In this document: one piece after another, positions 1 to 64,000 of the stretch
Position numbering within the stretch: the first letter of the stretch is position 1
Layout: every line of letters starts with the position of its first letter
Translations under genes and position numbers: made by a program
Notes under the pieces: generated by a model
What the model was told of the DNA's origin: nothing
What the model saw: the letters and a program-made list of their open reading frames with translations, nothing else
Databases searched by the model: none
Assembly (NCBI GenBank): GCA_019750255.1
Contig: JAIEOU010000006.1
Location: 52,142-116,141 of the forward strand
Direction of reading: 5' to 3'
Source: Patescibacteria group bacterium
Lineage (GTDB): Bacteria > Patescibacteriota > Minisyncoccia > Phycocordibacterales > UBA918
DNA: 64,000 nucleotides

Positions 1-3000
1 GCGATAGTCTCCGCCCCAGCTGTCGAATTAAAACGAACCGTTCCGCCATTCGCAGCAAAGGTCGCGTCGTTATCAAACGAACCGCCAACTGAAAGAGTGC
101 CATTTGGAAACGTGGCATCCCCACCGGTTTCGAGTACAAAATTTCCGAGAATAACAGCGTTTGAGTCAGTAAACGTACGTTGTCGCCGCAACTCTTCCCC
201 GCTCACTGCATAGAAGGTGGTTGAACTTGCCTGATTATTGCGCTCTGTGGTCATCCAACCTCCGGTTCGCGCGACTGAAGCAATACGGAACTCATCGATG
301 CGACCATCATGGTATTGGGATGCCCCCAAACTACCCAAAGAGAAGCCGGTAAGAGTTGCGCTTGGGTCACCGGCCGCACTACTCGCAATAAACGCACCAT
401 CCAGGAAGATACTCATATTCCCACCTCCCGCTCCGGGCGATATCAAACCCATATGCGTCCACTTATCGCGGTACGATGCATAGGACGTCGTAACTCGTCC
501 TGGTACGCCAGCCGTTCCAAAGTCCCAATACAATACCGCGTCGCCCCATGGCCCATGTGCTGCAATGCGTTGTCCTCCACTTTCTGTAAACCCAAAGAGA
601 TTAGCATTTTTTGTTTCCGCAGTAGAAACATTATTCCAAGCAGTGACAGTAATGGTGTTAGAAGCATTTGGCCAGACAAAACCGGCATTTGCCAAATAGT
701 CATTCACACCATCAAAATCAATACCATTACCAAGGACGGCTGGTACGCTGTCGCTACCATCCATCGCACCAAACGAAGTCAAATTGCGTGCGTTCTGGGT
801 ACTGTCTACCATCAAGCCTGTCGGGATTGTTTCTAAGTGATACACCGCTTCGTAACCATTAGTCCACACGTTGTTTCTGCCAAACGTTGAACTGGCAGTA
901 TTTGTTGCAGCTGATGCATTACCGTAATAGACATAGAAGACCGTGTTCGTGGATGATGAAATTGTAGGCGCCTTAAAGTGAACCTCACCAGTTTTAGCCA
1001 CAGTATTAATTGCCACCACTTCAACCGGCACTTCGGTCACCCCATCTGCAGTCGTCATGCGAATATCACCCCCATCAGACCGTACCCCGCTGAAGAACGC
1101 GTCGGGTAGATTAGACAGATTAATGTAGACAGGAAAATCAGTGAGAGTTGTTGGCACTTGTGAACTCTGTACCGTTACTGAGATTCGCTTAGTCCAACCC
1201 GAGCCATACCACGATCCGCTAGATCCGCGAGTTCTAAGATTGTTAAAAGAAGAACCATTAGTGCTAACGGTATTAGCTTGCTGCACCAAAAGGATAACTT
1301 CGCCGTTGTTGTGGGCAAACACACCGGTTCCGGTAGTAAGAAAGTCTCCACCCACAGTCAAAGTACCGCCTGGGAACGTGACAGTTCCGGCAGTGATGCG
1401 GAAATTTCGTGAGGTGGTAGCTGCGCTTTCAGTAAAGCTCCAAGCGCCGGAACCGGTAAATACCAGATCATAGAAGGCATTATTAAATACAGTAGCTGAT
1501 TGCGTTATGGTGCGCCCCGCAACGGTTGATGTCATGCGCACTTCACCGTTGTTGTGAAGGAAAATTCCGTTATTAGTAAACGAACCAGCAATGGTTGTGG
1601 TGCCGGTCGGGAGCGTTACCGTGCCGGTAGCGATTGAAAGTGAACCAGACACCACCAAGGTAGCAGTTGCGAATGACCAGCTACTGCCAGCGCCAGTAAA
1701 CGAGAGATTATTAAACGCCGAAACCCCTCGACTGATCGTGCCACTCGTTGATGTTCCAACAAACGTTACGGTGCCCCCTTGCGCCACAAAGGCATTGTTA
1801 TTTGTCCAGTTTTGGAAAACGCTTATATTGAAGCCTGAACCTGAAGCATTGAGGGTGTCATCGCCACCAATCGTAACGCTTTGCGCACCGACATTAGCGC
1901 TCAGTGTAATAGTCTTGGCCGCACCATCGATTACTGCAAAGCCAATATTGGTACTAGAGGCCTTACTATCTCCCCATGTGTTACTTCCCGTGCCATCAAA
2001 CGTGGTAGTGGCGATTCCCGACATCGTACCACCGAAGCCAATTGCTAAGTTACCAGCAACTGTGATTGTCGAAGTTGCACGCGCCAAGGTGCCGTGGGTA
2101 ATCGTTAGAGAACCATTCACATCCAAACTTCGGGATAGAACGTAGCTTGCAGTACTCGATGCCTCTCCAAAACTGAGGTTAAAGAAGCTGTATTGAGTTC
2201 CCGTGGCAGTTAAAGTTTCCGTACCCGAGGTCGCGGTAAAAAGAATCGTTGACGTATCTTCGATGAAAGTCCCCTGCTGATTGTATGATCCGCTAATACG
2301 TAGCGTGTTCGTGGCCGGACGGAACGTACCGAAGTTCGCAAAGTCATGAGTTGCAACAAGGGCTCCTGGTTGATATACCGATCCGCTCCGCACTTTCAGT
2401 CGTCCGTCCCCACAGACCGCCTCTACACAAACAGTGAGCACATCCCCGACACCCACAGTGAAGAAAAGGTCCTCGTCATCGACGTTATCGAAACCAGCAA
2501 ACTGAGCATTGGTCGTCGTCGCACCATCATCGCTTCCTATAGTTAGATGGCGCTTGGTTAACTCCATATTTGTTACGTTACCAATACCATCATAGGTTGT
2601 GACGCCGACAGCTTCATTTGCATCGGTGGCACCATCGACAAAAACAGTTATTGTATCTCCGGCAAAAGCACTCACGTTACTAACCGACCAGGTTCCCGTG
2701 GCGGTAATCGATCCAGTCTTCCCTGCCTGGAGCACGCCGTTTACCGCAACGGCGACTGTACCACTCGTGGTGGTTGCAATCCCATCAAATTCACGCGCAC
2801 TTCCCGAAACAGTGATGCCTTCCGACCACTCAACTGCCCACTCATTTAGTGACGGACAGTTTCCTGCCACACAGATAAACTGAGCATCGAGTTGTAGCTC
2901 GTTGAATATCGAGGTGTCTAATGAAGAGATGTTAATCGGACCGCTCCCAAAACCTACACTATTGCCGGGCAGCACTGCGTCGGGAACAAGCGTAAACAAA

Positions 3001-6000
3001 CTGGTAGAAGCGCGGTAATACAACCGGTACTCAATCGTGCTGGCACCTGGGGTGGCCTCATTCAGGGTTATCTCTTCCCAGCGTGGACCGTCCCCATCGT
3101 CAAAGTCAATGCTTGTCGAACGCATTGATCCTCCCGTGAAAATTGGGTATGTGCGTGCCGCCATATTTGAGGCATTGGTGTACTCGGGATTTGCATCTTG
3201 GCTTGAGTTACCGGTAATGGTGGTAAGAGCACTAAAGCTTCCGGACCAGTCAGAGGCCAAAATGTCGTCATTCGTAAGAGCACCATCATCAAATGCGGTG
3301 ACATGTATCCGACCGTCTCCAGCGCGCACCACCTCCATTTCATATCCGTCAGGCATAGTACTAAGAGGAAGCTCTCCTGACAGCACCGTTGAAAATGTCT
3401 GATAAAACGAAAGCGTGCCGTTGTCTGAGTAGGTAATCATCAGGTTTCCATCCCGACCAGCAGCGGTTTCAAACGCACAATCAATAGGAAGCGCATTATT
3501 GCCGTTAGCAGCTACCGGTTCGACTTCAACCGGTGCATCCCATGATGATCCGTTCCAAAGAGCAAATCCGGAATTATTATCGTTATCAACATAACAGAGC
3601 GCCAAACGATCAGTCCCGACATCTGGCCGCAGTACGCCAAATTCCATATGATCACCAAGCGTTGCGCTACTAGCAACACTCCAGGCTGACCCGTTCCAAG
3701 TTCGAAAGAAAAGCGAGCCTGCTGCCGTTGAGGTGGTAGTTGAAACGACGAGAACGGCTTGATTGCCCGACTCTTCATAGGTGAGGGCCATACCTTCTGA
3801 TTCCGGCTCTACCAGTTCACCAAAGGTAGTAGTCGCAGTCCAGCTACTGCCATTCCATACCATTGCTTCGTAATCCACACCAGCAGCAACCGTGTGTCTA
3901 AAGACGGCAATAATTTCATCCGAAACCGGATCAGAAGCGGCGAGTACCCACTCACAGCTATTTGTATTTACCAGGTTGATTGAGGACGTTGCGGACCACG
4001 AGGTGCCATTCCAGATTGCATAGACTGCGTCAGTGCCAGCACAACTAATTGCCATCAAATCACCTGACGTGGTCTCATACGCAAGATCAACAGCGCGACG
4101 CTCGGCATTGACCACGTTATTAAAGAGCTCGAGGACGTTAGACCAGGTATCGGAGTCACTATTATATATCTGAACATTGACGTCGTTGTCGGTTCCAGTG
4201 GTACCGAGGGCATATTCCGGCCGGGTCGGAGCCGCTTTCAGTCGAACCGTCCGAACCTGAGCTCCAACACTTTCTGCTGTTTGTGCAGCATCCCAGGCTG
4301 TACCATTCCATAAACGATAACGCGGTGCCTGACCCGTCCCCTCACCATAGGTCACCATAACTTCATTCACCACCGTCGAAATCACGGCCGCGCCGGTGGT
4401 TGTAGAAATGTCTTCACGGCTATTGGTAGAGAATTGATCCCCGGTTGTTTGACTCCATACCGATGTTGTTATGGACGTATCAATCGTAAAGCTGCGTGGT
4501 GATGAATACCGAGTCCAGGTATCACTACCTCCAGGATCACGAGCCCGGACTCGCCACCAGTAGGTTGTACCGTTAAGGAGAGGACTTTGGAATTGATACC
4601 GAATTACATTCCCTGTCCTAAACGGAGATGTGTCAGAGCTCGATGCGGTGTTAATGAATCCGCCATCAATTCCCGACAAAAAGGTAGAGGACGAGGTAAA
4701 CAAGGGACTAGTGGATACTTGTACTTCATATCTAATATCTTGACTCTCTGGGTCAGTTGAAGAAAAGGTGACAGCCGGAGTAGTCGTTCCGGATTTTGCG
4801 TTATCAAATAACGTTACCAATGACGGTACAGTTGTCGTTTCTGCCCACGTCACAGTCCAAGCCTGGAGCCTTGGCACTGTGCTGTTTCCGGACAATACTG
4901 CCCTAATACGAAGCTCGTTATATGTAGAAGTGTTTAAGTTAGTCAGCGTTACTGGAGACGAGGTGAAGCCAGCACTGTTTCCAGGCAAGGCTGCATCAGG
5001 GACCAGTGCAAAAGTGTCCCCACCCACACGATACTCAATGTAATACCGAATAGAGCCAGACGTTACGTCGTGCACATAACTGAACGCTCCCCAAGCATTA
5101 CCCGTATCACGATCGTCGTAGTCAATAACGGAAGACGTTACGGTCGCTACTGTAAAACCACTATCGATACCCGTATCATTTGAACTCGTTGATACCACGG
5201 CATCGAATAGAATATTTGTGGCAAACTGCTCGCCGGTAGTCTGGAACCATGTGGTTATCGTAGTTCCGGAATTAACCGTAACACTGGTCGGAACTGACCA
5301 CTCACCGGTTGTATTTGAACCAAAATCATCACGACCCCTTACCCGCCACCAGTAGGTTGTATTGTTTGCGAGCGCAGCATTCGGAATAAAACGGATTGTT
5401 TGTCCGCTCGTATATTGACTACGTTCTGACGGATTAGAGAGGTTAGTAAACAATGCAAAGGTATCGACAGAGTTACGAGTGACTACCGGAGAGCTAAAGT
5501 CAGCCGAGTCATCAATCTCGATTTCATAGGAAATAAGATCACCAAGCGCATCATTGGCGTAAAACTCAAACCACGGTGACGTAGAAGCTGTCTGTTCGTT
5601 ATCAAAAGGGGCTTCATTAATCGGATTAGCTGGTGGCGCGTTGGTAATAAGACGCGGGTAATTCGTGTACGTATTTAGCGTAGCACCGTCGTTATAGACG
5701 AGCCGGAAACAATAGTTAGTATTTGCGGCTGCACCATTATTTTGTAGTGCAAAGTCCCACTCAGCATCGTTGCCGACAACAAGACCATTACGATTAGCAA
5801 GCGTAGGGTTACGTTCTTCATATGTCTCGGCGTAATCTGACGCAGACAAGACAGTGCTTGGCAACACTCTTCCGTCACCAATAAGCTCCTCAGATGAAAC
5901 CGCATAGAAACCGGTAGGATTTGACTGATTAGTTCTTTCAGTCAATATCCAGCCCGCTGATCGCTCAACAGACGCAATGCGGAACTCATCAATTCGACCA

Positions 6001-9000
6001 TCATGGTGATTTCCGCCAGTCGTAAGATCGCTACCGAGCGAAAAGCCGGTCAGGGCGACATTTGGATCATCTGAAATCGTCGAAGTGGCGACCGCAGTAC
6101 CATCTAAGTAGATACCCATAAACCCTGGTGTGGCTACACCGCGTGACACAAGCCCAATATGGGTCCACTTATTGCGAATGGCTGAGTAATTTGTCGTCAA
6201 TCGACCTCCGACACCACAGCAGGTACCATAATCCCAATAAAGCACCGCATCATTCCATGGCGCATGAGTTGCGAGTCGCTCAGTGCCCGACACATTAAAA
6301 CCAAACAGGCTCGCAGTCTTAGTTTCGGCTGTGGACACGTTGTTCCAAGCCGTCACAGTCACAGCATTAGAGGTATTCAGCCATGACCACGCAGTGTTAG
6401 TGAGTCGGTCATTAATCCCATCAAAATCGACACCGTTCCCCATCACACTACTGGTACTCTGGCTCCCCAACATACCACCATTAGTGGTTAGCGTTCTGCC
6501 ATTACTCGTACTATCCGTCAGGTTACTGGCAGGACTTGTCTCTAAGTGGTAAACCGCCTCGTAGCCATTAGTCCAAACATTATTTCGACCGAAGGGAGCG
6601 GTCACCGCATACCCTGAAGCCGACGGATTACCATAGTAAATATAGAACTCAGAATCAGTGCTTGTGGAGAGATCTCCCTTAAAATGAAGCTCACCCATTC
6701 TGGTTGTCGTATTAATCGATACCAGCTCAAATGGGACTTCGGTCAAGCCGTTACTCGTGGTCACTCGTATATCATCACCGTCCGACTGCACCTGAGTAAA
6801 GAAGGAGTCGGGTAGGTCATCGAGGTTTACATAGACCGGAAAATTTGTGATCACTCCACTTACGAGCGATTTGTTTACTGTGATTTTCAATCTTCGTAGC
6901 CACGACGCACTATACCAGTCACTACCAACAATACTATTTTCATAACCCCTCCATAGCGCTGTAGTCGAACTAGTATCTCCCACATCAGCCCACGCCAGGC
7001 CAGGACTACACGTAAAGCCTGGGGCATACTGCAATTTAAATTGCTCGGTCGATGTGGGTTGTATAACATTTGCCCCCCGAAGCGCGATTCGCAAACGAAT
7101 CGCTTCGCTATTACTGACCGCATAGCTCGAGTCAATAGCAGTACTTTCTGCGATGTCTACACCTCCTATAGGCCACGCATCGGTCGGTGTTAGGAAACTA
7201 CCATTGCTATACCAACGGTACGCACTTTGAATAAGTCGAGGTTCGCGAACCCACGACAATATCCAGTCTTCAAGGCTTGCCGACTCACTCCCCTGTGTCG
7301 TCAGGGTTGCTTCAAGACAAATTTGGCTGAACGTAGTCGTCGAAAGCCCAGTGAGGTTAATTGGGGACTGAGTGACATCAAATCCGGCACTGTTGCCCGA
7401 CAGGGCGCCGTTGGGCACATAAGTATCGCACGTCGTCGAGGCGGTATAGCGCAGTCGCAGCTTAACGTCGGTACCAAATGGCTCGCTGGTTGAAAACGTT
7501 ATATCTCCCCACGTCGCTTGGTTTGGTACAAAGTTGAAATTAATTATTGGAGTGCGCACAGTTCCTTGTACGAACTGGAAACGCTTAGCACTCATCGACA
7601 TCGCTTCATAGATACCTCCGGCTGGAATAACCGCCTCGAGTGTCTCGCTCGTTGTCCAACCGCTACCGTTCCAACGGGCAGTATCAAGACGATCATTCTC
7701 GTCGTCGTAATGGAGAGCCATCACAATACCATCGCTGGTACGCTCCGTTTGTACCCATAGCGCATCATTCATGTTTGATCCGGCTTGATTGGTTGTCCAG
7801 CTATTCGTTGTAGTCGAGAATGTTGCATGATAATCACCATCGACGCCCGTATCTGAGTACGGGGCAATGATATTGCCACTGCGTCCTGCCACCGTTTCGT
7901 ACTCACAGTCAATAGGCCGCCCGGTAATCGCGTTACCGGTAGTCGTCAACTCAGACGTCGCTGACCACACTCCCCCATCCCAACGAATTGCTCCGATGTC
8001 AGCATCGGCATCAACATAACAGAGCACAATGGCATCTGAGTCTGGATTTGGTGACAATGACGCATAGTATAGGTCATTTCCTATCCCCTGGGTCGTGTTA
8101 GCACTGAACTCTGATCCGTTCCAGGTGGTATAAGCAAAACTGGCCGCAGTGCCATTAGCCGCCACGATAAGCGCCTGCTCACCCGAACTTTCATAGACGA
8201 CGTCAACCCCCTCGGGCGCAACCGCGGGAGGGACACCAATAATTCGGTTATTCACCCAGGCTGTACCATCCCACACCATCGCCTCATACTGAGTGCCTGT
8301 GTCACGCACAACTACAATTATTTCGTCTGAGGTTGGATCTGAAGCGGCTTGAATGTAGTTACAGTTATTGAGTGAAGAGACGTCGATGGTACTCGTTGCG
8401 CTCCAGGACGAACCGTTCCAGATGCGAAACACTGGGTCCGCACCATTCGTGCACGAAATGGCCATGAGGTCTCCCGACAAACTTTCGTAGGTCAAGGCAA
8501 TACCGCGGTATATGTTACTCGTCAGGACGTTTGAAAGCAGCACTTGATTACCCCACGAACTACTTGAGGCTTGATAAATCTGCGCAAAGGCATCGTTTGA
8601 TTGATCAAGCGTTACCATCGCGTATTCATTACGATTGACTGCCGCTGCCGTTTCTACCCAATTTATGGTGTTACTTACCGCCACCGCATTTAACTCGAGA
8701 CCCCAACTCGTTCCATTCCACAAGCGATACCGAGGCGTCGCCACCGTACCCTCGGCATATGCCGCAAGCAATTCTTGATTGACTGTTGCATCAACCTGAA
8801 TACGATCATTTCCACTACTAACCGTGCCCACAAAACTATTTCCCTCAAACTGACCGTCAAAAGACTGGTACCAGTTAGGCACCGCCACGGCTAGATCCAC
8901 CGTCAGACTTTGTGTTACTGACCAATCACCATACTCCCCAGAGCCTGACACATCCCGGGCACGCACGCGCCAGTAGTAGGTAGCACGGTCAGTCAGGGCA

Positions 9001-12000
9001 TCAGCTGGTTGTAATTGGAATCGAATTGTTTCATTCTCATTGAACGGAGACGTATCTGTTGTTGAAGCAGTGTTGCGGAAACCGGCACTCGACGATGAAA
9101 AGCGAGTGATGCCGTTCGAGAAATCTGCACTGGTAGCAAGGGCAAACTCATAGGTAAGATTCGACGCCCCATCTGGATCAACCGACCTGAAATCAAAGAA
9201 CGGCGTTGTGGAGGCAAACCGAATGTTATCGAACGGGGTGTTAAACGTAGTCGGAGCCGCTGGGCGTTCATCGACGTCTAATTTCTTAGTCAGTGTAATT
9301 ACGGCATCAGTGACGTCATCGGTGGTAGCGTTTGCACCCTCCTGCTCTACCATCACGTTGATGGTGGCGCTAGCAGCAAGGTTCTCTAGCAGAAACACGA
9401 GCACGCCCGAGCTGTTGTCGTGTGCGTTCTGACCACGCACGTAATGTGATTTTGTTTGGGCACCAGATACAGCAACACCATTGACCTCGACCGTAATACG
9501 CGTATTTGCGTGCTGAGTACCCGAGATAAGGGCATTGTTGTAGGTGAGCAGATAGGTGCCGGCTTGATCAACAATAATATCGTCATTATTCGTCGTTGTT
9601 GAATGTGTAAAGGCGGCTTCATCTTTGATGACAGACGTATCAAACAGGAGCGACTCCCGCGGCGAATCACTCCAGTCAATACCTCCCGATAGGTTACGCC
9701 CGCGGAGCACAATCGTGTCGGCTGTGGTCATCTTTTCAATATAAATTGAACCAACAAAGCCGGTAGAGGTGGAAACAGTCACGGTTCCTGTATTTGCTTC
9801 ACGTTCTGCCGTGATCGTGAGCACCTGATTTGTGGTGGTTGCCACAACCACACCTGACCAATGCAGTGATGAATTAAAGTCGGCATCAGCATCTGCATTT
9901 GCTGCCGTATAAGCTTGCGAAAATACTCCACCAGAGACTTGCACGCCATTAAGAAGGACTCTGCCGAGAATATTCTGGTTTGAAGTAGTGTCGCCAGTAA
10001 CCGGGACACTCAGGTGAACCCGATAGGTGCCGGGGTTCAAAATAGTAATATTCTCCGGCGATATCGTATTTGAGTGTATATATCCAGCGTCTTGTCTCGT
10101 TTCGGTCCACTGGAACGGAAACGGGGTGACCTGATTGAGGTTCGTTGAGTTTGTGGTGCGCGTAGTGGTCGCCGCAAAAACATCATTGGTCGGCTGTACA
10201 TACTCAACGTACATACTCGCCTGCCCTGAAACATTAACAATATCGGTTACTTCAATTGTTCCAAGACCCTGCACCTGCACCGTTACCTCATCACCCGCCT
10301 GTGCGCCACTCAACATAAACTGAGCATGTGAAGACGATTCGGAATGACTATTGGCATTACGTATAAATCCACTCCGTCCAAGACCTTGCGGTACGGCCAC
10401 ACCATTTACACGCACCTCGACACCAACACGACTGCGACTGGCAGCACCGTCAGTTCGGGTCATCGGAAGCGTCACGGCCATGAAATAATCACCCGACTGT
10501 CTCAGGGTGACCGTCTGCGAGTTCGTAGAGGTTGAATGGGAAAAGTAATACGAGTCAACGGTCGAGGTGCTCCACTGTAGTGGGCTGGCGGCATTATTAA
10601 GGTTCGTACTGCCAACTGTTCTCGTTCCAGTAAACCACCCAATACCCGAAAGCGCGTCGGAAGCTATCTGCCAGCTACGCAATTCTCTAAAGCCATCCAT
10701 ATCCAGCGGACCGAGTAGGTAGGTATACGGACTAAGATCAGGAGCATCAAAGCGGTAGCTGAACGTCCGCTTTTCACCCTCCTTGAGTTCAACCGCTTTC
10801 CACACGAGCTCAGTAAAATCCGGTCGAGATACGACCTCAGCACCGCCAGTATCTTCAAACACAAAACCTCGGGGCACTCGCTCTACAATATCCCCGACAA
10901 AACTGCGACGCGCCTCCACCGTAATTGCAACGTCATACGCCGCCAACGGATAAATACGCGTAGGCGCGGTACGCTCAATGTCGAACGGAATATACTCATG
11001 CACCTCGAAGAAATCTTCGATTACATGAACAACGGAACCGGCAGCATTTCGGTGGGTTAGCTGAACGGTATACCGTCCAGGCGTGTTGGTGTCACCAAAC
11101 TGTGACTCGTAGTCTGGAATATTCGTCACGTTATTCTTCCCACAAGCTCCCGACTGCACAACCGGAACTTCAGATATTGCATTATTGGGATCAATAATTT
11201 TTAACTCAAGATTGGCATCACAAATTGTGTCGCCTCGATCAGTCAAGGCGGCCATCTGGAGACGCACCCGCTCTCCCGGTCCATACATCGTTTTTGTGCT
11301 ATTGACCGCCAGCACTCCCCAGTAAAATTCAAATGAATCTACATAAATATGGTCGTTTTCATTAATAGAAATTGAAAGCGCGTATTTCCCAGCAACGAGT
11401 TTCTGCGGGCGGCCCTTAAAGTGCACTATCCAGGTTGTCTCGTCATGATATTCGATAGATACAGGCACATCGACCACTTCGCCAAAAGCATCAGTCAGCC
11501 GTACTGAGTCAACGCTGTAGATGTTTTCACTAAAGACAGCATTCCACATCCGGCGTAAGAAGCCATCTTGGGGAGCGTAGCTGAGAGTAAACGATGGAAG
11601 CGAACTAAGCGTCTGATCAATGTCAGGATTATGCAGCCCATGGAACTTAGGCAGGGCCAAATCGCGCTCATAGGTTATCTGGTCAGTCGTACTCGCGAGA
11701 CTAGCATCCTCGTAAAAACTTCCCGCCGTCACCTCGAGCCAGACACTCTCCACATACGCCGACTCCATCGCCTCGAGGTTACCCTCAAAGACGACTCGCA
11801 CCTCTAAGTTGGATAAGTCCGCAAGCTGTGGTGGTGTTTCAAAAGAAATGAGGTAATAACCCCCGTTAATACCATTGGAAACTTCATCTTCTACATCAAT
11901 AATTGATGCGACTTTAAATTCAGTCGTACTACCGTATCTGAACTCAATAGAAAAGCGCTGGGGACCACTGTAATCCGTTGCTGAGTTTCTTTTTGCTGCT

Positions 12001-13049
12001 AAAGACAACCGCAGTTGAGCATTATCAAGAACACTAGCCCCATCAAACTCGGGTAGAGTAAAGCCACTGAAACTGACCGGGTACTTACCGCACCCATCCT
12101 CCGCCTCACAAGCCGGAATACTTGCAACAAACTCTCCTGCACCGAGTGCTGGTCCAGACGGTACAACGCTCGTCTCAGCTGGTGCGATTTCGTTGACATT
12201 CGCAACTTCGCTATCACCACCAGCTTCGTCTTCTCCATCTATACCCTCATCTGCGGAAAAACTTTCTATAGCTGAGGATTCCTCATCCACTACCGGAACG
12301 CTCTCCAGCTCACCATCAAGAACCAGAACCTCTTCATTCACGAGCGGTACTTCATTAGGCGCTAACAGCGCTGGTTCCGCAGTAATTTCGGTCGGTTCCG
12401 ATTGTGACTCGGCATCGACGGCTGCTTCAGACACTTCTTGGGCATGCGGAAAAACGCCCCGACTAGTGGGAAACACTCCCCACACTATCGACGAATCACT
12501 CGGTACTCTAACTTGTGGTTCGGTCACCGGATCTGGCGACGGCGCGGGCTGTGGTTCAGTGTCGCTCGGAACCTCATTCACCGACTCCTCCACAATAGGC
12601 TCGGGTCGTTCCGCTTGAGGTAGAGCGGCTGCATCGGGTTGTACCGACCCTTCACCTTCGCTCTCTTCCACAGGAACCTCTACTGACTGTCCGCCTTCCG
12701 AATAAACCGAATCAATCGATACGCCCACTCCCTCTCCCGATGGACTACCATCCAGAGCAGGGGCAGACTCATCACCCCCACTCTCATTAGAAATCTGAGG
12801 CGTGACCACGGGGTAGGCAGCATTACCAGCGTTGAACTCTTGATACAACGCATATTCGCCAACATCCTGAACGAGAACCGACTCGATACCGGTCCAACTT
12901 GTCGTCTCTACCACTCCAGGAATCAATACGAGTTCAGTGGTTGTGTATACCGTTGTATCAATCGTCGCGTATACCAAAATTCCTCCGATGAAACACGGTA
13001 TGAGCAGCACCCAAGCGTAGGTGTGAAGGAGGGCTTTTTTAATAGTCAC
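1..13049 (-). CDS. Giant secreted/surface adhesin-like protein (>4,340 aa, 3' end runs off the left window edge). It has an N-terminal signal anchor, an acidic Pro/Glu-rich linker, a DUF2341-like module plus a LamG-type jelly-roll, FN3-like modules ending in 'TYYWRVRARD', and many beta-propeller-like repeats with 'WNG[ST]xW' signatures.
   Basis: Hand translation of the minus strand from a GTG at ~13049 gives a continuous reading frame to position 1. The ORF track shows no minus-strand fragments in this frame, and that is what you would expect if the ORF is open at the window edge and therefore not reported. The N-terminus 'VTIKKALLHTYAWVLLIPCFIGGILVYA' is signal/TM-like. The motif 'FYIYYGNPSAS' fits DUF2341, and 'GRIDEFRIASVERSAGWI' fits a LamG_3 fold. 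The repeated 'TYYWRVRARD/TYWWRVRGRD' matches an FN3 C-terminal strand. Repeated 'RYRLWNGTSW', 'VFRIWNGSSWSAT' and 'AMVWNGSSWTA' appear as recurring ccgttcca/ccattcca motifs on the plus strand. An upstream in-frame stop sits at 13086-13088. Confidence 0.6.
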   Translation of the reverse strand, partial: MTIKKALLHTYAWVLLIPCFIGGILVYATIDTTVYTTTELVLIPGVVETTSWTGIESVLVQDVGEYALYQEFNAGNAAYPVVTPQISNESGGDESAPALDGSPSGEGVGVSIDSVYSEGGQSVEVPVEESEGEGSVQPDAAALPQAERPEPIVEESVNEVPSDTEPQPAPSPDPVTEPQVRVPSDSSIVWGVFPTSRGVFPHAQEVSEAAVDAESQSEPTEITAEPALLAPNEVPLVNEEVLVLDGELESVPVVDEESSAIESFSADEGIDGEDEAGGDSEVANVNEIAPAETSVVPSGPALGAGEFVASIPACEAEDGCGKYPVSFSGFTLPEFDGASVLDNAQLRLSLAAKRNSATDYSGPQRFSIEFRYGSTTEFKVASIIDVEDEVSNGINGGYYLISFETPPQLADLSNLEVRVVFEGNLEAMESAYVESVWLEVTAGSFYEDASLASTTDQITYERDLALPKFHGLHNPDIDQTLSSLPSFTLSYAPQDGFLRRMWNAVFSENIYSVDSVRLTDAFGEVVDVPVSIEYHDETTWIVHFKGRPQKLVAGKYALSISINENDHIYVDSFEFYWGVLAVNSTKTMYGPGERVRLQMAALTDRGDTICDANLELKIIDPNNAISEVPVVQSGACGKNNVTNIPDYESQFGDTNTPGRYTVQLTHRNAAGSVVHVIEDFFEVHEYIPFDIERTAPTRIYPLAAYDVAITVEARRSFVGDIVERVPRGFVFEDTGGAEVVSRPDFTELVWKAVELKEGEKRTFSYRFDAPDLSPYTYLLGPLDMDGFRELRSWQIASDALSGIGWFTGTRTVGSTNLNNAASPLQWSTSTVDSYYFSHSTSTNSQTVTLRQSGDYFMAVTLPMTRTDGAASRSRVGVEVRVNGVAVPQGLGRSGFIRNANSHSESSSHAQFMLSGAQAGDEVTVQVQGLGTIEVTDIVNVSGQASMYVEYVQPTNDVFAATTTRTTNSTNLNQVTPFPFQWTETRQDAGYIHSNTISPENITILNPGTYRVHLSVPVTGDTTSNQNILGRVLLNGVQVSGGVFSQAYTAANADADADFNSSLHWSGVVVATTTNQVLTITAEREANTGTVTVSTSTGFVGSIYIEKMTTADTIVLRGRNLSGGIDWSDSPRESLLFDTSVIKDEAAFTHSTTTNNDDIIVDQAGTYLLTYNNALISGTQHANTRITVEVNGVAVSGAQTKSHYVRGQNAHDNSSGVLVFLLENLAASATINVMVEQEGANATTDDVTDAVITLTKKLDVDERPAAPTTFNTPFDNIRFASTTPFFDFRSVDPDGASNLTYEFALATSADFSNGITRFSSSSAGFRNTASTTDTSPFNENETIRFQLQPADALTDRATYYWRVRARDVSGSGEYGDWSVTQSLTVDLAVAVPNWYQSFDGQFEGNSFVGTVSSGNDRIQVDATVNQELLAAYAEGTVATPRYRLWNGTSWGLELNAVAVSNTINWVETAAAVNRNEYAMVTLDQSNDAFAQIYQASSSSWGNQVLLSNVLTSNIYRGIALTYESLSGDLMAISCTNGADPVFRIWNGSSWSATSTIDVSSLNNCNYIQAASDPTSDEIIVVVRDTGTQYEAMVWDGTAWVNNRIIGVPPAVAPEGVDVVYESSGEQALIVAANGTAASFAYTTWNGSEFSANTTQGIGNDLYYASLSPNPDSDAIVLCYVDADADIGAIRWDGGVWSATSELTTTGNAITGRPIDCEYETVAGRSGNIIAPYSDTGVDGDYHATFSTTTNSWTTNQAGSNMNDALWVQTERTSDGIVMALHYDDENDRLDTARWNGSGWTTSETLEAVIPAGGIYEAMSMSAKRFQFVQGTVRTPIINFNFVPNQATWGDITFSTSEPFGTDVKLRLRYTASTTCDTYVPNGALSGNSAGFDVTQSPINLTGLSTTTFSQICLEATLTTQGSESASLEDWILSWVREPRLIQSAYRWYSNGSFLTPTDAWPIGGVDIAESTAIDSSYAVSNSEAIRLRIALRGANVIQPTSTEQFKLQYAPGFTCSPGLAWADVGDTSSTTALWRGYENSIVGSDWYSASWLRRLKITVNKSLVSGVITNFPVYVNLDDLPDSFFTQVQSDGDDIRVTTSNGLTEVPFELVSINTTTRMGELHFKGDLSTSTDSEFYIYYGNPSASGYAVTAPFGRNNVWTNGYEAVYHLETSPASNLTDSTSNGRTLTTNGGMLGSQSTSSVMGNGVDFDGINDRLTNTAWSWLNTSNAVTVTAWNNVSTAETKTASLFGFNVSGTERLATHAPWNDAVLYWDYGTCCGVGGRLTTNYSAIRNKWTHIGLVSRGVATPGFMGIYLDGTAVATSTISDDPNVALTGFSLGSDLTTGGNHHDGRIDEFRIASVERSAGWILTERTNQSNPTGFYAVSSEELIGDGRVLPSTVLSASDYAETYEERNPTLANRNGLVVGNDAEWDFALQNNGAAANTNYCFRLVYNDGATLNTYTNYPRLITNAPPANPINEAPFDNEQTASTSPWFEFYANDALGDLISYEIEIDDSADFSSPVVTRNSVDTFALFTNLSNPSERSQYTSGQTIRFIPNAALANNTTYWWRVRGRDDFGSNTTGEWSVPTSVTVNSGTTITTWFQTTGEQFATNILFDAVVSTSSNDTGIDSGFTVATVTSSVIDYDDRDTGNAWGAFSYVHDVTSGSIRYYIEYRVGGDTFALVPDAALPGNSAGFTSSPVTLTNLNTSTYNELRIRAVLSGNSTVPRLQAWTVTWAETTTVPSLVTLFDNAKSGTTTPAVTFSSTDPESQDIRYEVQVSTSPLFTSSSTFLSGIDGGFINTASSSDTSPFRTGNVIRYQFQSPLLNGTTYWWRVRARDPGGSDTWTRYSSPRSFTIDTSITTSVWSQTTGDQFSTNSREDISTTTGAAVISTVVNEVMVTYGEGTGQAPRYRLWNGTAWDAAQTAESVGAQVRTVRLKAAPTRPEYALGTTGTDNDVNVQIYNSDSDTWSNVLELFNNVVNAERRAVDLAYETTSGDLMAISCAGTDAVYAIWNGTSWSATSSINLVNTNSCEWVLAASDPVSDEIIAVFRHTVAAGVDYEAMVWNGSSWTATTTFGELVEPESEGMALTYEESGNQAVLVVSTTTSTAAGSLFFRTWNGSAWSVASSATLGDHMEFGVLRPDVGTDRLALCYVDNDNNSGFALWNGSSWDAPVEVEPVAANGNNALPIDCAFETAAGRDGNLMITYSDNGTLSFYQTFSTVLSGELPLSTMPDGYEMEVVRAGDGRIHVTAFDDGALTNDDILASDWSGSFSALTTITGNSSQDANPEYTNASNMAARTYPIFTGGSMRSTSIDFDDGDGPRWEEITLNEATPGASTIEYRLYYRASTSLFTLVPDAVLPGNSVGFGSGPINISSLDTSIFNELQLDAQFICVAGNCPSLNEWAVEWSEGITVSGSAREFDGIATTTSGTVAVAVNGVLQAGKTGSITATGTWSVSNVSAFAGDTITVFVDGATDANEAVGVTTYDGIGNVTNMELTKRHLTIGSDDGATTTNAQFAGFDNVDDEDLFFTVGVGDVLTVCVEAVCGDGRLKVRSGSVYQPGALVATHDFANFGTFRPATNTLRISGSYNQQGTFIEDTSTILFTATSGTETLTATGTQYSFFNLSFGEASSTASYVLSRSLDVNGSLTITHGTLARATSTITVAGNLAIGFGGTMSGIATTTFDGTGSNTWGDSKASSTNIGFAVIDGAAKTITLSANVGAQSVTIGGDDTLNASGSGFNISVFQNWTNNNAFVAQGGTVTFVGTSTSGTISRGVSAFNNLSFTGAGSSWSFATATLVVSGSLSIATGTVTLPTGTTTIAGSFTNNGIFLHNNGEVRMTSTVAGRTITQSATVFNNAFYDLVFTGSGAWSFTESAATTSRNFRITAGTVTFPGGTLTVGGDFLTTGTGVFAHNNGEVILLVQQANTVSTNGSSFNNLRTRGSSGSWYGSGWTKRISVTVQSSQVPTTLTDFPVYINLSNLPDAFFSGVRSDGGDIRMTTADGVTEVPVEVVAINTVAKTGEVHFKAPTISSSTNTVFYVYYGNASAATNTASSTFGRNNVWTNGYEAVYHLETIPTGLMVDSTQNARNLTSFGAMDGSDSVPAVLGNGIDFDGVNDYLANAGFVWPNASNTITVTAWNNVSTAETKNANLFGFTESGGQRIAAHGPWGDAVLYWDFGTAGVPGRVTTSYASYRDKWTHMGLISPGAGGGNMSIFLDGAFIASSAAGDPSATLTGFSLGSLGASQYHDGRIDEFRIASVARTGGWMTTERNNQASSTTFYAVSGEELRRQRTFTDSNAVILGNFVLETGGDATFPNGTLSVGGSFDNDATFAANGGTVRFNSTAGAETI

Positions 13050-13101
13050 GTTACACAACCACCGCACTCCAAATGGAATGAGGGGCTATTTTAAATTATA
13101 A

Positions 13102-13135
13102 GCGACACGCCTCCCAGAAATGGGAGGCGTGTCGC
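13102..13135. terminator. Intrinsic terminator hairpin (stem gcgacacgcctccca / tgggaggcgtgtcgc, loop gaaa) flanked by A/T-rich sequence. It lies downstream of the cohesin-like gene and immediately upstream of the giant gene start.
   Basis: Perfect 15-bp inverted repeat seen directly in the sequence. The minus-strand side is followed by ttataatttaaaat. Confidence 0.6.
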
Positions 13136-13161
13136 TAAATTCTGGGGATGAATCCAGAAAC

Positions 13162-14706
13162 TTACTTTAGTATTGATTTTACATCACTGATTTCCTTTTC
13201 AATCAATGTTTCAGACACTTCAAGCGCCTGGGTCAATCCTTCAACTGCAATGCGCTCGTTCTTGGAGAGTCGCTTCTGCTTGGTGATCATATTTACCTGA
13301 TCATAGATTTCGTCTCGTAGCGCTGAGAATATTTTCTCCATTTGATCTTGAATCTCTCGCGTCTCCTTGCGCAATTTCTCTTCCTTAATACGCAGTTGCT
13401 TACGTTCATACCACATATATATGAGCTGTAATATCACGACAACAATGAGGAAGAAAATGAGGAGATTGACCGCGGTGAAGTAATCCCAAATCGACGTCAC
13501 GTCCTCTACTTCAAGCGGTTTGACCCAGCCTGACTGAATGAGTACCGCCTTGCTTCCCTCTCGCTTGTTGCCCGCCTTGTCGAATGCATCAATCTTTACA
13601 GTGTAGGTCCCATCCTCTAATTCCTTAAGTAGGTATCCGAGCTTAGCTTCATCTGGAGTAACTCTAATTGGTTCCTTGTCAGCAATCGTCATCTCGTAGT
13701 AATCAATCCCTGAAGTGACGTCCATCGCTTCAAAGGTAAGAAGTGGGAAGTCGGTCGGTAGCGTGCCGGGTACTACCAGTATTTCAAACGGTTCAGGTGG
13801 CGTGGTATCGATGCGTAGCTTTCGGTTAAGGATTCCGCCCCACCCAACTTGGTTCTGATACTGAATGCTAAAATATTGTTCACCATCGACAATCAGACCC
13901 TTATTAATGACAAACTCATCAATTGGTGGGTCATAAATCGCGTTTTGGTTCTTTGAGGGATCGTTATCTGACGAGGTGGCAATTTCAATCGCTACAGCAG
14001 TCACATCAAACGGCAATGTCCAAGTAAACACGCCGTCAGTTGATTTGTACCAAATCTCAGGATCGAGGAAGATTTGTGAACCGACTTCAGGAGCCCGTGG
14101 GGGATCTCCAAAGATAATCGCCTCTTCGCTTTCCTCCTCTTCTGCTTCTGGCTCTGCTGTTGGTGTGGCGGGAGGAGTTGCAGGCGGTGGCGGAGTGGCG
14201 GTAGCACTAATGGTAAAACTGCCCTGCGTCGAGTTTTCAAATACGTCCGTCCCCCGACCATCAGCCGCCAGCACCGAAGCACTAGAGAACGTAACAGCTG
14301 CGGTACCAGCCGCAACAGTTCGGAACGTAACGTTAATTAAATTTGATGTAGCAGTAAAGGGTGTGGGGCTACCACCACCAAAAGTAACAGTACCGGCAGT
14401 GTTTGAAAACGCAGGCTCAGTTGTCCATAAAGAAAATACCGAACCGTCTTTACTGACACTCACCACACTGAGAAGAGTGGGGTCGAACTTCAGTGCGGCT
14501 TCAACCGCGTTTACATTTGCACCACCGGGCGCCACACGAATGGTGGCGGTGAACGTCTGGCCAATGTTGTACGTACCCGTCGACGGTGCGATCACAACGT
14601 CAGCAGCAAAAACCGGGTTAACCCACACATGCGCTGCAGCGATGAATAAAAAAGCAACAAACAGATTTATGCAGACCTTACGTGATAAAGAAAAGAACGA
14701 AGTCAT
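13162..14706 (-). CDS. Cohesin-like domain membrane protein. It has a signal peptide, an N-terminal cohesin/Ig-like beta-sandwich, a Pro/Thr then Glu-rich linker, a second extracellular domain, a single TM helix and a cytoplasmic coiled-coil tail.
   Basis: The 514-aa ORF includes 'IGQTFTATIRVAPGGANVNAVEAALKFDPTLLSVVSVS', which matches the cohesin-domain pattern. The linker is 'TPPPPATPPATPTAEPEAEEEESEE'. The TM helix is 'AVNLLIFFLIVVVILQLIYMWY', followed by a K/E-rich heptad tail. Confidence 0.7.
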   Translation of the reverse strand: MTSFFSLSRKVCINLFVAFLFIAAAHVWVNPVFAADVVIAPSTGTYNIGQTFTATIRVAPGGANVNAVEAALKFDPTLLSVVSVSKDGSVFSLWTTEPAFSNTAGTVTFGGGSPTPFTATSNLINVTFRTVAAGTAAVTFSSASVLAADGRGTDVFENSTQGSFTISATATPPPPATPPATPTAEPEAEEEESEEAIIFGDPPRAPEVGSQIFLDPEIWYKSTDGVFTWTLPFDVTAVAIEIATSSDNDPSKNQNAIYDPPIDEFVINKGLIVDGEQYFSIQYQNQVGWGGILNRKLRIDTTPPEPFEILVVPGTLPTDFPLLTFEAMDVTSGIDYYEMTIADKEPIRVTPDEAKLGYLLKELEDGTYTVKIDAFDKAGNKREGSKAVLIQSGWVKPLEVEDVTSIWDYFTAVNLLIFFLIVVVILQLIYMWYERKQLRIKEEKLRKETREIQDQMEKIFSALRDEIYDQVNMITKQKRLSKNERIAVEGLTQALEVSETLIEKEISDVKSILK

Positions 14707-14708
14707 AT

Positions 14709-15176
14709 TTATACAGGCCGCGAAGCACGCTTCTCTTGAGTAACTCGCAATCGCACCCTTTCTTTCTCCTCCGGCTTCAGTAGTGGGAGCGTTAATATTA
14801 AAACACCATTTTTTATCTTTGCTTCCGCTTTCTCAATGTCTACACTCTCCGGCAATATAATACGTCGGTAGAAATCTCCCCAAATACATTCCTCAGCCAC
14901 AAACGCACCCTGCACTTTCTTCTTCGGAAAAACTAAATATTCAGGGCGCACTCTCCTGCCCTCAATAAGAATGATATCTGCGTCGCCTTCAATCGAAACA
15001 TGCACGTCATTCATATCAGCGCCAGCTGATTGGGCATACACGACAATCAAACGGTCACTTTGAAATACATCAACATCAAGTTGGGCAACTTTATCAACTG
15101 CAGTTTCTTCCGCTGCTGATTGTAGCGCGTCGCCGGATTTAACACCTCTACCTTTGAGTCGCTGCAGAAAGGACAT
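14709..15176 (-). CDS. Small heat-shock protein, Hsp20/alpha-crystallin family
   Basis: 155-aa ORF with an alpha-crystallin domain and the signature 'GVLILTLPLLKPEE'. Its stop is 2 nt from the start of the cohesin-like gene. Confidence 0.8.
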   Translation of the reverse strand: MSFLQRLKGRGVKSGDALQSAAEETAVDKVAQLDVDVFQSDRLIVVYAQSAGADMNDVHVSIEGDADIILIEGRRVRPEYLVFPKKKVQGAFVAEECIWGDFYRRIILPESVDIEKAEAKIKNGVLILTLPLLKPEEKERVRLRVTQEKRASRPV

Positions 15177-15354
15177 ATGTGTACAGTATATGGTATTGCA
15201 TAGTTTTTTACGTTACGTTTACCCACAGACATAATAAAGTTTAACCACCTTTCTTTTCGAACGAAGCGATGCAATCCAATGCCGCCTTAGCACGTCGCAG
15301 CCACTCGTTATACATACATCAACGCAAGGACGTTACCGGCTAAAGTATAGACAT

Positions 15355-15398
15355 GCAGGTTGCCGCCACTACTTTACGCGCTTTGATGCGCAAAAGTA
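15355..15398. terminator. Imperfect hairpin (cactactttacgcgc ... gcgcaaaagtagtg) downstream of the dockerin protein gene; possible terminator
   Basis: Inverted repeat seen in the sequence. There is no strong T-tract, so confidence is low. Confidence 0.3.
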
Positions 15399-15555
15399 GT
15401 GACAAGGAGAGCTAAGGAGACCGTAGGTCGACTACAGCTTCCTTGGTCAAACACTTCAATATATTCGACCTTCAGAGGGAGAATATATTGACTTAGTGTT
15501 TGTAGGCAACTGACGAAGTAAACTATAGTCGGCCTACGGCCTCGTTAGTTCCACT

Positions 15556-17466
15556 TCAACCGGTCCAATTGAATAGCAGAATCGAGAAGTCGGTCAAGTT
15601 TACCCGCGTATCGCCGTTTATATCAGCCGGAGGACTGGAATCACCACCACTGGTAGACCACCAGAAGAGGAGAATAGAGAAGTCGGTCAAGTTAACCCGA
15701 CCGTCAGTATTCAAATCCGCGTTCATGCGACGGTCCGCTGTTTCCCCCACTCCGTAGAGTGTGTAGTTAGAAAAATTGGTTGCCAAGGTACCCTCTCCAA
15801 CCGCCCGCGCTCGAACTTTATACGTTCCGTTTGAAAATCCGGCCGTATCGAGTGGAATTGACCAAGCCCCGCCAGCGTCACTTGTTGCGGTTAGGACCTT
15901 ACGCGACGCGACACTTCCCTGCTTTTCGTTTTCAATGGTAATAGTGGCGTTAGGCATTGCATAACCCGACAACGTAGCCGCCGTTCCCGGCGTAACTGGA
16001 TCGGGGGAAACCTTAATCGATGGGGCGACATTAATATTCGAAAGCGCTGTGGTGCGGGCACCACTTACGGTGAACGACGTACTGAACGTACTGGACTTAA
16101 CTTGAGCCGCATCGGTAGCAAACACACCGAATGTGTACACTCCCCGCGCAATCTGGTCTATCGTGGCCGAGTACGAGCCTGTATTTCCAGCGGTTACCTG
16201 AGCAGCTTGTTTACCATCAACCAACACAGTGACCCTCGCTCGCGGAAACGCAAAACCAGTGATTTCTACCCGACCGTCCCCACTGCGGAAAGGTCCGTCG
16301 GTAGACTCAAAGCCTCCTCCAGCCGTGCTCCCGGAACCAGGTCCACGTCCACCCCCACCCCCACCCCCGGCCCCGCCCGTTCCCGACGACCCACCAAGTT
16401 CCGGAGCCTCGCCGTTGGACTCGCCGGTGGTTCCTCCAGCTCCACCTCCATCTCCCGTTCCATTATTACCTTGACCGCTACCATCACCAGAAACCGCACC
16501 GGCAGTGTTAGCCTGACCAGTCGGAACGTCGTTTACGGAAAACTGAATCAAGAAGTCATCGGTGTTAAAGTTCCCTTCATCATCCATACAGCGCACGTAG
16601 TAACGCTGCACCGAATTTGGAATGATTGTAACAATGGTGGAATGGAAAATGAGTCCCGTATTTGCGAACGTTGACGGCATGGCACCATAGGCGACGCTCG
16701 AGGAAGCGGAAAACTTACAAATCGCTAACTCATCAGTTTCTAGACTTATTTCTACACTAAGGGTTGTCCCACCCACCGTACTCGTTGGAGTGGGATTAAA
16801 ACGAAATGGAGGGATGGTTTCAGTTGTATCAACAGGACCGACCCCCACGCGTTCAACGATGGCAATTGAAAAACCGGCGTTGGCAACTTCTGTACCGTCA
16901 TAAATCCGAACATCCACCACGTGCGTTCCCGCCACACTACTATTCACCACTCCTGGTGTATCTTCAGGGGTCGTGGACGTGCCGGTAGTGGTACTAAATG
17001 ATTCACTAAAAACCGAAGACATTGACGTGTGGTCACCAATCTTTAACTCTAGCCTACTCCCGGCTGAAAGACCGACTGTTGGTTCCAGTGTGTACCGGAT
17101 CATTCCCGGTGTTCCCGGAAAAATTTCAACCTGGTCAACACCTGGTGAAGCGACCACGTCCGCCGTGCGCAGGGTGCCATCCACAATCAGCTCGACGTTG
17201 CGCTCATTAAATGAGCTACTGGCAATCACCTCAAACCCGGGCGGCGGTACGACCTCGATGTAGCCACCGGGAGATACGGCCGTATCGAGACGAAAGGCAA
17301 GAGTATGGTTAGCCAGGAAGGTTGGGGCGGAGGTTGAAATCGTATCTTTGTATTCGTTGATATTGCGCGCCTGTAATAATCCGGGAAATAGCGAAAAGGC
17401 CCAGATAAAAGCTAAAAAACTACAGGCAAATAATCCCGCCCATAATTTAGCGACTGTACTTCTCAT
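15556..17466 (-). CDS. Dockerin-containing secreted surface protein (signal peptide, beta-sandwich domains, Gly-rich linker, C-terminal type-I dockerin with two Ca-binding repeats)
   Basis: The C-terminus carries 'ADLNTDGRVNLTDFSILLFWW' and 'ADINGDTRVNLTDFSILLFNWTG', which is the dockerin duplicated DxNxDGxVNxxD repeat. The Gly-rich linker is 'GGGAGGTTGESNGEAPELGGSSGTGGAGGGGGGG'. The start is set at the internal Met 'MRSTVAKLWAGLFACSFLAFIWAFSL' (signal peptide, rc ATG at 17464-17466). The ORF track's upstream Met at 17565 adds 33 non-signal residues. Confidence 0.75.
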   Translation of the reverse strand: MRSTVAKLWAGLFACSFLAFIWAFSLFPGLLQARNINEYKDTISTSAPTFLANHTLAFRLDTAVSPGGYIEVVPPPGFEVIASSSFNERNVELIVDGTLRTADVVASPGVDQVEIFPGTPGMIRYTLEPTVGLSAGSRLELKIGDHTSMSSVFSESFSTTTGTSTTPEDTPGVVNSSVAGTHVVDVRIYDGTEVANAGFSIAIVERVGVGPVDTTETIPPFRFNPTPTSTVGGTTLSVEISLETDELAICKFSASSSVAYGAMPSTFANTGLIFHSTIVTIIPNSVQRYYVRCMDDEGNFNTDDFLIQFSVNDVPTGQANTAGAVSGDGSGQGNNGTGDGGGAGGTTGESNGEAPELGGSSGTGGAGGGGGGGRGPGSGSTAGGGFESTDGPFRSGDGRVEITGFAFPRARVTVLVDGKQAAQVTAGNTGSYSATIDQIARGVYTFGVFATDAAQVKSSTFSTSFTVSGARTTALSNINVAPSIKVSPDPVTPGTAATLSGYAMPNATITIENEKQGSVASRKVLTATSDAGGAWSIPLDTAGFSNGTYKVRARAVGEGTLATNFSNYTLYGVGETADRRMNADLNTDGRVNLTDFSILLFWWSTSGGDSSPPADINGDTRVNLTDFSILLFNWTG

Positions 17467-17675
17467 ATATATGTATTGTACCGTGCTACAAAACGAAACC
17501 ACCCCGTCATGCACAGTGAGCAGAAGCAAGGAGGGCGAAGGACGACTATTGTTTTGCTTATGCAAGCGCTTCAGCAGATTCTACTTTTAAGAGGAGAATA
17601 TGCTGGTAGCGACTTGCCTAGTAAAGTGAGTTATGTGTGACAATAGCAACACATCGGCCGATGCACTAGAAACTC

Positions 17676-19469
17676 CTACACAAATCCCCCAGACTGATGC
17701 TCCCACAACCGCGCGTACACGCCCCCGTAAGCAACAAGCGCATCGTGCGATCCGTCCTCAACAATTTTGCCCTCTTCGAGCACAATAATCCGGTCCATTT
17801 CGCGTAAGGTAGAGAGCCGGTGCGCTATCGCGATTACCGTTTTTCCGGCCATAAGCACATGCAGCGCCTTCTGAATAGCCACCTCACTTTCACTATCAAG
17901 TGCTGAAGTAGCCTCATCAAGAACGAGAATTGGCGCATCCTTAAGCATGGCACGGGCAATTGCCACCCGCTGCTTCTGTCCTCCCGAAAGCTTTATGCCG
18001 CGCTCGCCCACAAGCGTGTCGTATTTTTGCTCAAGCTTCTCGATAAACTCATGGGCATAGGCCTTGCGAGCCACCGCTTCTACCTCAGCCTGCGTTGCGT
18101 GTGGCATTCCATAAAGAATATTTTCGCGAATAGTACGGTGAAATAGGAGGGGTTCTTGGGGAACTAAAGAAATCGTCTCACGCAGCGAGTCCTGGGTTAC
18201 TGTAGCGATGTCCTGACCATCAATACTAATACTACCTTTAGGAATGTCATGTTGGCGGAGCAAAAGCGATACAAAAGTACTCTTTCCAGCACCCGAAGAT
18301 CCCACCAATCCCACTCGCTGCCCAGCCGGGATAGTCAGGGAGAAATCATTAAATACCTGGTGTGACTGGAAACTAAACGATACATGTTGCCACGACACTT
18401 CCCCACCATTGGATACGAGATTCTTAGCATTGGGTCGGTCGGTAATGTCATACGGTACATAGATGTCATCGAGCCCTTCCTGCATTTCTCCATACGAACG
18501 AGCCACGCGGTTGAGCATTTGGCCAATAAACATGAGGGAGCCTGTTAACTGCGCATATAAGGCCAAGGCCAACACCACCTCGCCAGGAGACACCGCCCCC
18601 TCTTGCCACCGCACGACGAGAAGCCATATCATTAGCGTAGCAAAGGCAAACAGAACGATATTATTGACTAAAAACGTCCACTCGGTGAAAAACCAACTAC
18701 GTTTTTGCGCATTCATCTGCAATTCACTCAAATCAAAAAGTCCATTGCGTTCGTTGACTGCCTTGGTGTATTGACGCACTGCCGAAATGTTAGTAATCGT
18801 ATCAATCAGTCGCGCCTGAAATCTGCTACTGATATCGGCCGAGACAGTGGAAAGCTTTGATTTATGCTTACTAAATGGAATATTAAGGAGAACGAGACAA
18901 ACAATGAGAATAACAAATATAAGCGCCGCGAGCGGGTCCACTGTCGCAATCAGAGCCACCGTTACGATGTAGGTAACGAGGGTATCGAGCAGGTTCCAAA
19001 GCAGGTCCGGAATTGTACTATCAACCGCACCGGTAACATTACGAATCTTATTGCCCACAGCTCCCGCAAATCGACCACTGTAATACGTGTGCCCATGAGA
19101 TAACACGTGCTCAGTAACGGTGTCACGAGCTCGCTTGGTGGCATTATTCGTCAGTATGGCACCCATAAAGCCACTCCCGCGGTAGAGTAACTGGACAAAA
19201 AAGATAACCACAGGGAACGAGAGGCCCCACCACATAGCCGCTGTTGCGTCCCCCTGCTCTACCGCATCAATAATCAACTTAAATAAGTAGTTTGACCCCT
19301 GACTTATACCAGCGGCAAAAATAACAAGAACGACCGCCGCAAAAAGGTATATATACGAAGATTTAACCGAATGCCAGAAAAAGGCATATGGGTTACGGAG
19401 TTGGTGGTGCTCTTCATTTGTATTAAGCGTCTTTTTCATGTGTATCGTGTTATGACGGTATACGCTCAC
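17676..19469 (-). CDS. ABC transporter, fused permease/ATP-binding subunit (MsbA-like type I exporter)
   Basis: 597-aa ORF with six predicted N-terminal TM helices. It has Walker A 'GSSGAGKST', the ABC signature 'LSGGQKQRVAIARAM' and Walker B 'ILVLDEATSALD'. A GTG start is preceded by an AAGGTGA RBS, with an alternative ATG at 19439. Confidence 0.9.
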   Translation of the reverse strand: MSVYRHNTIHMKKTLNTNEEHHQLRNPYAFFWHSVKSSYIYLFAAVVLVIFAAGISQGSNYLFKLIIDAVEQGDATAAMWWGLSFPVVIFFVQLLYRGSGFMGAILTNNATKRARDTVTEHVLSHGHTYYSGRFAGAVGNKIRNVTGAVDSTIPDLLWNLLDTLVTYIVTVALIATVDPLAALIFVILIVCLVLLNIPFSKHKSKLSTVSADISSRFQARLIDTITNISAVRQYTKAVNERNGLFDLSELQMNAQKRSWFFTEWTFLVNNIVLFAFATLMIWLLVVRWQEGAVSPGEVVLALALYAQLTGSLMFIGQMLNRVARSYGEMQEGLDDIYVPYDITDRPNAKNLVSNGGEVSWQHVSFSFQSHQVFNDFSLTIPAGQRVGLVGSSGAGKSTFVSLLLRQHDIPKGSISIDGQDIATVTQDSLRETISLVPQEPLLFHRTIRENILYGMPHATQAEVEAVARKAYAHEFIEKLEQKYDTLVGERGIKLSGGQKQRVAIARAMLKDAPILVLDEATSALDSESEVAIQKALHVLMAGKTVIAIAHRLSTLREMDRIIVLEEGKIVEDGSHDALVAYGGVYARLWEHQSGGFV

Positions 19470-19481
19470 TCATCTTTCACC

Positions 19482-20306
19482 TTACCGTACACAGCGAAAT
19501 CCAATCGCCTCCCCAGTAAACTCTGGTGGAGTATGGGCATGAACAGCATGCACACCAGCGTCTGCTCGACTTCCGTAAAATCCGCCCCGAATCATCCCAT
19601 AATTTCCTTGCGGTTCAGACCAAAAATAGGCAGTCCCGTATACATTTCCGGCACTCTCGTCACTCGTCATTATGGCCACTCCGCTGACATCAGCTTGCGC
19701 CACATACCCCGATGGCGGGAGTGGCCGATCACGAAACTGCCCCGCCACCACATCATCTTCTACCCACTCCCAGACGTTACCAACCGCATCATACACTCCC
19801 GCTGCCGAACGACAATCTGACGCCTCACCCGTCTTCCCGACCGCACCGGTTGCCGTACGACACGCACTCTCTTTGGTATCAAGCGCAAGCGTGTACCATT
19901 CAGCAGCGGTTGGTAACCGCTTGCCGGCTCGGGCGCACAGACGTTGTGCATCACTGCGCGCTACCGAACGCCACGGAACCGCTCCGGGTACACTAGCGAT
20001 CCCACATGCAGCCGCTTCGATATTGCTACTAGTATCAAGTGATCGTGAGGGTTCCGGATGTGGACAGTCACTAAGGGCAGAGGCTTCATATTGATCCGCA
20101 CACACAAATGTCCTTCCGGTTGCGACCTCAACCATCCCGTCGGGACAGACCCCATCATTTGTACTACCAATAAGCTGGGCAAGCATGGTTGACTGTGATC
20201 CGCGCCACGTGTCTGAAGCATCGATACCAAGCGCCGTAATAACGAGCGCACCCATGATAACCCCAATTATTCTTAGTTGTTTCATAACTAGAGAGACAGT
20301 GCGCAC
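19482..20306 (-). CDS. Secreted/membrane-anchored FGE-sulfatase (SUMF1/formylglycine-generating-enzyme) fold protein, paralogue 1
   Basis: The sequence carries 'GKRLPTAAEWYTLA', 'AVGNVWEWVEDD', 'MIRGGFYGSRADAG' and 'IGFRCVR', which are hallmark FGE-sulfatase domain motifs. It has an N-terminal signal/anchor. An alternative start Met8 at 20285 would remove the overlap with the upstream paralogue. Confidence 0.8.
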   Translation of the reverse strand: MRTVSLVMKQLRIIGVIMGALVITALGIDASDTWRGSQSTMLAQLIGSTNDGVCPDGMVEVATGRTFVCADQYEASALSDCPHPEPSRSLDTSSNIEAAACGIASVPGAVPWRSVARSDAQRLCARAGKRLPTAAEWYTLALDTKESACRTATGAVGKTGEASDCRSAAGVYDAVGNVWEWVEDDVVAGQFRDRPLPPSGYVAQADVSGVAIMTSDESAGNVYGTAYFWSEPQGNYGMIRGGFYGSRADAGVHAVHAHTPPEFTGEAIGFRCVR

Positions 20307-21112
20307 CGGAAACCTACCGCAGCACTCGCGAATTCAGGAGCTACCGCAGCGTGGAGGGTATACACACCAGCATCATCCCGACTGCCATGGAAACCGCCGC
20401 GCATGAGCGCAAACGTCCCTACCGAATCAGCCCAAAGATAGTCATTGTTGTAGACAGCATCACCAGTGGACGCAGTAGCCGTAGGCACTCCTTCTGGAGA
20501 CACCGCCGTTACAAAACCTTCGGGCGGTAGCGCAGTCCCCTCGAATGCTCCCACTCTGGCTTCTCCAGCTACCCACTCCCAAACATTTCCGACCATATCA
20601 TACACAGCCATACCAGATAGGCATTCGGTAGAAGCTCCGGTCTTTGTAAGTCCACCGTTTACGTTACACGAAGCGCTACTATCGGGTGTACCGCGGGCCG
20701 CCAAATACCATTCGTGAGAGGTAGGAAGCCGTTTACCGGCCCTAGCACACAGCTGCTCGGCCTGCACCCGCGCAACCTGGACCCACGGCAACTGGAGCGG
20801 TCTAGGCACGGGGGAACACTCTCCATCATTGGCATTCGCAGCGGTTTCCACACTACTTGCCGGTACAGCAAATGGGCATTCTCTACTTGGACTCACTTCA
20901 TAGGCGTCGATACAAAACCTCATTCGATTCGGATTCTCAATTTCGACCATCCCGGTTGGACACGTCGCAGTGGTAACATCACGAGCCAAGAGACCAAGTG
21001 CCGATTGTGACCCACGCAAAAGATCGGTGGCGTCGATACTTACGCTCGTGAGCGCAATAATTCCCACCGTTACTAAAAAGAAGCGCACCGAGCGCGAGAC
21101 ATACCTCATCAC
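20288..21112 (-). CDS. FGE-sulfatase (SUMF1) fold protein, paralogue 2
   Basis: The sequence carries 'GKRLPTSHEWYLAARG', 'MVGNVWEWVAGE', 'LMRGGFHGSRDDAG' and 'VGFRCALSL', with an N-terminal anchor 'FFLVTVGIIALTSVSI'. Confidence 0.8.
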   Translation of the reverse strand: MMRYVSRSVRFFLVTVGIIALTSVSIDATDLLRGSQSALGLLARDVTTATCPTGMVEIENPNRMRFCIDAYEVSPSRECPFAVPASSVETAANANDGECSPVPRPLQLPWVQVARVQAEQLCARAGKRLPTSHEWYLAARGTPDSSASCNVNGGLTKTGASTECLSGMAVYDMVGNVWEWVAGEARVGAFEGTALPPEGFVTAVSPEGVPTATASTGDAVYNNDYLWADSVGTFALMRGGFHGSRDDAGVYTLHAAVAPEFASAAVGFRCALSL

Positions 21113-21150
21113 ACTTCATAGTATAGCGCGACCTTAGTCCTGAACGACCA

Positions 21151-22002
21151 TTACTGCACATCACGCACACACCTAAATCCCACACCAGCAGCAGCAAAAT
21201 CAAGCGCTACCGACATGTTTTGAGCAAACACACCCCCGTCACTGCCGCTTGTGTAAAATCCTCCACGCAACATTCCGCGGACCCCTTCATGCTGGACCCA
21301 GGCATAGTCATCACCAAACGCCGGGACGGGCTGATTGCTGGTCTTTAAGACCACACCACCATCATCGACCAGTTCAACATATCCTGACATCGGAACGTGG
21401 CGCCCTTCAATCATTCCGTCACTCACGGTATCACCCATCCATTCCCATACATTTCCGACAAGATCATGGACCCCGAGTGGCGAAACGCAGTTCGCACTAC
21501 CCGTCAAGGCTGGGCTTGTGGCATCCAGAACACAGGATTCTGTGTCAGCCTGACCGACGGCAACGCGGTACCATTCCTGTGCCGTTGGTAGCCGCTTCCC
21601 CGCTCGAGCGCACAGCTGGGTTGCTTCGGTATAACTGACAAACCGCCACGGTTCTTGCCCGGGCTGACTAACCGGTACACAGGCCGGTGTTTCCACATTG
21701 CTCACAGTGGCACTATCGCCCGTTGCGCTACGGTACGGACAGGTGTGTGCAGGACTGGCTTCATAGCTATCAATACACAGCGCATACGCGCCAAATCGCA
21801 ACAGCACCTCGTGCTCGTTACAAGGCCCACTACTGGTCACTGCTGAACCCATGAGTTTGCCGGAAATGCCGTTAGCCATATCAGATGCCTGAATACCCAC
21901 CGTCGATAGCACGAACGCTCCAAGACCGATGAGTAAACCCTTATGCCAATTCCGTCTTTTGGCGCGTGGTGTCATAGAGCTCACGTGACCTGACGAAATC
22001 AA
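21151..22002 (-). CDS. FGE-sulfatase (SUMF1) fold protein, paralogue 3
   Basis: The sequence carries 'GKRLPTAQEWYRVAVG', 'LVGNVWEWMGDT', 'MLRGGFYTSGSDGG' and 'VGFRCVRDVQ'. An N-terminal signal follows 'MTPRAKRRNWHKGLLIGLGAFVLS', so the start is possibly at the internal Met (21975). Confidence 0.8.
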   Translation of the reverse strand: MISSGHVSSMTPRAKRRNWHKGLLIGLGAFVLSTVGIQASDMANGISGKLMGSAVTSSGPCNEHEVLLRFGAYALCIDSYEASPAHTCPYRSATGDSATVSNVETPACVPVSQPGQEPWRFVSYTEATQLCARAGKRLPTAQEWYRVAVGQADTESCVLDATSPALTGSANCVSPLGVHDLVGNVWEWMGDTVSDGMIEGRHVPMSGYVELVDDGGVVLKTSNQPVPAFGDDYAWVQHEGVRGMLRGGFYTSGSDGGVFAQNMSVALDFAAAGVGFRCVRDVQ

Positions 22003-22378
22003 GCGCGTAGTTTAATACAATCAGTACCAACATAATGAACAGAATACCCGCCAGAACAAACGTTGAGGTCGGTGAGGTTCCAGCACTTCCAAGCAACCCA
22101 ACATCTAAATCACGCAGCATCGCATCCTTCTTTCCCACCTCTTGCTCCAACTCAGCAATACGAGTAGTGAGCGTATTAACACCATTTTCTGAAACACCGA
22201 CATAAACACCCACAGCATTAGCTAGATATAACCCTGTCTGATCAGCCAATCGCGCGGTAGCACTGGTGAAGAGCCCGCTCTCAAAGATCAAAACGGTCGC
22301 CATAACAACACAGCTTACCCTAAGAATCTTATGATAGGCCGAATGTTCAAGGGAGTAATTCATAACAAAACAATACAT
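21941..22378 (-). CDS. Small membrane protein with a coiled-coil segment and a C-terminal TM helix (hypothetical)
   Basis: 145-aa ORF. 'TRIAELEQEVGKKDAMLRDL' is coiled-coil-like and 'FVLAGILFIMLVLIVLNYAL' is a TM helix. The start is uncertain (internal Mets at ~22363 and ~22303). The annotated ORF overlaps the FGE paralogue 3 start. Confidence 0.5.
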   Translation of the reverse strand: MYCFVMNYSLEHSAYHKILRVSCVVMATVLIFESGLFTSATARLADQTGLYLANAVGVYVGVSENGVNTLTTRIAELEQEVGKKDAMLRDLDVGLLGSAGTSPTSTFVLAGILFIMLVLIVLNYALDFVRSRELYDTTRQKTELA

Positions 22379-22381
22379 CCA

Positions 22382-23479
22382 CTACGCAAAGATAAGCAAG
22401 AGAAGGATGAGGAAAAGTACGGTTGTTGCCAACATGGCAATGAAAGTCATGAGCAGCACCGGACTACCCCGGCGACGGACCGTGCGCACCATCCGACGCT
22501 CTCCTGCCCCGGACATAATTGCCATTGTGCGGCGTACATAGAGTTTTACCCCAACGTAAATCGCCAAAAGAATCAGCGCGAGGGTAATTGCTGCTGGACC
22601 AATTATATTCATTGGCAATACCCAGAACGACACCGTACTCGAGATAGTACTCTTGCTCCCGGCCTCTCCATAAATCGGACTGACCCGAGCAAGGTAGCGA
22701 CCAAAGCCGATCCCATCATCCGACCATTTAAAAGAATACTCGCGCACGACACCCGGAAACACACTAGCTTGAGAATCATTAAATACAAGCGTTGCCACAT
22801 TTTCGCCGAACATGTTGGTAATCTCAAGCGGACCCGTTGGTCTCACGAGAACATTACCTAAGTTTTCAATCCGTAAACTAAAATCTACATTGGTTGATCC
22901 GTAAAAATACTGCCCTGTCGAAAATTGTCGAATCTCAGCTTTTTCGTTAGCATCACCGGCTACTCGGATACTAACAATGTTTGCCACCTCATAACCCACA
23001 GCAGCACCGGTTGTGCGCAGGCGCGGCGGCTCAACACTAACGAACACTGCCCCAAAGTGACTTCCCGGAGAGGCAGTATCAGGGACCGTCAGAGTGAACG
23101 AAAGCGGAGCCTCGGTACCGGGAGCAACTACCAACTCCTCAGCATCAAGCTGTACCCATGAACTTAACTCAAACCCGGTTGGCTCGACTCCCTCTTCTGC
23201 ATACACTGGTGAGTTATCATTCTTAACACCAACAATGTCGCGAACGTATAAATAATATTTCTGCTCTGTGTCACTTAAATTAGCGACCGATACTGTGTAG
23301 CGCTTAACCTCACCCGGAGTCGCACCCTCTTCAATGATGGCAGGGCTTATCCCTATTCCTGCTCCAAGATTCGCCTGCGCTCGTACGGTTGATGCTGATA
23401 ATCCTAATAAAACACACGCGAGCACACCGACCAAACGGGCCATAAAGGGCAACGAAAACTGCATAATTGTACGTATCAC
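22382..23479 (-). CDS. Cell-surface protein with a signal peptide, two beta-sandwich domains, a C-terminal TM anchor and a short basic cytoplasmic tail (DUF916/DUF3324-like architecture)
   Basis: 365-aa ORF. The N-terminus 'MARLVGVLACVLLGLSASTVRAQA' is a signal peptide. The C-terminus 'AAITLALILLAIYVGVKLYVRRT' is a TM helix plus basic tail. The architecture matches the CscA-type partners of WxL proteins. The family assignment is tentative. Confidence 0.6.
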   Translation of the reverse strand: MIRTIMQFSLPFMARLVGVLACVLLGLSASTVRAQANLGAGIGISPAIIEEGATPGEVKRYTVSVANLSDTEQKYYLYVRDIVGVKNDNSPVYAEEGVEPTGFELSSWVQLDAEELVVAPGTEAPLSFTLTVPDTASPGSHFGAVFVSVEPPRLRTTGAAVGYEVANIVSIRVAGDANEKAEIRQFSTGQYFYGSTNVDFSLRIENLGNVLVRPTGPLEITNMFGENVATLVFNDSQASVFPGVVREYSFKWSDDGIGFGRYLARVSPIYGEAGSKSTISSTVSFWVLPMNIIGPAAITLALILLAIYVGVKLYVRRTMAIMSGAGERRMVRTVRRRGSPVLLMTFIAMLATTVLFLILLLLIFA

Positions 23480-23649
23480 TATACCACCATAGCCTGCTAC
23501 GGCTTAAAATTTTATTAACAGTATCTTGTCTCCACATCACGACGGTGCTGAACAATAATTACCACAACTAACCGAACGGTAAAAACAACAAAACCCGCCG
23601 AAGCGGGTTTTGTTGAATCCTCGTAACCAGGTAGTTACATTGATGAACT

Positions 23650-24729
23650 TTAGAACGTTGGCGTTGCGATGTAGGTAAGAGTCGTGTTGTAGTCATCTCC
23701 AGCTTCCTGAAGTGGACTGATTTGAATCTGGTACCCTACTTCTGCCTGACCATAGTCCTGCGTTGTACCGTCTGATGGTCCGGTGTGAGCAAAAATTGCC
23801 CGTGGAGTGGTACTAGCCGCGACCCATCTATTGCCCCCGCTGTTGGTGAATTCACCACCATTGAGATCACTGTCATTTGAGGTAAGACCCCAGTGACCAT
23901 AGGTGTTCTCGTTGAGCAAAGTATTAGCTGGTGCTACCCACGCCGTTGGAGAGTTTGTGTACGCTCCGTTGATAAACCCGTCAATGTCAGCTCCGGTAGA
24001 TGATTCAAGATTACTATCCTGTTCTACCGTGACCACAAATCCGTTACGTGCATTTGTCTGAACCGTGAGCTGCTGTGCCAATGTTTCAATCTGTCCCGCT
24101 GTTACGATTCCAAACGGAACCGCTGTTGGACTAGTTGAACCAGTGGTCGATGTAGCATTGATTGCTGTCGAAGTAGCAAGACCGATGACGCGGAACTCAA
24201 ATGAGGTCTGCACTTCAGCGGTGACTTCAACAGTATCGACAATCGCTACACGTGTACGACCGATGTCAGCTGGGGTGTTAATCACAAACTCATAGGACCC
24301 GACTGCTGGATTCGTTACCTTGGTTGCCGGTATGACCACCCGTACCACTTGTGTTGCAGTTGCTGCTACACCCGTGAACGAAATTGTCTGACCGGTAACA
24401 TTAAACGTTGCTGGTGCGTCTGGAGTTCCGTTAACGGTGACGGTTAGATCACCGATTACCAGTGTTCCTACTCCCGTGAATCCTGCCGGAAAAGTAATTG
24501 AGGTAGTGGCACCGACGAGTAGGTTCGAACTGGTTGGAACTGTAAATCTGATGTCGTGGCCCGAAAGCACTGCCGGCGCTGAGTCAGAAAGTGTATTACT
24601 GACAGAGTTTAGGTTAGCAGCTTCTGCAGTCATCTGATGAAACCCGAAGGTTGCTAAGACTACTGCGAACGCAACGAGCATCGCGACTGCCCGGTACGTA
24701 AAGCCAACGCGAGTTGGAATTACGAACAT
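23650..24729 (-). CDS. Secreted Thr/Ser-rich surface protein, possible WxL-like C-terminal domain
   Basis: The start is set at the internal Met 'MFVIPTRVGFTYRAVAMLVAFAVVLATFGF' (signal peptide, rc ATG 24727-24729, AT-rich upstream). C-terminal motifs 'YGHWGLTSND' and 'TLTYIATPTF' resemble the two WxL-domain motifs. The WxL assignment is tentative. Confidence 0.6.
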   Translation of the reverse strand: MFVIPTRVGFTYRAVAMLVAFAVVLATFGFHQMTAEAANLNSVSNTLSDSAPAVLSGHDIRFTVPTSSNLLVGATTSITFPAGFTGVGTLVIGDLTVTVNGTPDAPATFNVTGQTISFTGVAATATQVVRVVIPATKVTNPAVGSYEFVINTPADIGRTRVAIVDTVEVTAEVQTSFEFRVIGLATSTAINATSTTGSTSPTAVPFGIVTAGQIETLAQQLTVQTNARNGFVVTVEQDSNLESSTGADIDGFINGAYTNSPTAWVAPANTLLNENTYGHWGLTSNDSDLNGGEFTNSGGNRWVAASTTPRAIFAHTGPSDGTTQDYGQAEVGYQIQISPLQEAGDDYNTTLTYIATPTF

Positions 24730-26266
24730 GTTCTTATATTTTTTTATATTTAATAACTTGTACTCTCTCGCCCGTAGTGTTGGAAATACGAACGAACTCT
24801 GAGAGTAGTGGTTGCAGCATATGTGGAGATGTGTACGGTCGGAGTTTTTTGAAAAGCTCAGCCAACTCGTCGGTACACCACTGCAACCTCTACCGATCAT
24901 TGTACTAGAGGAACTATCACTCCGTCTTAAAGGTTGTGTTGATAACCCTATAAACCATCTGTCGTTTACTTTAGAATAGCTTTATTTTAATTGTTTTAAC
25001 TCAACGACTCACCGCCCTCGCCTTTAAAGCCGTATCGTACAAGTGTCTTCTAGTAAAACTTTTTACTGGACACAGGTTGCACCTTAAGACTTCCCTACCG
25101 CGTCGCATACGGATGCGGAAACGTGTCGTCACTCGCTTCCCAGCACTCTTCCCCATGGGCACTTCCTACCCGCACAACTGCAGCACAATCGGCCACATAT
25201 TTTCCGAACGTACCGAAAACTAACTCTAAAGTTATTTCCTTTCACTCCCTAAATATCCCAATTAATTCATCGTATGTTGAGTACCGTTACGTACCCCAAT
25301 CGGCACTATGTCCACTGCGGCCATATCGAACACTTCTTCCCGGTGGTTTCATCCCAACTAAATATAATCTATCGCAGTATCGCAGGCCCATGTGTGCCTC
25401 GTGTCGCGCAGTCCTCGGCAATTTTCAGCACACGTAACGTGCTATACACCTTTATAAATAATCACCCATCCAGCCCGCACTTCGACTGCTCACTCATGCT
25501 CAAAGACCCATTCTAAGCCCACCTAAGTCTTTAATGTTGACATCCAAATATACCAACGGTATGTGTCTCTTGTATTCGCCACCCAGATTGTATTGGACCG
25601 TCCTCCAAGCCCAAACAGAACGATTACTTTCAAAACATAATACACCACCACCAAACGAAATTAATATCTTTTGAATGCGAATATCGACAGCAACCAAGTG
25701 CGAACCCACATCCTAGCTACCCCATGTTTATTTTAAAAACCGTACTGGGAACATCAGGAATATCAGTCGGACCACCATGAGAGCCCAGACTCCCTCTCAC
25801 CTGCTGCAAGGCCTACTGTTCACATTACCCGCGCCACGACAAACAACCCCAGCCCGCGAAACAGGCAGCGACACACCTCGCATGGAGATGTCCTTTAACT
25901 GTTCCATTACCTACCATCTCGAGCGACCCAAACACTACGAAACATGATTAGTAGAACTATTGTGAGCCCATACCTGCTGCCCTTATCATTAAAAATAACC
26001 CCGCAATATTTAAAAAATCCAACTTGGGAAATAATGGAAAGCACGCACCAGCCTTGTCTTTTATCTTGTCTTTTTTAATTGGTTATCAAGGACATAGCTA
26101 TAATTAGCACTGTCCTTTAGTCTCGTGAGGCGTACGACGAAACTCCTCTGAATAGTCGTGATGATAGGCTGCCGTTCTCCCGGTACGTACTTGAATGCCG
26201 ACCGCACGGAACCCCGGAGCTACTGCTATGAACGCATCTCAGGCAGACTGGACCAAATTAGAGACA

Positions 26267-26908
26267 CTACACCACTAGCGTTCCCCCCGGAAGTAGCGAA
26301 GAAAAGGCAATCCCCTTCTCAGCCAGAATTCGCTCCGCAAGGCCATGACTGATAGATAAGCGATCCACCCGTTCGATACCATCATGGACCGGAAAAGCTG
26401 CTGTAGGCGATATCCTAATTGCATAATGTAGCGCGTCGGTCATGCGACACCACGGTCCCCCAACCGGCAGCGCCAATACTCCTACTGGCTTCCCTGGCTC
26501 TGCGTAGCTATCTCCCGGATAGAAGAGTCGCTCGCCTACAAAGTATCCGGTATTCTGTACCTGACCCACATCCTCAAAGATCTCGGCGTGACGGGCATCA
26601 AAGGCTTCAAGTGTCACCCCAGCAACCGTAGCGCTTTCAGTCCCCTCCAGCACCTGCGCTACTATTCCTTCGACTTCCAGCAAACGAGCGACACTCGAAT
26701 TTGAAACCACCACCACCTCGGGAAGACGCGCTATGATGTCTCGAACTGTCGGTACATGAAGATGGTCGGCGTGCTCGTGCGTGATCAAAATAATATCAAA
26801 CTGCTCGGGCAGCTCCACCCCGGCTGTAAACGACCCGGGGTCTGTCACTACCGTTTTGTTTTCAATCTGTATCACCAGGCAGCAGTGGCCGATTTTAGTA
26901 ATAGTCAT
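26267..26908 (-). CDS. Metallo-beta-lactamase fold hydrolase
   Basis: 213-aa ORF with the 'HEHADH' HxHxDH zinc-binding motif and 'GHCCLVI' near the N-terminus. Confidence 0.8.
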   Translation of the reverse strand: MTITKIGHCCLVIQIENKTVVTDPGSFTAGVELPEQFDIILITHEHADHLHVPTVRDIIARLPEVVVVSNSSVARLLEVEGIVAQVLEGTESATVAGVTLEAFDARHAEIFEDVGQVQNTGYFVGERLFYPGDSYAEPGKPVGVLALPVGGPWCRMTDALHYAIRISPTAAFPVHDGIERVDRLSISHGLAERILAEKGIAFSSLLPGGTLVV

Positions 26909-26924
26909 ATTGGTTTAGTATAGC

Positions 26925-26956
26925 AAAAACACCCCCGGATAACCGGGGGTGTTTTT
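26925..26956. terminator. Bidirectional intrinsic terminator (aaaaacacccccgg-ataa-ccgggggtgttttt)
   Basis: Perfect GC-rich 9-bp stem with an A-tract on one side and a T-tract on the other, seen directly in the sequence. Confidence 0.7.
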
Positions 26957-27190
26957 CATTCTTTATTTCTACTTAGCAAGTCGCTACTATTACTTTTTAC
27001 GCTTTTAAAGCTTGAAAGAAATGAAGTGTTTACATAAGAATAAATACCGAGTGACGTAGTCACGAGTATATTTTTCTTATTTGAAAACTTCACTCGTTTC
27101 GAGCTTAAAAGCGAGATAACGAGTGGTAGTTTTCGGGAAGTAAAACATAGTTAAGCAAAACAATGAGCGTAGCGATTATGTTTTGCGTAT

Positions 27191-27224
27191 GTCAGATTTT
27201 CCTCTACCCTGAGGAAAATCTGAC
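27191..27224. terminator. Terminator hairpin downstream of the GH18 gene (gtcagattttcctc-taccct-gaggaaaatctgac)
   Basis: Perfect 14-bp inverted repeat about 20 nt after the stop at 27246. Confidence 0.55.
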
Positions 27225-27245
27225 CGGCTTTCAGCCTCCTTGTTT

Positions 27246-28499
27246 CTACTTAAACAGTGACCAGATTTTTTGATCTTCCTCGCCATCAATCTTGAAGAAG
27301 GCCACACCGCGCAGGCCGTACTTCTCTGCCATTTCAATCCGCCTTTTTGCGGTCGTAGCATCGCTATAGCTTGCGAATCGCACAGACACCTCTTGTCCCG
27401 ACATCGTGGCGTAGGTGAGAGCCTGGGCCGCTGACTCAAAGCCCTTTGGAGTACCCTTTGGTACCGGGAGCGCCCGCAAGAGTTCATACGGTGAACCCTT
27501 AGGGAAGTACGTAATGACGGCCTCACCTCCTACCGTTCGCCCTTCCTCAATATCATACTCCTTCGCCAGTTCAAGTAATCGGGGATGATTCAGGGCTGCG
27601 ACAGACGTGTAGTCGCGGTACCAGTCCGGGGCTACTGTTACATCCCAGGCCCGGCCGTAGGTAGGGATACCAAGAAGCACTTTCTTTTCATCGAAATCCT
27701 TAAGAGCAAGCTCTACCACCTTTTCTACCCACTCATCATCAGCGACGGGGGCATACGGCACGCCCTGACGCTTTTTATTAAGGGTAAGGTCAGCCCGCTG
27801 CTGGTCGTACGTCATGAGCTCAATCCGGTCGCAGTGACGCGCAATTTCATCGTAGTCGTTGGCGTATTTGAGAGGATTTGGCACCGTTACGAAGAGATCT
27901 TCAGGTGGGGTTCGGGCCTCTATGGCACACGTAACGAGCTTTCGCCCCAGTTTTTTGTTGAGCTCTTCTAAAAATTTCGAAAAGTCATCAATGGTGTCGG
28001 TCTTCTTGCCTTCGTAATCGATGTTTACGCCATCATACTTCCCTTTTTCCACCATACTAACAATGGCTTTGATGTGGGCGTTGCGACTCTTTCTGTTACC
28101 AAGGACGTTATCTATCTGCTCCCCGTCAAACCACATCACTGATGGAATTACCTCGACATCATGTTTATCTGCCAGCTTCATGAAGTCTCGCCACTGCTTC
28201 TCGGACATATTGGCCTTATCAACCAACTTTCCGTCTGGTGTTACCTCAAATGAAAACGGATATACTGTATCGAGCTTCTTTATCTGCTTGGTAGCGCTCT
28301 TTAAACCCATCGTGTCTTGCCACCAGGGTATCCAGCCTGAGACCTCAACATCGCTCGTTGCCGCTCGTGCGGAAGGGGTGCCACCAAGGAGTACCAGCCC
28401 TCCCACCATCACCACCGCCATAGCGCACCCTAAAGTTCGCGCCGTATTTACATGTGTCTGCATAATCATAGAGACGGATATCCCAATCGTTTCTTTCAC
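27246..28499 (-). CDS. Secreted glycoside hydrolase family 18 (chitinase-like) protein
   Basis: 417-aa ORF with a signal peptide and the GH18 catalytic motif '[11 protein letters not shown]' (DxxDxDxE). It also has 'GIPTYGRAW'. Confidence 0.75.
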
Positions 28500-28711
28500 G
28501 TTTATTTATTAAAGGTACCGCACAATTCTGTGTCACCAGTTCCTGATAATTACAGGATCAGCCTCAGGTACCGGTATAGGATATGTCGAATATTCAAACA
28601 CAAACAGTGCTCAACTAGACTTTACCACGCAGCGCCTTACTACCACCCCGTCATACCCGGCATTTAGCATCACGCCAACAGCCTCTATAACTGCCGAGTC
28701 ACCATTCCTTA

Positions 28712-29155
28712 TTATGGTGCTTTAGACTTTGACTTGGCCGTCAACCACGAAGATGACTGTACCTTTCCGCCAAAACCGACATTAAAAATCATTTCAATCC
28801 CCAGCTCCTTACACACCACTGCTTCAGGAATATCTTCCACACCTTTACGATCACCACCATTTGCAAACACGTCGGGTCGAACCAGTGCCAGCGTGCGACA
28901 CACCGACCGGTCAGCATCGTTTGGGCCGTGGTCCGTGAGCACCACCTCATCAACAACCCGGAGCGCCCGCAGTACTTCGACGCGTTCTGCCTCGGGCATA
29001 AATACAAAACCCTTCTTAGTCATCAACCAGTCATCGTTATTTAAAATCACCACCAGACGGTCCCCTAAGGCCTTCGCCTCCTCAAACATTCGAATATGTC
29101 CAATATGGACCGGATCAAAACCTCCTGATACCGCCACAGTGCGTATTGTTGACAT
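28712..29155 (-). CDS. Cytidylyltransferase-like nucleotidyltransferase (HIGH-motif family; TagD/RfaE-domain-II/NMNAT-like)
   Basis: 147-aa ORF with 'VSGGFDPVHIGHIRMF', the (H/T)xGH nucleotidyltransferase signature. Confidence 0.7.
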   Translation of the reverse strand: MSTIRTVAVSGGFDPVHIGHIRMFEEAKALGDRLVVILNNDDWLMTKKGFVFMPEAERVEVLRALRVVDEVVLTDHGPNDADRSVCRTLALVRPDVFANGGDRKGVEDIPEAVVCKELGIEMIFNVGFGGKVQSSSWLTAKSKSKAP

Positions 29156-29198
29156 ACACCTATTTAAACTACCAATCCCTCAAAAAAGATACACGCAC

Positions 29199-30383
29199 CT
29201 ACACCACAACCGCTCCTCCAGTCAGATACAAGTGCAGGGTGATAAGGCCCCCCGTAAGAATAAGAAGAGCTAAGCTGTAGACAATTTGCCATGGACGATG
29301 CGAGCGAACAGCGAGCGCGATAGAAAGCAGTAACATCATGGCAATCGCTGTGGTGAGTACGCTATAGACGATTGTCAGGAGCATATTTGGCTGGGTCGCA
29401 ATCCGCGATAAAAATGCGGTCTTGGTAGCGCCTGCCGACACATCGGGAGCGGCTTGCAATAACACGGGAAGGCCCGAAGAAGTAGCCACTGTGCCAGAAT
29501 ACAGCGATACCATGTCCTCCTCTACCTGATATTCCTCTACAGAGAGTGCGGGTTCAGGCGGCAATGGAATGTCCACCGGGGTGCGCGGTGTCGATTCATA
29601 GGCCAACGCCATAGCAGTGGCAGAAGCAGTCTCGGTTACGAGCACCGATGAACTAGCGATGGCATCAACGCTACTACTAGCACTCGTTTCCGCCCCCGAC
29701 ACAACCGCAGCCAATGTGGTTGAGGTGGTTGAGCCGATAGTTACTTCAGGTACCACCACCGGCACATTAGGCACAACCGCTAGTGGAGCGGCCACTTGCG
29801 GTGTTGGACGAGCGATTGGCAAGGCCGGGGTACCAAATAGCTGCACGACAAAAATGGTGTCGTAGCCCTGATAGGTACCTTTAGCGGTACCGACACCGAT
29901 TTCAGTGTAGTTTCCGTTCACGATATTGGCGCGGTGCGTGGGTGACTTCATCCACGCTTCGACGACCTCTCCAGAATCACTGAAGTGAATAGCCAAATTC
30001 TCTCCGGCATGAGCGTAGACATACCCCACCTCATCAAACCAGTCCCACGGCGTCACACCCTTTGGACTATAGTGAGCAAAATAGCCTTCCGCAGCCATGT
30101 GTTCAGCTTTTAGCTGTGCCGCTTCATCGAGCACACTACTACGACGCAGAGCCCCTGCTGCGGCAACTGCCCGCTCTTCGTTTGTGAGTTCAACCACAAT
30201 CGCCGGAAGAATCGTTGATACGAGCCACTGTGATGACTGCCACAAGAGCGCCTGCAAGTTAGCGACCGCGAATGACAAGAGCACCATCCCCAGCATGCCA
30301 AGCATTGCTCCGCGACGCAGCAGCTGCGGCACGTGGTCTGCATCACCAGAAAATAAGAAAGCCGACTGAAGAAAACGCCTCAT
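29199..30383 (-). CDS. CAP/SCP/PR-1-like domain protein with N- and C-terminal TM segments
   Basis: 'TNEERAVAAAGALRRSSVLDEAAQLKAEHMAAEGYFAHYSP' and 'MKSPTHRANIVNGNYTEIGVG' match the CAP (YkwD-like) domain. It also has a Pro/Thr/Ser-rich linker and two C-terminal TM helices. Confidence 0.7.
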   Translation of the reverse strand: MRRFLQSAFLFSGDADHVPQLLRRGAMLGMLGMVLLSFAVANLQALLWQSSQWLVSTILPAIVVELTNEERAVAAAGALRRSSVLDEAAQLKAEHMAAEGYFAHYSPKGVTPWDWFDEVGYVYAHAGENLAIHFSDSGEVVEAWMKSPTHRANIVNGNYTEIGVGTAKGTYQGYDTIFVVQLFGTPALPIARPTPQVAAPLAVVPNVPVVVPEVTIGSTTSTTLAAVVSGAETSASSSVDAIASSSVLVTETASATAMALAYESTPRTPVDIPLPPEPALSVEEYQVEEDMVSLYSGTVATSSGLPVLLQAAPDVSAGATKTAFLSRIATQPNMLLTIVYSVLTTAIAMMLLLSIALAVRSHRPWQIVYSLALLILTGGLITLHLYLTGGAVVV

Positions 30384-30434
30384 ATATTACTAAGTGTAGC
30401 ATGCACCGCAGTGGCAAAACCCTGGGGCTGTTTA

Positions 30435-31058
30435 TTAAGAATCCGCGAGCTTCGCGTAGACGATCAGATTATGAGTATACCGCGCCGCGCCTCGGTCATA
30501 CGTACCCGAGCAGGTAATGAGCCGCAGTCCTGGGTAATCAATATCACCATAGACAGCGCGAGTGGGAAACTCGTCCTGATCCACCCGCGTCAGGTCGGTC
30601 ACTACAAATCGAGCGGTGCTGCCATCAGCGCGATCGACAAGCACCTCATCTCCCACTTCGACTTGCCCTAGGGACCAAAATACAGCGGGGCCGGATTTCG
30701 AATCAACATGGCCAAGAATCACGGCGGGACCAAGTTCGCCGGGGGTTGGTCCAAACTTATACCATCCCACCTCGGTAAATGAATCGGGTACTTCTGAAGT
30801 CTTATCGGGATTAAGCCCCAGACCGCCCTCGAACCCCGCGTCGATGCCTACCTCGGGTATCCGCAGCCGTACCGGCTCGGATTCCGCAAGAGCATACCCT
30901 GGCAAGGATGAGGTCGCGACTACGGCAACCTCTGGCAACACCTCCACACGCGATACCGACCACAGATACACCACAGCAGATAGCCCTATGCCTACACCGG
31001 CAACTACGAGTATTCGCCACCCTGATACATCCTTAAAATATCCCGACATACTTGACAC
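30435..31058 (-). CDS. Sortase family transpeptidase (class E/F-like)
   Basis: 207-aa ORF with an N-terminal TM anchor, the His motif 'VILGHVD' and the active-site Cys motif 'LRLITCSGTYD'. The conserved Arg is in 'RYTHNLIVYAKL'. Confidence 0.75.
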   Translation of the reverse strand: MSSMSGYFKDVSGWRILVVAGVGIGLSAVVYLWSVSRVEVLPEVAVVATSSLPGYALAESEPVRLRIPEVGIDAGFEGGLGLNPDKTSEVPDSFTEVGWYKFGPTPGELGPAVILGHVDSKSGPAVFWSLGQVEVGDEVLVDRADGSTARFVVTDLTRVDQDEFPTRAVYGDIDYPGLRLITCSGTYDRGAARYTHNLIVYAKLADS

Positions 31059-31251
31059 TATCTATAGTACGTTGCAAACAACCTAACGGCAATACCTGTA
31101 GTTAAAAAGGGAAACGTTCTTTCAGATGAAGTGGACCAGTTCGTAATGCTTTAGCCGTTGCGACGGCTTCATGGTAACGGGAGCTTATTACTTGCTCTCC
31201 AGTGATTTATGTTTTAATGTTGACCTCGGCTTTCAAACAGAGGAGTTCCTA

Positions 31252-31440
31252 ATGAACGAAATAGTAAGAGTATATGACGGGCGAAATCCGCCCAAAATCC
31301 GTGGCTTCGAGAAGCAAATGGTCCCGCCAGCTCACACGCAGCCAGGCGGACCGGTCTATCGCCCAATAGAGCATCGCCCTGAAGAAAGCGCGAGCACCAA
31401 GACGGACGAGTCCGAACAGCCCCAGCGGCAGGACGCCTGA
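31252..31440 (+). CDS. Small hypothetical protein (62 aa, basic N-terminus, acidic C-terminus)
   Basis: The ATG at 31252 is preceded by GAGGAG at 7-nt spacing, the only strong RBS in this spacer. A terminator hairpin follows at 31480-31507. The longer ORF-track version (31171) lacks an RBS. Confidence 0.45.
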   Translation: MNEIVRVYDGRNPPKIRGFEKQMVPPAHTQPGGPVYRPIEHRPEESASTKTDESEQPQRQDA

Positions 31441-31479
31441 CCACAACCCTCCACCCCCCATAAAATCCCCCACACAAAA

Positions 31480-31507
31480 AGGCGCACGCGACATACCGCG
31501 TGCGCCT
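31480..31507. terminator. Intrinsic terminator (aggcgcacgcg-acatac-cgcgtgcgcct) with a T-run on the minus-strand side. It serves the DUF11/hydrolase gene and probably the small plus-strand ORF.
   Basis: Perfect 11-bp GC-rich stem. The reverse complement is followed by tttttgtgtggggg. Confidence 0.7.
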
Positions 31508-31525
31508 CTCTACATTTCCTCGTTC

Positions 31526-33004
31526 TTAGCGTAGAGCCGAAAACGGTTCAAAGTAATGTACCGCCATTCCGCCAAAGCCGGTCTTTGGTGAAAAACGGTC
31601 ACGAATCTTTTCTAGTTCAGTCTGGTACCTTACTTTGGGCAATCCGTAGAAGGTAACGTATCCGGGATCAACTTTTCCAAACTCTTGACCCACGATTACC
31701 TTAGTCTTTCGTCCTGGCACCGAAGCCTCATTCACTTCAACCTCAGAAATTTGTATCGTCCCATCGTTTCCTTCAGCAAAGTTTCGGTATGACATCAAGA
31801 TGATTGTACTATCGGCGCGAGTATCAAGTATGCGCATCAGGTGGGTGAAGGTGTGAGTGGTCACTCCTTTATGCGTTACCTTCGGGGTCCAGGCCTGAGC
31901 ACTGTCGTAAAAGTGCGGGATCGTCACGGCAAACCGGAGATTACTGTTCCCGAGACGGGCGTTTGTTTCATCAATCAGTGCCACAAACTCAGTTAAGACT
32001 TGTCCCTTATTGGATTCGTAGGTGGCAAGCAGATATGGTTCAACGTCATACTGCAGTGATCGCAGCGGATTACTGCTGCGCGCCCGGTTATAGGCCACAA
32101 CCATGTCGACAATGGCAAATGCCTTGTACTTCATTGCCGGTTGTGCCCAATCTTTCCAGCCAGCGAGCGCATCAATCGCCACATCATTCTTTTTTGCCTC
32201 AATTACTAATTTCTCGATGGCATCGAAGTAGGCCTTCTTTTTCGCCTCCTTTTGGGCGCCTTCCGGTAAGCTATGGATGAGCAAGTAATCATCGACTGTG
32301 ACATAGAGGGCGTTAAAACCATTATCGCGGGCCGAAGCCATGAGCGAACTGATGTAGGCTGCCGACATGTTAATTGGCGACTCCCACACCCACATGCCAT
32401 ATTCCAGCGTGCTCTTGTCGGGCGAAACGACTACTGGTGGCTGCGGCACCTCTTTTACCGGCTCCCGCGGAACGGGGGTATTTGGGGTCGGCTCTTCTGC
32501 GACCTGATCGCGTGGGACCGGGACAGTGGGCGTAGGTGTGACGGGCGGCGGTACCGTTCCTTCAGCGTCCGTAGCGGTCGTGATGCAGGAATCGCTACCA
32601 TTCTCGGCGGCCGCACAGGCTTCGAGCCCATCAAGCGCACTCTGCGTAGCGTTTAGCTGTACCGTTACCGTGCGCACAGCCTGCGGGGCAAGCGGTCCAA
32701 GATACCAGTAATAGTTCTTGGCGGTAGCGCGAGGAACCACAGATATGACGCGCACTCCCTCAGCGTAGTGATTTGTAATCGAGACATCGTTACAGGCACG
32801 CGAGCCTACATTCTTTACGGTCAATGTGTACGCGACGCGATTATTCACAGAGAGGTCCTTCAGGCTTCGGATAGATGTGAGGGAGAGTGAACAGTCCGGC
32901 ACCTGCGCTAACGCACTTTGACTGACACCTCCCGTTAGTAAGCTGCTTGCTAGCACCATGAGTGCCAGCAGAATTCCATTGGAGATTTTATTTCTTCGTA
33001 ACAT
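31526..33004 (-). CDS. Secreted protein with an N-terminal DUF11/CARDB-like beta-sandwich, a Pro/Thr-rich linker and a C-terminal TIM-barrel glycoside-hydrolase-like domain (family unassigned); paralogue A
   Basis: The signal peptide is 'MLRRNKISNGILLALMVLASSLLTGG'. 'VAYTLTVKNVGSRACNDVSITN' is a DUF11-type repeat. The domain after the linker has 'YGMWVWESPINMS...NGFNALYVTVDDY', 'LQYDVEPYLL' and 'AVTIPHFYD'. It shares ~55% identity with the 36803..38311 product. Confidence 0.65.
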   Translation of the reverse strand: MLRRNKISNGILLALMVLASSLLTGGVSQSALAQVPDCSLSLTSIRSLKDLSVNNRVAYTLTVKNVGSRACNDVSITNHYAEGVRVISVVPRATAKNYYWYLGPLAPQAVRTVTVQLNATQSALDGLEACAAAENGSDSCITTATDAEGTVPPPVTPTPTVPVPRDQVAEEPTPNTPVPREPVKEVPQPPVVVSPDKSTLEYGMWVWESPINMSAAYISSLMASARDNGFNALYVTVDDYLLIHSLPEGAQKEAKKKAYFDAIEKLVIEAKKNDVAIDALAGWKDWAQPAMKYKAFAIVDMVVAYNRARSSNPLRSLQYDVEPYLLATYESNKGQVLTEFVALIDETNARLGNSNLRFAVTIPHFYDSAQAWTPKVTHKGVTTHTFTHLMRILDTRADSTIILMSYRNFAEGNDGTIQISEVEVNEASVPGRKTKVIVGQEFGKVDPGYVTFYGLPKVRYQTELEKIRDRFSPKTGFGGMAVHYFEPFSALR

Positions 33005-33540
33005 TTTTGAACTCTCTAAATTAATCTAAGTAACAATGATGAAGTGTAGACGCACACATGTCGCAACTGAGGTGCGGTTTTCATCACCGCGGAAAAGCCT
33101 ACCACGCCAAAATCGCCCTTCTGGATTTCAGCGACATTACCCCACATTTTCTATTACCTGGGCAAATATCTTTTAATACAACGATATTCTATCTTGATTC
33201 CTTAAAAAAACTCTTAAAAATCGCACCCTTTGACAACGGCCACTCTTCACGCTGTAAGTATCAATTAACTAACACGGCAGTAGTAAAAGGCACAACCTTT
33301 GCCTTATACGGGTGAACTGGTTATCCAAAATGGATACCCTGTTTAGTAGCTTGGGTCATGCACAAGAACTCAAATCGCTCCAAAGCGGGTCGAGTTGGTA
33401 ACGTGTATGGCTCAAATTAGTAAACCTAACCAAACCAATGCGTTGTGAGTACCCGGCAATACTTTTTGTTATTAATCAATATCAACATTGTTAAGATATA
33501 GTCTCTTACTACGTCTAAATAATTGAAAGGGGCAAAAAAG

Positions 33541-33843
33541 ATGTATGTACAAGCGTCATATACCGTTGTTTTCATTGCGCATGGATGTTTAAAGGTTGCT
33601 TTACTCGGACTGACATTAGTAGAAAAAATTATGCCAAGAAAAGTTACTAAGACACGCAAGACTTCTTCTCTTACCCTCCTTTATAGTGGCGTAGCTCTGG
33701 CAACCCTAGCGCTAGCCTACTTTGCAATCACTCGCATTGATACCCTCACCTACAAAATTGTAGTGGTTTTCCTTTCTCTCATTATTTTATCTAATTGCGC
33801 CGCCAAATTGTATGGCCGGCATGTTTTAAACGAGAACATATGA
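33541..33843 (+). CDS. Small two-TM membrane protein translationally coupled to the GT2 synthase (possible PgaD-like accessory subunit)
   Basis: The ATG at 33541 has a GAAAGGGG RBS 8 nt upstream. Two hydrophobic helices are present. The TGA stop overlaps the ATG of the next gene (ATGA at 33840-33843). A paralogue lies at 36599..36817. Confidence 0.55.
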   Translation: MYVQASYTVVFIAHGCLKVALLGLTLVEKIMPRKVTKTRKTSSLTLLYSGVALATLALAYFAITRIDTLTYKIVVVFLSLIILSNCAAKLYGRHVLNENI

Positions 33844-35399
33844 TTCAAAGACTCGTTACTTTTTTCTCACCGGCTGTACGCACAAAATTTTTAGTGTACG
33901 CCTTTCTCTATGTCGTACTTATTGTCATCATCCTCTCGACTTTTTTACTAGAGCCCGAAGAAAACGCTTCGTTTCCGATTCTCCGTATTATTATCATCGG
34001 CTTTGCTTCAATTCTCCTCACCAAGTACTTTTTATACATGGTGCTTAGTCCCTGGAACGAAATTCTTACCCTACACCGCGAGCGGCGACGTCGCCCAGCT
34101 GTCGATGATATGCATTACTATCCAAAAGTAAGCATCCTGGTGCCAGCCTGGAATGAAGAAGTTGGTGTTATAACGACAATAAATGGGCTCTTAAAGAGTA
34201 CCTATAAAAACGTTGAGATACTGGTTATTGATAATGCGTCAAAGGATAATACGGCTCGTAACGTAAAAGCGCTTATCAAGCAGTACAATGCTGAACAACC
34301 GAGCCCTGTTCATGCTCACCATATCGAACTGAAATATTTTTATGAAGGTACGCAAGGTAAAGGTCACGCGCTGAACCACGGCTTGCGCGTTGCTACCGGG
34401 GATATCATTATGTCAATTGATGCTGATTGCTTCGTCGCCCCCGCCACGGTCGGTAATTTTGTTAAGTACTTTAACGACCCAACTGTCATGGCAGCGGTTG
34501 GTAATGTACGTATTGGCAATACCGATACTATTGTTGGTGTGGTCCAGTACCTCGAATTCCTCTTTTCCTTTTACTTTAAAAAAGCCGAATCACTTGTAAA
34601 TACCATCTACATCATTGGTGGCGCGGCTGGTGCCTTCCGCCGCGAAGTATTCGACATCATCGGTCCCTACAGCACCACTAATATTACTGAAGACATTGAA
34701 CTGTCTATGCGTATTCAAGCAGCCGGAATGCGTATCGTCTACGCACACGACGCCCACGTGCTCACCGAAGGAGCCGTCACCTTAAACGGCCTCATGAAAC
34801 AGCGGCTACGCTGGAAGCGTGGTCGCTTTGAGACTTTGGTTGAACACAAGTACATGCTCTTTAGTCGAGAGAAACACCACAACAAACTCCTAACCTGGTT
34901 CCTCCTTCCCCTCACATTACTTGGTGAACTGCAGCTTGGCCTAGAAATAACGTTCCTAGTTTTCCTGTACGTCTTCTCATACCTCACTAATGACTTCTCG
35001 TCATTTTACTCCGGAATTATGGTCGTCAGTTCGATGTTTATAATCCAGGTACTATTTGATAAGCATCGCGAAAAACTTGGTGGCTTTATACTGCTGGCGC
35101 CTATTGGTTGGCTGCTCTTCTATGTGAGTACCCTCGTCGAAACCAATGCCCTCTTTAAAGCACTCTGGGGCTCACTGCGTAAAACCGAACTGACATGGCA
35201 AAAATGGGAGAGACAAGGCGTCCTTACCGGCAAGACTGTTGCGCAAAGCCTCAAAGAAGTAACCCCCCTCTATAACCTAACGAAGTATGCGACAACCACT
35301 AAACCTCTGGGCTGCGGTTGCCGGCATAATGCTAGGACTAAGCGTCGGCCTTACCCTCAGAAGCCCACAGCCACTACCTCCAGCACCCCCACCGACTGA
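33840..35399 (+). CDS. Processive family-2 glycosyltransferase, PgaC/IcaA/NodC-like polysaccharide (poly-GlcNAc-type) synthase; paralogue A
   Basis: GT2 motifs are 'VSILVPAWNEE', 'VIDNASKDNT', 'IMSIDADC', 'TEDIELSMR' and the processive 'QRLRWKRG' (QxxRW). It has N- and C-terminal TM helices. The start is set at the ATGA overlap with the upstream small ORF. Confidence 0.8.
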   Translation: MIQRLVTFFSPAVRTKFLVYAFLYVVLIVIILSTFLLEPEENASFPILRIIIIGFASILLTKYFLYMVLSPWNEILTLHRERRRRPAVDDMHYYPKVSILVPAWNEEVGVITTINGLLKSTYKNVEILVIDNASKDNTARNVKALIKQYNAEQPSPVHAHHIELKYFYEGTQGKGHALNHGLRVATGDIIMSIDADCFVAPATVGNFVKYFNDPTVMAAVGNVRIGNTDTIVGVVQYLEFLFSFYFKKAESLVNTIYIIGGAAGAFRREVFDIIGPYSTTNITEDIELSMRIQAAGMRIVYAHDAHVLTEGAVTLNGLMKQRLRWKRGRFETLVEHKYMLFSREKHHNKLLTWFLLPLTLLGELQLGLEITFLVFLYVFSYLTNDFSSFYSGIMVVSSMFIIQVLFDKHREKLGGFILLAPIGWLLFYVSTLVETNALFKALWGSLRKTELTWQKWERQGVLTGKTVAQSLKEVTPLYNLTKYATTTKPLGCGCRHNARTKRRPYPQKPTATTSSTPTD

Positions 35400-36495
35400 A
35401 GCCTGCCCGATTATAGTCTGCACGGACTCTTCAGCTGGAACCACTTCCAGCGAAATGCTTGAACCTGCTGCCACGAGTAGCGCCGAAGAGCCGAATCCCA
35501 CCACCACCTCACCCCGAGCGATTACTTCCTTACCAACCTACTCCATGCCCCGGTCACCGAACCCAACCTCAGTCACCAGCGCTCCAAGTGGGGTGCAGGT
35601 TATGGCCTGGCTCTACCCAAGCGCACCAGGCTGTGGCGCATCGGCCGAGTACCGTGACGGTCGAACCGTCGACGTCCTAAAACCCGAGTTTTTTACCATC
35701 AATGGTGGTTCGCTCACGCGCATTGATAACACCGGCTGTAATGGGTACAGTCCGGCTTTTGTGGCGGAATTAAAGCGCCACTCGAAAGAGCAATACGTCA
35801 CCATTTCTTCAGCCAGCGCTGGCGACATGGAAACCTTTCTGACCGGTGCACTCGCGGATAATACCGACATCACCACCCTCGTTTCCTTCATTGTTGATAA
35901 TGGCCTGACAGGCATCGAACTAGACTTTGAGGACTTTGGCGGCTGGAACGCTAACGCCTACGCTAACTACAAGACCTTTGTCACCCAATTAGGCACCGCG
36001 CTGCGTGCGCAAAACAAAAAGCTCATGCTCGCCGGTCCGGCGATTGCCGACAGCACTGAACAGGGTTGGTTCTTGTGGCGCTACGAAGATTTTGCCACCC
36101 TGCCCGTCGATCACATGGTCGTAATGGCCTACGACTACCAGTTTGATCATGGTGTCGGCGAACCGGTTGCCCCCCTAGACTGGATAACCAGAGTTACGAA
36201 CTGGGCCGGCGCCCGGTATCCCAAGAACAAACTGACCATCGGTGTCCCATCCTATGGCTATGAAGGCACCGACGGTAGTCGCCCCCTCATCCGTACCTAC
36301 GACCAACTGAAGGCTACTCCTGGGTTTGCCACCGCCCCCCGAGATGCCCGTTCTGGCGAACGCATCTGGAAAAACAGCGGCACCACCTACGTCTACCAGG
36401 ACAGCGAAAGCCTGCGCCTAAAAATCGCCGCCATTAAAGCCACGGGAGTTAACTCAATTTCTATCTGGCATTTAGGTGGCAACCAGTGGTTCTAA
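35287..36495 (+). CDS. Secreted/membrane-anchored glycoside hydrolase family 18-like protein
   Basis: It has an N-terminal TM/signal and a Pro/Ser/Thr-rich linker. The GH18 catalytic motif is 'LTGIELDFEDFGG' (DxxDxDxE variant), with 'GVPSYGYEG' and 'ISIWHLGGNQWF'. The 5' end overlaps the GT2 3' end by ~110 nt, so the start is uncertain. Confidence 0.65.
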   Translation: MRQPLNLWAAVAGIMLGLSVGLTLRSPQPLPPAPPPTEACPIIVCTDSSAGTTSSEMLEPAATSSAEEPNPTTTSPRAITSLPTYSMPRSPNPTSVTSAPSGVQVMAWLYPSAPGCGASAEYRDGRTVDVLKPEFFTINGGSLTRIDNTGCNGYSPAFVAELKRHSKEQYVTISSASAGDMETFLTGALADNTDITTLVSFIVDNGLTGIELDFEDFGGWNANAYANYKTFVTQLGTALRAQNKKLMLAGPAIADSTEQGWFLWRYEDFATLPVDHMVVMAYDYQFDHGVGEPVAPLDWITRVTNWAGARYPKNKLTIGVPSYGYEGTDGSRPLIRTYDQLKATPGFATAPRDARSGERIWKNSGTTYVYQDSESLRLKIAAIKATGVNSISIWHLGGNQWF

Positions 36496-36598
36496 TACTG
36501 CCCGCCATTACTACTATACGCATCAAGTCTGAAGCCCTCAGTCAACTTTCGCACAATCTCCGGTTTGACTTGATGGCTATTTTTGCCATTATGAAGGA

Positions 36599-36817
36599 AT
36601 GACTAAAAGCTCGTTCATTTTTAGGTTCGCCGGACACTGCGTAGTGGCAATTGCACTAGTCTTTACCGTGGTTGCCTCTTTCTACTATTTTGATCGTCCA
36701 ATTTACAAGGTTGTATCGTTATTCATTGGACTCGTGTTCATCTCTAACGCTATCGCTAGAGCTGCACTAATACTGCTCATGTATCAACACAGAGATACCT
36801 CCTTAGCGCAGAAGTAG
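36599..36817 (+). CDS. Small two-TM membrane protein, paralogue of 33541..33843
   Basis: 72-aa ORF with an AAGGA RBS 3 nt upstream. 'YKVVSLFIGLVFISNAIARAAL' aligns to 'YKIVVVFLSLIILSNCAAKLYG' of the other copy. Confidence 0.5.
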   Translation: MTKSSFIFRFAGHCVVAIALVFTVVASFYYFDRPIYKVVSLFIGLVFISNAIARAALILLMYQHRDTSLAQK

Positions 36818-38311
36818 GTAGGGATCATAGTGATGGATTGCCACGCCCCCAAAACCAGACTCAGTTCCAAAAGTGTTATTTATAAGCGCAATGTTACTGG
36901 TAAGTAATGATTTTGTGGTGCCAAAATAGGTAACATAGTCTGGCTCGACATTACCGACCTCTTGAGCAACGATAACTTTAGTAGCGCTCCCGCGAGCCTC
37001 CGTTATTTCAGGCGAGGATAACTGACGCACACCGTTATTTCCCTCAAAAAAATTTCGGTATGACATGACAATTATGGTGCTATTGGTTTTCCGATTTAGA
37101 ATGCGCAGAAGATGCGTGAAGGTATGGGCGGTTTGGTTACCATAGGTAATTGCTGGAGTCCACGCTTGTTCGGAATCATAAAAGTGCGGAATAACCACAC
37201 CAAACCGGAGAGGTGAGGATTCAAGCTTTGCCGTCGACACATCAATGAACTCTACAAAATTCGTGAGCACAGGCGCTTTATTGCTCTCATAGGTTGAGAG
37301 CAAATACGGTTCTACATCAAATTGAAACCCTCGCAGCGGAAGACCTTGTGCCTTGTAGGCGAGCACAAAATCAATCACACCATAACCCTTCTCACGGTGC
37401 GCTGGTTCTGCCCAGTTCGCCGCACCCGCCAGGGCGTCTACCGCAATCCCCTGCGCCTCCGCCTTACGTACAAACGTCGCCAACGCCGCATAGTACTCGG
37501 CCGAGTCGTATGCCATCCAATCGTCTACTGTTATATAAATTACATTGAAGCCCGCCCTCTTGGCATCCGCAATCACCGTATCCATTTTCGTTCCAGAAAG
37601 CGTCACTGCTGAGTGCCAGAGCCATAGTCCATACTCACCAGACACCGTTGTGCTGGCGGGCACTGCCGGGACAACCTCCGGGGATGTAGTCACTACCGGA
37701 CCCACAGGAACAGAAGGAGCCGCCGCTACCGCACACACATCTCCAGAGAGACTGCTCGTGGTCGCACACACATCAACGCCTGGTTCATTTTCGCCATCAT
37801 GTTTAGTTGTCATAGTGTAGGTGCGACTTATTCCCGGATTTAAGCTTCCCACCTTCCAATAGTAATTACTAGCGCTTGGCGGCGGATTACCAGTTGCATA
37901 CTCCTCACCGCTCGGGTAGTACGCTGAAAAAGCAATATCTCGACACACGCTACGGCCAGCATTCTTTAGCGTAATAATATATCGAAACGTAGTGGCAGAA
38001 GTTTTTTCCGCTACCATGCTCGCCGTGAGGCCACACGACTTCGTTCGGCGGACCGCAGCCGTATTATCATTTTCATCAAGGAAGCTTTCAATCACAGAAC
38101 CCCCTTCGGTGTCAGTTGTTGTCGAGGCCGGTATATTTGAACTAAGGATTCCTCCCTGCAACAGAGACAATTTACTATCAATCTCTGCATTAGTCATGGT
38201 TTCGGAACCTTCATTCTGTGTGCTGCTCGAATTAAAAAATACCACCACGAGCAGTATTGTCAGTCCTGCCAAAAGTCCTATCGAGGTGTATAAAACTTTT
38301 TTTGATTTCAT
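36803..38311 (-). CDS. Secreted DUF11/CARDB-like plus TIM-barrel glycoside-hydrolase-like protein; paralogue B
   Basis: 502-aa ORF with a signal peptide. 'FRYIITLKNAGRSVCRDIAFS' is a DUF11-like repeat. The C-terminal domain has 'EYGLWLWHSAVTLS', 'FQFDVEPYLL' and 'VVIPHFYDSEQAW', which parallel paralogue A. Confidence 0.65.
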   Translation of the reverse strand: MKSKKVLYTSIGLLAGLTILLVVVFFNSSSTQNEGSETMTNAEIDSKLSLLQGGILSSNIPASTTTDTEGGSVIESFLDENDNTAAVRRTKSCGLTASMVAEKTSATTFRYIITLKNAGRSVCRDIAFSAYYPSGEEYATGNPPPSASNYYWKVGSLNPGISRTYTMTTKHDGENEPGVDVCATTSSLSGDVCAVAAAPSVPVGPVVTTSPEVVPAVPASTTVSGEYGLWLWHSAVTLSGTKMDTVIADAKRAGFNVIYITVDDWMAYDSAEYYAALATFVRKAEAQGIAVDALAGAANWAEPAHREKGYGVIDFVLAYKAQGLPLRGFQFDVEPYLLSTYESNKAPVLTNFVEFIDVSTAKLESSPLRFGVVIPHFYDSEQAWTPAITYGNQTAHTFTHLLRILNRKTNSTIIVMSYRNFFEGNNGVRQLSSPEITEARGSATKVIVAQEVGNVEPDYVTYFGTTKSLLTSNIALINNTFGTESGFGGVAIHHYDPYLLLR

Positions 38312-38312
38312 G

Positions 38313-39728
38313 TTAAGAGCTTAATTTATTCAAACTTACCCCAACTCCCGTCCGAGTCCACGTTCCCCATGTGGCCTCTCTTCGCCGAACAATATCACCG
38401 AGTGAGCCAATGAGTGCACGGTACTCAACATACGTGCTGATATGGAATAATATCCAACTTATTGGCGCAATCGCGAAAAACGAAACTTTGCGCAAGGTAC
38501 GATCATCATACAACGCATGCACGAAGAATGGCAGGCTTTCCAATATAATCCAGGTAATAAATGGAGTGTAGTCCTGCGTCAGTGTACAGTAAATGTAGAG
38601 CAACAAGATAATCCAAGGCTCAACAAACAATAGTGCACTGGTAAAGTAATTAAGAGGAATCGCAAACCAACACAGAATCTTGTTGTGCTGCTTCTTTCGG
38701 CTAAAAATCATGTTGGTGTGGTTCGCAAACGTCATCAGCCAGCCATATTTCCAACGAATGCGCTGCTTTACTAGACCCTTTAAAGTATTTGCACCCTCGG
38801 TGTAGACCACAGCGTCATCGGCATATACAATATTCATCCCTTCCGACTGTATCTTCACAGACAGGTCAATATCCTCAGTAATGGTAGAAACATCATAGCC
38901 ACCAAATTTTTCAAACACTTCACGACGGAAGGCGCCCGCAGCCCCACCGATAATATAAATAATTCCCATCACTGACTCGGCTTTTTTCCAATAGAATGTA
39001 AATTGGAACTCAAGCTTCTGAAGCATGGTAACGGGATTATCAGGATTCCCTACTTTTACGTTACCAACCGCTGCCATCACGGTCGGATTGTCAAAACGAC
39101 GAACAAAATTTCGTACAGTATTCTTCTCGAGCAGACAGTCAGCATCAATAGACATAATAATGTCACCCGTTGCTCGCTCGAGTGCGTAATTGAGAGCCCG
39201 GCCCTTTCCGCCATTCTCTTTATAAAAATATAATAACTTTTTCCCTCGCGGTAGTTTTACCGATGCGACATAATCACGCATCATCGTATCTGAATTATCT
39301 TTTGATCCGTCATTAACAACAATGAGCTCAATATGAGGGTAATCATTCATCAGTACACTCTTTACGGTTGAAAGCAGACCAACCTCCTCGTTATAGGCAG
39401 GAATCAGGATGGATACCGTATGAGGCTTGGCCGCGTATGTACGGTTGTCTAAATACTTCCACACGTCATACCATGGACCAACGACCATAAATGCAAATCC
39501 CTTAACGTATTTCGTGATGAGGGTTGAAGCAAAAACCGCAATAATTAAAGCTATGAATTTAAGACCCTCATCAACTTCGGGAGATGCCAAAAACATACTA
39601 GTCACGATAAAAATCGTTAGCCCGTACATCGCTCCGTAAATAATGAGGTTTTTTAGCATAACTCCACCGGTTTTTTTGAGAAATACCGACATCAAGCGCC
39701 CTGTATCGAATGTGGCGAAATATAACAT
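38313..39728 (-). CDS. Processive family-2 glycosyltransferase, PgaC/IcaA/NodC-like synthase; paralogue B
   Basis: The motifs are 'VSILIPAYNEE', 'VVNDGSKDNS', 'IMSIDADC', 'TEDIDLSVK' and 'QRIRWKYG'. The stop/start nearly abuts the downstream hydrolase (38311/38313). The true start may be an internal Met (~39692) because a sigma70-like promoter overlaps the annotated ATG. Confidence 0.8.
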   Translation of the reverse strand: MLYFATFDTGRLMSVFLKKTGGVMLKNLIIYGAMYGLTIFIVTSMFLASPEVDEGLKFIALIIAVFASTLITKYVKGFAFMVVGPWYDVWKYLDNRTYAAKPHTVSILIPAYNEEVGLLSTVKSVLMNDYPHIELIVVNDGSKDNSDTMMRDYVASVKLPRGKKLLYFYKENGGKGRALNYALERATGDIIMSIDADCLLEKNTVRNFVRRFDNPTVMAAVGNVKVGNPDNPVTMLQKLEFQFTFYWKKAESVMGIIYIIGGAAGAFRREVFEKFGGYDVSTITEDIDLSVKIQSEGMNIVYADDAVVYTEGANTLKGLVKQRIRWKYGWLMTFANHTNMIFSRKKQHNKILCWFAIPLNYFTSALLFVEPWIILLLYIYCTLTQDYTPFITWIILESLPFFVHALYDDRTLRKVSFFAIAPISWILFHISTYVEYRALIGSLGDIVRRREATWGTWTRTGVGVSLNKLSS

Positions 39729-39748
39729 TTTTATACATGATTGTCAAA
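39718..39748 (-). promoter_or_regulatory. Sigma70-like promoter (TTGACA-17 nt-TATATT) for GT2 paralogue B
   Basis: On the minus strand the sequence reads ttgaca-atcatgtataaaaatgt-tatatt. It sits immediately after the terminator hairpin of the upstream gene. Coordinates are +/-2 nt. Confidence 0.4.
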
Positions 39749-39752
39749 TAAT

Positions 39753-39782
39753 AAACACCACACTTCTCAGGGTGTGGTGTTT
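39753..39782. terminator. Intrinsic terminator hairpin (aaacaccacac-ttctcagg-gtgtggtgttt) downstream of the DUF642/InlB-B gene
   Basis: Perfect 11-bp stem followed by a T-rich tract on the minus strand. Confidence 0.65.
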
Positions 39783-39802
39783 ATTATTTGTGGTCTTAAC
39801 TA

Positions 39803-41296
39803 TTACTTCTTCACCGTTACCCGGCGTGAAGCCACATAGAGGAACGAAAGTATTGTCTGCCCACCAAAGGTTGCAGCACCGCCAGCACCAGTATCAGGAG
39901 CGCCGTAAGGCACGGCCGTTACCTGCTCACCGAGCACCTGACCTTCTGGAGCCTCATGGAGGTTAGTGTTGTCACGGTTTGAGCGACGTCCACCACCGCC
40001 ACCGCCGCCAGTCCGAACATCATTAAGATCGAAGTGTGCGGTGAGGCTGTAATCCTGTGTCATGGTCACGGTACATGGTGTGGTGTTGCCAGTACAGGTA
40101 CCGCCGCCAACAGTCCAGCTGTTATCAAAGTTTGATCCCTCAGCCGGAGTGACCGTTAGTGTCACCACCGTACCGCTCGCATAGGTGTGTGAGCAGTCGT
40201 TAGCTTCACCGCCGTTAGTTGAACAGATGATACCCTCAAGCTCGCCATCAGTCACACCACCAAACCCTTCGCCGGTCAGGGCAAGACTCAAGGTGAAGAC
40301 ATCGTCTTCTGAATCATCATCGTCATCATCACGACCTGCACAATTGACCGATACCGCGTCGATTAAGGTACCAAAGGTATCCTGCGTACCCGCGTCTTCA
40401 AATGAGACCACTGCCTCACTGTCGGTAGCAACAAACGTATAGGTGTACGGAGTCCAGTTGGTATCTGAAAGCTCAGAACCGTCAGCACTGTGAGTACCCT
40501 TCACCACACCATCAACCTTTGCCACCAGCACGTTTGAGTCAGCATCGTAGCCCGGCTTTGGAGAAAACTGGTATGACACGGTGTACGTGTAACCAGGAAT
40601 GGTTGGAATCGTCTGGAGGATACGGACACCGGCCTGTTCGCCGTTATATTCACCACCTGGCGCTGGATTGTAGTTTGAGTCGAGCTCGGCGTACTGGTCA
40701 CCGTCGGCTGGGGTAAAGTAGCCACCCTGGAGCTCAAGGACCGGAGTCTTTGGCGCACCGTCACTTGGGAAGAGCCACTCCACAATCCAGGCAAGACCAT
40801 TCAGCTCAGATGGAAATACATCCCAACCAAAACCGTCCTCATCAAGCACCGGGACTTCAAAGCTGCCATTTTCAATCAAATTTGCCTCTACGTTACATTC
40901 TAAAACCGCTTCCGTTACGGGCACTTCTTCCTCCTGTGGCGGTACCTCGGTTTCCATCTCAGGGTCGGTAGAAGAAGGCGCTTCCACAAGTAATTCATCG
41001 CTTAGTGGCTGATCCTCTTGCGGAGGAACGCCGGTTTCAGTCTCCGGGTCGGTAGTTGAAGCTTCGCCCTCAATCACTTCATCTTCGATATCGAACACGA
41101 ACGCAACCGGATCTGGTGACTCACCCGGCTCAGTTGGGCTTGGGTTTCCATCAATGAGTAACGGAGTTGGGTCAACCACGTCCTCTGCCGCGGCCACAAA
41201 GACAGACGCTGGCAGCACACTTAAGGTAAGGGCGAACATAGTAATAAACGCCACTGTGCGGACTCCAACAACCGTCGGGGTGATAAACGAGTTCAT
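39803..41296 (-). CDS. Secreted protein with an acidic Pro/Glu/Thr-rich linker, a DUF642-like beta-sandwich ('NLIENGSFE'), a poly-Asp tract, a divergent InlB B-repeat domain and a C-terminal sorting-signal-like tail ('APDTGAGG' + hydrophobic + RRVTVKK)
   Basis: The signal peptide is 'VAFITMFALTLSVLPASVFVAAA'. 'VEANLIENGSFEVP' is DUF642-like. 'GIICSTNGGEANDCSHTYASGTVVTLTVTPAEGSNFDNSWTVGGGTCTGNTTPCTVTM' fits the divergent InlB B-repeat. The C-terminus 'APDTGAGGAATFGGQTILSFLYVASRRVTVKK' has the tripartite layout of sortase substrates. Confidence 0.7.
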   Translation of the reverse strand: MNSFITPTVVGVRTVAFITMFALTLSVLPASVFVAAAEDVVDPTPLLIDGNPSPTEPGESPDPVAFVFDIEDEVIEGEASTTDPETETGVPPQEDQPLSDELLVEAPSSTDPEMETEVPPQEEEVPVTEAVLECNVEANLIENGSFEVPVLDEDGFGWDVFPSELNGLAWIVEWLFPSDGAPKTPVLELQGGYFTPADGDQYAELDSNYNPAPGGEYNGEQAGVRILQTIPTIPGYTYTVSYQFSPKPGYDADSNVLVAKVDGVVKGTHSADGSELSDTNWTPYTYTFVATDSEAVVSFEDAGTQDTFGTLIDAVSVNCAGRDDDDDDSEDDVFTLSLALTGEGFGGVTDGELEGIICSTNGGEANDCSHTYASGTVVTLTVTPAEGSNFDNSWTVGGGTCTGNTTPCTVTMTQDYSLTAHFDLNDVRTGGGGGGGRRSNRDNTNLHEAPEGQVLGEQVTAVPYGAPDTGAGGAATFGGQTILSFLYVASRRVTVKK

Positions 41297-41657
41297 ACAA
41301 GAATATTATGGTAAATAAGGCAAAATTTCACGCCACACGACAGAGTTGCTCGTGTTATGCGCTATAGTACCTTTGTCATGTCAAATTTGCAAGATAGACC
41401 ACATTTTAAGTGAAATATCAAATCTTAATGGTTCTCCTGCCCTGCCAATAGAGGTAAGTCGATCTTAATAGGTGACAGTACCAGCCCTTCCGCGTGCGCT
41501 TCGCGTAGCGGCCCACAAACTCTGGCCCGTCCCGTACTGTATTCAGAATCTGCCTCCTCTGCACGACCCAAGGCTTTGGTCGGATGTTTTTACAGAAAAC
41601 GCACTTATTAAATGTATACTAGAATCTCTCCCCCACTCCCCTCAAATGTTTTAAATC

Positions 41658-42161
41658 ATGAAAGACCGACTGCTCTCATATTATAAGAACGACTTTTTGC
41701 GCCATAACGTCATCTTTTTTATTGGTTCTATGACGGTGGCGGTACTCAACTATGTCTACCACCCCATCGTCAGCCGCCTCCTTTCAGTTGAGGAATTTGG
41801 TGAACTGCAAGCCTACTTCTCTCTCATTGTACAAATTGGGGTTATTTCCGGCGTGTTTGGGCGCATCATCCTTAACATAAAGACCAATATCTCCGATACC
41901 GATGACGGTCAAATCGTTGTTAGTCACCTGTATTCCCTGTCTACCATTGTGACAGCTCTCATTGCCGCCACTCTCATAATCTTTTCTCCATACATCGGTG
42001 CCTTCTTTAACCTGCCCGGCACCATTGGCCTCCTCCTTACCGGCGCAATCCTCATCATCTCCATTCCCCTTACTTTTGCCAAGTTTGAACTTCAAGCGAT
42101 GTTTCTCCGGAGACCGGGACTCCGGGATTTTGAAGTCGACGCCTGCCACATCCTCATCTGA
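41658..42161 (+). pseudogene. 5' fragment of a Wzx-like polysaccharide-biosynthesis/oligosaccharide flippase (MOP superfamily) gene, truncated after ~150 codons by the tandem repeat at 42105
   Basis: The N-terminus 'MKDRLLSYYKNDFLRHNVIFFIGSMTVAVLNYVYHPIVSRLLSVEEFGELQAYFSL' is typical of ~450-aa flippases. The reading frame runs into repeat sequence at codon ~150 and stops, and no remainder lies downstream. Confidence 0.55.
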
Positions 42162-42332
42162 ACCGCGGCCTCGGCCGCAACCCTGCCGTCAGGAGATCCC
42201 TCCTGACGGCAGTTTTTTCTCCGGAGACCGGGACTCCGGGATTTTGAAGTCGACGCCTGCCACATCCTCATCTGAACCGCGGCCTCGGCCGCAACCCTGC
42301 CGTCAGGAGATCCCTCCTGACGGCAGTTTAAC
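42105..42332. repeat. Perfect tandem duplication of a 114-bp palindrome-rich element (2 copies; the unit contains tctccggaga, gcggcctcggccgc and ccgtcaggagatccctcctgacgg hairpins)
   Basis: Copies at 42105..42218 and 42219..42332 are identical by eye. The ORF-track peptides 'FSGDRDSGILKSTPATSSSEPRPRPQPCRQEIPPDGS' x2 are read-through artefacts of this repeat. Confidence 0.85.
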
Positions 42333-42368
42333 TTATCAAGATCCAATAAACGCTGTACTATACGGCGT

Positions 42369-43355
42369 ATGAAATCAATCTTCCCAGACAAGCTCAAGAA
42401 GGGTGACAAGATAATGGTGGTCGCACCATCTGACTCATTAGCGCTTATCGATGAAAAGGTACAAAACGTTGCAAAGAGCCGTTTTGAACAACTTAGCCTG
42501 GAACTATCCTTTGCCAACAACGTGTCTGAGTTAAATGTTTTTGACTCTTCAAGCATCGAGTCTAGAGTTAATGATATCCACCAAGCATTTCTTGATTCGA
42601 GCGTGAGAGGTATATTCACTGCCTACGGTGGATATAATGCTAACCAACTCCTGCGCTACCTTGACTGGGATCTCATTAAGAATAACCCGAAAGTATTCAT
42701 CGGTTTTTCTGATACAACGGTACTGCAAAATGCTATTTTTGCAAAAACTGGTTTAGTGACCTACTCCGGTCCATCATATGCACGTTTTGGACAAGAACTA
42801 TTTTTTGATTACACATTAGAGTATTTTAAGAAGTGCTTACTCAATAGTGAAACTTTTCGAATTTTTCCTAGCGAATTATGGAGTGATGATTGGTGGCTAC
42901 AGGAACAGGACCAGCGAATACAAACTATAAATACCGGTTGGCACACCATTAACGTTGGAAAGACTACCGGCATAATGCTTGGGGGTAATCTCTCAACACT
43001 TAACCTCCTCCAGGGAACAGAGTATTTCCCTAACATCGCTGAAAGTATTCTCTTCTTAGAAGACGACTCAGAATCTAGCCTGGCTCACTTTGATCGTGAT
43101 TTACAGTCCCTCATACATCTCCCCAACTTCGATAGAGTGCGCGGTCTGATGATTGGGCGGTTCCAGAAATCAAGTAAGGTCACCCTGGAAAATCTAACGA
43201 CGATGATTCAATCCAAGAAGGAATTACAACACATACCGGTAGTGGCAAATATAGACTTTGGACATACCGACCCGATCCTTACACTTCCTATTGGTGGAGA
43301 AGTCGAGATGACTCTCTCCGACCGCGAGTCAATTATAACGGTTCTACAACACTAG
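42369..43355 (+). CDS. LD-carboxypeptidase (peptidase S66, LdcA/MccF-like)
   Basis: 'VFIGFSDTTVL' carries the Ser nucleophile and 'ANIDFGHTDP' the His. 'GIMLGGNLSTL' is also present. Length is 328 aa. Confidence 0.8.
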   Translation: MKSIFPDKLKKGDKIMVVAPSDSLALIDEKVQNVAKSRFEQLSLELSFANNVSELNVFDSSSIESRVNDIHQAFLDSSVRGIFTAYGGYNANQLLRYLDWDLIKNNPKVFIGFSDTTVLQNAIFAKTGLVTYSGPSYARFGQELFFDYTLEYFKKCLLNSETFRIFPSELWSDDWWLQEQDQRIQTINTGWHTINVGKTTGIMLGGNLSTLNLLQGTEYFPNIAESILFLEDDSESSLAHFDRDLQSLIHLPNFDRVRGLMIGRFQKSSKVTLENLTTMIQSKKELQHIPVVANIDFGHTDPILTLPIGGEVEMTLSDRESIITVLQH

Positions 43356-43365
43356 AAATTTCTAG

Positions 43366-43406
43366 TTTCTCCGGAGCTAAATTACTTCAGAGACCGGGAC
43401 TGCGGA
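43366..43406. repeat. Partial copy of the 42105 repeat cores (ttctccggag ... agaccgggactgcggag), preceded by the ctagaaatttctag palindrome just after the LdcA stop
   Basis: Shared 10-12-nt cores seen directly in the sequence. Confidence 0.5.
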
Positions 43407-43505
43407 GTTGGTCCAGTGGAGTTGTGGTACCACTATATACTATGCATGATTACGAACGAGTAGCGCTCGTAGCGCAAACAGTACCTTAGGCCGTTCGTGA
43501 ATTAC

Positions 43506-44150
43506 CTACGGCTGGCAGGTTGTAGTTGGTAGACCACTAGAGTTTAAGGCATACCAATAACTTGTAGTCTGACTACAGCTCCCGGCAAAGGGATCTCGGC
43601 GCGCACTGCCAGAAAATCCGTTTGGTCTGATTTCAAAGTGTAGATGCGGACCAGATGACTGGCCCGATGAGCCACTATTACCAATCCGAGCACCACACAG
43701 AACGGATGACAAACCAACCACAGTACCTAACTTCATATGGGCGTATACAGCCATTTCTCCACCGGCACCGTCGTATGGTGATTGGTGGTCAATACGTACA
43801 TGGTTACCATACCGTCCTCCACAGGTGCTACTCAAAGACCCATACGTAGGACAAGAATCAACGCGATAGTACAAACCACCTTTTGCAGCGGCAAATACAG
43901 TTGTTCCTTCACTAACCGAAAAATCGGTACCTTGGTGGTTTTCATAGACTTTTGTGGTACTGCACGAATACCTTTTTGCGACCGTTGTGCTTACATCATC
44001 GTCCTTGAAATACGTAATATTTGGGGTCCCACTTATGGGGCTTCGGTATTTTATTTGGGCGGACATTACCTTAGGCATAGCTGAAATAACTACAACAAAC
44101 AACGTCATGACGAGGATACTCTTTACCGGAATAGTTATCATATATCCCAT
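43506..44150 (-). CDS. M23 family metallopeptidase (LytM-like peptidoglycan endopeptidase), secreted
   Basis: The motifs are 'HQGTDF', 'GNHVRIDH' and 'GNSGSSGQSSGPHLHFEI'. The start is moved to the internal Met at 44150 (signal peptide 'MGYMITIPVKSILVMTLFVVVISA'), 4 nt after the upstream stop. The ORF-track start at 44246 overlaps the previous gene. Confidence 0.8.
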   Translation of the reverse strand: MGYMITIPVKSILVMTLFVVVISAMPKVMSAQIKYRSPISGTPNITYFKDDDVSTTVAKRYSCSTTKVYENHQGTDFSVSEGTTVFAAAKGGLYYRVDSCPTYGSLSSTCGGRYGNHVRIDHQSPYDGAGGEMAVYAHMKLGTVVGLSSVLCGARIGNSGSSGQSSGPHLHFEIRPNGFSGSARRDPFAGSCSQTTSYWYALNSSGLPTTTCQP

Positions 44151-44154
44151 AAGG

Positions 44155-45192
44155 CTACTTGATAATATTTCCTTCCAGATCAAGCGTAATAATGGAGGAA
44201 TCCTTGGCCTTACCACGAGCTGAGACCACGAGGATCTGCGTTCCATCCTGAGACCAGGTTGGCATCACACCAAACCCGATCACCTTTGCAGAGACAAGTC
44301 GACGATTAGCAAAATCGACTTCATGGACCCAAATTCGACGGTCTGATTCGTACACGAAGTGTCGTCCGGTAGTTGACCATACTGGTAACTCGGAAGGACT
44401 ATCGATGGTTTCACTCGACACAAACTCTTGGCCAAGGTTAGTGAGCTGCGTGCGGTTATTACCATCTGCATCAACCATATAGAGCGAGATTAGCCCTGCC
44501 GGATTAGTGCTATAAAAAAATATATAGTTACCATCCGAGGACCAAAAAGGCGCATAATCTTCAGTTTCATTAGTGAGCTGAATTTCTTTACCTGTCCCAA
44601 CCTCAACTATCGACAAACCCGGTGACCCGTCGAGGTAATCGCCCACTTGCCAGGTTTCGGCTAATTTCTTATACACGACTTTTGACCCATCAAAACTAAT
44701 ATCAGGGTTTAACGCTTTACTAGCCACCAGGTTACTTTGGCGTGTAGCCAAATCGTAAATACTAACTTCTGCCTTCTTATTTACATACACAACCTTTTCT
44801 CTACCCGACTTATCGTACGCTGCCCATTCAACATTTTCCGCAAGCTGCTCTTGCATACCCGTACCACCGTCGATGACAACTAGATTAACCGTCTCTACTT
44901 GTTCAGAACTTGGGAGTGCGTCTTTAGTTTTCTTACCTGCAAGCAGTCTTCCATTTTGCTCACCGTATAAAAAAAGAACGTCACCGCCCGTGGTGACTCT
45001 CCTTGAGTTGTCTACTGTCGAATAATAAATGTCATTGTTTTCGAGCCTAAACTTTCCCGCCTCTACGAGTGAAGGACTGGTTATTCCCCACCGCAATATT
45101 CCAAGCCCTCCCAAAACGATAAGTCCTGTTATGGACAGAACAACTGCGTGCTTACGCATGACAAAATTATATTTTTTATTAAGTAAACTCAT
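44155..45192 (-). CDS. TolB-like beta-propeller protein (WD40-like PD40 repeats), membrane-anchored
   Basis: The repeats are 'ISFDGSKVVY', 'APFWSSDGNYIFFYS', 'PVWSTTGRHFVYESD' and 'MPTWSQDGTQILVVS'. The N-terminal TM is 'AVVLSITGLIVLGGLGIL'. Confidence 0.65.
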   Translation of the reverse strand: MSLLNKKYNFVMRKHAVVLSITGLIVLGGLGILRWGITSPSLVEAGKFRLENNDIYYSTVDNSRRVTTGGDVLFLYGEQNGRLLAGKKTKDALPSSEQVETVNLVVIDGGTGMQEQLAENVEWAAYDKSGREKVVYVNKKAEVSIYDLATRQSNLVASKALNPDISFDGSKVVYKKLAETWQVGDYLDGSPGLSIVEVGTGKEIQLTNETEDYAPFWSSDGNYIFFYSTNPAGLISLYMVDADGNNRTQLTNLGQEFVSSETIDSPSELPVWSTTGRHFVYESDRRIWVHEVDFANRRLVSAKVIGFGVMPTWSQDGTQILVVSARGKAKDSSIITLDLEGNIIK

Positions 45193-45255
45193 AGTACTCC
45201 CGGCGATTGCGTTGTCAACAAAGCAGCAGATTAGTACGAAGTGTCAATTTATCCC

Positions 45256-45315
45256 GAGACCGGGACTAGGGAGAGGCGAGGAAATGGAGATACGTCCGTT
45301 ATTTTTCTCCGGAGG
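45256..45315. repeat. Further copies of the repeat cores (gagaccgggact at 45256; tttctccggagg at 45304) in the spacer upstream of the TolB-like gene
   Basis: Sequence identity to the cores of the 114-bp unit. Confidence 0.45.
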
Positions 45316-45455
45316 TCCGGCCTCCCGGATCAGCAATTGCTAGCCGTCTGGGACAGTGTTCGAACTTTATAGATCACCGTAGGGAAACAACCTGCGCATT
45401 ACAACGATTGTTTTATAAAGACTTCGAGTGAATGAGCAAGGCTACGCGCTGATCT

Positions 45456-46433
45456 TTAATCCCGCAAACGCTTTACCGCTGCGATATCGCCACACTGTGA
45501 TTCGGTTTGTGACTGATCTACTGACTCGGGTATCGCTGACGTCGCGAGGGTCATCGTCTCGTCGCTGCCACTCGCACTGCGAACCCCCTCTTTAGCGGCT
45601 TGGTAGGTTTCGCGGGCGCGCTCGAGCATGCGGTCGCGGTGTTCGTGGAGGCGCAGGATGGCGTCTTCACGGTCGTGTTTAAAATCGGCCATGGTCATCA
45701 TCTTGCTATAGAGCCACGGGAACACCCCACAGGCGTGGAAAGACGAGTCTTCCCCACTCGGCTGGCTACCGAGGATGCGGACCTGCTTCCCCTCTCGTAG
45801 GAGCGCTACGTCTTTAGGGAAAAGCTCGGAAATATTCACCTCCCACTGTGTACCCTCGGCGTCGACCACGATCGCGGTCGTGCCACTTGCGGTTTCTTCG
45901 CGCAGGGTGGCGAGGAGTCGCCCATCGTGTGGGTTTTGCCAAAAACGCTTCTCTTGCATGGCTTGCGAGACGTACATACCGGGCAGGTATTTGCCAAGGG
46001 CGTCATCAAACACAAAACTCATACCGAGGTAGTGGAAAAACAGTCCACCTACGAAGCTCGAGAGTACTGTAGCGCCGGCGATCGTGAGGAAAGAGTAGCG
46101 GTAGCCGCGCTTGGTATTACGGAAGTGGTAGAGCGCAAGGATTGCCGCCGCAGCGAAGACGAGGAGCCACAGGTACGGCAGGACATCGAGCATAAGCGCC
46201 AGGAAGCTGTCGTGCGTCGCCTCGAAAATTGCATACTGCCGATGCATAATGACAAAGAAGGAAATGGCCACCGCCACCGCTGCCACTAGGACGGTAATGA
46301 TCCAGGTCGTCCAGACTAAGAATTCCTTCCCTCGATAAAACCAGCGACCACGCGGGCAGATATTCTCGCACTCGATGCGGGAGAGGACGTCTTTTTTAAG
46401 GCCTGAGGCCGGCGGAGGAGTATCCAATTTCAT
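45456..46433 (-). CDS. Membrane protein co-transcribed with the ECF sigma factor; putative anti-sigma factor
   Basis: Its start lies 4 nt after the stop of the sigma gene. It has a Cys-containing N-terminal segment, several TM helices and a C-terminal soluble domain. Assignment rests on position and topology only. Confidence 0.45.
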   Translation of the reverse strand: MKLDTPPPASGLKKDVLSRIECENICPRGRWFYRGKEFLVWTTWIITVLVAAVAVAISFFVIMHRQYAIFEATHDSFLALMLDVLPYLWLLVFAAAAILALYHFRNTKRGYRYSFLTIAGATVLSSFVGGLFFHYLGMSFVFDDALGKYLPGMYVSQAMQEKRFWQNPHDGRLLATLREETASGTTAIVVDAEGTQWEVNISELFPKDVALLREGKQVRILGSQPSGEDSSFHACGVFPWLYSKMMTMADFKHDREDAILRLHEHRDRMLERARETYQAAKEGVRSASGSDETMTLATSAIPESVDQSQTESQCGDIAAVKRLRD

Positions 46434-46436
46434 ACC

Positions 46437-47027
46437 CTATATACGCACTGCGTCGTGATTTAATACAGTTAATAACTGCTTTTTACCCCGGTGAATCAGG
46501 GTACCCACCGATCCAATTGGAATCTGCAAAATGTCCGAAATTTCGTCGTACTCTTTGTGCTCAAAGAAACGCAGAATGAGTACCTCGCGGTACTTATCAT
46601 CAAGCTTGGCGAGTGCCGCCGTTACCTCTTCAGCATTGAGGCCCAGGTCAAAACGTACCTCCGGCGAGTCCTGAGTGCTTGCGATAAACTCGAGCACTTC
46701 ATCGCCATCACTGACCATATTACCCTCGGGCCGAACGCTGCGACGCCTAAACCACGTCATCGCCTCGTTATGGGCAATGCGGTATATCCACGAGGAAAAC
46801 GAGAGTGAGGTATCGAAACTGTTGAGATTGCGGTACGCCTTAATGAAAGTCTCTTGCAGTACGTCATCCTGGTCATCCGGGACCCGGAGGCCGAGGCGCA
46901 TGATGTACCGGCGCAGCTTGGTCTCGTACCGTTCAATGAGTACACCAAATTGCTCGCGGTCAGCGAGCGTAGCGCGTACGACATCGGTATCAGTACGAGA
47001 ATCAAGATCCGGGGTTAGGAGCTCCAT
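46437..47027 (-). CDS. RNA polymerase sigma-70 factor, ECF subfamily
   Basis: Region 2 is 'QETFIKAYRNLNSFDTSLSFSSWIYRIAHNE'. Region 4 is 'REVLILRFFEHKEYDEISDILQIPIGSVGTLIHRGKKQL'. Confidence 0.85.
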   Translation of the reverse strand: MELLTPDLDSRTDTDVVRATLADREQFGVLIERYETKLRRYIMRLGLRVPDDQDDVLQETFIKAYRNLNSFDTSLSFSSWIYRIAHNEAMTWFRRRSVRPEGNMVSDGDEVLEFIASTQDSPEVRFDLGLNAEEVTAALAKLDDKYREVLILRFFEHKEYDEISDILQIPIGSVGTLIHRGKKQLLTVLNHDAVRI

Positions 47028-47066
47028 AGGTATGACACCCCCAAAGGGCTGTAGTAGAATAGTGGC

Positions 47067-47609
47067 ATGAAAGCATACAAAATAAAAACCCTTATCGGTG
47101 CACTCGCCCTTAGCCTCTGTATTCCCATCGTTCCCGCACAGGCGTATGAGGTAAAGGACGTGCAGGCCACCCGCCTCACAAGCGAGTACAGCCTCTTTAC
47201 CATCACCTACGAATTTGGGTTTTTAAACCGTGAAGTACTCATTCCGCTTGATGCGATGCGCGGTGGCAGTCGCCGCGATAAGAGCGTTGGCTTTGCCCTT
47301 ATGGGCGAAAACGGGACCACCAGCCTGCATACGGCTCTTGGCGTGGTGCTCAGTGACGTTGAACTGCGCGGCCGTGACTATTACCTCCCGAAGGGCAAGA
47401 ATGGTGACTTCACCCTCGTCGCGATTGTGAAGACTGCGGACGTAAGTGCCCTTGGCCTTGCCATCACCCGGCTTCCCTTTGTACTCATTGATGGCCAAGT
47501 AAGCGTTGGGGCTAGTATCGCCGCAGATAACCTCGGACCATACAAAACACCACTCCTCCCTGCCCTCACCGCTTCTTCACCCGCTCCCTACACACCGGTA
47601 GGCAAGTAA
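47067..47609 (+). CDS. Secreted hypothetical protein, divergently transcribed from the ECF sigma operon
   Basis: 180-aa ORF with signal peptide 'MKAYKIKTLIGALALSLCIPIVPAQA'. A strong terminator follows. Confidence 0.6.
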   Translation: MKAYKIKTLIGALALSLCIPIVPAQAYEVKDVQATRLTSEYSLFTITYEFGFLNREVLIPLDAMRGGSRRDKSVGFALMGENGTTSLHTALGVVLSDVELRGRDYYLPKGKNGDFTLVAIVKTADVSALGLAITRLPFVLIDGQVSVGASIAADNLGPYKTPLLPALTASSPAPYTPVGK

Positions 47610-47629
47610 TTAAAAAAAATACACAGACC

Positions 47630-47658
47630 GGGCCCGGCACGCGTAGCGTGTCGGGCCC
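47630..47658 (+). terminator. Intrinsic terminator (gggcccggcacgc-gta-gcgtgtcgggccc + tttgtgt)
   Basis: 13-bp stem with one G-U pair, followed by a T-tract, immediately after the 47609 stop. Confidence 0.7.
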
Positions 47659-47686
47659 TTTGTGTACCAGCCACCGCCACCGAGTC

Positions 47687-48049
47687 TCACATCAGCGGTG
47701 GCGGGAAAAAGCAGTAGATAGTTGGCGGTACACCGTTGTTTCGGAATAGCAGTGTGATTCCAGGAAACGGAGTCGGGTCTTGCGGGTTGTGCCGCATCAT
47801 TCGACCTGCAGGAACCCGGTGCCATTCATTGTTGTACCGGATCTCATAATGGCCATTATTCATTCGCCACTCAGGATCTTGCAGAACGAAGAAGTCATAC
47901 GGTGCACAGCACTTCATACCGTCCACGGCATACTGTCGCATCATCCACTCGGCCTCCGCGGGTGTGTACTGTGGACCATGTGCACCCGCGGGAGTGCTTT
48001 TTACAGCCAGCGCTGCCACCATCATCGGCAAGAAAGAACGTCTCTGCAT
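47687..48049 (-). CDS. Small secreted hypothetical protein
   Basis: 120-aa ORF with signal peptide 'MQRRSFLPMMVAALAVKSTPAGA'. It is Trp/His-rich and has no recognisable family. Confidence 0.45.
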   Translation of the reverse strand: MQRRSFLPMMVAALAVKSTPAGAHGPQYTPAEAEWMMRQYAVDGMKCCAPYDFFVLQDPEWRMNNGHYEIRYNNEWHRVPAGRMMRHNPQDPTPFPGITLLFRNNGVPPTIYCFFPPPLM

Positions 48050-48213
48050 CTGATTAGCCTCCGGGTTGTTTTATACCGTGCGCGAATCCTCTTCGACGTG
48101 CAGAACATTTACCCCCTCCACAATATCTTCCCAACTTTCAGGTGTCAAAGAAATCCTTGCTTCAGCTGCACACTCTTGCAAAATTAGCTATTTTATGCTC
48201 TAATTACGGCTCT

Positions 48214-48927
48214 ATGGAGTTCCCAATTCGCCTCAACAAATACCTCGCCGATACTGGCGTAGCGTCACGCCGCGAAGCCGACACCCTCATTGAAGCCGGC
48301 AAGGTGCTGATTAATGGTAAAAAGGCAGCGCTTGGTACCAAGGTACAAGACGGTGACGAGGTTACCCTCGCCGGCCAAACCAAAGACAAGGTCTACCTCG
48401 CCTACTACAAAGGCCGTGGTGTGATTGCCCACTCTCCGGCCGAAGGAGAGGTTGATATCGCGACCCGCCTTAAGAAGGACTTTGGCCTCACCGGACTCTC
48501 ACCAGTCGGTCGCCTCGATAAGGACTCTGAAGGTCTCCTTATTATCACGAACGACGGCCGCATCACTGCCCCACTGCTCGATTCAAAGAATAAACTCGAA
48601 AAAGAGTATGAGGTGCAGGTAGATAAGCGAGTCACCACGGTGTTTGTAAAGGCTATGGCCGGCGGTGTCCAAATCGAACGCTATTATACGAAGCCGGCGG
48701 TGTGCGTACCTAGTACCAAAAACGACAAGAAGTTTAACCTCACCTTGACTGAAGGCAAGAAACACCAAATTCGGCGCATGTGCGCGGCCCTCGGCTACCA
48801 GGTACAATCACTCAAGCGCGTACGCATCGGTCCAATTGCTGTCGGAGCCCTAAAACCGAACCAGTATCGCAAGATTATTGGTCACGAGCTCAAGACCTTT
48901 CTCGCTACCCTCGACGTCTCGGCCTAG
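48214..48927 (+). CDS. rsuA: Pseudouridine synthase, RsuA/RluB family (S4 RNA-binding domain + catalytic domain)
   Basis: 'IRLNKYLADTGVASRREADTLIEAGKVLINGK' is an S4 domain. 'GRLDKDSEGLLIITNDG' carries the catalytic Asp motif, and 'KHQIRRMCAALG' is present. The start is at ATG 48214 (the ORF track gives an upstream Met at 48142). Confidence 0.85.
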   Translation: MEFPIRLNKYLADTGVASRREADTLIEAGKVLINGKKAALGTKVQDGDEVTLAGQTKDKVYLAYYKGRGVIAHSPAEGEVDIATRLKKDFGLTGLSPVGRLDKDSEGLLIITNDGRITAPLLDSKNKLEKEYEVQVDKRVTTVFVKAMAGGVQIERYYTKPAVCVPSTKNDKKFNLTLTEGKKHQIRRMCAALGYQVQSLKRVRIGPIAVGALKPNQYRKIIGHELKTFLATLDVSA

Positions 48928-49002
48928 TTACGAGGCCTTGAGCGCTTGTAAAATACTTCAGTTGTTGTATAGTTTTGGCTGCTTTAACAGAAAGGTTCTT
49001 CG

Positions 49003-49380
49003 ATGCCCAGCAAAGCTGACGTCACCATCATGGCTCAGGGTGTGCCGGAACTTGTTGCAAAGGTTCGAGATGCACAGAGCAAATTCGCCGAACTGGTGTG
49101 CCCTCCCCACTATCTGCCGATACTGTCGGTAGAGTTTCAGGACAGCCTGCCCGGATCCTTGCCTCTATACCGCCGAAACGAAAAACTCCCAGAACTGACC
49201 ATCGTCATCGGTGTTTCTGACGGGCTACGGCAAAGGCGCCACATCGAGCTGCCGGCCAGTCGAGTGTTGCGGCAGATTCAAGTGCTCTTGGGCATCATCC
49301 CCGGAGACTACTCCATCGTCGTATTTACAGACGATCACATCTGCCGCAAGTGCAGCCAGCCCAAGCGATTGGCCGCCTAA
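49003..49380 (+). CDS. Hypothetical protein
   Basis: 125-aa ORF with no recognised motifs. Two terminator hairpins follow. Confidence 0.4.
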   Translation: MPSKADVTIMAQGVPELVAKVRDAQSKFAELVCPPHYLPILSVEFQDSLPGSLPLYRRNEKLPELTIVIGVSDGLRQRRHIELPASRVLRQIQVLLGIIPGDYSIVVFTDDHICRKCSQPKRLAA

Positions 49381-49411
49381 TCTCCGGGGCACAGCACAGC
49401 TATCAAATCAC

Positions 49412-49485
49412 CGCCGGCCACATCCGTGGCCGGCGCTTTTTCTGTCCAAAAACAGCGTGGACCCGGAGGGGTCCACGCTGTTTTC
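49412..49485. terminator. Two tandem intrinsic terminators between convergent genes (cgccggccac-atcc-gtggccggcg + ctttttc; aaaaacagcgtggaccc-ggag-gggtccacgctgttttc)
   Basis: Two perfect GC-rich hairpins, the second flanked by A- and T-tracts (bidirectional). They lie downstream of both the 49003 ORF and typA. Confidence 0.75.
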
Positions 49486-49500
49486 TGTAAAACTTCAAAT

Positions 49501-51285
49501 CTACTTTTTCTTTCGATCAGTCTCCCTGAGATACTGCTTGCGCAAACGCACACTCTGCGGGGTGACCTCGAGATATTCATCGTCAGCCATAATTTCAAGG
49601 CCTACTTCGATTGAAAGTGACCGTGGTGGCACGAGGTTGATCGCATCGTCAGAACCAGAGGCGCGCATGTTGGTGAGCTGCTTTCCCTTCGTTGGATTGA
49701 CCGTCATTTCCTCACCTTTACTCGTGTTTCCCACCACCATACCTTCGTACACTTCAGTACCAGGCGTGATGTAGAGCTGGCCACGGTCCTGGAGACCATA
49801 GAGCGCAAAACCAAGCGCCTTGCCTTGTACCATTGAAATCATTGAACCAACCTGGCGCTTCTTGATTTCACCCGCGTATGGACGGAAACCTAGCACGCGT
49901 GAGGCAAGGATACCTTCACCCTTGGTATCAACCACAAACTGGTTCTTGTAGCCGAGGAGACCGCGAGTTGGTCCTTCGAAAATGAGACGTACCTGATTTT
50001 CGTGAGTAATCATGTTTACCATCACAAAGCCGCGGTTACCGAGGCGTTCAATCACAGGACCCTGGAATTCAGACGGAATGTCAGCCGTTACTTCTTCAAA
50101 CGGTTCGAGCTTGTGTCCATTCTCTTCCTTAATAATTACGCGAGGCTGTGATACCGCAAGTTCGTAGCCTTCACGACGCATGTTTTCAAGGAGAATCGAA
50201 ATATGCATTTCGCCACGACCACGGACTTCAAAGGTATCGCCAGACTCAAAATCAACCTGGAGACCTACGTTTACCTCAAGTTCCTTTTCGAGACGATCCT
50301 TAATCTGGCGTGAGGTGACAAACTTGCCTTCTCGACCAGCAAACGGTGATGAGTTTGGCATGAACTCGAGTGCAATTGTTGGTTCATCAACCTTGATCGA
50401 CGGGAGAGGTTCGGTGGCTTCGCTGTCGGTGAGCGTGTCACCAATATTGATATCAGGGAAGCCAGCAATCATCACAATGTCGCCCGCAAATACTTCAGCG
50501 GCTTCAAGCTTAGACACGCCCTTAAAGGTCGACATCTTCACGACCTTGCCTTTCTTTACCGTGTCCTCGCCTTCGTGCTTCACAAAGAGCGCCTGGTTAC
50601 TCTTTACCGAGCCTTCACAGACGCGGGCTACCGCGAGACGACCGAGAAAGTTGTCGTAGCCAAGGTTAAATACCTGGGCACGGAGCGATTCCCCTGCCAC
50701 ATACGGTCGTGCCGCTGGCACCATCTCGAGCACCACATCAAGCAGCGGTGAGAGATCTACCATTTCGTCACCGAGATTGCGCTTCGCCTTCCCTTCACGC
50801 CCAATGGCATAAACAGTGGTGAAATCGCATTGCTCCTCATTGGCACCGAGCTCAATAAAGAGTTCAAGTACCTGCTCTTCAGTCCGAGGAATGTCAGCCG
50901 CTGGCTTATCAATCTTGTTTACCACCACAATTGGCTTTAGACCAAGCTCGAGTGACTTCTTGAGCACAAAGCGAGTCTGTGGCATGGGGCCTTCCTGCGC
51001 GTCTACAATGAGGAGCACCGAGTCAATAGAGCGAAGTACACGCTCCACTTCAGACCCGAAGTCGGCGTGGCCCGGGGTATCAACAATGTTGATTTTCGTA
51101 CCCTTGTAGTCAATTGAAGTATTCTTGGCGTAAATGGTAATACCACGCTCTTGTTCAAGCGCGTTACTATCCATTGAGGCGTCTCCCTCGCGGGCGCCTG
51201 TCTGGTCCATGAGCGCGTCGGTCAAGGTGGTCTTGCCGTGGTCCACGTGCGCGATAATGGCGATATTACGAATCTCCTGTGACAT
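49501..51285 (-). CDS. typA: Translational GTPase TypA/BipA
   Basis: 594-aa ORF. 'IRNIAIIAHVDHGKTTLTDAL' is the G1 motif, followed by 'DTPGHADF' and 'NKIDKP'. An EF-G-like domain architecture follows. Confidence 0.95.
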   Translation of the reverse strand: MSQEIRNIAIIAHVDHGKTTLTDALMDQTGAREGDASMDSNALEQERGITIYAKNTSIDYKGTKINIVDTPGHADFGSEVERVLRSIDSVLLIVDAQEGPMPQTRFVLKKSLELGLKPIVVVNKIDKPAADIPRTEEQVLELFIELGANEEQCDFTTVYAIGREGKAKRNLGDEMVDLSPLLDVVLEMVPAARPYVAGESLRAQVFNLGYDNFLGRLAVARVCEGSVKSNQALFVKHEGEDTVKKGKVVKMSTFKGVSKLEAAEVFAGDIVMIAGFPDINIGDTLTDSEATEPLPSIKVDEPTIALEFMPNSSPFAGREGKFVTSRQIKDRLEKELEVNVGLQVDFESGDTFEVRGRGEMHISILLENMRREGYELAVSQPRVIIKEENGHKLEPFEEVTADIPSEFQGPVIERLGNRGFVMVNMITHENQVRLIFEGPTRGLLGYKNQFVVDTKGEGILASRVLGFRPYAGEIKKRQVGSMISMVQGKALGFALYGLQDRGQLYITPGTEVYEGMVVGNTSKGEEMTVNPTKGKQLTNMRASGSDDAINLVPPRSLSIEVGLEIMADDEYLEVTPQSVRLRKQYLRETDRKKK

Positions 51286-51520
51286 ATTCTTGGGCTAAAT
51301 CAACGATTATTAAATGCTCCCTATAAAGAGAAAGGCGCGCCCATAGGTTTAGCTTGGGAGCGCGCCCATAACGTGGAGTAGAATACCGTTATTTGTAGGG
51401 TTTGTCTAGTGCTCGAGACCAACAGTCTGTTTGTTGACACCTCTTTAGACTACAGTATAATATAAAAAACTACAGGAAAGCGCACTTCGTATGACTTCGT
51501 GTCTACGCGGTGCGTTTTCA

Positions 51521-51996
51521 TTAGTCTCCACCAATTTTCTTATCAAGATTACTCATGTAGTTAATCTTCTCCTTAGCTTCAGCCTTTAGCAACTTAGAAC
51601 ACGTATTGGAATATGGACTAAGTACCATTTCCAATTTCCCTTCGCTATATAGGTGTCTTACTAGAGAATAAAAATCACCATCACTAGTGACAATAACGGC
51701 CTTATCATAATTATCTTTTTCAGGCAAAGCCACAGCACCAAATCTGCATCACAATTTCCTTTTGCTTTTCCTCCAGAATCAAAAATTATTGGCTTAAACA
51801 CTAAAACATAGCCTGCATTTTGTAGGGCCGTGAACAGTTCTTGATTAGTATCTAAAAATCCTATAAATAAATAGGCGATATTGACAGAATACTTATCTTT
51901 TAGGTAGACCCTAAACTTTTTCCAGTCCAGTCTCCAACCCAATGATTTGATACCCAGATGAAGGTTTTGTGCATCAATAAACGCAACGTTGTTCAT
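51521..51996 (-). pseudogene. NYN (LabA-like, PF01936) domain protein gene disrupted by a -1 frameshift (split into 51661..51996 and 51521..51733)
   Basis: The N-terminal half has 'VAFIDAQNLHLGIKSLGWRLDWKKFRVYLKDKY...GNCDADLVL'. The C-terminal half 'ALPEKDNYDKAVIVTSDGDFYSLVRHLYSEGKLEMVLSP' continues in another frame. The junction at ctg|tgg/gtggctttgcct (~51725-51735) is consistent with a 1-nt deletion. Confidence 0.6.
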
Positions 51997-52067
51997 ATTA
52001 AAAGTGTACCGCGGTACTCACTCACGCCTGTTCGAAACCAAAATATAATCATCAATATTTTAACCAC

Positions 52068-52325
52068 CTACCCAGAAATTAGCGACTCCTTAGCCGTCCG
52101 CGGCAGCTTCTTCAGCGCCGCCTCACGCTTAAGAGCCGCGCTCCGGTCAGCCGCCTCTTCAGTATAGGCCAGGGATACCGGTTGGCGACCGCGCGTGTAG
52201 CGGGCCGCGAGGCCGGTACCGTTGTGTTCTTGCAGGCGCCGCTCCAAATCGGTGGTAACGCCGGTATAGAGCGTTCCGTCAACACAGCGCACAATATAAA
52301 CCCACCAGATGACAGGCTCTATCAT
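52068..52325 (-). CDS. GIY-YIG nuclease superfamily small protein (UPF0213/YhbQ-like)
   Basis: 'WVYIVRCVDGTLYTGVTTDLERRLQEHN' and 'ARYTRGRQPVSLAYTE' match the GIY-YIG/UPF0213 pattern. Length is 85 aa. Confidence 0.7.
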   Translation of the reverse strand: MIEPVIWWVYIVRCVDGTLYTGVTTDLERRLQEHNGTGLAARYTRGRQPVSLAYTEEAADRSAALKREAALKKLPRTAKESLISG

Positions 52326-52406
52326 AGCGAAAATTGATACGTACCACCAAAGGCCCGATAGGCAAAATACGCAAACACGGCGGCAGCGAGAGCTATAACT
52401 AAAAAT

Positions 52407-53072
52407 TTAACCATGCGTTAGATTAGCAACATGCTGCTGCCTACGACTCCACCATGGTCGACCGTACCGCCATCCGAGCCACAAGCCAGCCAGCACAAAC
52501 AGGTGGGCGAGAACAAAATAGGAAGTCATTAGTGAAAAAATGGAGCGACCAAGGAAGTCATTAACGGCCAGAAGTCGCTTCCAGGTAGCCACATACCCAC
52601 TTGCCCGCTCTCTATCCCCCACCGTCAATCGGTACTTTCCTTGATTAACGGGACTACTCACCTCAATACGGTACGTGCCAGCCGCCAACTCGGCTTGATA
52701 AGGCTCGCCTCCCCACCACGATACCCCGAGCAGACGGTCACTACGCTCGATCCAGACAGTATCACGTGCAGCCTGCCGCACCACCTTCTCCACCCGACCA
52801 TCTTCAAGCACTCGCACAACGAGCAACGAAAGCGGTGCAGGTTCAGTACCGAGCGGCTGCTCCAGATGTGCCGAGAGGGTAAACGTTTCAGGCGAGACGA
52901 GTTCATACATTACAGGATCTTCGATGAGCTCTCCGTAGTACTCACGCTCTGTGGTCGGGTCGCTGCCGAGCGACAATACTTCGTACTGTACTTGTGGCTT
53001 GAGGAAGAAATACTCAGCGGCCATTGCCGGAAATGCTAACAAAGAAAGTAGGCCGAGCACAATAAACTTCAT
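52407..53072 (-). CDS. Secreted hypothetical protein with a C-terminal TM anchor
   Basis: 221-aa ORF. The signal peptide is 'MKFIVLGLLSLLAFPAMA' and the C-terminal helix is 'FSLMTSYFVLAHLFVLAGLWLGW'. Confidence 0.55.
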   Translation of the reverse strand: MKFIVLGLLSLLAFPAMAAEYFFLKPQVQYEVLSLGSDPTTEREYYGELIEDPVMYELVSPETFTLSAHLEQPLGTEPAPLSLLVVRVLEDGRVEKVVRQAARDTVWIERSDRLLGVSWWGGEPYQAELAAGTYRIEVSSPVNQGKYRLTVGDRERASGYVATWKRLLAVNDFLGRSIFSLMTSYFVLAHLFVLAGLWLGWRYGRPWWSRRQQHVANLTHG

Positions 53073-53166
53073 GATGCCCTAGTATAGCAAAATACCACCG
53101 AGCCCAAGAGGCCGGTGGTGTTTTGTAATTAGTGTTCTGTTCCCCTCGCGCAATAGAGCTCAGCAA

Positions 53167-53829
53167 CTACCGACCCCACCCATCGTTTTCGCCAGCTTCG
53201 TCTAGTATCGCGCGGACAGTTTCGCGATCGTTAGCTTGGCGAGCACTGCGGAGCGCATCGTGCTGGTCGTCATTAAGCGCACCATGCCGCGACACAGCAT
53301 GACTGTGGCCCGAACCCTTCCCGTGGTGGCCATTCTTGTGTTCACCACGGCCCGGAAGTCCTAAATTCTCAAAAATTTCTTGTGCCTCGGTGTGAGCTCC
53401 TGATCGTTTGAGTTCGTGCGCTTCGGCAAATAGTTCAAAATCAGCCTCGGTGGTGATGATATCCGCGAGTGGCGTATCCTTAATAGCCTGCGTAAAGGCG
53501 GCATAATCACCATCCTTGAGCGCCTGATGCATCGCGAGACGGGCGACATGCGCGGCTTTGCGCACCGCTGCCAGGGCTTCTTCATCAATGCCGGCTTGCA
53601 CTAATACATCACGAGCTTTTTCAACTTCACCTTCAATCCGGAGGGTACGAGCTTCTTGAAAGGCAGAGACTTGCTCAGTCGTTAATCCGGCGCGTAGTAG
53701 TACATCACTTCCAACGAAGGCTTGTGCCCCTGTTGCGGTTACCGCAAACGCGGCGATCGCGATGAGGAGCGATTTTGATGATTGCATACATACAAAGGTT
53801 ATGAACAATAAGAGCGGTAGCGTAACCAA
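53167..53829 (-). CDS. Secreted hypothetical protein, helical, with a His/Gly-rich segment
   Basis: The signal peptide follows an internal Met ('MQSSKSLLIAIAAFAVTATGAQA'). 'GHHGKGSGHSHAVSRHG' may bind metal. No family could be assigned. Confidence 0.5.
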   Translation of the reverse strand: MVTLPLLLFITFVCMQSSKSLLIAIAAFAVTATGAQAFVGSDVLLRAGLTTEQVSAFQEARTLRIEGEVEKARDVLVQAGIDEEALAAVRKAAHVARLAMHQALKDGDYAAFTQAIKDTPLADIITTEADFELFAEAHELKRSGAHTEAQEIFENLGLPGRGEHKNGHHGKGSGHSHAVSRHGALNDDQHDALRSARQANDRETVRAILDEAGENDGWGR

Positions 53830-53880
53830 TCAGAACCGCTCTCAATTACTACGCCACCCTTGTGTGGTTCTTTCGTACCC

Positions 53881-54387
53881 CTACAGTCCAACACTAGATA
53901 GAAGCCTCTGCAAGAGGTCTTGGGCCGCAGCATCGTTAGCCAAAGCCGTATCACAACTATCAAGTTCAAACTGCTCTTCGCCCACGGCAATTCTAAATCT
54001 ATATTCGATACCATCAGTATACGTTTCGCACATTTCAGGAGTGATGCTTTGCTCTAGCGCCGACAGGTAGTCGACAGTGAAAGTGTCGCGCAGTTCCCTT
54101 AAGAGTGGAGCAGAAATCTCTCCCTCTTCCTTTATTCGCGCTTCCCGGTCACCCGCCGCCGGAAAACTAGCATAGGTACCGTCAGTTGCGAGCTGGAAGC
54201 TGGCACAGAGCCCACCGCGCTCGCAGCCGCCGTACGCCCCACCAACTATGACGAGCGCGTCGGTGTCTTTAGTGAGTTCGCCGAAGAATGAAAATTGCTG
54301 AGAAAATCCATACAAATAGAGATATGAACCAACACACACTCCGACCACAAAGGTAATGAGGATGCTGACAATATCTTGGCGACGCAT
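53881..54387 (-). CDS. Membrane-anchored hypothetical protein
   Basis: 168-aa ORF. The N-terminal TM is 'IVSILITFVVGVCVGSYLYLY' and several Cys residues are present. Confidence 0.5.
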   Translation of the reverse strand: MRRQDIVSILITFVVGVCVGSYLYLYGFSQQFSFFGELTKDTDALVIVGGAYGGCERGGLCASFQLATDGTYASFPAAGDREARIKEEGEISAPLLRELRDTFTVDYLSALEQSITPEMCETYTDGIEYRFRIAVGEEQFELDSCDTALANDAAAQDLLQRLLSSVGL

Positions 54388-54491
54388 AGTTTTATTATAG
54401 CACCGACGCCGTTAGCGCTTTTATCTTGCTCACGTGTTCAATTGTCGATTACTCACTGACTTCTGTGACCTGCCCTCTTCGGGGCGTGGGG

Positions 54492-57400
54492 TTACTCAGG
54501 AAGCGGTGCGTCAGTGTCTGGCTCTGTCACCACTACTTCCGCTGGAACTGGTTCAGCTGGTACTGAATCATCAATCGGTTCAATGACTGGTTCTTCCACC
54601 TCCTCTACCACATTCACTTCCTCCTCTTCTGCAATCACTTCTTCACTCACCTCCTCGGGCAGTTCGGGGGTAGAAGTCGAAGTCGAAGTCGTATGAGGCA
54701 CGAGGGGCAGAGGCTCAGGTGACAGAGACGGTTCTGGGGTTGGGTCAGACTTATCTAGAATTTCTTGAAGCTGGCCTTTGTTGATACAAACATCTTCGAT
54801 ACACAACTCATCCGTCTCGACTTTTTTCGTCTTAAAGAACTCAGCAAAACCTGTCACTCTATCAGCCAACTCTTGCACGGCCTTCACCACCACCGCCACC
54901 AGATTACCGTACGAAATACTTTTAGAGCCTTCAACTCCATCAACGACTTCTGGAATGATGAGTTCCAGCTCTTGCGCAATGAACCCTACACGCATATCCT
55001 CGATATTTTTCATCTTGTAGGAACGCGGCTGCAGTTGCATGAGCGTATCAAGTCCATAGGTGAGCGTCTGTACATCTTCGTTATGTTCAACATCGGCTGG
55101 GGTGGTCCATTCACCAGCCACATTTAGTGTTGCGACGTTCAGCGTCCCACTACTGTCGCCTCCAAAGAACGAAAGCACGCCACTTGTGGCCATCGATAGA
55201 CTGCGGAAGTCAGTGTTCCCTGACTCAGAAATGATAAATCCGCCAAAGTAATCATTGCTTGACTGGGTCACGGAGAGGCGAGCGGCTGGGGTTGTGGTAC
55301 CAATACCAACATTGCCATCATCGGTAACGGTGACACCGAGTTCACCCAATGCTTCCTGTACTACATACGCCCAACGGGAAAGTTTTGAAGTAATTTTCTC
55401 TAAGAATGAAACCCCAAGGAAGGTGTGTGGGTTTACATAGACCAAAACCTTGCCTACCCCACTATCATCCAACGTTGTCGTGTCCAGATCTTCGAGCGCA
55501 ATACCCACGACACGGCCCGCATCAGTCGCTTTCATACCCACACCAGACCGTCCCGAGGACGTGATGTAGTCACCTTTTTTAATCATGCCGTTTTCCAGAG
55601 ATACCTTTGTTGGCACTCGACCGACGAGCGCTACTGGTTGTTTTTCAGCCGTACCGCCAGTGATATCAATGCCTAGTTTAATACCCGGAGTGGTGGTGAT
55701 GATACCAAGCGCATTGTCGTCGTAGGCATCAGTTGATTTCGCAATTAGACCGGCTGAGGACTGAGCTACGGTAACGATATCACCCGCCTCAAGCGTGTCG
55801 TCGTCGGTCGGGAAATATTCAGCAATGTCTGCCCCGCCCGAGTTCCATGAGCCACCGGTCTGCGTATAGGCATCACCTGCGGCACTAAAGCGGAAAAGAT
55901 TTTGGCCATTGAGAGAAAAGGCTGCCAGATCCGTACTATTAACTTGAAATACCTTATACGAAGTAATAGTTGGTCTAATAAAGACATTCGCTGGATTCAC
56001 CGATGTCGTACCTCCTTCGGCTTGTAGCGGGAGTCGGTTGTACACAACAGTGGACTCGCCCATGTAGACATTCTTTCCCGCATTAGGCTGCTGAGCAATT
56101 GGTCGTCTCATCACAACACGCACCTGCATCCACGCATCGCCACTTGCAGGGTTAATTAAGTCTCCGCTTTTCTTAATCGTTCGCCATGTGGATGTTCCCA
56201 ATCCAATCTCACTAGCGGCGGTTCGAACCGATATTGAGATGACACCCGGCCTGAATGTATCAGCGTTGCCGGTCCGGGCAAAAGCGGACTGACTATTTAA
56301 CTGACTATTATTAATGTGTTCCGAAAGGTATGTTCCCGTTGTAAGCCAACCAGCATCGTAGATTGCGGTAGTAAAGCCACCGCCCAGCACCATCATGTAG
56401 CGACCATCTGGACGCTGGATAGAGTGAGCACCCTGACCAGGTGTATTTCCAACACCAGGTCCGGTACTCATGGTATTTGCTACAGGATCGTAGATTGCGG
56501 TATTCGAACTGCCACCAAGTACCAGTAAGAACTTACCATCAGGACGCTGGATAGAGTGAGAACCGTTGCCAGCTACTGCCGGAAGAGCTGGTCCGGCAAC
56601 CGAGGTGTTCGTTACTGGATCGTAAATCGAGGTATTAGTACCGCCGGCACCAAACACCACCAAGAACTTACCATCCGGGCGTTTAATAGAGTGTCCGCCC
56701 GTACCAATACTACCCGCTGCGGTCCCCACTAGAGCTGGGCCAGTGTACATAGTATTAATAACTGGGTCGTAGATCGAGGTATCGGTATTTAATCCCGACA
56801 CTATCAAAAATGTGCCGTCAGGGCGTTGAATTGAGTGGGCGCCAAGATTAACTCCACTTCCTGCTATGTTCGGGCCTGGACTCATGGTATTCGCTACCGG
56901 GTCGTAAATAGTTGTTTGAGTACCGTTGTTACCCAACACAATCAAGAACTTTCCATCTGGACGCTGAATAGAGTGAGAGCCCACATTGGCCGAGCGTCCA
57001 ATCGCAGGTCCAGCCACTATCGTATTAGCAACCGGATCGTAGATGTTAGTGAGACCGCCATTATTACCCACCACAATCAAGAACTTTCCATCTGGACGCT
57101 GAATAGAGTGAGAGCCATTAGAAGGATTGCCACTAGCTATGGTCGGTCCTGCCGTGATGGTATTGGTGTCTGGATCGTAAATATTAGTAGCGTTACTATT
57201 GGCAGCTACCACGATCAAGAACTTTCCGTCTGGACGCTGAATGGAGTGAGCGCCTAAACTAGATGTGTTTGCCAAAGTTGGTCCTCCACTAAACACCCCT
57301 CGGTCGTCACTCTGCGTGGAGCTACTGACAAGTCCTATTCGGTACGGTAATGACAACCCATTATCTCCACCAATCAAACTAGCGAGTAGTGGCACAGAAG

Positions 57401-60400
57401 ATGAGGCGAAACTGAGTGCGGTAGACGTAGCAAAACCCGTTGCAAAATCAGCATTTTCCTTTCGAAAGACCGACTGATTATCAATCGTGAAGTTGTAAAG
57501 AGCCGGTTGAGCGAAATCTCGTCGGTATTTGGTATCGCTCTCTCCAAGCCAGGTGTTAGTTGGTGTAAACGGCTGTCGTGGTTGCGCATGTGGTGCAACT
57601 GATCGTGAGAGGGTGACCCGCACCTTTGCCCACTGCGCCCCATTTACCGGACGAATCGGAAAACGATTACTCGTCGTTGTGGCGTACGGTGCGCTTGTTA
57701 GTCCCCCTTGCGTAGTAGCCGTCTTTATAGCCACCTCAATTTTACCTCCTCCATTACCATTAAAGTTAAGGAGTGAGCTTTGATTAAGTTGAGAAATATT
57801 TAAGTCTTCTGATTCGTACGAGCCCGACATTACCCAGCCTGCGTCGTAGAGGGTGGAGGCAGTACTATTACCCAAAACCATCAAGTACCGTCCGTCCGGC
57901 CGCTGGAGCGTGTGAGCACCCAAACCTGCAGACGCCGTGAGGGTTGGGCCGGCCGTCATCGTATTTGCAATCGGATCGTAGATGTTGGTGGCTGTACCCC
58001 CACTAAGCACCACCAAGAACCTACCATCGGGGCGTTGGATAGAGTGAGCGAATGGCGAGACGGTTGCGGTGAGGCTTGGGCCGGTACTAAAAGTATTATT
58101 TATAGGGTCATAAATAGCGGTATTGGTTCCAAGAAATCCTAGCACCACCAAGAACCTACCATCGGGGCGTTGGATAGAGTGACCACCACCGCCAAGAATA
58201 TTAGGCAGCGTCGGCCCTGCCGCTATAGAATTAGCGACTGGGTCATAAATGTTGGTAACAGTACCGTTACCGATTAACACTAAGAACGTACCGTCTGGAC
58301 GCTGGATAGAATGCGAGCCTAGTGTAGCGGCGCTCGTTAACGTCGGGCCGCCACTTACTGTATTAGCCACCGGGTCATAAATATTAGTAGCAGTGGAACC
58401 ACCCGCTACAATCAAGTACGTACCGTTCGGACGTTGAATAGAGTGAGCACCCATGCCTGAGATACCGTTAGTGAGGGCTGGGCCTTCTATTATAGTATTG
58501 GCTACAGGGTCATAAATATTAGTTCTGGTAGGGGCGCCGTTACCTAAGACAATTAAGAACTTTCCGTCTGGACGCTGGATAGAGTGCGCACTTTGATAGG
58601 CTAGAGTGGTTAGGTTGGGCCCGGCACTAGTAGAGTTAGTCACCGGATTGTAGATAAGGGTATCTACGGTGTTGAATCCCCGCACAATTAAGAACGTACC
58701 ATCTGGGCGCTGAATGGAGTGGGCGCCATCACCGAGACTTGAGGATCCTAAAGTTGGGCCGGTGCTCATCACGCCTGCACCAAGATTGGTAGTCGTGGCA
58801 AACAACAACTTTATTTCATTAGAAGTTGTGGCTATGCCAGCACTAACACTGGCACCACTTACGGAAAAATCAGCGGTTGTTTGTTTTGTTACAGAGGACG
58901 TAGAGGTAGCATTCACAGAGAGTAACGCCAGTGGTCCCGTCGTACCAATTCCAAGCCTGCCTTGTGAATCTAACGTCATGCCGGTCACGCCATTAGTTCT
59001 AAACAGCAAGGATTGATTGTCATTAGTGCCAAAGATGGCCGTAGTTCCAAAAGCATTACCACCCTGAACAAAACTGTTGGCGGCACTACTGGTAATCCAT
59101 TGGGTTGACGTACCGGTTGATTGCAGAATTTGACCAACAGTTCCAGTAGCATTAGTACTATCGCGCAGTGCACCTGTAATGGTAAGGGCGGTGGTTGTAG
59201 CGGCGGTAGCCGTAACTCTTGTCAGGGTCGATAGTCCACTAGCGTTAAGGGTGACAACGTTAGAGGTGCTCGCGTTAGTAGTGGTGGCATTAAGCGTAAC
59301 AAAATTTGAAACGCCGGTTGCAGTCAAGCCAGCAAACGTTGGAGCCGTATTAAAAACAACTGTACCAGTACCGGTCTCGTCAGACAACAAGGCGGCTAAC
59401 TGAGCGGAGTTGGTGAAGGCGGCTGAGAACCCAAGTGATGAGGTGGCTGCCCATGCAGTCCCGTTGGTGGTTGAGGTGAGGACACTACCCACTGCCCCAG
59501 TACTTGAAGACGAATCGGCAAAGCGGCCGTTGAGACTGAAGTCGCCAGCCACAGTGAGCCTAGTAGCTGTAGCGTTGGTAGCCAAAAGTGAAGTCAAAGT
59601 AGAGAGGCCGGTGACGTTTAGCGTACCGATTGCGCTGATATTAGCACCCGTGAGATTACCAGTGAAGAACCCGTTACCAACTACTGATAGGCGATTTGTA
59701 GGTGAACTTGTACCTAGACCAAGGTTACCCATAGAATTCAACCGCATCGCTTCAGCTAAAGGTGTTTGTGTAACACCGCCACTGCCAACGAGATTTATGG
59801 CAATAGCTGCCTGTACCCAGTTATAATTTCCGGCCGTAGTCCAATTCATAATAGTGTTCGTAGTTACACCTTGACGATACGATCCGGCGGCAAACACCGA
59901 CTGCACGTCGTTCCATAAAAGTGTTTGTGCCGGATCGACTGTGGGTCCGCCCGTCTCAGTAGACACAACATCTAGTACGAGAGTGGACGGCGTAGAGCTT
60001 ACATTTACGCTCTGTGCGGTTCCACCATTTGTGGCTGTTGCAACCGCGTAAATTGGAGAAGCCTGATTAACGTTTGAGAGCGTTATAGCGGTCATTTGCG
60101 TGGCTCGGAAGCTAGAAAAGTTGGCGGTCAACGTGTTACTCCCAGTTGTAGGGTTCACCAAGTACCACACCTCAACCCGGTTAGCATTTGAACCATTTCC
60201 CACCGACGTAGCGAGCGTAAGCGGGGTGCCGTTATATGTTATAGACGATACGGTTGAACCATTTGAGGCAAAAGCCACCTGGACTACAAGTAGCGTATTA
60301 TCTACGGCGGCTGACACTGCGTGACTAGTCGTCAACTGATTAGTGTTACCGTTTTTAATAGTTGTGGTATTTTGAACATTTACCGGAGCCGCAACTGCAT

Positions 60401-61346
60401 TTCCAGTACGAAAGACCAAGTTACCGGAACCTCCAATGCCTGTTCCGCGTGATGCATCAAACCGTATATCACCACCGGCAACATCAGTACCGGAAGCATT
60501 CACTCCGCGCAGCGTGAATAACGACGGCGCACCACCTTCTCCTGTCCCAACCACCATGTCTGCCTTCGCAAGGTGAAGCCCCGCCACTGGGTTACTTACG
60601 CCAATCCCCACGTTGCCACCAGAACTAATCCGCATTACTTCACTGCCAGCATTGAGCCACTTATAGCCCGAACCCTGACTACCGTTAATCTGAAACATTC
60701 CATCGGAAGCGTTGCGACCTAGATCGAAAAAGAATTGACCGGTATTTTCGCTAACACGAATTTGGGTAGTAGTTCCATTTGCAATGTGCAAAGTATTCCC
60801 TGGCGTACTCGTCCCCACTCCTAGGTTCGTTCCCGTAAAGACGAAGTTCGATGACGAAGCAAGGGTGTTAACCGCACTCGTGTATAAAACAGTGTTCGCT
60901 CCCCCAAGTGCGGAGACTCCGGTACCACCCCGGTTTGCAGCGAGAGTACCGGTAGTATCACTAAGCGCAATCCCGAATGTTGACGTCGACACCCACTGCG
61001 ACGTCGCACCGTTCGTCTGCAGGATTTGTCCGACCGTACCAAGGGAGTTAGAAGAATCACGGAGCGCACTGATGCGCAGCGCCATGGCGGTTGATGAGCC
61101 AGTGAGGACAATACCGTCGGTTGCAGTGAGAGGATTGAGGAACACGCCGTTATCGACCCAGTTACTACCGCCGCCCCCTCCAAGGCCAAGAGTTGAAGTA
61201 GCTACCCAAGCAGTACCGGTTGCGGTAGCGGTGAGGACACTGCCTACTGCCCCAGTGCTTGAAGATGAGTCAGCGAAGCGGCCAATGAGACGCATGTCGC
61301 CGGCGACAGTGAGGCGTGCCGACGGTGAGGTTGTGCCGATGCCCAA
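54492..61346 (-). CDS. Giant surface protein (2,284 aa). It has tail-fibre-like N-terminal repeats ('IGTTSPSARLTV'), Gly/Thr/Ser-rich beta-helical-like regions, two seven-bladed Kelch-like beta-propellers ('HSIQRPDGKFLIV...NIYDPVANT' x14), a C-terminal peptidase-S74 intramolecular-chaperone auto-processing domain and an acidic Pro/Glu tail.
   Basis: The ORF starts at TTG and has no signal peptide. There are 14 repeats of 'AHSIQRPDG[KT]FL[IV]V.G......IYDP..NT', and each set of seven ends 'IYDAGW'. The C-terminal 'LQPRSYKMKNIEDMRVGFIAQELELIIPEVV...ISYGNLVAVVVKAVQEL' is the S74 chaperone domain signature. Confidence 0.85.
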   Translation of the reverse strand: MGIGTTSPSARLTVAGDMRLIGRFADSSSSTGAVGSVLTATATGTAWVATSTLGLGGGGGSNWVDNGVFLNPLTATDGIVLTGSSTAMALRISALRDSSNSLGTVGQILQTNGATSQWVSTSTFGIALSDTTGTLAANRGGTGVSALGGANTVLYTSAVNTLASSSNFVFTGTNLGVGTSTPGNTLHIANGTTTQIRVSENTGQFFFDLGRNASDGMFQINGSQGSGYKWLNAGSEVMRISSGGNVGIGVSNPVAGLHLAKADMVVGTGEGGAPSLFTLRGVNASGTDVAGGDIRFDASRGTGIGGSGNLVFRTGNAVAAPVNVQNTTTIKNGNTNQLTTSHAVSAAVDNTLLVVQVAFASNGSTVSSITYNGTPLTLATSVGNGSNANRVEVWYLVNPTTGSNTLTANFSSFRATQMTAITLSNVNQASPIYAVATATNGGTAQSVNVSSTPSTLVLDVVSTETGGPTVDPAQTLLWNDVQSVFAAGSYRQGVTTNTIMNWTTAGNYNWVQAAIAINLVGSGGVTQTPLAEAMRLNSMGNLGLGTSSPTNRLSVVGNGFFTGNLTGANISAIGTLNVTGLSTLTSLLATNATATRLTVAGDFSLNGRFADSSSSTGAVGSVLTSTTNGTAWAATSSLGFSAAFTNSAQLAALLSDETGTGTVVFNTAPTFAGLTATGVSNFVTLNATTTNASTSNVVTLNASGLSTLTRVTATAATTTALTITGALRDSTNATGTVGQILQSTGTSTQWITSSAANSFVQGGNAFGTTAIFGTNDNQSLLFRTNGVTGMTLDSQGRLGIGTTGPLALLSVNATSTSSVTKQTTADFSVSGASVSAGIATTSNEIKLLFATTTNLGAGVMSTGPTLGSSSLGDGAHSIQRPDGTFLIVRGFNTVDTLIYNPVTNSTSAGPNLTTLAYQSAHSIQRPDGKFLIVLGNGAPTRTNIYDPVANTIIEGPALTNGISGMGAHSIQRPNGTYLIVAGGSTATNIYDPVANTVSGGPTLTSAATLGSHSIQRPDGTFLVLIGNGTVTNIYDPVANSIAAGPTLPNILGGGGHSIQRPDGRFLVVLGFLGTNTAIYDPINNTFSTGPSLTATVSPFAHSIQRPDGRFLVVLSGGTATNIYDPIANTMTAGPTLTASAGLGAHTLQRPDGRYLMVLGNSTASTLYDAGWVMSGSYESEDLNISQLNQSSLLNFNGNGGGKIEVAIKTATTQGGLTSAPYATTTSNRFPIRPVNGAQWAKVRVTLSRSVAPHAQPRQPFTPTNTWLGESDTKYRRDFAQPALYNFTIDNQSVFRKENADFATGFATSTALSFASSSVPLLASLIGGDNGLSLPYRIGLVSSSTQSDDRGVFSGGPTLANTSSLGAHSIQRPDGKFLIVVAANSNATNIYDPDTNTITAGPTIASGNPSNGSHSIQRPDGKFLIVVGNNGGLTNIYDPVANTIVAGPAIGRSANVGSHSIQRPDGKFLIVLGNNGTQTTIYDPVANTMSPGPNIAGSGVNLGAHSIQRPDGTFLIVSGLNTDTSIYDPVINTMYTGPALVGTAAGSIGTGGHSIKRPDGKFLVVFGAGGTNTSIYDPVTNTSVAGPALPAVAGNGSHSIQRPDGKFLLVLGGSSNTAIYDPVANTMSTGPGVGNTPGQGAHSIQRPDGRYMMVLGGGFTTAIYDAGWLTTGTYLSEHINNSQLNSQSAFARTGNADTFRPGVISISVRTAASEIGLGTSTWRTIKKSGDLINPASGDAWMQVRVVMRRPIAQQPNAGKNVYMGESTVVYNRLPLQAEGGTTSVNPANVFIRPTITSYKVFQVNSTDLAAFSLNGQNLFRFSAAGDAYTQTGGSWNSGGADIAEYFPTDDDTLEAGDIVTVAQSSAGLIAKSTDAYDDNALGIITTTPGIKLGIDITGGTAEKQPVALVGRVPTKVSLENGMIKKGDYITSSGRSGVGMKATDAGRVVGIALEDLDTTTLDDSGVGKVLVYVNPHTFLGVSFLEKITSKLSRWAYVVQEALGELGVTVTDDGNVGIGTTTPAARLSVTQSSNDYFGGFIISESGNTDFRSLSMATSGVLSFFGGDSSGTLNVATLNVAGEWTTPADVEHNEDVQTLTYGLDTLMQLQPRSYKMKNIEDMRVGFIAQELELIIPEVVDGVEGSKSISYGNLVAVVVKAVQELADRVTGFAEFFKTKKVETDELCIEDVCINKGQLQEILDKSDPTPEPSLSPEPLPLVPHTTSTSTSTPELPEEVSEEVIAEEEEVNVVEEVEEPVIEPIDDSVPAEPVPAEVVVTEPDTDAPLPE
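56300..58800. repeat. Array of ~14 DNA repeats (~140 nt period) encoding the Kelch-like blades (recurring ccatctggacgctggatagagtg)
   Basis: Recurring near-identical 25-30-nt blocks on the plus strand. The plus-strand ORF-track peptides 'ELSIWTLNRV' recur as antisense shadows. Confidence 0.7.
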
Positions 61347-61358
61347 ATTTCCATTATC

Positions 61359-64000
61359 TTAAAGGGTCACCTTCGCCACCCCGGCACTGTCAAATAATTG
61401 TGCCAATAGACCGGTTGTAGTCCCCGCTCCCATCACCGTCAAACGGGCCGGCGTTCCAATAGTAGACGAAATACCGACATTTCCAGTTACTCCACTCATC
61501 ATCAGGGGTGAAACCGTACCATCATTAATATTGTTTGTCGGTTTAAAGAGTAGGTATCTATCCGTAGTCTCTCCCGCCGCAATCATGTACCAATTGTTGA
61601 GCTGACCAGCGCCTTCCATGTAGTACCCAGCTCGCCCTGTCCCGCCGGTTGTTCGGGCATTAACAAACGCGTTAAATGGATCCTCGACCCTGATTTGTTG
61701 ACCAAAGCTATTACCCCCAACAACGTGTACTGGTGCTTGCGGTGCTGCTGTTCCAATCCCGATGGCACCTACAGCAGTATCAGCAAACAAGAGCGGAGTT
61801 GATGACGTACCAACCCTAAGGTTACCCCAGACATCAAGCCTAGTAGATGGCGTACTTGTTCCCACTCCCAAGTTCGTTCCTGTAAAGACAAACAATGATG
61901 AAGTCGCTAAGGTATTGACCGCACTGGTGTACAAAATAGTACCAATCCCCCCAAGCGCGGAGACGCCGGTACCGCCACGGTTAGCAGCTAAGGTGCCAGT
62001 CGTATCACTAAGAGCAATCGCTAAAGACGACGTCGATACACTATCAACCGTACCGTTGGAGGCTACCCGGGCGAGGAAGCCGTTGGTCCAGGTGGTGGTG
62101 GTAGCGAGGTAGATGGTACCGGCAGCCGCGTTTAATGTATTGCCCGACCAGGATAGTCCCGAACCAGCGGTGATGCGAGTACTCGGGGTGTTATAGAAAG
62201 AATTCCAGTTGGTTCCGGAAGCGGACAGGAAACCCTCGTAGCCGGCGGCGTAGCCGAGGGTGAGCGTGCCGCTAGTAGTGACGGGGCCACCGGCGGTGGT
62301 AAAGCCAGTGGGGACGCCGAGGTTGACGGAGGTGACGGTGCCGCCACCGAGCCCGAGACTTCCGGTCGCCACCGTGAGGGCGCCATTTGATTCGATGTAG
62401 AGGCCAACGCCGGTAAAGTCGGTGATCGAGTCACCGTTCATAGTAATGCGCGCAGCGGCCAGCGTGCCGGTCGCGGTAATGTTCGTAGCCACGATACCGT
62501 TAAAGGTCGAGGTGCCAGTAAATGTAGGGGCGTTGTTAAAGACCGCCTGACCCGTCCCCGTTTCGTCAGACAACAACGCCGCTAACTGAGCGGAGTTAGC
62601 AAAGGCGGCCGAGAGGCCTAAGCTTGACGTCGCCACACTATCAACCGTGCCGTTGCTGGCCACTCGAGCGAGGAAGCCGTTGGTCCAGGTGGTGGTGGTA
62701 GCGAGGTAGATGGTACCGGCAGCCGCGTTTAATGTATTGCCCGACCAGGATAGTCCCGAACCAGCGGTGATGCGAGTACTCGGGGTGTTATAGAAAGAAT
62801 TCCAGTTGGTTCCGGAAGCGGACAGGAAACCCTCGTAGCCGGCGGCGTAGCCGAGGGTGAGCGTGCCGCTAGTAGTGACGGGGCCACCGGCGGTGGTAAA
62901 GCCAGTGGGGACGCCGAGGTTGACGGAGGTGACGGTGCCGGCATTGGTTACACAAACACCATTGATTGAAAAGCAGCCACTAGTGAGGTTAACCGTCCCG
63001 CCAAAAGTAGAGGTGGCGGCACCTGACACATTAAGGACATTACCAATAGTGGCAGAGCCTCCAACCACCAAAGTGGTGGCGGTTGTGCTTGTGCTCACAC
63101 TAAGCCTAGTACCGTCGTAGGTAAAGTCAGCTGATTGAGTCAGGACTGAACCAGTCGCGTTCACAAAGGGAATGCTCGCTGCAATGAGGGTATTGGGTGT
63201 ATCAAGTAAGCCGGTATAGGTAATATCAGTTCCACCCACACACACGCCGTTTATTGAAAAACAGCCACCAGTGAGATTAACGGTACCGCCAAAGGTAGAG
63301 GTGGCAGTACCTAACACTGAAACTACATCATTAATTACAGCAGACCCTTCAACCGCGAGTGCATTTGAATTAAAAGTCGAGGAACCAACTACGATACTTG
63401 AAAAAAATGATCCAGCTCTTGTAGTTGATCCAATAACTACCCCATCAATAGAACCGCCGCTCAGCGTGAGTACGTTACTCACATCCGTATCAGTAACACA
63501 GTCTACACAACCACCTCGAGCACGTACGAGAGCCAATGTGTCGACAGAGCTAATTACAGTACCATTAACGGCAATACCTTCACCACCAGAAAAATCAACG
63601 TCTCCTGATTCCCCATTGATGCTCTCAACACCACTAAATTCTTCAGCAATGAACGATACTGTAGGAGCATTGGCCGGACCAGTAATGCGCACATTTGAAC
63701 CGCCTCGCACACGATTAACTACATTCGAAGCAAAGAGCTCACCAGTACCCAAATCAATAGTAGCTCCCCGCGTAACCACCCCTCCAGTTGCCTCGAGCAT
63801 ACCCTGAACCCCTAAGGAACCTGATACAGTCGCTTGCGCTAGTGCGGCCGCACCACTGACCGTCACATTTGTACTCGTTAATGAACCGGCATCTACGTTA
63901 CCTGTTGCTACCACACTACTCATTCTACTCACCCCCAACACTGTTAGCGGCGCCTCAATAGTGGTCGTTCCAAGTGTCGTGCTTAACCCTCGTACGGTAA
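61359..64000 (-). CDS. Giant tail-fibre-like Gly/Thr/Ser-rich surface protein. The N-terminus runs off the right window edge. It shares repeat modules with the 54492..61346 product.
   Basis: >860 aa within the window. 'IALSDTTGTLAANRGGTGVSALGG' and 'SSLGLSAAFANSAQLAALLSDETGTG' are shared with the downstream giant ORF. An internal 199-aa-period duplication is present. The reading frame is open up to position 64000 in this frame. Confidence 0.75.
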   Translation of the reverse strand, partial: TVRGLSTTLGTTTIEAPLTVLGVSRMSSVVATGNVDAGSLTSTNVTVSGAAALAQATVSGSLGVQGMLEATGGVVTRGATIDLGTGELFASNVVNRVRGGSNVRITGPANAPTVSFIAEEFSGVESINGESGDVDFSGGEGIAVNGTVISSVDTLALVRARGGCVDCVTDTDVSNVLTLSGGSIDGVVIGSTTRAGSFFSSIVVGSSTFNSNALAVEGSAVINDVVSVLGTATSTFGGTVNLTGGCFSINGVCVGGTDITYTGLLDTPNTLIAASIPFVNATGSVLTQSADFTYDGTRLSVSTSTTATTLVVGGSATIGNVLNVSGAATSTFGGTVNLTSGCFSINGVCVTNAGTVTSVNLGVPTGFTTAGGPVTTSGTLTLGYAAGYEGFLSASGTNWNSFYNTPSTRITAGSGLSWSGNTLNAAAGTIYLATTTTWTNGFLARVASNGTVDSVATSSLGLSAAFANSAQLAALLSDETGTGQAVFNNAPTFTGTSTFNGIVATNITATGTLAAARITMNGDSITDFTGVGLYIESNGALTVATGSLGLGGGTVTSVNLGVPTGFTTAGGPVTTSGTLTLGYAAGYEGFLSASGTNWNSFYNTPSTRITAGSGLSWSGNTLNAAAGTIYLATTTTWTNGFLARVASNGTVDSVSTSSLAIALSDTTGTLAANRGGTGVSALGGIGTILYTSAVNTLATSSLFVFTGTNLGVGTSTPSTRLDVWGNLRVGTSSTPLLFADTAVGAIGIGTAAPQAPVHVVGGNSFGQQIRVEDPFNAFVNARTTGGTGRAGYYMEGAGQLNNWYMIAAGETTDRYLLFKPTNNINDGTVSPLMMSGVTGNVGISSTIGTPARLTVMGAGTTTGLLAQLFDSAGVAKVTL
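62041..62939. repeat. Near-perfect ~300-bp direct repeat (62041..62342 and 62638..62939; period 597 bp = 199 codons) inside the giant gene
   Basis: Long identical runs (tagcgaggtagatggtaccggcagccgcgtttaatgtattgcccgaccagg...) appear at both positions. The ORF track gives identical 71-aa peptides at 62132..62434 and 62729..62944. Confidence 0.85.

Follow-up and report, generated by a model that had tools for sequence, protein, structure and literature searches.

Two compact, probable surface-polysaccharide cassettes with different glycosidase-type partners in a patescibacterial genome

The contig analysed here derives from a member of the Patescibacteria, an uncultured ultra-small bacterium of the Parcubacteria/Paceibacteria type, and the window is the whole 64,000-nt stretch of its DNA that was analysed. 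An earlier note had described two paralogous exopolysaccharide modules, A and B, in this window, and all of their ORFs (7/7) were found at the coordinates it gave (Table 1). The genes are indeed paralogous, with the two hydrolases sharing 40% identity (435 aa, E 1e-110) and the two family-2 glycosyltransferases (GT2s) sharing 46% identity (450 aa, E 2e-134), but the modules differ in partner type, so that the region is better partitioned into two compact, presumed surface-polysaccharide cassettes defined by the partner of the GT2 than into like-for-like duplicates. Cassette type 1, the former module B, consists of a small two-TM protein, a PgaC/IcaA-like GT2 and a DUF11(CLIPPER)/TIM-barrel protein, and cassette type 2, the core of the former module A, consists of a small two-TM protein, a GT2 and a GH18-like protein; both types recur in Patescibacteria. 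Outside the type 2 core, hydrolase A represents an extra copy with divergent transcription. Wall enzymes abound in the neighbourhood, among them an LD-carboxypeptidase, an M23 peptidase and a sortase. As the earlier note had held, no PgaB-like deacetylase was found in the window, nor was similarity to PgaB or PgaA detected anywhere in it.

Table 1 Features of the two cassettes (positions in the window)
Feature	Coordinates	Strand	Description
Hydrolase A	31526..33004	-	DUF11/CLIPPER + TIM barrel, divergent from cassette A
Small TM A	33631..33843	+	Two-helix membrane protein, ~70 aa if start = 33631
GT2 A	33840..35399	+	Paralogous synthase, GH18-associated clade, cassette type 2
GH18-like glycosidase	35287..36495	+	N-terminal hydrophobic anchor; downstream partner of GT2 A
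Small TM B	36599..36817	+	72 aa, two hydrophobic helices
Hydrolase B	36803..38311	-	Membrane anchor/signal + DUF11/CLIPPER + (β/α)8 barrel
GT2 B	38313..39728	-	Cassette type 1 synthase, a membrane-embedded family-2 glycosyltransferase of processive type
Indel segment	31122..36635		~5.5 kb: hydrolase A, small TM A, GT2 A, GH18-like gene

The segment containing module A is missing from the closest available relative, locus L002, in which blastn aligned positions 8315-11693 with window positions 40002-36635 and positions 12284-12987 with window positions 31122-30428, leaving 590 bp between the matching flanks in L002 versus 5.5 kb in the window.

Both GT2s matched Pfam Glycos_transf_2 (97 and 114 bits), contained TM segments at their N- and C-terminal ends as judged by hydropathy, and carried the D, DxD, TED and QxxRW motifs of processive synthases, which were invariant across 43 GT2 homologues and correspond to D140/D144, D195-A-D197, T284-E-D286 and Q322-R-x-R-W326 in GT2 B, the last motif reading QRIRW and QRLRW in the two proteins. 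An AF2 model of GT2 B (pLDDT 89) returned Chlorella-virus HAS, BcsA, Xenopus HAS1 and yeast Chs1 as top Foldseek matches, with class I HAS and Chs1 matching over about 435 columns. The motifs, the TM ends and these structural matches together support the earlier assignment of the GT2s to the processive, membrane-embedded synthase type, and no placement among non-processive GT2s was found; the enzymes presumably act processively. Against this, the best PDB sequence match was PcManGT, a minimal cellulose-synthase-like GT2 that is not known to be a polymer synthase.

Among NCBIfam models, PgaC_IcaA scored best for both proteins (GT2 A, 173 bits; GT2 B, 179 bits), followed by the next family at 104-110 bits, while the NodC model reached 56-77 bits against a cutoff of 550, the CelA cutoff was likewise missed, the CelA and BcsA models fell well below the PgaC_IcaA score, and Pfam Chitin_synth_2 matched weakly. 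The comparison with PgaC/PgaD/PgaB drawn in the earlier note thus holds in that PgaC/IcaA is the closest curated family, but not to the point of equivalence, since 173-179 bits against an equivalog cutoff of 422.3 rules out the GT2s as PgaC/IcaA equivalogs. GT2 B was 32% identical to E. coli PgaC, from which a long branch separated these GT2s in a neighbour-joining tree. The start of GT2 B is more likely at 39692 than at 39728, because the NCBI annotation gives a 459-aa protein and a promoter-like site with 11/12 consensus positions lies upstream at 39747-39719.

Each GT2 is accompanied by a small membrane protein, as had been proposed. The two copies share only 27% identity (51 aa, E 3e-5) but have in common the motif Y-x-(V/F)-V-x-x-F-x-x-L-(I/V)-(F/I)-(I/V/L)-S-N-x-x-A, which also occurs in small ORFs at the same position upstream of GT2 in other genomes and, for small TM B, in a convergent 53-aa ORF of both L002 and L011. 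Small TM A has three possible starts (33523 TTG; 33541 ATG, the one used in the earlier note; 33631 ATG), with the ORF open from 33523, and its homology to other members is confined to the last ~70 aa. Its stop and the start of GT2 A share an ATGA at 33840-33843, and the ATG of hydrolase B lies 1 nt past the GT2 B stop, so both junctions show translational coupling; small TM B runs convergently towards hydrolase B, with a 15-nt overlap at the 3′ end of the latter. Similarity of the small partner to PgaD was not found, and the protein is probably an accessory subunit of the synthase, an analogue rather than a homologue of PgaD/IcaD.

The GH18-like protein matched Pfam GH18 with 64.7 bits (cutoff 29.6), and its closest solved relatives were 5jh8, 4q6t, YdhD, SleL and YaaH, the last three being spore peptidoglycan hydrolases. 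The motif GIELDFE keeps the D-x-E and MAYDYQ keeps the MxYD. Its gene overlaps the GT2 A gene by 113 nt, within the part encoding a non-homologous C-terminal tail of ~55 aa in GT2 A, and homologues span 98-100% of the 402-aa ORF, which supports the start at 35287.

Hydrolases A and B have hydrophobic N-terminal segments by hydropathy, in hydrolase A a cleavable-looking signal peptide (…SQSALA before QV), and matched Pfam DUF11 with 32.2 and 27.1 bits, respectively (cutoff 24.6), with four conserved cysteines in the DUF11 region. DUF11/CLIPPER is a cell-surface stalk domain (PMC12617251). The hydrophobic N termini, the cysteines and the stalk domain all speak for a position outside the cytoplasm. 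In hydrolase B the DUF11/CLIPPER β-sandwich (~aa 105-187) is followed by a C-terminal domain (~aa 225-502) with no Pfam, NCBIfam or PDB sequence match, and the motifs DVEPYLL and IPHFYD occur in hydrolases A and B alike. An AF2 model of this domain (pLDDT 96.5) formed a (β/α)8 barrel of eight β/α units, bearing out the unclassified TIM-barrel-like domain that had been recognised from sequence. W16, W18, Y45, D118, E120, Y204, N206 and E237 of the domain are invariant and sit at the C-terminal strand ends, so that the putative catalytic face bears three invariant elements, a D-x-E on β4, an M-x-Y on β6 and a Glu on β7, with D332, E334, Y418 and E451 as candidate catalytic residues of hydrolase B. 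Hydrolase A keeps all residues of this face (DVEPY, IPHFYD, MSYRN, GQE and FGGMAVH), and the D-x-E and the Glu are strictly invariant even in a CBM30-bearing group at 22-25% identity. With about 3,600 cluster representatives at 50% identity, this presumed trimming-enzyme family is large and absent from the searched domain libraries (Pfam, NCBIfam). Elsewhere in the family the barrel is fused to CBM30/CBM11 or to PG_binding_1, and one gene (P0313) encodes a GT2, TM helices and the barrel as a single fusion protein. CBM30 and CBM11 are β-glucan-binding modules, and their occurrence on distant homologues points away from GlcNAc for those members.

The earlier note had placed the barrel in a different hydrolase family, which holds at the family level only. 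An hhalign comparison of the TIM family with the GH18-like family gave a probability of 62.5% (E 7.3e-5; controls, 0.6% and 0.3%) with DxE and MxY in register, although the Pfam GH18 model matched no TIM family member at all, and we regard the similarity to GH18 as moderate. The best Foldseek matches in the PDB were Cwp19, GH20 and GH84, with TM-scores of 0.5-0.6 to any solved structure, and non-glycosidase TIM barrels (ketose 3-epimerases) matched equally well; a non-glycosidase fold was not established, and the conserved carboxylates are consistent with a hydrolase.

The neighbour-joining tree split the GT2s by partner type, GH18-like versus DUF11/TIM, with GT2 B among those having a DUF11/TIM partner and GT2 A among those of L089, L090, L091 and L114. 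As GT2 A clusters with GT2s that have a conserved downstream GH18-like partner, the GH18-like protein, previously treated as an addition to module A, is the partner that belongs to cassette A. At 8 loci (L089-L091, L097, L098, L101, L111 and L114) a small ORF is followed by a GT2 and a GH18-like protein. The corresponding arrangement with a DUF11/TIM protein in third place was found at 22 of ~29 long-form loci from 80 species genomes, and also in unrelated neighbourhoods (L003/L004, L007). This co-occurrence has its limits, however. More than 50 short-form TIM proteins never adjoin this GT2, which shows that the barrel can occur uncoupled from a synthase, and in a GT2-centred metagenome sample either partner was present for only ~10 of 42 GT2s with downstream room. 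Many of the partnerless GT2s in that sample look non-patescibacterial. In related non-CPR GT2s, GH26- or GH17-like proteins are encoded next downstream.

Taking these observations together, we consider it probable that each cassette is a minimal synthase-dependent system for a surface glycan, its product being a β-linked, probably GlcNAc-based polymer trimmed by a dedicated glycosidase. The GT2 would polymerise a UDP-sugar at the cytoplasmic face of the membrane and pass the β-linked chain, as it elongates, through a transmembrane channel of its own, as in the PgaC/IcaA-BcsA-HAS-chitin-synthase class, with the translationally coupled two-helix protein of ~55-75 aa probably serving as an accessory subunit. 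The anchored or secreted glycosidase encoded immediately downstream, a YaaH/YdhD-like GH18 in cassette A and a (β/α)8 barrel on a CLIPPER/DUF11 stalk in cassette B (and in the extra copy, hydrolase A), would then cleave, trim or release the nascent polymer, a role comparable to that of BcsZ, CcsZ, PslG, PelA and the PgaB C-domain, the extracytoplasmic polymer-processing enzymes of known systems. Both partners are of GH18 type, and a minimal cell that makes peptidoglycan needs the nucleotide sugar UDP-GlcNAc. The likeliest product is therefore a chitin-like or PNAG-like homopolymer, β-linked and GlcNAc-based, and the GH18-type partner, if anything, tells against β-1,6 PNAG.

A genuine PNAG system orthologous to pgaCD/icaAD, in which new hydrolases take the place of PgaB and the polymer remains fully acetylated, would account for PgaC_IcaA being the top curated model (173-179 bits versus 104-110 for the next) and for the small two-TM partner seen in pga and ica. 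We nevertheless consider it unlikely, given GT2 scores below half of the equivalog cutoff, the long branch to E. coli PgaC, no PgaB or PgaA in the window and no similarity to PgaD or the PgaB C-domain; moreover, characterised PNAG hydrolases belong to GH20 (dispersin B) and GH153 (PgaB), and we know of no GH18 that cleaves β-1,6-GlcNAc. If the polymer were instead a β-glucan (cellulose-like, mixed-linkage or β-1,3) and the barrel a clan GH-A-like retaining β-glucanase, E334 (β4) would be the acid/base and E451 (β7) the nucleophile. The invariant Glu residues at the ends of β4 (with Pro next, as in the GH-A 'NEP') and β7, the invariant Tyr on β6, the CBM30/CBM11 modules of distant homologues, weak matches of five members to the GH140 Apiosidase-like model PF13204, BcsA among the structural matches of the GT2 and the GH26- or GH17-like neighbours of non-CPR GT2s all fit this proposal, whereas Val replaces the Asn of NEP, an invariant Asp at -2 creates a DxE pattern, the CelA and BcsA models score far under PgaC_IcaA, and the alternative partner in the sister GT2 clade is a GH18, whose established mechanism needs a 2-acetamido substrate, making a β-glucan quite unlikely.

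Instead of the GT2 product, the substrate of the downstream enzymes might be peptidoglycan, either of the cell itself or of a host, with the gene linkage reflecting a shared envelope function such as local wall opening for the polymer or other surface structures, or attack on a host envelope. The spore peptidoglycan hydrolases YdhD, SleL and YaaH among the relatives of the GH18-like protein, Cwp19 (a C. difficile peptidoglycan hydrolase) as the best Foldseek match of the barrel, PG_binding_1 on one family member, the nearby LD-carboxypeptidase, M23 peptidase and sortase, and short-form TIM proteins lacking any GT2 point in this direction; tight translational coupling, the partner-split GT2 tree and the GT2-TIM fusion better fit action on the system's own product, and the fusions to CBM30/CBM11 point to glycan substrates that are soluble or polymeric, so that we assign this explanation a distinctly low probability. 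Very improbable, in our judgement, is that the TIM-barrel/CLIPPER protein is a transglycosylase, a lectin-like anchor holding the nascent chain at the wall or an inactive binding module, even though its stalk-plus-anchor architecture is typical of surface adhesins, a PG_binding_1 fusion exists, and some proteins with GH18-like or GH16-like folds are transglycosylases or lectins: invariance of D-x-E and Glu across very divergent members argues for catalysis over binding alone, while being compatible with hydrolysis and transglycosylation alike.

Under the preferred reading, a GlcNAc-based polymer trimmed by a dedicated glycosidase, the cassettes vary a known bacterial route to surface polysaccharides and introduce no new principle. 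In pga/ica, a two-helix membrane partner and a polymer-processing enzyme are encoded in the synthase operon (PMC7112194). The cassettes resemble pgaABCD/icaADBC, whose PgaC/IcaA is the closest curated family for the GT2s, in the membrane GT2 with D, DxD, TED and QxxRW, in the small two-helix partner adjoining the synthase gene and in the dedicated extracytoplasmic processing enzyme; by contrast, the small partner here precedes the synthase or is convergent and lacks PgaD similarity, CE4 deacetylase, PgaA porin and GH153 domain are absent, and processing falls to a GH18-like enzyme or to a TIM barrel on a CLIPPER stalk. BcsA-BcsZ and clostridial CcsA-CcsZ likewise pair a processive GT2 with an extracytoplasmic endoglycanase that is obligatory and acts on what the GT2 makes, and GT2 B matches BcsA structurally. 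The monoderm CcsA-CcsZ cellulose system is reportedly equally minimal. Unlike in these systems, no PilZ domain, c-di-GMP module or BcsB was detected here and the CelA and BcsA models score poorly; the glycosidases of cellulose operons are GH8 and GH5 enzymes.

Structurally, the GT2 matches class I HAS and Chs1 among its best hits, and GH18, the type of the partner here, is the family that degrades β-1,4-GlcNAc polymers, although the NodC model scores far below its cutoff. To our knowledge, a dedicated GH18 gene co-operonic with bacterial chitin, chito-oligosaccharide or hyaluronan synthases has no precedent. The sole profile-detectable solved structure for the TIM family was PDB 10yv ('Putative GH97 from Cellulomonas fimi', 275 aa; E 2.7e-9), which has the motifs DVEPW, (T/S)F…H, GLE and F-x-G-x-A-V in common with the family within the C-terminal two-thirds of the barrel but shows low identity, no DUF11 domain and no known GT2 link; GH97 is the depositor's label only, no paper on it was found, and no TIM family member matched the Pfam GH97 models. 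Compared with YaaH/YdhD/SleL-like GH18 enzymes, the GH18-like protein is a true member of Pfam GH18 and keeps D-x-E and MxYD but replaces the first Asp of the canonical DxxDxDxE with Thr and the second with Glu (T-G-I-E-L-D-F-E), and the TIM family aligns in register with it while carrying MxYRN in place of MxYD and an extra invariant Glu on β7.

All of the open reading frames (ORFs) named in the earlier note were present in the window, and Pfam recognised both hydrolases, both GT2 synthases and the GH18-like protein (table). Neither small ORF had a Pfam domain, and for the last ~280 aa of hydrolases A and B no match was obtained in Pfam, NCBIfam or a PDB sequence search. By hydropathy, each small protein contained two hydrophobic helices, each hydrolase and the GH18-like protein contained a single N-terminal hydrophobic segment, and the GT2s carried transmembrane (TM) segments at both ends. 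The paralogy asserted in the earlier note was real, with the hydrolases 40% identical (E 1e-110) and the GT2s 46% identical (E 2e-134); small TM A, which precedes GT2 A, shared 27% identity over 51 aa with small TM B. An ATGA overlap joined small TM A to GT2 A, and 1 nt separated the stop of GT2 B from the start of hydrolase B, indicating translational coupling at both junctions. A sigma-70 promoter-like site fell within the 5′ end of the 471-aa GT2 B ORF, which favours the NCBI choice of position 39692 as the probable start, giving a 459-aa protein.

Features of the window, in order of position
Feature	Coordinates	Strand	Basis or content
Giant ORF, running past the left window end	3..13085	-	At least 4,361 codons; T/S/A/G-rich
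Cohesin-domain protein	13162..14706	-	
Dockerin type I and Ig-like domain protein	15556..17565	-	
Three tandem paralogous ORFs	19482..22002	-	274, 274 and 283 aa; each with an FGE-sulfatase (SUMF1-like) domain
Putative cell-surface block	26267..31058	-	Lactamase_B, GH18 (27246-28499), cytidylyltransferase-like, CAP/SCP, sortase
Hydrolase A	31526-33004	-	DUF11 at N-terminus (Pfam)
GT2 A	33795/33840-35399	+	GT2 families (Pfam)
GH18-like protein	35287-36495	+	GH18 (Pfam)
Small TM B	36599-36817	+	
Hydrolase B	36803-38311	-	DUF11 at N-terminus (Pfam)
GT2 B	38313-39728	-	GT2 families (Pfam)
Sigma-70 promoter-like site	39747..39719	-	11/12 consensus positions plus extended -10 TG
Partial flippase-like ORF	41658..42161	+	167 aa; overlapping short ORFs next
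Tandem very large ORFs	54492..61346 and 61359..63941	-	2,284 aa and 860 aa

The division of the region into two modules held in that two synthase cassettes are present, but recurrent gene order and the GT2 tree identified the GH18-like gene of module A as a cassette partner rather than an extra. Homologues of the GH18-like protein, which are ~400 aa long, common across Patescibacteria and frequently auto-named 'YaaH', lay directly 3′ of a small ORF and a GT2 in loci L089, L090, L091, L097, L098, L101, L111 and L114 from other genomes. In a neighbour-joining tree built without bootstraps, GT2 A joined the GH18-associated GT2s, GT2 B joined the GT2s associated with the TIM-barrel hydrolases, and E. 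coli PgaC sat on a long branch. In the closest relative, L002, whose hydrolase is 71% identical, 590 bp take the place of the 5.5 kb at 31122-36635 that hold hydrolase A, small TM A, GT2 A and the GH18-like gene. Given this gene order, tree grouping and synteny, the region comprises one type-1 cassette (module B: small TM, GT2 and DUF11/TIM protein), one type-2 cassette in which the GH18-like protein accompanies small TM A and GT2 A, and an extra divergent DUF11/TIM gene, hydrolase A. We rejected a recent origin of the two modules by tandem duplication, as the copies are 40-46% identical, their GT2s belong to separate clades and module A is missing from L002, an indel between the two.

The giant ORF at the left end probably encodes a giant surface protein, and the 8.8-kb ORF-free stretch at 3400-12200, considered as an anomaly, is part of this one gene leaving the window. 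The cohesin and dockerin proteins lie close together and may pair into a cohesin-dockerin assembly at the surface of this Patescibacteria bacterium. The block at 26267..31058 shares synteny with L002 and, in part, with L089, L090 and L091, in which sortase, CAP and DUF642 surface proteins occur repeatedly around GT2 cassettes, and it looks like a conserved cell-surface neighbourhood. Of the Polysacc_synt flippase model, the ORF at 41658..42161 matched no more than the first ~110 positions; truncation or a frameshift in a flippase gene may explain this.

The best NCBIfam family for both synthases was PgaC_IcaA (TIGR03937), at 173.1 bits for GT2 A and 179.2 bits for GT2 B, both far short of the equivalog cutoff of 422.3 bits on the whole-protein score, followed by the XrtG-associated glycosyltransferase (104-110 bits), CelA (58-79) and NodC (56-77); E. 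coli PgaC shared 32% identity with the GT2s over the catalytic domain. The label 'PgaC' is an over-call for these GT2s, and automated 'PgaC / PNAG synthase' labels on such genes are to be read in the same way. In an alignment of 43 homologues, D140/D144, D195-A-D197, T284-E-D286 and Q322-R-x-R-W326 were invariant, and both window GT2s carried the D, DxD, TED and Q(R/Q)xRW motifs of GT-A processive synthases. An AF2 model built from this alignment (pLDDT 89) surrounded the GT-A domain with two long helices at the N-terminus and three at the C-terminus, helices 21-83 and 350-447 flanking the domain. The top Foldseek match of the model in the PDB was the Chlorella-virus hyaluronan synthase (TM 0.60-0.63 over ~435 columns), and the other best matches included E. 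coli and Rhodobacter BcsA, Xenopus HAS1 and yeast and oomycete chitin synthases; a minimal cellulose-synthase-like GT2, PcManGT, which we take not to be a polymer synthase, matched as well. Because the best matches were membrane-integrated processive synthases, the clustering with non-processive GT2s that would speak against a processive type was not seen, and this part of the earlier note stood.

The hydrolase domain behind DUF11 was modelled by AF2 from an alignment of 58 homologues as a canonical eight-fold β/α barrel with a pLDDT of 96.5. W16 and W18 on β1, Y45 on β2, G82 and W86 after β3, D118-x-E120-P-Y at the end of β4, P161 at the end of β5, M202-x-Y204-x-N206 at the end of β6, E237 at the end of β7 and G275 on β8 were invariant, even in the most distant family members of 22-25% identity, and in the model all of them map at or just past the C-terminal ends of the β-strands, the predicted catalytic face of a TIM barrel. 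An exhaustive HMM search retrieved 3,614 cluster representatives (50% identity) at E<=1e-3 and 861 at E<=1e-30 for this family, for which there is no Pfam or NCBIfam model. DUF11 (PF01345) passed the gathering threshold in hydrolases A and B (32.2 and 27.1 bits against a Pfam cutoff of 24.6) and was matched by 37 of the 58 family members. One member, P0286 (636 aa), contains two tandem TIM barrels, the first more degenerate.

A PDB sequence profile search with the TIM family returned a single entry, 10yv, 'Putative GH97 from Cellulomonas fimi' (E 2.7e-9); we rejected this label, since its sole link is the depositor's name, for which no supporting publication was found, and none of the 58 members matched Glyco_hydro_97. 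The GH140 'Apiosidase-like' Pfam model was weakly matched by five members, and the Pfam GH18 model by none of the 58, even at E<=1. Profile-profile comparison with hhalign of 229 TIM-family members against 121 homologues of the window's GH18-like protein gave a probability of 62.5% (E 7.3e-5) over 137 columns, extending to 217 columns at low stringency, with 0.6% for a reversed profile and 0.3% for a GT2 profile as controls. The alignment paired GiQfDIEpY with GIELDFEDF and IMaYRN with VMAYDYQ, placing the DxE and MxY of the TIM family on the catalytic DxE and MxYD of GH18. The comparison was informative only with the 121-sequence GH18 profile; against the two window GH18s as single sequences, the TIM profile gave no significant hhalign match. 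A relationship to the PgaB C-domain/GH153 was rejected at an hhalign probability of 0.5%. The modelled barrel, the invariant catalytic-face residues, the in-register alignment and the low controls together lead us to regard the domain as a glycosidase-type barrel, plausibly a far-diverged relative of GH18. Compared with enzymes of clan GH-A (4/7 superfamily), E120-P121 at the end of β4 and E237 at the end of β7 are invariant and Y204 lies on β6, with the Asn of the NEP motif replaced by Val (D-V-E-P), a pattern that leaves room for a GH-A-like two-glutamate mechanism using the glutamates on β4 and β7.

The GH18-like protein of the type-2 cassette passed the Pfam threshold for PF00704 (64.7 bits against 29.6) and had 5jh8, 4q6t and YdhD as PDB relatives. 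Relative to the DxxDxDxE motif, its β4 sequence T-G-I-E-L-D-F-E retains the final Asp together with the catalytic Glu, has lost the first Asp and has Glu as the second, and its β6 motif MAYDYQ is kept (MxYD); this variant TGIELDFE/MAYDYQ pattern is family-wide in the profile consensus.

Otherwise unrelated neighbourhoods (L003/L004 and L007) also showed the order small ORF, GT2, DUF11/TIM. We surveyed the best-matching 80 species-representative loci, which by title were nearly all from Patescibacteria (three titles were uninformative or named another group). The long, DUF11-bearing form of the hydrolase had this GT2 immediately upstream in 22 of these loci, and 20 of the 22 had a small-ORF match, placed either just 5′ of the GT2 or downstream in convergent orientation (the arrangement of L011, L002 and module B in the window). 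The GT2 was absent from seven long-form loci, of which one lay at a contig edge and three were second copies in genomes where a complete cassette also occurs. None of the more than 50 short-form loci (~390 aa) adjoined this GT2; they had no conserved carbohydrate neighbours, and the accompanying genes were FAD-oxidase-like, SWIB-like and housekeeping genes. Among the top-matching species genomes, the cassette was seen almost only in Patescibacteria. One locus titled 'uncultured Gammaproteobacteria bacterium' (L021, CAZXUX010000003.1) carried a Patescibacteria-type GT2 and DUF11/TIM cassette, which may reflect mis-binning or horizontal transfer. Literature searches returned nothing specific on this cassette in Patescibacteria.

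A single gene, P0313 (L008 981..3188, 735 aa), encodes a GT2 domain with a variant QRVFGW motif, several TM helices and a TIM barrel, a Rosetta-stone fusion of the two cassette functions, and other family members are fused to CBM30/CBM11 or to DUF11 and PG_binding_1. These architectures lend support to a carbohydrate role for the TIM barrel and to its coupling with a synthase.

We propose a synthase-dependent system in three parts, in which the GT2 would polymerise and translocate a β-linked chain, the two-helix protein would act as an accessory subunit analogous to PgaD/IcaD, and an anchored glycosidase, kept off the membrane by its DUF11 stalk, would trim or release the polymer. DUF11 corresponds to CLIPPER, a cell-surface CnaA-like domain (PMC12617251), and PgaD and IcaD are mutually non-homologous (PMC7112194). 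The small 2-TM protein is kept beside the GT2, and its identification as a PgaD homologue was rejected for want of any similarity to E. coli PgaD. Because both partner types have GH18-style motifs, we favour a GlcNAc-based polymer as the putative product. Known substrates of GH18 enzymes are β-1,4- rather than β-1,6-linked. A true PNAG system, to which the best NCBIfam family of the GT2s would point, is unlikely: homologues of the CE4 deacetylase, PgaA and PgaD were undetectable in the window, none of the 29 window ORFs scanned matched Polysacc_deac_1, and tblastn with PgaB against the window returned noise only; a CE4 gene does lie ~2 kb away from a related cassette in L090.

Other substrates can be read from the partner enzymes. 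Peptidoglycan would fit the spore cortex hydrolases among the solved structures related to the GH18 subgroup, the best fold match of the TIM barrel, Cwp19, and the PG_binding_1 fusion; the coupled gene junction, the split of the GT2 tree by partner and the GT2-TIM fusion fit better with action on the synthase's product, and we regard this reading as improbable. Equally improbable is a β-glucan cut by a GH-A-like glucanase, consistent with the CBM30/CBM11 fusions and the E/E geometry of the barrel. That the TIM/CLIPPER protein is non-hydrolytic, serving in anchoring or as a transglycosylase, seems very improbable; its invariant predicted catalytic face speaks against a role in binding alone. 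The broadest form of the GlcNAc reading, possible and on balance doubtful, is that the DUF11-linked barrel is a new glycoside-hydrolase family, a far-diverged GH18 sister with a D-x-E substrate-assisted mechanism, which with the GH18-type cassette marks Patescibacteria-wide making and remodelling of a chitin-like β-GlcNAc surface polymer. If true, this would imply a bacterial 'chitin coat' for envelope structure or host-cell attachment, and the small 2-TM protein would be a synthase co-subunit of a new class.

A very large share of bacterial diversity, almost all of it uncultured, belongs to the Patescibacteria; many of them live attached to other cells, and to our knowledge the chemistry of their envelope and attachment is little characterised. 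As a compact set of three genes, conserved widely, the cassette of synthase, small membrane partner and surface glycosidase would offer a concrete, testable candidate for a major surface glycan of this group. Assigning an activity to the sizeable TIM family, with its conserved catalytic face, would add a CAZy family, and the enzyme could provide a tool for degrading the matching polymer, as dispersin B and PgaB do for PNAG biofilms.

In a GT2-centred metagenome sample, other glycosidase-like genes followed related GT2s on apparently non-patescibacterial contigs, including a GH26+CE4 (Polysacc_deac_1) fusion after the GT2 (L130 3061..4971) and a GH17-like protein flanking it (L110 5404..7053), so the theme of a synthase plus a swappable glycosidase is general. 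The GH26+CE4 fusion follows a two-domain logic like that of PgaB, with a different hydrolase. The principle is familiar, but the TIM family has many members, lacks annotation and lends itself to experiment. With a small partner of a new kind and glycosidases outside the Pfam and NCBIfam models, the cassette is a variant of the known logic of synthase-dependent exopolysaccharide systems.

Follow-up and report, generated by a model that had tools for sequence, protein, structure and literature searches.

Does a fibre gene that joins classic phage-fibre modules to Kelch-type propellers belong to the bacterial cell or to a phage-like particle, and how much of it is seen here? In the window, that is, the whole stretch of 64,000 nucleotides analyzed, the gene was called as a minus-strand ORF (54492..61346) of 2,284 amino acids. 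The preliminary description took this ORF for a complete protein that lacks a signal peptide and may rely on another export route. Neither statement could be maintained. Another ORF, 61359..63941, lies in the same frame with one TAA between the two, and the frame runs on for 879 codons beyond the 2,284-aa ORF, open up to the window edge. The TTG "start" of the 2,284-aa ORF falls in the middle of a repeat, within "GNLGIGTT", and the same repeat modules ("IALSDTTGTLAANRGGTGVSALGG..." and "SAAF.NSAQLAALLSDETGTG") are found upstream and downstream of the TAA. Because the frame is continuous and the modules recur on both sides, both parts were treated as one gene, with a combined frame of at least 3,168 codons across the single TAA that extends beyond the window. 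The 2,284-aa boundary and the missing signal peptide arise from ORF calling; the true N-terminus of the giant fibre protein lies beyond the window, upstream of the in-frame TAA, and complete relatives (L014, L018, L022 and L024) begin with signal peptides of the Sec type. The TAA site had no exact match among the metagenome contigs searched. Listed in the direction of translation, with residue numbers of the 2,284-aa ORF, the features are:

61362..64000, minus strand: upstream part in the same frame, a Gly/Thr/Ser-rich fibre shaft, 879 codons without a stop up to the window edge
61359..61361, minus strand: in-frame TAA splitting the gene, within the fibre repeat "VTL*DNGNLGIGTT"
58746..61346, minus strand: fibre shaft with GNVGIG repeats, aa 1-867 (repeat and profile evidence)
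57831..58745, minus strand: propeller 1, seven Kelch-type blades ending in YDAGW, aa 868-1172 (motif, Pfam, AF2, Foldseek)
57462..57830, minus strand: beta-sandwich 1, aa 1173-1295, packed after propeller 1 (AF2 places its strands with high pLDDT at model residues 332-431)
57273..57461, minus strand: linker joining the two head modules, aa 1296-1358, modelled with low confidence (pLDDT below 50 from model residue 435)
56343..57272, minus strand: propeller 2, seven Kelch-type blades ending in YDAGW, aa 1359-1668 (motif, Pfam)
55872..56342, minus strand: beta-sandwich 2, aa 1669-1825, homologous to sandwich 1 and kept in 22 related loci
55332..55871, minus strand: phi29 gp12-type (Peptidase_G2-like) intramolecular chaperone domain, aa 1826-2005 (alignment, PDB profile, AF2, Foldseek)
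55818..55829, minus strand: DIAE, D1840-E1843, the equivalent of phi29 gp12 D692...E695 (alignment, PDB profile)
55098..55331, minus strand: short stretch of fibre before S74, with a single GNVGIGTTTP repeat, aa 2006-2083
54822..55097, minus strand: Peptidase_S74-family chaperone domain, catalytically degenerate, aa 2084-2175 (Pfam, phage-record matches)
55080..55097, minus strand: ADVEHN in place of the catalytic S-D-x-x-x-K, with Ser replaced by Ala 2084 and Lys by Asn 2089
54495..54821, minus strand: C-terminal tail, aa 2176-2284, with the "ELCIEDVCINKGQLQEIL" Cys motif and a Pro/Glu/Thr-rich acidic low-complexity region
54492-54494, minus strand: stop codon of the fibre ORF

The Gly/Thr-rich, tail-fibre-like repeats reported earlier were found again, as five GN[VL]GIG copies in the visible frame. 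The shaft, for which Pfam gave only a weak CBM_X2 match, includes an inserted beta-rich domain of about 230 aa (aa ~330-560), and shaft residues 773-860 resemble the beta-helix of Bdellovibrio Bd3182 (8ojn_C, E 7.7e-4). The two seven-bladed Kelch-like propellers, each with a YDAGW-type end, were confirmed as well. The motif H[ST][IL][QK]RP[DN]G occurs 14 times between aa 876 and 1641, grouped 7+7, with YDAGW closing both sets (aa 1167 and aa 1663). Kelch_6 matched the blades with 32.6-37.6 bits (Pfam cut-off, 25.3), and AlphaFold2 modelled the head as seven four-stranded blades plus a beta-sandwich, with a mean pLDDT of 82.8. The propellers, 308 and 313 aa long, share 178 identical residues. 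Within the 13-aa blade core, protein identity is 80%, but 47% of the identical residues are encoded by differing codons and the DNA of the blade copies is only 60-76% alike; therefore, the blades do not stem from a recent duplication, and purifying selection maintains their conservation. Foldseek comparison of the head retrieved Kelch domains and galactose-oxidase-type propeller-plus-sandwich structures (AA5 enzymes, ~14% identity). The same head module makes up the C-terminal portion of prepilin-type proteins, and also of proteins in which an N-terminus that looks by eye like a signal peptide is followed by Pfam IPT/TIG domains. Single propellers related to these are also found in phage virion proteins and in tail-fibre-like ORFs on viral contigs. 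These analogies suggest, indirectly, that the propeller heads are binding modules.

Between propeller 2 and S74 lies a domain that the preliminary description overlooked. In a profile comparison against the PDB it matched the phi29 pre-neck appendage (6qz9_A, E 2.1e-5), its AF2 model has a pLDDT of 83.1, and the best Foldseek match was 3gqh_A (E 2.4e-5, TM 0.47-0.59). The window's own copy had no match in Pfam; the link runs via the PDB profile, the fold and the homologues P0106, P0146 and P0150, which match PF11962. The cleavage motif is intact, GGA|DIAEYF compared with TWS|DFAEYF in phi29, and autocleavage is predicted at A1839|D1840. Mature phi29 gp12 ends at residue 691, the cleaved fragment 3gqh begins with DFAEYF, and the uncleaved 3suc has DFAQYF. 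In the genome and metagenome scans, every double-propeller relative carried the DIAE motif unchanged, and it is present in 59/61 G2-like domains of the representatives. Against the cleavage model, the P1 residue is Ala here and Ser in phi29. The domain is the very C-terminus of L018, L022 and L066, as in phi29, but most relatives continue past it (by a median of 344 residues) and some proteins have several copies. Such an arrangement would fit a structural node as well as a cleavage module. The G2-like domain is the conserved partner of the propellers.

The C-terminal auto-processing S74 domain proposed earlier held only in part. The family assignment stood, with a Peptidase_S74 match of 33-36.8 bits at aa 2090-2135 (Pfam cut-off, 22) and 212 matching phage records at ~30% identity. 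The domain is not the C-terminus, as 109 residues follow it, and the closest Patescibacteria relatives also have the Cys motif and acidic tail after S74. Self-cleavage at S74 is unlikely because Ala replaces the nucleophile Ser and Asn the general-base Lys. Both residues are present in 75/75 cellular relatives, and S....K in 6/6 phage fibres; an S-to-A mutation alone suffices to abolish cleavage in T5 pb1 and in Bdellovibrio Bd3182 (PMC10769870). The ADVEHN sequence recurs in an independent Logan assembly. Identity falls to 21% in the cleavage loop compared with 67% in its flanks, and the flanks are nearly as conserved as those of intact homologues are among themselves (69%), which points to a selective loss of cleavage, not general decay. 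That cleavage persists through other residues, e.g., Thr2081/2082 with His2088, is highly improbable: conservation is good in the part of S74 that defines the fold and the loop "TTPADVEHN" does offer Thr and His, but these candidates do not line up with the catalytic positions, which are otherwise invariant.

The surroundings of the gene support a cellular origin, as the preliminary description had assumed. The neighbouring TypA shares 84-91% identity with proteins of Paceibacteria/Parcubacteria, the chromosomal context includes TypA, RluB and a sigma factor, and NCBI lists the fibre protein (MBY0310078.1, "tail fiber domain-containing protein", on a 123-kb contig) under Patescibacteria. Its family comprises many giant cellular proteins encoded in Patescibacteria genome assemblies. 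Among the 82 giant representatives of at least 1,200 aa, the G2-like domain occurs in 59 and S74 in only two; a double propeller followed by a G2-like domain is the core of this family, and the C-termini are mosaic across relatives.

Taken together, the sequence under study would be the distal two-thirds of one giant gene, of at least 3,168 codons, encoding a surface fibre that resembles phage tail fibres, is secreted and presumably forms a trimer, in an ultra-small bacterium of the Patescibacteria (Paceibacteria/Parcubacteria); we assign this reading as a whole a probability of about 0.6. By analogy, it is best read as an adhesive fibre similar to the mosaic adhesive trimer (MAT) fibres of Bdellovibrio, with new heads and possibly inactivated here by the stop codon. 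The N-terminus would carry a Sec signal peptide and lead into the Gly/Thr-rich beta-helical shaft and two head modules, each a propeller plus a beta-sandwich, followed by the G2 chaperone, the short shaft segment, the S74-type chaperone, the Cys motif and the acidic tail. The C-terminal chaperone domains would nucleate trimer folding, after which the G2-type domain would cut A1839|D1840 and free the last 445 residues, leaving the propeller heads at the distal tip to bind a host-cell or substrate ligand. S74 would have kept its fold, lost its Ser-Lys dyad and ceased to cleave.

The TAA lies upstream of the heads; therefore, barring an error or a minority variant, the gene copy in the assembly may be inactive, and the heads may go unmade in the source organism, which speaks against the surface-fibre reading. 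Accordingly, one could see a decaying pseudogene, inactivated by the TAA, with the S74 degeneration as part of the same decay and nothing functional being made. The TAA interrupts a conserved repeat, restart is implausible at a TTG inside a repeat, S74 lacks both catalytic residues in a loop far more diverged than its flanks, and homologues in L008 and L012 are also split, by frameshifts. The gene is dispensable, since the two nearest relatives lack it at the syntenic site. We nevertheless consider this explanation rather unlikely, as neither a frameshift nor a second stop occurs in the 9.5 kb of fibre gene frame, the 14 blades are all intact, as are the G2 motif and the fold residues of S74, the S74 flanks indicate selective loss, and a single substitution could also have arisen in assembly or be a variant within the population.

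The fibre could also be the tail fibre or receptor-binding protein of an integrated prophage, tailocin or phage-derived particle, as the preliminary description had suggested for a cryptic phage or tailocin. The S74 and G2 chaperones, weak PHROG tail-fibre matches, the related propellers on viral contigs and the absence of the gene from close relatives would agree with this, and the region upstream of the gene lies outside the window. However, a search of the 54 kb downstream for capsid, portal, terminase, sheath, tube, baseplate and integrase genes found none, only ordinary chromosomal genes for housekeeping and surface proteins; the PHROG "tail" matches of the neighbours are FGE-sulfatase and GH18 domains; and virion fibres need no Sec signal peptides such as those of the complete members of this cellular family. 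We therefore regard a particle-borne fibre as very improbable. There is equally little reason to expect that the heads are galactose/glyoxal-oxidase-type copper radical oxidases displayed on a fibre. The best PDB folds for propeller plus sandwich are indeed AA5 oxidases (5c86, 6ryx and 1gof, E 1e-13 to 1e-11), 6ryv gave a weak sequence match, and the distant homologues P0034 and P0035 match PF07250. Yet the TM score is only ~0.5, Glyoxal_oxid_N and DUF1929 had no match in the window protein, seven near-identical blades leave little space for an asymmetric active site, and non-enzymatic Kelch domains match equally well. Still, given the modelled fold likeness to copper radical oxidases, the heads might have an enzymatic role.

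A cellular S74 fibre is in itself already known from the Bdellovibrio bacteriovorus MAT fibres, e.g., Bd3182 and Bd2133, which are signal-peptide-bearing, chimeric and have interchangeable tips; many terminate in an S74 chaperone, with SDxxxK present in the S74 members (PMC10769870). The window protein shares with them the beta-helix match and the mosaic C-termini of its relatives. It differs in belonging to another phylum, being 3-5 times longer, adding a phi29-type G2 chaperone to an S74 domain without SDxxxK, and bearing tandem Kelch propeller heads, not described for MATs; its N-terminus is outside the window. The likeness to phi29 gp12 (PF11962; 3GQH, 3SUC and 6QZ9) extends from profile and fold to the D-x-A-E-Y-F at the domain start and the position after the functional head of the fibre, although identity is ~20%, P1 differs and 290 residues follow the domain. 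As in phage K1F endosialidase, T5 pb1 and eukaryotic MYRF, S74 comes after a beta-helical fibre segment and keeps the "GFIAQE...PEVV" core; Ala and Asn for Ser and Lys, and the Cys motif and acidic tail, set it apart. The heads share with galactose oxidase (AA5; 1GOF, 5C86 and 6RYX) a seven-bladed Kelch propeller directly followed by a beta-sandwich, unlike it in their highly uniform blades. BFVD matches included a Hokovirus collagen-repeat protein as well as virion and fibre proteins of phages, likewise fibre or structural proteins with a Kelch-like propeller. The propellers on IMG/VR contigs are 30-36% identical; these viral proteins, of 300-950 aa, have single propellers and lack the sandwich-plus-G2 arrangement of the cellular protein.

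The ORF of 2,284 aa that encodes the fibre domains exists, and its upstream boundary is an artefact. The parts of the gene discussed here are as follows, with residues numbered along this ORF:

54492-61346, minus strand: ORF of 2,284 aa
61359-63941, minus strand: upstream ORF in the same frame
61359-61361, minus strand: the single TAA between the two ORFs
aa 868-1172 and aa 1359-1668: seven-bladed propellers 1 and 2, each followed by a beta-sandwich (head modules)
aa 1826-2005: domain resembling the phi29 gp12-type (Peptidase_G2) chaperone, or G2-like domain
aa 2084-2175: S74 domain

Upstream of the TAA the frame remains open to the window edge, adding 879 codons for a total of at least 3,168. 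The TTG assigned as the start of the 2,284-aa ORF is a leucine codon within GNLGIG. The stop lies in the context VTL*DNGNLGIGTT, at a position occupied by Ser, Asn, Asp or Thr in other copies of the fibre repeat, and both sides of it share long modules. The preliminary description of a 2,284-aa protein without a signal peptide was a consequence of this boundary; the signal peptide is missing because the true N-terminus lies outside the window. Sec-type signal peptides, judged by eye, start the complete relatives encoded at loci L014, L018, L022 and L024. The deposited NCBI protein, MBY0310078.1, has 2,284 aa, indicating that the stop is present in the assembly. An exact-match metagenome search around the TAA gave no match, and no independent sequence spanning the site was found. 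An alternative genetic code was considered and rejected: the codon is TAA, the other window genes translate normally with table 11, and tables 4 and 15 add spurious ORFs only. The TAA may render this copy of the fibre gene non-functional. The upstream part also contains a 300-nt direct repeat (62029-62328 and 62626-62925, 97% identical, 597 nt apart), a duplicated module of about 100 aa where recombination or assembly errors are likely to concentrate. In other Patescibacteria genome assemblies, frameshifts within the propeller repeats split two giant fibre homologues, L008 (ORFs 1-5952 and 5777-8965) and L012 (ORFs 2-1369 and 1120-6168); such repetitive genes are recurrently disrupted or mis-assembled. 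The fibre protein is already deposited under a generic name, and the name "tail fiber domain-containing protein", when combined with an ORF split by a stop, can mask the true architecture.

A pattern search located 14 copies of H[ST][IL][QK]RP[DN]G at aa 876-1641, in two sets of seven with a spacing of 44-48 residues. Each set is closed by YDAGW (aa 1167 and aa 1663), which replaces the usual YDPxxNT. The two seven-bladed Kelch-like propellers anticipated from the sequence were also recognized by Pfam Kelch_6, which scored above its cut-off of 25.3 bits on both (32.4 and 37.6 bits); Kelch_2 reached 29.7 bits. Of the classical Kelch signature of a GG doublet, Tyr, Trp and Arg in each blade, these blades have GG/GN and the Tyr of "IYDP" and lack the Trp, and they therefore probably represent a divergent Kelch subfamily. 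The 13-residue blade cores share 80% protein identity, different codons are used for 47% of the identical residues, and the DNA copies are 60-76% alike. This synonymous codon divergence shows that the blades did not arise by recent duplication and that their similarity is kept by selection at the protein level.

An AlphaFold2 model of aa 860-1365, computed with 30 homologues (mean pLDDT 82.8), consists of 28 strands arranged in seven four-stranded blades, followed by a beta-sandwich and a disordered linker. The best PDB matches of this model found by Foldseek were AA5 copper radical oxidases (5c86, 6ryx and 1gof) and Kelch domains (KLHL12 and KLHL20), with about 14-20% identity; the KLHL Kelch domains matched at E 1e-12. 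Although the AA5 oxidases have the same layout of a propeller and a C-terminal sandwich, the similarity is at the fold level only, with about 14% identity, and the Pfam HMMs of the AA5 family (Glyoxal_oxid_N and DUF1929) had no match on the fibre protein. Homologues of the head module with 31-49% identity include three kinds of proteins of 500-870 aa:

proteins with a prepilin-type N-terminal methylation motif, from Paceibacterota and Chloroflexi
proteins in which Pfam IPT/TIG comes after an N-terminus that resembles a signal peptide
a two-propeller fragment

Single propellers that are more distantly related (30-36%) were found in tail-fibre-like ORFs on IMG/VR contigs, and Kelch propellers are also predicted for a Hokovirus collagen-repeat protein and for virion proteins of phages. 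Since the propellers occur on extracellular and fibre-borne proteins, we infer that the heads are putative binding modules.

The region between the heads and the S74 domain, aa 1826-2005, has no Pfam match of its own. Its homologues are numerous, and many short fibre proteins end with this domain. Three homologous proteins scored near the cut-off of PF11962 Peptidase_G2 (25 bits): P0106 with 26.2, P0150 with 24.3 and P0146 with 23.6 bits. When a profile of 24 G2-like domains (alignment A3) was compared with the PDB, it matched the phi29 pre-neck appendage (6qz9_A, E 2.1e-5; 3gqh_A, E 2.5e-4), pairing the window sequence GGADIAEYFPTDD with TWSDFAEYFESLD of phi29. In this region "GGADIAEYF" of the window protein (D1840, E1843) is aligned with "TWSDFAEYF" of phi29, whose residues are S691, D692 at P1' and E695 by position count along the 6qz9_A alignment. 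D1840, A1842 and E1843 are invariant in A3. In Foldseek, the two best PDB matches of the AlphaFold2 model of the domain (pLDDT 83.1) were 3gqh_A (E 2.4e-5, TM 0.47/0.59) and 3suc. The last residue of mature phi29 gp12 is 691 (PMC6542822), and the C-terminal domain of gp12 is an autochaperone that is removed by cleavage once the protein is folded (PMC3357383). The crystallised C-terminal fragment, 3gqh, is 163 aa long (854 minus 691) and its first residues are DFAEYF, whereas the "pre-mature" structure 3suc has DFAQYF, with Q in place of E. Work on phi29 gp12 by Xiang et al. in 2009 reportedly supports a role for E695 as well.

The Peptidase_S74 match (PF13884, aa 2090-2135) clears the Pfam gathering threshold of 22 bits, with 33 bits for the whole ORF and 36.8 bits for the C-terminal segment. 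The auto-processing activity that had been attributed to this domain is made unlikely by the residues at its cleavage site. In an alignment of the window protein with six phage fibres (obtained by tblastn) and 75 cellular homologues, the nucleophile Ser at the scissile position and the general-base Lys five residues past it (SDxxxK) are invariant, both being found in 75/75 cellular and 6/6 phage sequences. The window protein has Ala2084 and Asn2089 at these positions, within the sequence TTPADVEHNEDV. In endoNF the scissile Ser of S74 is S911. Cleavage of T5 pb1 is blocked by S1264A, and Lys1269 activates the Ser (PMC4690869); cleavage of Bdellovibrio Bd3182, whose family motif is SDxxxK, is blocked by S782A (PMC10769870). 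The ten-residue loop of the window S74 domain is 21% identical to that of its 14 closest homologues, compared with 67% for the flanks; within that set of 14 homologues the values are 78% for the loop and 69% for the flanks. Judged from these alignments, the cleavage site has diverged specifically and the chaperone fold has been kept. The ADVEHN substitution is not a local assembly error, because it is also present in a Logan assembly of run DRR851322, with 1,865 of 1,866 bases matching the window. Downstream of the S74 domain come an "LCxxxxCxxxxQL..LL" motif and a tail rich in Pro, Thr and Glu, both shared with the closest Patescibacteria relatives. These alignments were used since a single-sequence PDB search of the C-terminus was too weak for placing catalytic residues; the NCBIfam search gave no match, and comparison of the fibre protein with PHROGs gave weak C-terminal matches only. 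An S74 domain that lacks the dyad and keeps the fold is a natural experiment that could help separate the chaperone role from the protease role.

The window protein belongs to a family of giant fibres. Locus scans of Patescibacteria genome assemblies and metagenomes, one of them with a five-sequence alignment as the query, detected about 28 giant ORFs of 1,400 to >5,000 aa, all with the order propeller, propeller, G2-like domain and with the motif (S/G)GAD[ILV]AE throughout. The matches listed in the protein homologue search were all shorter than about 900 aa; the giants were seen in the locus scans and in the search of representatives. An exhaustive search of the whole library with the second head module retrieved 1,633 representatives at E<=1e-3 and 124 clusters at E<=1e-30. 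Among the best 150 of the 1,633 representatives, 82 are proteins of at least 1,200 aa; 71 of these 82 have at least two propellers and 59 have a G2-like domain, with DxAE conserved in 59 of 61 such domains. An S74 domain was found in two of the 82, the window protein and P0301, in which the dyad is intact. The combination of double propeller, G2-like domain and S74 is also present at loci L009 (at least 5,096 aa) and L058 (at least 3,479 aa), both with an intact S....K. The sequence past the G2-like domain is a mosaic among relatives and is usually long.

The neighbourhood of the fibre gene is that of a cell. TypA (49501-51285) shares 84-91% identity with proteins named Paceibacteria, Pacebacteria, Parcubacteria, Nomurabacteria or Patescibacteria, and the NCBI label on the fibre protein is "Patescibacteria group bacterium". 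The neighbour genes encode:

TypA
RluB-like pseudouridine synthase
ECF sigma factor
LD-carboxypeptidase
M23 peptidase
cohesin and dockerin proteins
ABC exporter
GH18 and GT2 enzymes
DUF11 surface proteins

The suggestion that the fibre is part of a cryptic phage-like or tailocin-like structure did not find support, as no capsid, portal, terminase, sheath or tube genes are present in the 54 kb on the visible side of the fibre gene. The PHROG "tail" matches of four neighbour genes were traced to FGE-sulfatase and GH18 domains. The two closest relatives identified through TypA, L158 and L159, keep the TypA-RluB-sigma synteny and three small genes that flank the fibre gene, and have other genes at its site, which in L158 are DUF2157 and GDYXXLXY. 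Both lack the fibre gene despite the synteny, and it is therefore an accessory, strain- or species-specific gene. Between TypA and the small genes, a 111-aa ORF (51661-51996, minus strand) has a partial NYN match (23.9 bits, cut-off 24.2; profile positions 5-82 of 145) and looks like a truncated gene remnant.

A cellular S74 fibre, the central surprise of the preliminary description, is not new because the mosaic adhesive trimer (MAT) family of Bdellovibrio bacteriovorus is already known. The MAT fibres and the window protein have in common a beta-helical shaft, repeated motifs and an interchangeable tip/chaperone end, and the window shaft matches the beta-helix of Bd3182 (8ojn_C, E 7.7e-4). 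[quoted passage not shown] The literature search found no description of a family of giant Patescibacteria fibres bearing Kelch heads in tandem, of its conserved phi29-type domain, of two unrelated chaperone types combined in one protein, or of a naturally dyad-less S74. The tandem arrangement of intramolecular chaperones from two unrelated phage types within a single protein is also a natural experiment.

Alongside the observed architecture, loss of the S74 dyad, intact G2 motif and cellular context, a working mechanism can be proposed. The fibre protein would be exported by Sec and would be trimeric, like phage and Bdellovibrio MAT fibres, with its folding nucleated by the C-terminal chaperones. 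The G2-type domain would then cut between A1839 and D1840, producing the predicted new termini "...SWNSGGA" and "DIAEYFPTDDDTLEAGDIVTVAQSSAGLIAK" and freeing the last 445 residues. Such a cut would leave the two propeller-sandwich heads in a distal position, where they could bind a putative ligand on a host cell or substrate, and the S74 domain would act as a folding aid only. Most Patescibacteria are thought to live on other cells, and to our knowledge their attachment factors are, type IV pili aside, largely unknown. The family, whose conserved core combines the double propeller, the sandwich and the G2-like domain, offers a concrete adhesin candidate that can be tested. We hypothesized, tentatively and with a probability of about 0.3, that giant self-processing fibres of phage origin with tandem multivalent Kelch tips serve Patescibacteria as host-attachment organelles, that the propellers, also found on type IV pilin-like proteins, are part of a modular adhesin toolkit, and that the phi29-type domain cuts the fibre from a disposable C-terminal folding cassette, in which protease function can be lost from secondary chaperones, as in this S74.

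The cleavage step has a competing explanation. While the autochaperone domain of phi29 gp12 is the C-terminus and is released, the G2-like domain of the window protein is not C-terminal: it is followed by 290 residues, compared with a median of 344 in the relatives, and it is terminal, as in phi29, in only 3 of 59 (L018, L022 and L066). At two loci, L007 (aa ~2507-2698) and L008 (aa ~678-861), a second, downstream copy reads "SGIAEHF" and has lost the Asp. Given that few family members end with the domain and that some carry it more than once, it might be a structural node that does not cleave. The propeller-adjacent copy at both loci retains the Asp, and the Asp-less second copy parallels the dead S74 of the window protein.

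Other features of the window were recorded. An apparent 11-kb "ORF desert" at 2145-13162 is actually another giant ORF that extends past the window start (3-13085, minus strand, at least 4,361 codons). Read by eye, its sequence shows a transmembrane helix at the N-terminus, an acidic region rich in Pro and repeated modules resembling DUF2341/LamG, with neither a propeller nor an S74 domain. Beside it, at 13162-17565 (minus strand), adjacent genes encode a cohesin-domain protein (514 aa) and a dockerin-plus-Ig protein (669 aa), which suggests a cellulosome-like surface assembly pair. Three tandem paralogues of 274, 274 and 283 aa at 19482-22002 (minus strand) have C-terminal FGE-sulfatase domains of the C-type-lectin fold, a frequent target of diversity-generating retroelements. 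Finally, a 114-nt unit with a hairpin (CTGCCGTCAGGAG...CTCCTGACGGCAG) is present in two perfect tandem copies (42102-42329). They are located at the 3' end of a short, seemingly truncated membrane-protein ORF (41658-42161) and may have arisen by insertion of a small element or by duplication during assembly.

Follow-up and report, generated by a model that had tools for sequence, protein, structure and literature searches.

Phage tail fibers, tailspikes, and endosialidases that end in an intramolecular chaperone domain (Pfam Peptidase_S74, PF13884) offer one point of comparison for the locus described herein, and in endosialidase chaperone domains a Ser-Lys pair serves autoproteolytic release. 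Another is offered by the giant membrane or surface proteins of CPR (Patescibacteria) organisms, such as those of 1,392-4,163 aa in Vampirococcus lugosii, which are believed to serve in recognizing the host and attaching to it (PMC8080830). The ordinary nonsense-interrupted genes of bacterial genomes and metagenome-assembled genomes (MAGs) are also relevant, wherein one in-frame stop is flanked by homology, homologs are uninterrupted, and two genes are annotated.

The stretch of patescibacterial DNA analyzed in this report (64,000 nucleotides, hereafter the window) can be set against each of these. As in the phage proteins, one of its long open reading frames (ORFs) carries a C-terminal PF13884 domain that scores above the gathering cut-off (33 bits versus 22, residues 2090-2135 of the 2,284-aa ORF) and has the core GFIAQE...SYGNLVAVVVKAVQEL in common with its homologs. 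Unlike those of phage fibers, the gene belongs to a cellular genome rather than a prophage, with housekeeping and cell-wall genes as its neighbors, and the protein is about ten times longer and has an N-terminal signal/anchor. In addition, the Ser/Lys ‘SDxRxK’ autoproteolysis motif is absent just upstream of the domain (55080-55097), where ‘ADVEHN’ takes its place.

The protein resembles the CPR giants in its size class (3,305 aa), in having an N-terminal anchor along with repetitive beta-rich modules and propellers, and in the setting of its gene in a surface and cell-wall gene island. In contrast to those proteins, however, a stop breaks this copy, which lacks a close ortholog (it is a singleton at 90% identity, with a best match of 44%) and whose attachment function is putative. 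Compared with ordinary nonsense-interrupted genes there is no essential difference, and only the size of the gene is conspicuous. Our favored explanation, to which we assign a probability of about 0.55, is that one ancestral gene of 3,305 codons acquired a very recent nonsense allele.

One Stop Codon between Two Long Reading Frames

The original prediction held that two giant ORFs are parted by a single in-frame TAA and might form one gene of more than 3,100 aa. Both indeed occupy the same frame of the minus strand (Table 1), where the sequence reads ...GTG GCG AAG GTG ACC CTT TAA GAT AAT GGA AAT TTG GGC ATC GGC... and translates as ...VAKVTL-stop-DNGNLGIGTTSPSARLTV. The frame is open for 879 codons upstream of the TAA, as far as the window edge, and for 2,288 codons downstream, ending at the stop at 54492-54494 with zero further stops or frameshifts. 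The TTG start of the downstream ORF at 61346 is separated from the TAA by 12 nt. Thus, there is one giant frame as proposed, although the joined total is 3,305 codons, not just above 3,100, with the TAA as codon 1,017.

The upstream protein, MBY0310079.1, extends 137 codons past the window, placing its start and signal/anchor ~411 nt beyond the window end. Its N-terminus, MFKSPPSRLKKITRRSAPWALLCCSLIVLTLLA, is a predicted signal/anchor with a maximum Kyte-Doolittle score (over 17 residues) of 2.23, versus 1.18 for the N-terminus of the downstream ORF, which is not hydrophobic. Neither a signal peptide nor a Shine-Dalgarno motif was found for the downstream ORF, and its first ATG comes no earlier than codon 22, in agreement with the earlier observation that this start lacks both an ATG and a signal. 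Repeats shared by the two ORFs had likewise been reported, at ~80% DNA identity. The peptide IALSDTTGTLAANRGGTGVSALGG does occur in both ORFs, whereas the DNA identity is slightly lower, at 76.6% over a gapless 192 nt (60801-60992 versus 61848-62039, E = 7e-39).

The downstream ORF contains 13 ‘HSIQRPDG’ repeats in two blocks, arranged as the tandem blades of a Kelch-type beta-propeller, and matches the Kelch_6 profile with 32.6 bits (cut-off 25.3). At the site of the S74 Ser/Lys motif it reads ‘PADVEHNED’, as compared to ‘ASDIAYKDT’ in the homolog P0098, and the Ser/Lys motif is present in 27 of 42 homologous S74 domains. A PDB sequence search with the C-terminal 402 aa gave no match.

Table 1. 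Coordinates of features at the interrupted locus
Feature	Position	Strand	Basis or remark
Upstream ORF, C-terminal 879 codons of GenBank MBY0310079.1 (1,016 aa)	61362..64000	minus	
Conserved fiber module spanning the stop, GLLAQLFDSAGVAKVTL-stop-DNGNLGIGTTSPSARLTVAGDMRLIGRFADSSSSTGAVGSVLTATATGTAWVATSTLG	61185..61409	minus	Segment alignments
In-frame TAA, next base G	61361-61359	minus	Position -6 of the ‘hxhx..GNhGIGTTSPSxxLxV’ module
Four sense codons DNGN, part of the conserved module	61347..61358	minus	Between the TAA and the annotated TTG start
Downstream ORF, GenBank MBY0310078.1, ‘tail fiber domain-containing protein’, 2,284 aa	54492..61346	minus	TTG start
First block, ~7 Kelch-like ‘HSIQRPDG’ blades, ~45 aa spacing	57812..58742	minus	Kelch_6
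Second block, 7 Kelch-like blades	56282..57272	minus	Repeat pattern
Peptidase_S74 (chaperone of endosialidase) domain, near the downstream ORF C-terminus	54942..55079	minus	PF13884

The Stop Lies within a Conserved Fiber Module

The module segment that spans the stop is up to 76% identical over ~71 residues to internal segments of the homologs P0048, P0063, P0003, P0025, and P0015, and the homologs in alignment A1 are 33-59% identical to the window segment. All 14 of the closest module segments are internal to their proteins. The residues preceding the stop, V-A-K-V-T-L, match the module profile, which is hydrophobic at positions -9 and -7, and the TTG and the DNGN codons also fall within the module. 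These features agree with the earlier proposal that the downstream ORF starts inside a fiber repeat rather than at a true N-terminus. When joined, the protein carries 7 GIG motifs and displays the module pattern ‘G-x-h-G-[IVL]-[GA]-[TS]’ together with its ‘AGDMRLTGRFADSSSSTGAVGSVLTATATGTAWVATS’ extension.

The stop itself is exceptional. Among 283 module copies in 73 loci of other Patescibacteria, none has a stop at the equivalent place, and the median number of open codons upstream of these copies is in the hundreds. Only in the window copy is the matched module segment preceded so closely by a stop (1 codon ahead of it), with a long ORF (879 codons) beyond that stop. An AlphaFold monomer model of the 120-aa junction segment is of low confidence (pLDDT 60, pTM 0.34); its best block, residues 31-80 with pLDDT 67-77, straddles the stop, a weak point in favor of continuity.

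Homologs Are Continuous across the Junction

In 39 homologous proteins, 44 HSPs cross the stop with at least 40 residues on either side, as in the alignment of query residues 949-1599 to residues 1071-1730 of P0146, and likewise in P0149, P0207, and P0091. This homolog comparison, which had been suggested as a check on the single-gene idea, used distant homologs (best identity 44%), such that continuity is seen via modules and alignments of up to ~700 aa rather than via a true ortholog. An exhaustive HMMER search of 1.84 billion cluster representatives, with 900 aa of the downstream ORF as the query, returned 7,156 representative proteins with E <= 1e-3 but no close ortholog, the best non-self match again being 44% identical. 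Both MBY0310079.1 and MBY0310078.1, with locus tag K2Q16_02970, are singletons at 90% identity.

Other searches for relatives yielded almost nothing. A homolog search with a short junction query gave one distant match but missed even the self proteins, and thus carries no information. In JGI metagenomes, neither the exact junction sequence, with the stop codon masked as NNN, nor a protein-guided scan gave a match. A scan of GTDB representatives returned neither the source genome nor a close relative, and a literature search on run and accession identifiers found nothing.

Mosaic homologs number in the hundreds and occur in MAGs of Paceibacteria, Saccharibacteria, Kaiserbacteria, and Doudnabacteria. 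The giant homologs start with signal peptides, and carry the signal, the fiber, and the C-terminal domain on a single chain. Here these parts are not on one polypeptide, the signal being on MBY0310079.1 only. A homolog in which the junction coincides with a gene boundary and a signal peptide would have spoken for two genes; such homologs were sought, and none were found.

Thus, the proposal of a single giant gene cut by one stop is upheld by the 39 crossing homologs, by the 283 uninterrupted modules, and by the location of the signal on the upstream piece only and of the S74 domain on the downstream piece only. The two annotated genes derive from one gene. As in nonsense-interrupted genes, homology continues in frame on both sides, and homologs show neither the stop nor a boundary. 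Because homology to intact proteins runs on across the stop, the arrangement of the two ORFs is more than chance.

Another patescibacterial giant gene (locus L009) holds a comparable single in-frame stop, in that case a TGA (792 and 539 codons on its two sides). Therefore, breaks by a single stop are occasional and ordinary events, at roughly 1 per 100 giant ORFs. Separately, ORFs of ~250 aa that lie in frame upstream of giant genes at 6 related loci were considered as further splits and rejected; they constitute a separate conserved HTH+TM gene, after which a proper signal peptide follows.

Read-Through and the Genetic Code

The standard genetic code is used in the window. Its ORFs tile the window under this code, and TAA is a normal terminator that ends 14 of 30 window genes. 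Genome-wide reassignment of TAA was rejected on these two grounds. The TAAG context found at the junction also ends 4 of 29 other genes examined, while the downstream ORF itself ends in TAAC.

Programmed read-through or recoding, whether by a local signal, an ochre-suppressor tRNA, or code reassignment, would yield the full 3,305-aa protein and would fit the shared frame, the continuous homology, and the intact downstream ORF. We nonetheless consider it highly improbable. Reading TAA as sense merges no pair of long ORFs other than the junction pair, and the stop is conserved in none of the 283 homologous modules. An RNA signal for read-through was also rejected, as the predicted fold of a 161-nt region that surrounds and follows the stop is no better than that of shuffled sequences (z = -0.47), and no tRNA or Rfam element was found within the window. 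Moreover, of the bacterial stop codons UAA is the least leaky, and the sole reassignment known in Patescibacteria is that of UGA to Gly in Absconditabacteria/Gracilibacteria. The suggestion that recoding might account for the junction is therefore disfavored by the frequent use of TAA, the 4 ordinary TAAG ends, the lack of structure, and the lack of conservation. Were read-through to occur, it would produce a junction peptide of the form VTL-x-DNGNLGIGTTSPSAR, for example VTLxDNGNLGIGTTSPSAR.

Accuracy of the Consensus near the Stop

The main rival to a nonsense allele is a consensus or assembly error, wherein the gene of 3,305 codons is intact in the organism and the TAA of the MAG stems from a miscalled base. 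We regard this as possible, though not the likelier explanation. The evidence for single-gene ancestry is identical in this case, the downstream ORF is wholly intact, and the sequence source is a MAG. The stop also sits at the boundary of a T-run and an A-run, and internal repeats that are 77-97% identical complicate both assembly and read mapping. An error could have arisen if T4A1 was shifted to T3A2 where the homopolymers of CTTT|AAG meet, or if strain variants of a repeat-rich gene were merged into a chimeric consensus, and we consider these routes, too, to be somewhat unlikely.

However, short-read graph assemblers and long-read consensus seldom err by a substitution that leaves length and frame unchanged, and the contig is long (123 kb). 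In addition, an independent Logan contig from run DRR851322, which represents the same strain, covers 53254-55119 only (~1.9 kb, short of the junction) and matches these adjacent 1,866 nt with 1 mismatch, so nearby base accuracy is good. We infer that the stop is probably real.

Translation of the Downstream Reading Frame

If the stop is real, it might be tolerated as a functional fission such as GenBank depicts. Re-initiation at the TTG would then give an anchored N-terminal protein and a separate fiber protein, or else the stop allele might be an on/off variant in the population; such an outcome seems unlikely to us. The downstream ORF is intact over all 2,288 codons, and operon partners in the window are spaced 0-12 nt apart, mostly without Shine-Dalgarno motifs. 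This spacing and the scarcity of such motifs suggest that genes in the window are usually translated by coupled re-initiation. Like phage fibers, some family members (for example P0126) also lack a signal peptide and start ~20 aa ahead of a GIGT motif.

In contrast, no homolog has a boundary at the junction, translation from the TTG would begin partway through the first strand-turn of the module, and the downstream protein has no signal peptide even though the family is exported. TTG is, moreover, a weak initiator. The junction lacks a Shine-Dalgarno motif, and a sigma-70 scan found neither an internal promoter nor a terminator there. It also lacks a ‘-10’ box of the type that precedes other genes; the GATAAT located 6 nt before the TTG misfits the TAnnnT boxes seen ahead of those genes.

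A stop that is both real and maintained, either to make two products by re-initiation across the TAA-N12-UUG arrangement or with TAA and sense alleles in the population switching a costly 3,305-aa host-attachment fiber on and off, we judge improbable. A two-product reading would portray the organism as one with few Shine-Dalgarno sequences, in which translation is leaderless or coupled.

Origin and Consequences of the Stop

Under the favored nonsense-allele model, the ancestral product would have been a giant cell-surface fiber that comprised, in order, an N-terminal signal/anchor, many ‘GN(V/L)GIGTTSPSxxLxV’ modules, two Kelch-like propellers, and a C-terminal Peptidase_S74-type chaperone domain. 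One very recent base substitution would then have created the TAA at codon 1,017, within a fiber module. Among 844 module copies in homologs, the residue at the stop position is most commonly T (169) or L (163), followed by D (94), S (59), and Y (49), and the codons for Leu, Ser, and Tyr are each one substitution away from TAA. Since Leu is often found at this position, a one-base change from TTA (Leu) to TAA, or CTTTTAG to CTTTAAG, would be the most economical origin. Hypermutation was considered as a source of the stop and rejected, since neither a DGR nor a reverse transcriptase turned up in the window.

Termination at the TAA would leave an anchored stump of 1,016 aa. The remaining 2,288 codons would either be untranslated or yield only small amounts of product, made by ribosomes that re-initiate at the TTG 12 nt on, and this product would lack an export signal. 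The fiber would thereby be inactivated or truncated in this genome or strain, constituting an incipient pseudogene or a null allele that segregates in the population. If the downstream codons are untranslated, the absence of any further lesion among them suggests that the event was recent, and their intactness caps neutral divergence since then at about 0.2-1.5%.

Some observations weigh against a recent nonsense mutation. The intact 2,288 codons are equally expected from selection on a downstream product that is still translated, and the TAA-N12-TTG spacing resembles that of the tight gene pairs in the window (0-12 nt), making re-initiation feasible. Furthermore, with a best non-self match of 44%, the continuity on which this explanation depends is that of modules and of alignments no longer than ~700 aa.

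The chief consequence is one of annotation. MBY0310079.1 and MBY0310078.1 are more aptly treated as a single interrupted gene of 3,305 codons; a TTG start for MBY0310078.1 inside a repeat module is implausible. The event is an ordinary one, pointing neither to a new mechanism nor to a change in the genetic code. If the stop is real, then this strain has lost or truncated one giant surface fiber. Because such fibers are thought to attach episymbiotic Patescibacteria to their hosts (PMC8080830), the interruption would represent strain-level variation in host interaction.

The Junction and the Two Annotated Proteins

The two long ORFs match exactly two GenBank proteins encoded on one 123-kb contig (see table). 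At their junction, the minus strand reads ...GTG GCG AAG GTG ACC CTT TAA GAT AAT GGA AAT TTG GGC ATC GGC..., which translates as ...VAKVTL*DNGNLGIGTTSPSARLTV. Ahead of the TAA, the frame of the downstream ORF runs for 879 open codons between the window edge (63998) and position 61362; past it, 2,288 open codons follow, ending at the stop at 54492-54494. Because 137 residues of MBY0310079.1 lie outside the window, the joined frame comprises 3,305 codons (1,016 + 1 + 4 + 2,284), with the TAA as codon 1,017. The first candidate start past the TAA is the TTG at 61346, followed by an ATG 22 codons in. Both ORFs contain the peptide IALSDTTGTLAANRGGTGVSALGG and one member of a DNA repeat pair.

The N-terminus of MBY0310079.1 (MFKSPPSRLKKITRRSAPWALLCCSLIVLTLLA) has a basic stretch followed by 17 hydrophobic residues (Kyte-Doolittle 2.23) and represents a signal peptide or N-terminal anchor. 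No hydrophobic signal or anchor segment is present in MBY0310078.1 (Kyte-Doolittle maximum 1.18), in which Kelch-like ‘HSIQRPDG’ blades form two blocks and a Peptidase_S74 domain lies close to the C-terminus. Thus, the original prediction of two in-frame ORFs around one TAA, sharing peptide and DNA repeats, with neither a signal peptide nor an ATG start in the downstream ORF, is borne out.

Three further features of this region were observed. In the Peptidase_S74 domain, the autoproteolysis motif ‘SDxRxK’ has lost its Ser and Lys; the closest homologue (P0098) reads ‘SDIAYK’ at this site, and the motif is kept in 27 of 42 homologous domains. This could indicate a non-cleaving variant or relaxed constraint. 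A direct repeat within the upstream ORF, encoding a recurring ‘GGTVTSVNLGVPTGFTTAGGPV...’ block, arose by recent internal duplication and might make the assembly ambiguous here. An antisense ORF, whose terminal TAA overlaps the TTAA palindrome of the minus-strand stop, can almost certainly be dismissed as a spurious shadow ORF.

Coordinates of features in the window and at related loci
Feature	Position (strand)	Details
Second giant ORF	1-13085 (-)	at least 4,361 codons; cut by window start; uninterrupted
Dense envelope/surface gene island	13162-45192	Big/DUF11, cohesin-, dockerin- and CAP-domain proteins; PD40 repeat protein; two GT2 glycosyltransferases; two GH18; M23 peptidase; LD-carboxypeptidase
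TAnnnT boxes (examples)	26909-26928, 53073-53092, 54388-54407 (-)	often TGCTATACT (extended -10)
Match to contig L001	53254-55119	1 mismatch in 1,866 nt
MBY0310078.1 (downstream ORF)	54492-61346 (-)	‘tail fiber domain-containing protein’; 2,284 aa; start TTG
Peptidase_S74 site	55080-55097 (-)	‘ADVEHN’
Antisense ORF	60784-61362 (+)	192 aa
DNA repeat pair	60801-60992 / 61848-62039	192 nt; 76.6% identity
In-frame stop	61361-61359 (-)	TAA
MBY0310079.1 (upstream ORF)	61362-64000 (-)	‘hypothetical protein K2Q16_02970’; 1,016 aa
Direct repeat	62029-62328 / 62626-62925	300 nt; 97% identity
Split giant gene, Saccharibacteria MAG	L009:2379 (CAZBJN010000071.1)	TGA; ‘...GGTWQ*NAIANAYLD...’; 792 codons before, 539 after
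HTH-like + TM gene	L005:8309-9097, L008:7432-8196, L030:4278-5060, L044:2498-3220, L063:8492-9229, L065:4664-5383	about 250 aa
In-frame TGAs, Tagabacteria MAG	L066:11726, L066:13502 (CAWGAO010000007.1)	between open stretches of 257, 591 and 478 codons

Homology Across the Stop Codon

Four lines of evidence show that the two ORFs are parts of a single gene, which encodes a giant surface protein resembling a tail fibre. Among homologous proteins retrieved by searches that included an exhaustive HMMER search of cluster representatives, 44 BLASTP HSPs in 39 proteins extend 40 or more residues past the TAA in both directions. The alignment with one homologue, P0146, is collinear through the TAA over 721 columns (q949-1599 to s1071-1730), and long collinear alignments are likewise obtained with P0149, P0207, and P0091. 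The nearest local matches to the internal fibre repeat module that straddles the stop (P0048, P0063, P0003, P0025, and P0015; 52-76% identity) all lie mid-protein and include pre-stop residues, as in the window's QLFDSAGVAKVTL*DNGNLGIGTTSPSARLTV versus NIFTAAGNAVLTVLSNGSIGVATSSPSALFTV in P0025.

Scanning GTDB at one genome per species, a set from which the source genome is absent, yielded 283 module copies at 73 Patescibacteria loci. Wherever a copy is not truncated by the end of its contig, the frame ahead of it stays open for tens to thousands of codons; the window copy is alone in having a stop immediately ahead of it (one codon from the matched segment) and, past that stop, a long ORF of 879 codons. 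A position profile made from 844 ‘GxhG[IVL][GA][TS]’ motifs has an alternating hydrophobic strand pattern at -9 and -7, to which the end of the upstream ORF (V..V.L) conforms. At the TAA position the profile holds T (169), L (163), D (94), S (59), N (58), A (58), and Y (49). Leu (TTA), Ser (TCA), and Tyr (TAT/TAC) codons are each one substitution from TAA; a TTA-to-TAA change would read CTTTTAG to CTTTAAG.

The export signal is on the upstream piece and the C-terminal chaperone-type domain on the downstream piece, and homologous giant proteins carry both on a single chain with a classical signal peptide at its start. The continuity of homologues over the TAA, the exceptional stop among module copies, and this separation of signal and C-terminal domain uphold the proposal of a single giant gene. 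When the 120-residue junction segment is modelled with AlphaFold, confidence is low, but the best-scoring block (residues 31-80) straddles the stop at residue 46, which lends weak support. No close orthologue was found: among 15 billion proteins neither has a cluster partner at 90% identity, and the best identity among 1.84 billion cluster representatives searched exhaustively with HMMER is 43-44%, to mosaic homologues of 3,049-3,109 aa.

Possible Read-Through or Re-initiation

It is unlikely that the TAA is translated as sense. ORFs tile the window under the standard code, and if TAA is decoded as an amino acid, no long ORFs other than these two become joined. Stop usage at 30 gene ends in the window is TAA 14, TAG 14, and TGA 2; the junction tetranucleotide TAAG closes 4 of 29 other genes, and the downstream ORF itself ends in TAAC. 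Programmed read-through is very improbable, given that TAA and TAAG are ordinary terminators, the 161 nt at and after the TAA fold no better than shuffles (z = -0.47), the window holds no tRNA or Rfam family, and the stop is not conserved in homologues (283 module copies, 73 loci).

A tolerated split, in which the downstream protein would be made by re-initiation, also appears improbable. Shine-Dalgarno motifs are almost never present ahead of window genes, operon partners in the window are 0-12 nt apart, and a TAnnnT box ends 4-10 nt ahead of the start codon in 8 of 29 window genes, versus 2.7% at random positions. These boxes suggest that leaderless mRNAs are widespread in the window. Because of these three characteristics, some re-initiation at the TTG 12 nt past the TAA is conceivable. 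However, this TTG falls inside the first strand and turn of the module, the junction lacks a Shine-Dalgarno motif, sigma-70-type promoter, or terminator, and the product would lack an export signal, which argue against the independent downstream gene that GenBank annotates.

Genomic Setting and Related Loci

The window is cellular DNA from an uncultured member of the Patescibacteria (CPR). Besides envelope and surface proteins, its products include TypA/BipA, an RluA-type pseudouridine synthase, a sigma-70 family factor, and an ABC exporter. A second giant ORF has Pfam matches to Laminin_G_3, Ig_Rha78A_N, and DUF2341; together with the split gene, it brings giant surface-protein coding to about one third of the window.

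In a six-frame survey of the 73 related loci, which covered 106 stretches open for 800 codons or more, one other giant gene (locus L009) is split by a single in-frame stop within a module. Such a split is therefore not unique to the window. Six same-frame pairs were rejected as further splits, since they are true boundaries between a conserved gene of about 250 aa and the giant gene, which starts with its own signal peptide. This conserved gene lies immediately upstream of the giant fibre gene in six distant Patescibacteria genomes. Its product combines an HTH-like N-terminus (‘YSRDY(L/V)A(K/R)LAR...IVA.Q.GRQWF’) with a TM segment, and may be a dedicated regulator or partner. At locus L066, one TGA (13502) directly precedes a ‘GQVGIGMGSTTSP’ motif; a further fibre gene may be interrupted there, or the pattern may be an off-frame artefact.

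Age and Cause of the Stop

The 2,288 downstream codons contain no further stop or frameshift. Given that 2.9% of single substitutions in these codons create a stop, zero disabling events place neutral divergence since the stop below about 0.2-1.5% (indel-to-substitution ratio 0-0.2). This leaves three readings: a stop that is very recent or polymorphic, an artefactual stop, or continued selection on the downstream part. An independent Logan contig (L001, run DRR851322) matches the window at 99.95% identity, and therefore the same strain has been sequenced elsewhere; this contig ends short of the junction. Scans of JGI metagenomes for the junction and flanking unique peptides gave no match. A consensus or assembly error is a possible, though rather unlikely, source of the stop.

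We favor, with a probability of about 0.55, a real and very recent nonsense substitution at codon 1,017 that would have placed a TAA within a conserved module. The resulting allele would be null or truncating, and the gene an incipient pseudogene. Giant tail-fibre-like surface proteins of CPR bacteria have an inferred role in host attachment (PMC8080830). The phenomenon is ordinary and the gene conspicuous, and the chief consequence is a correction of the annotation.
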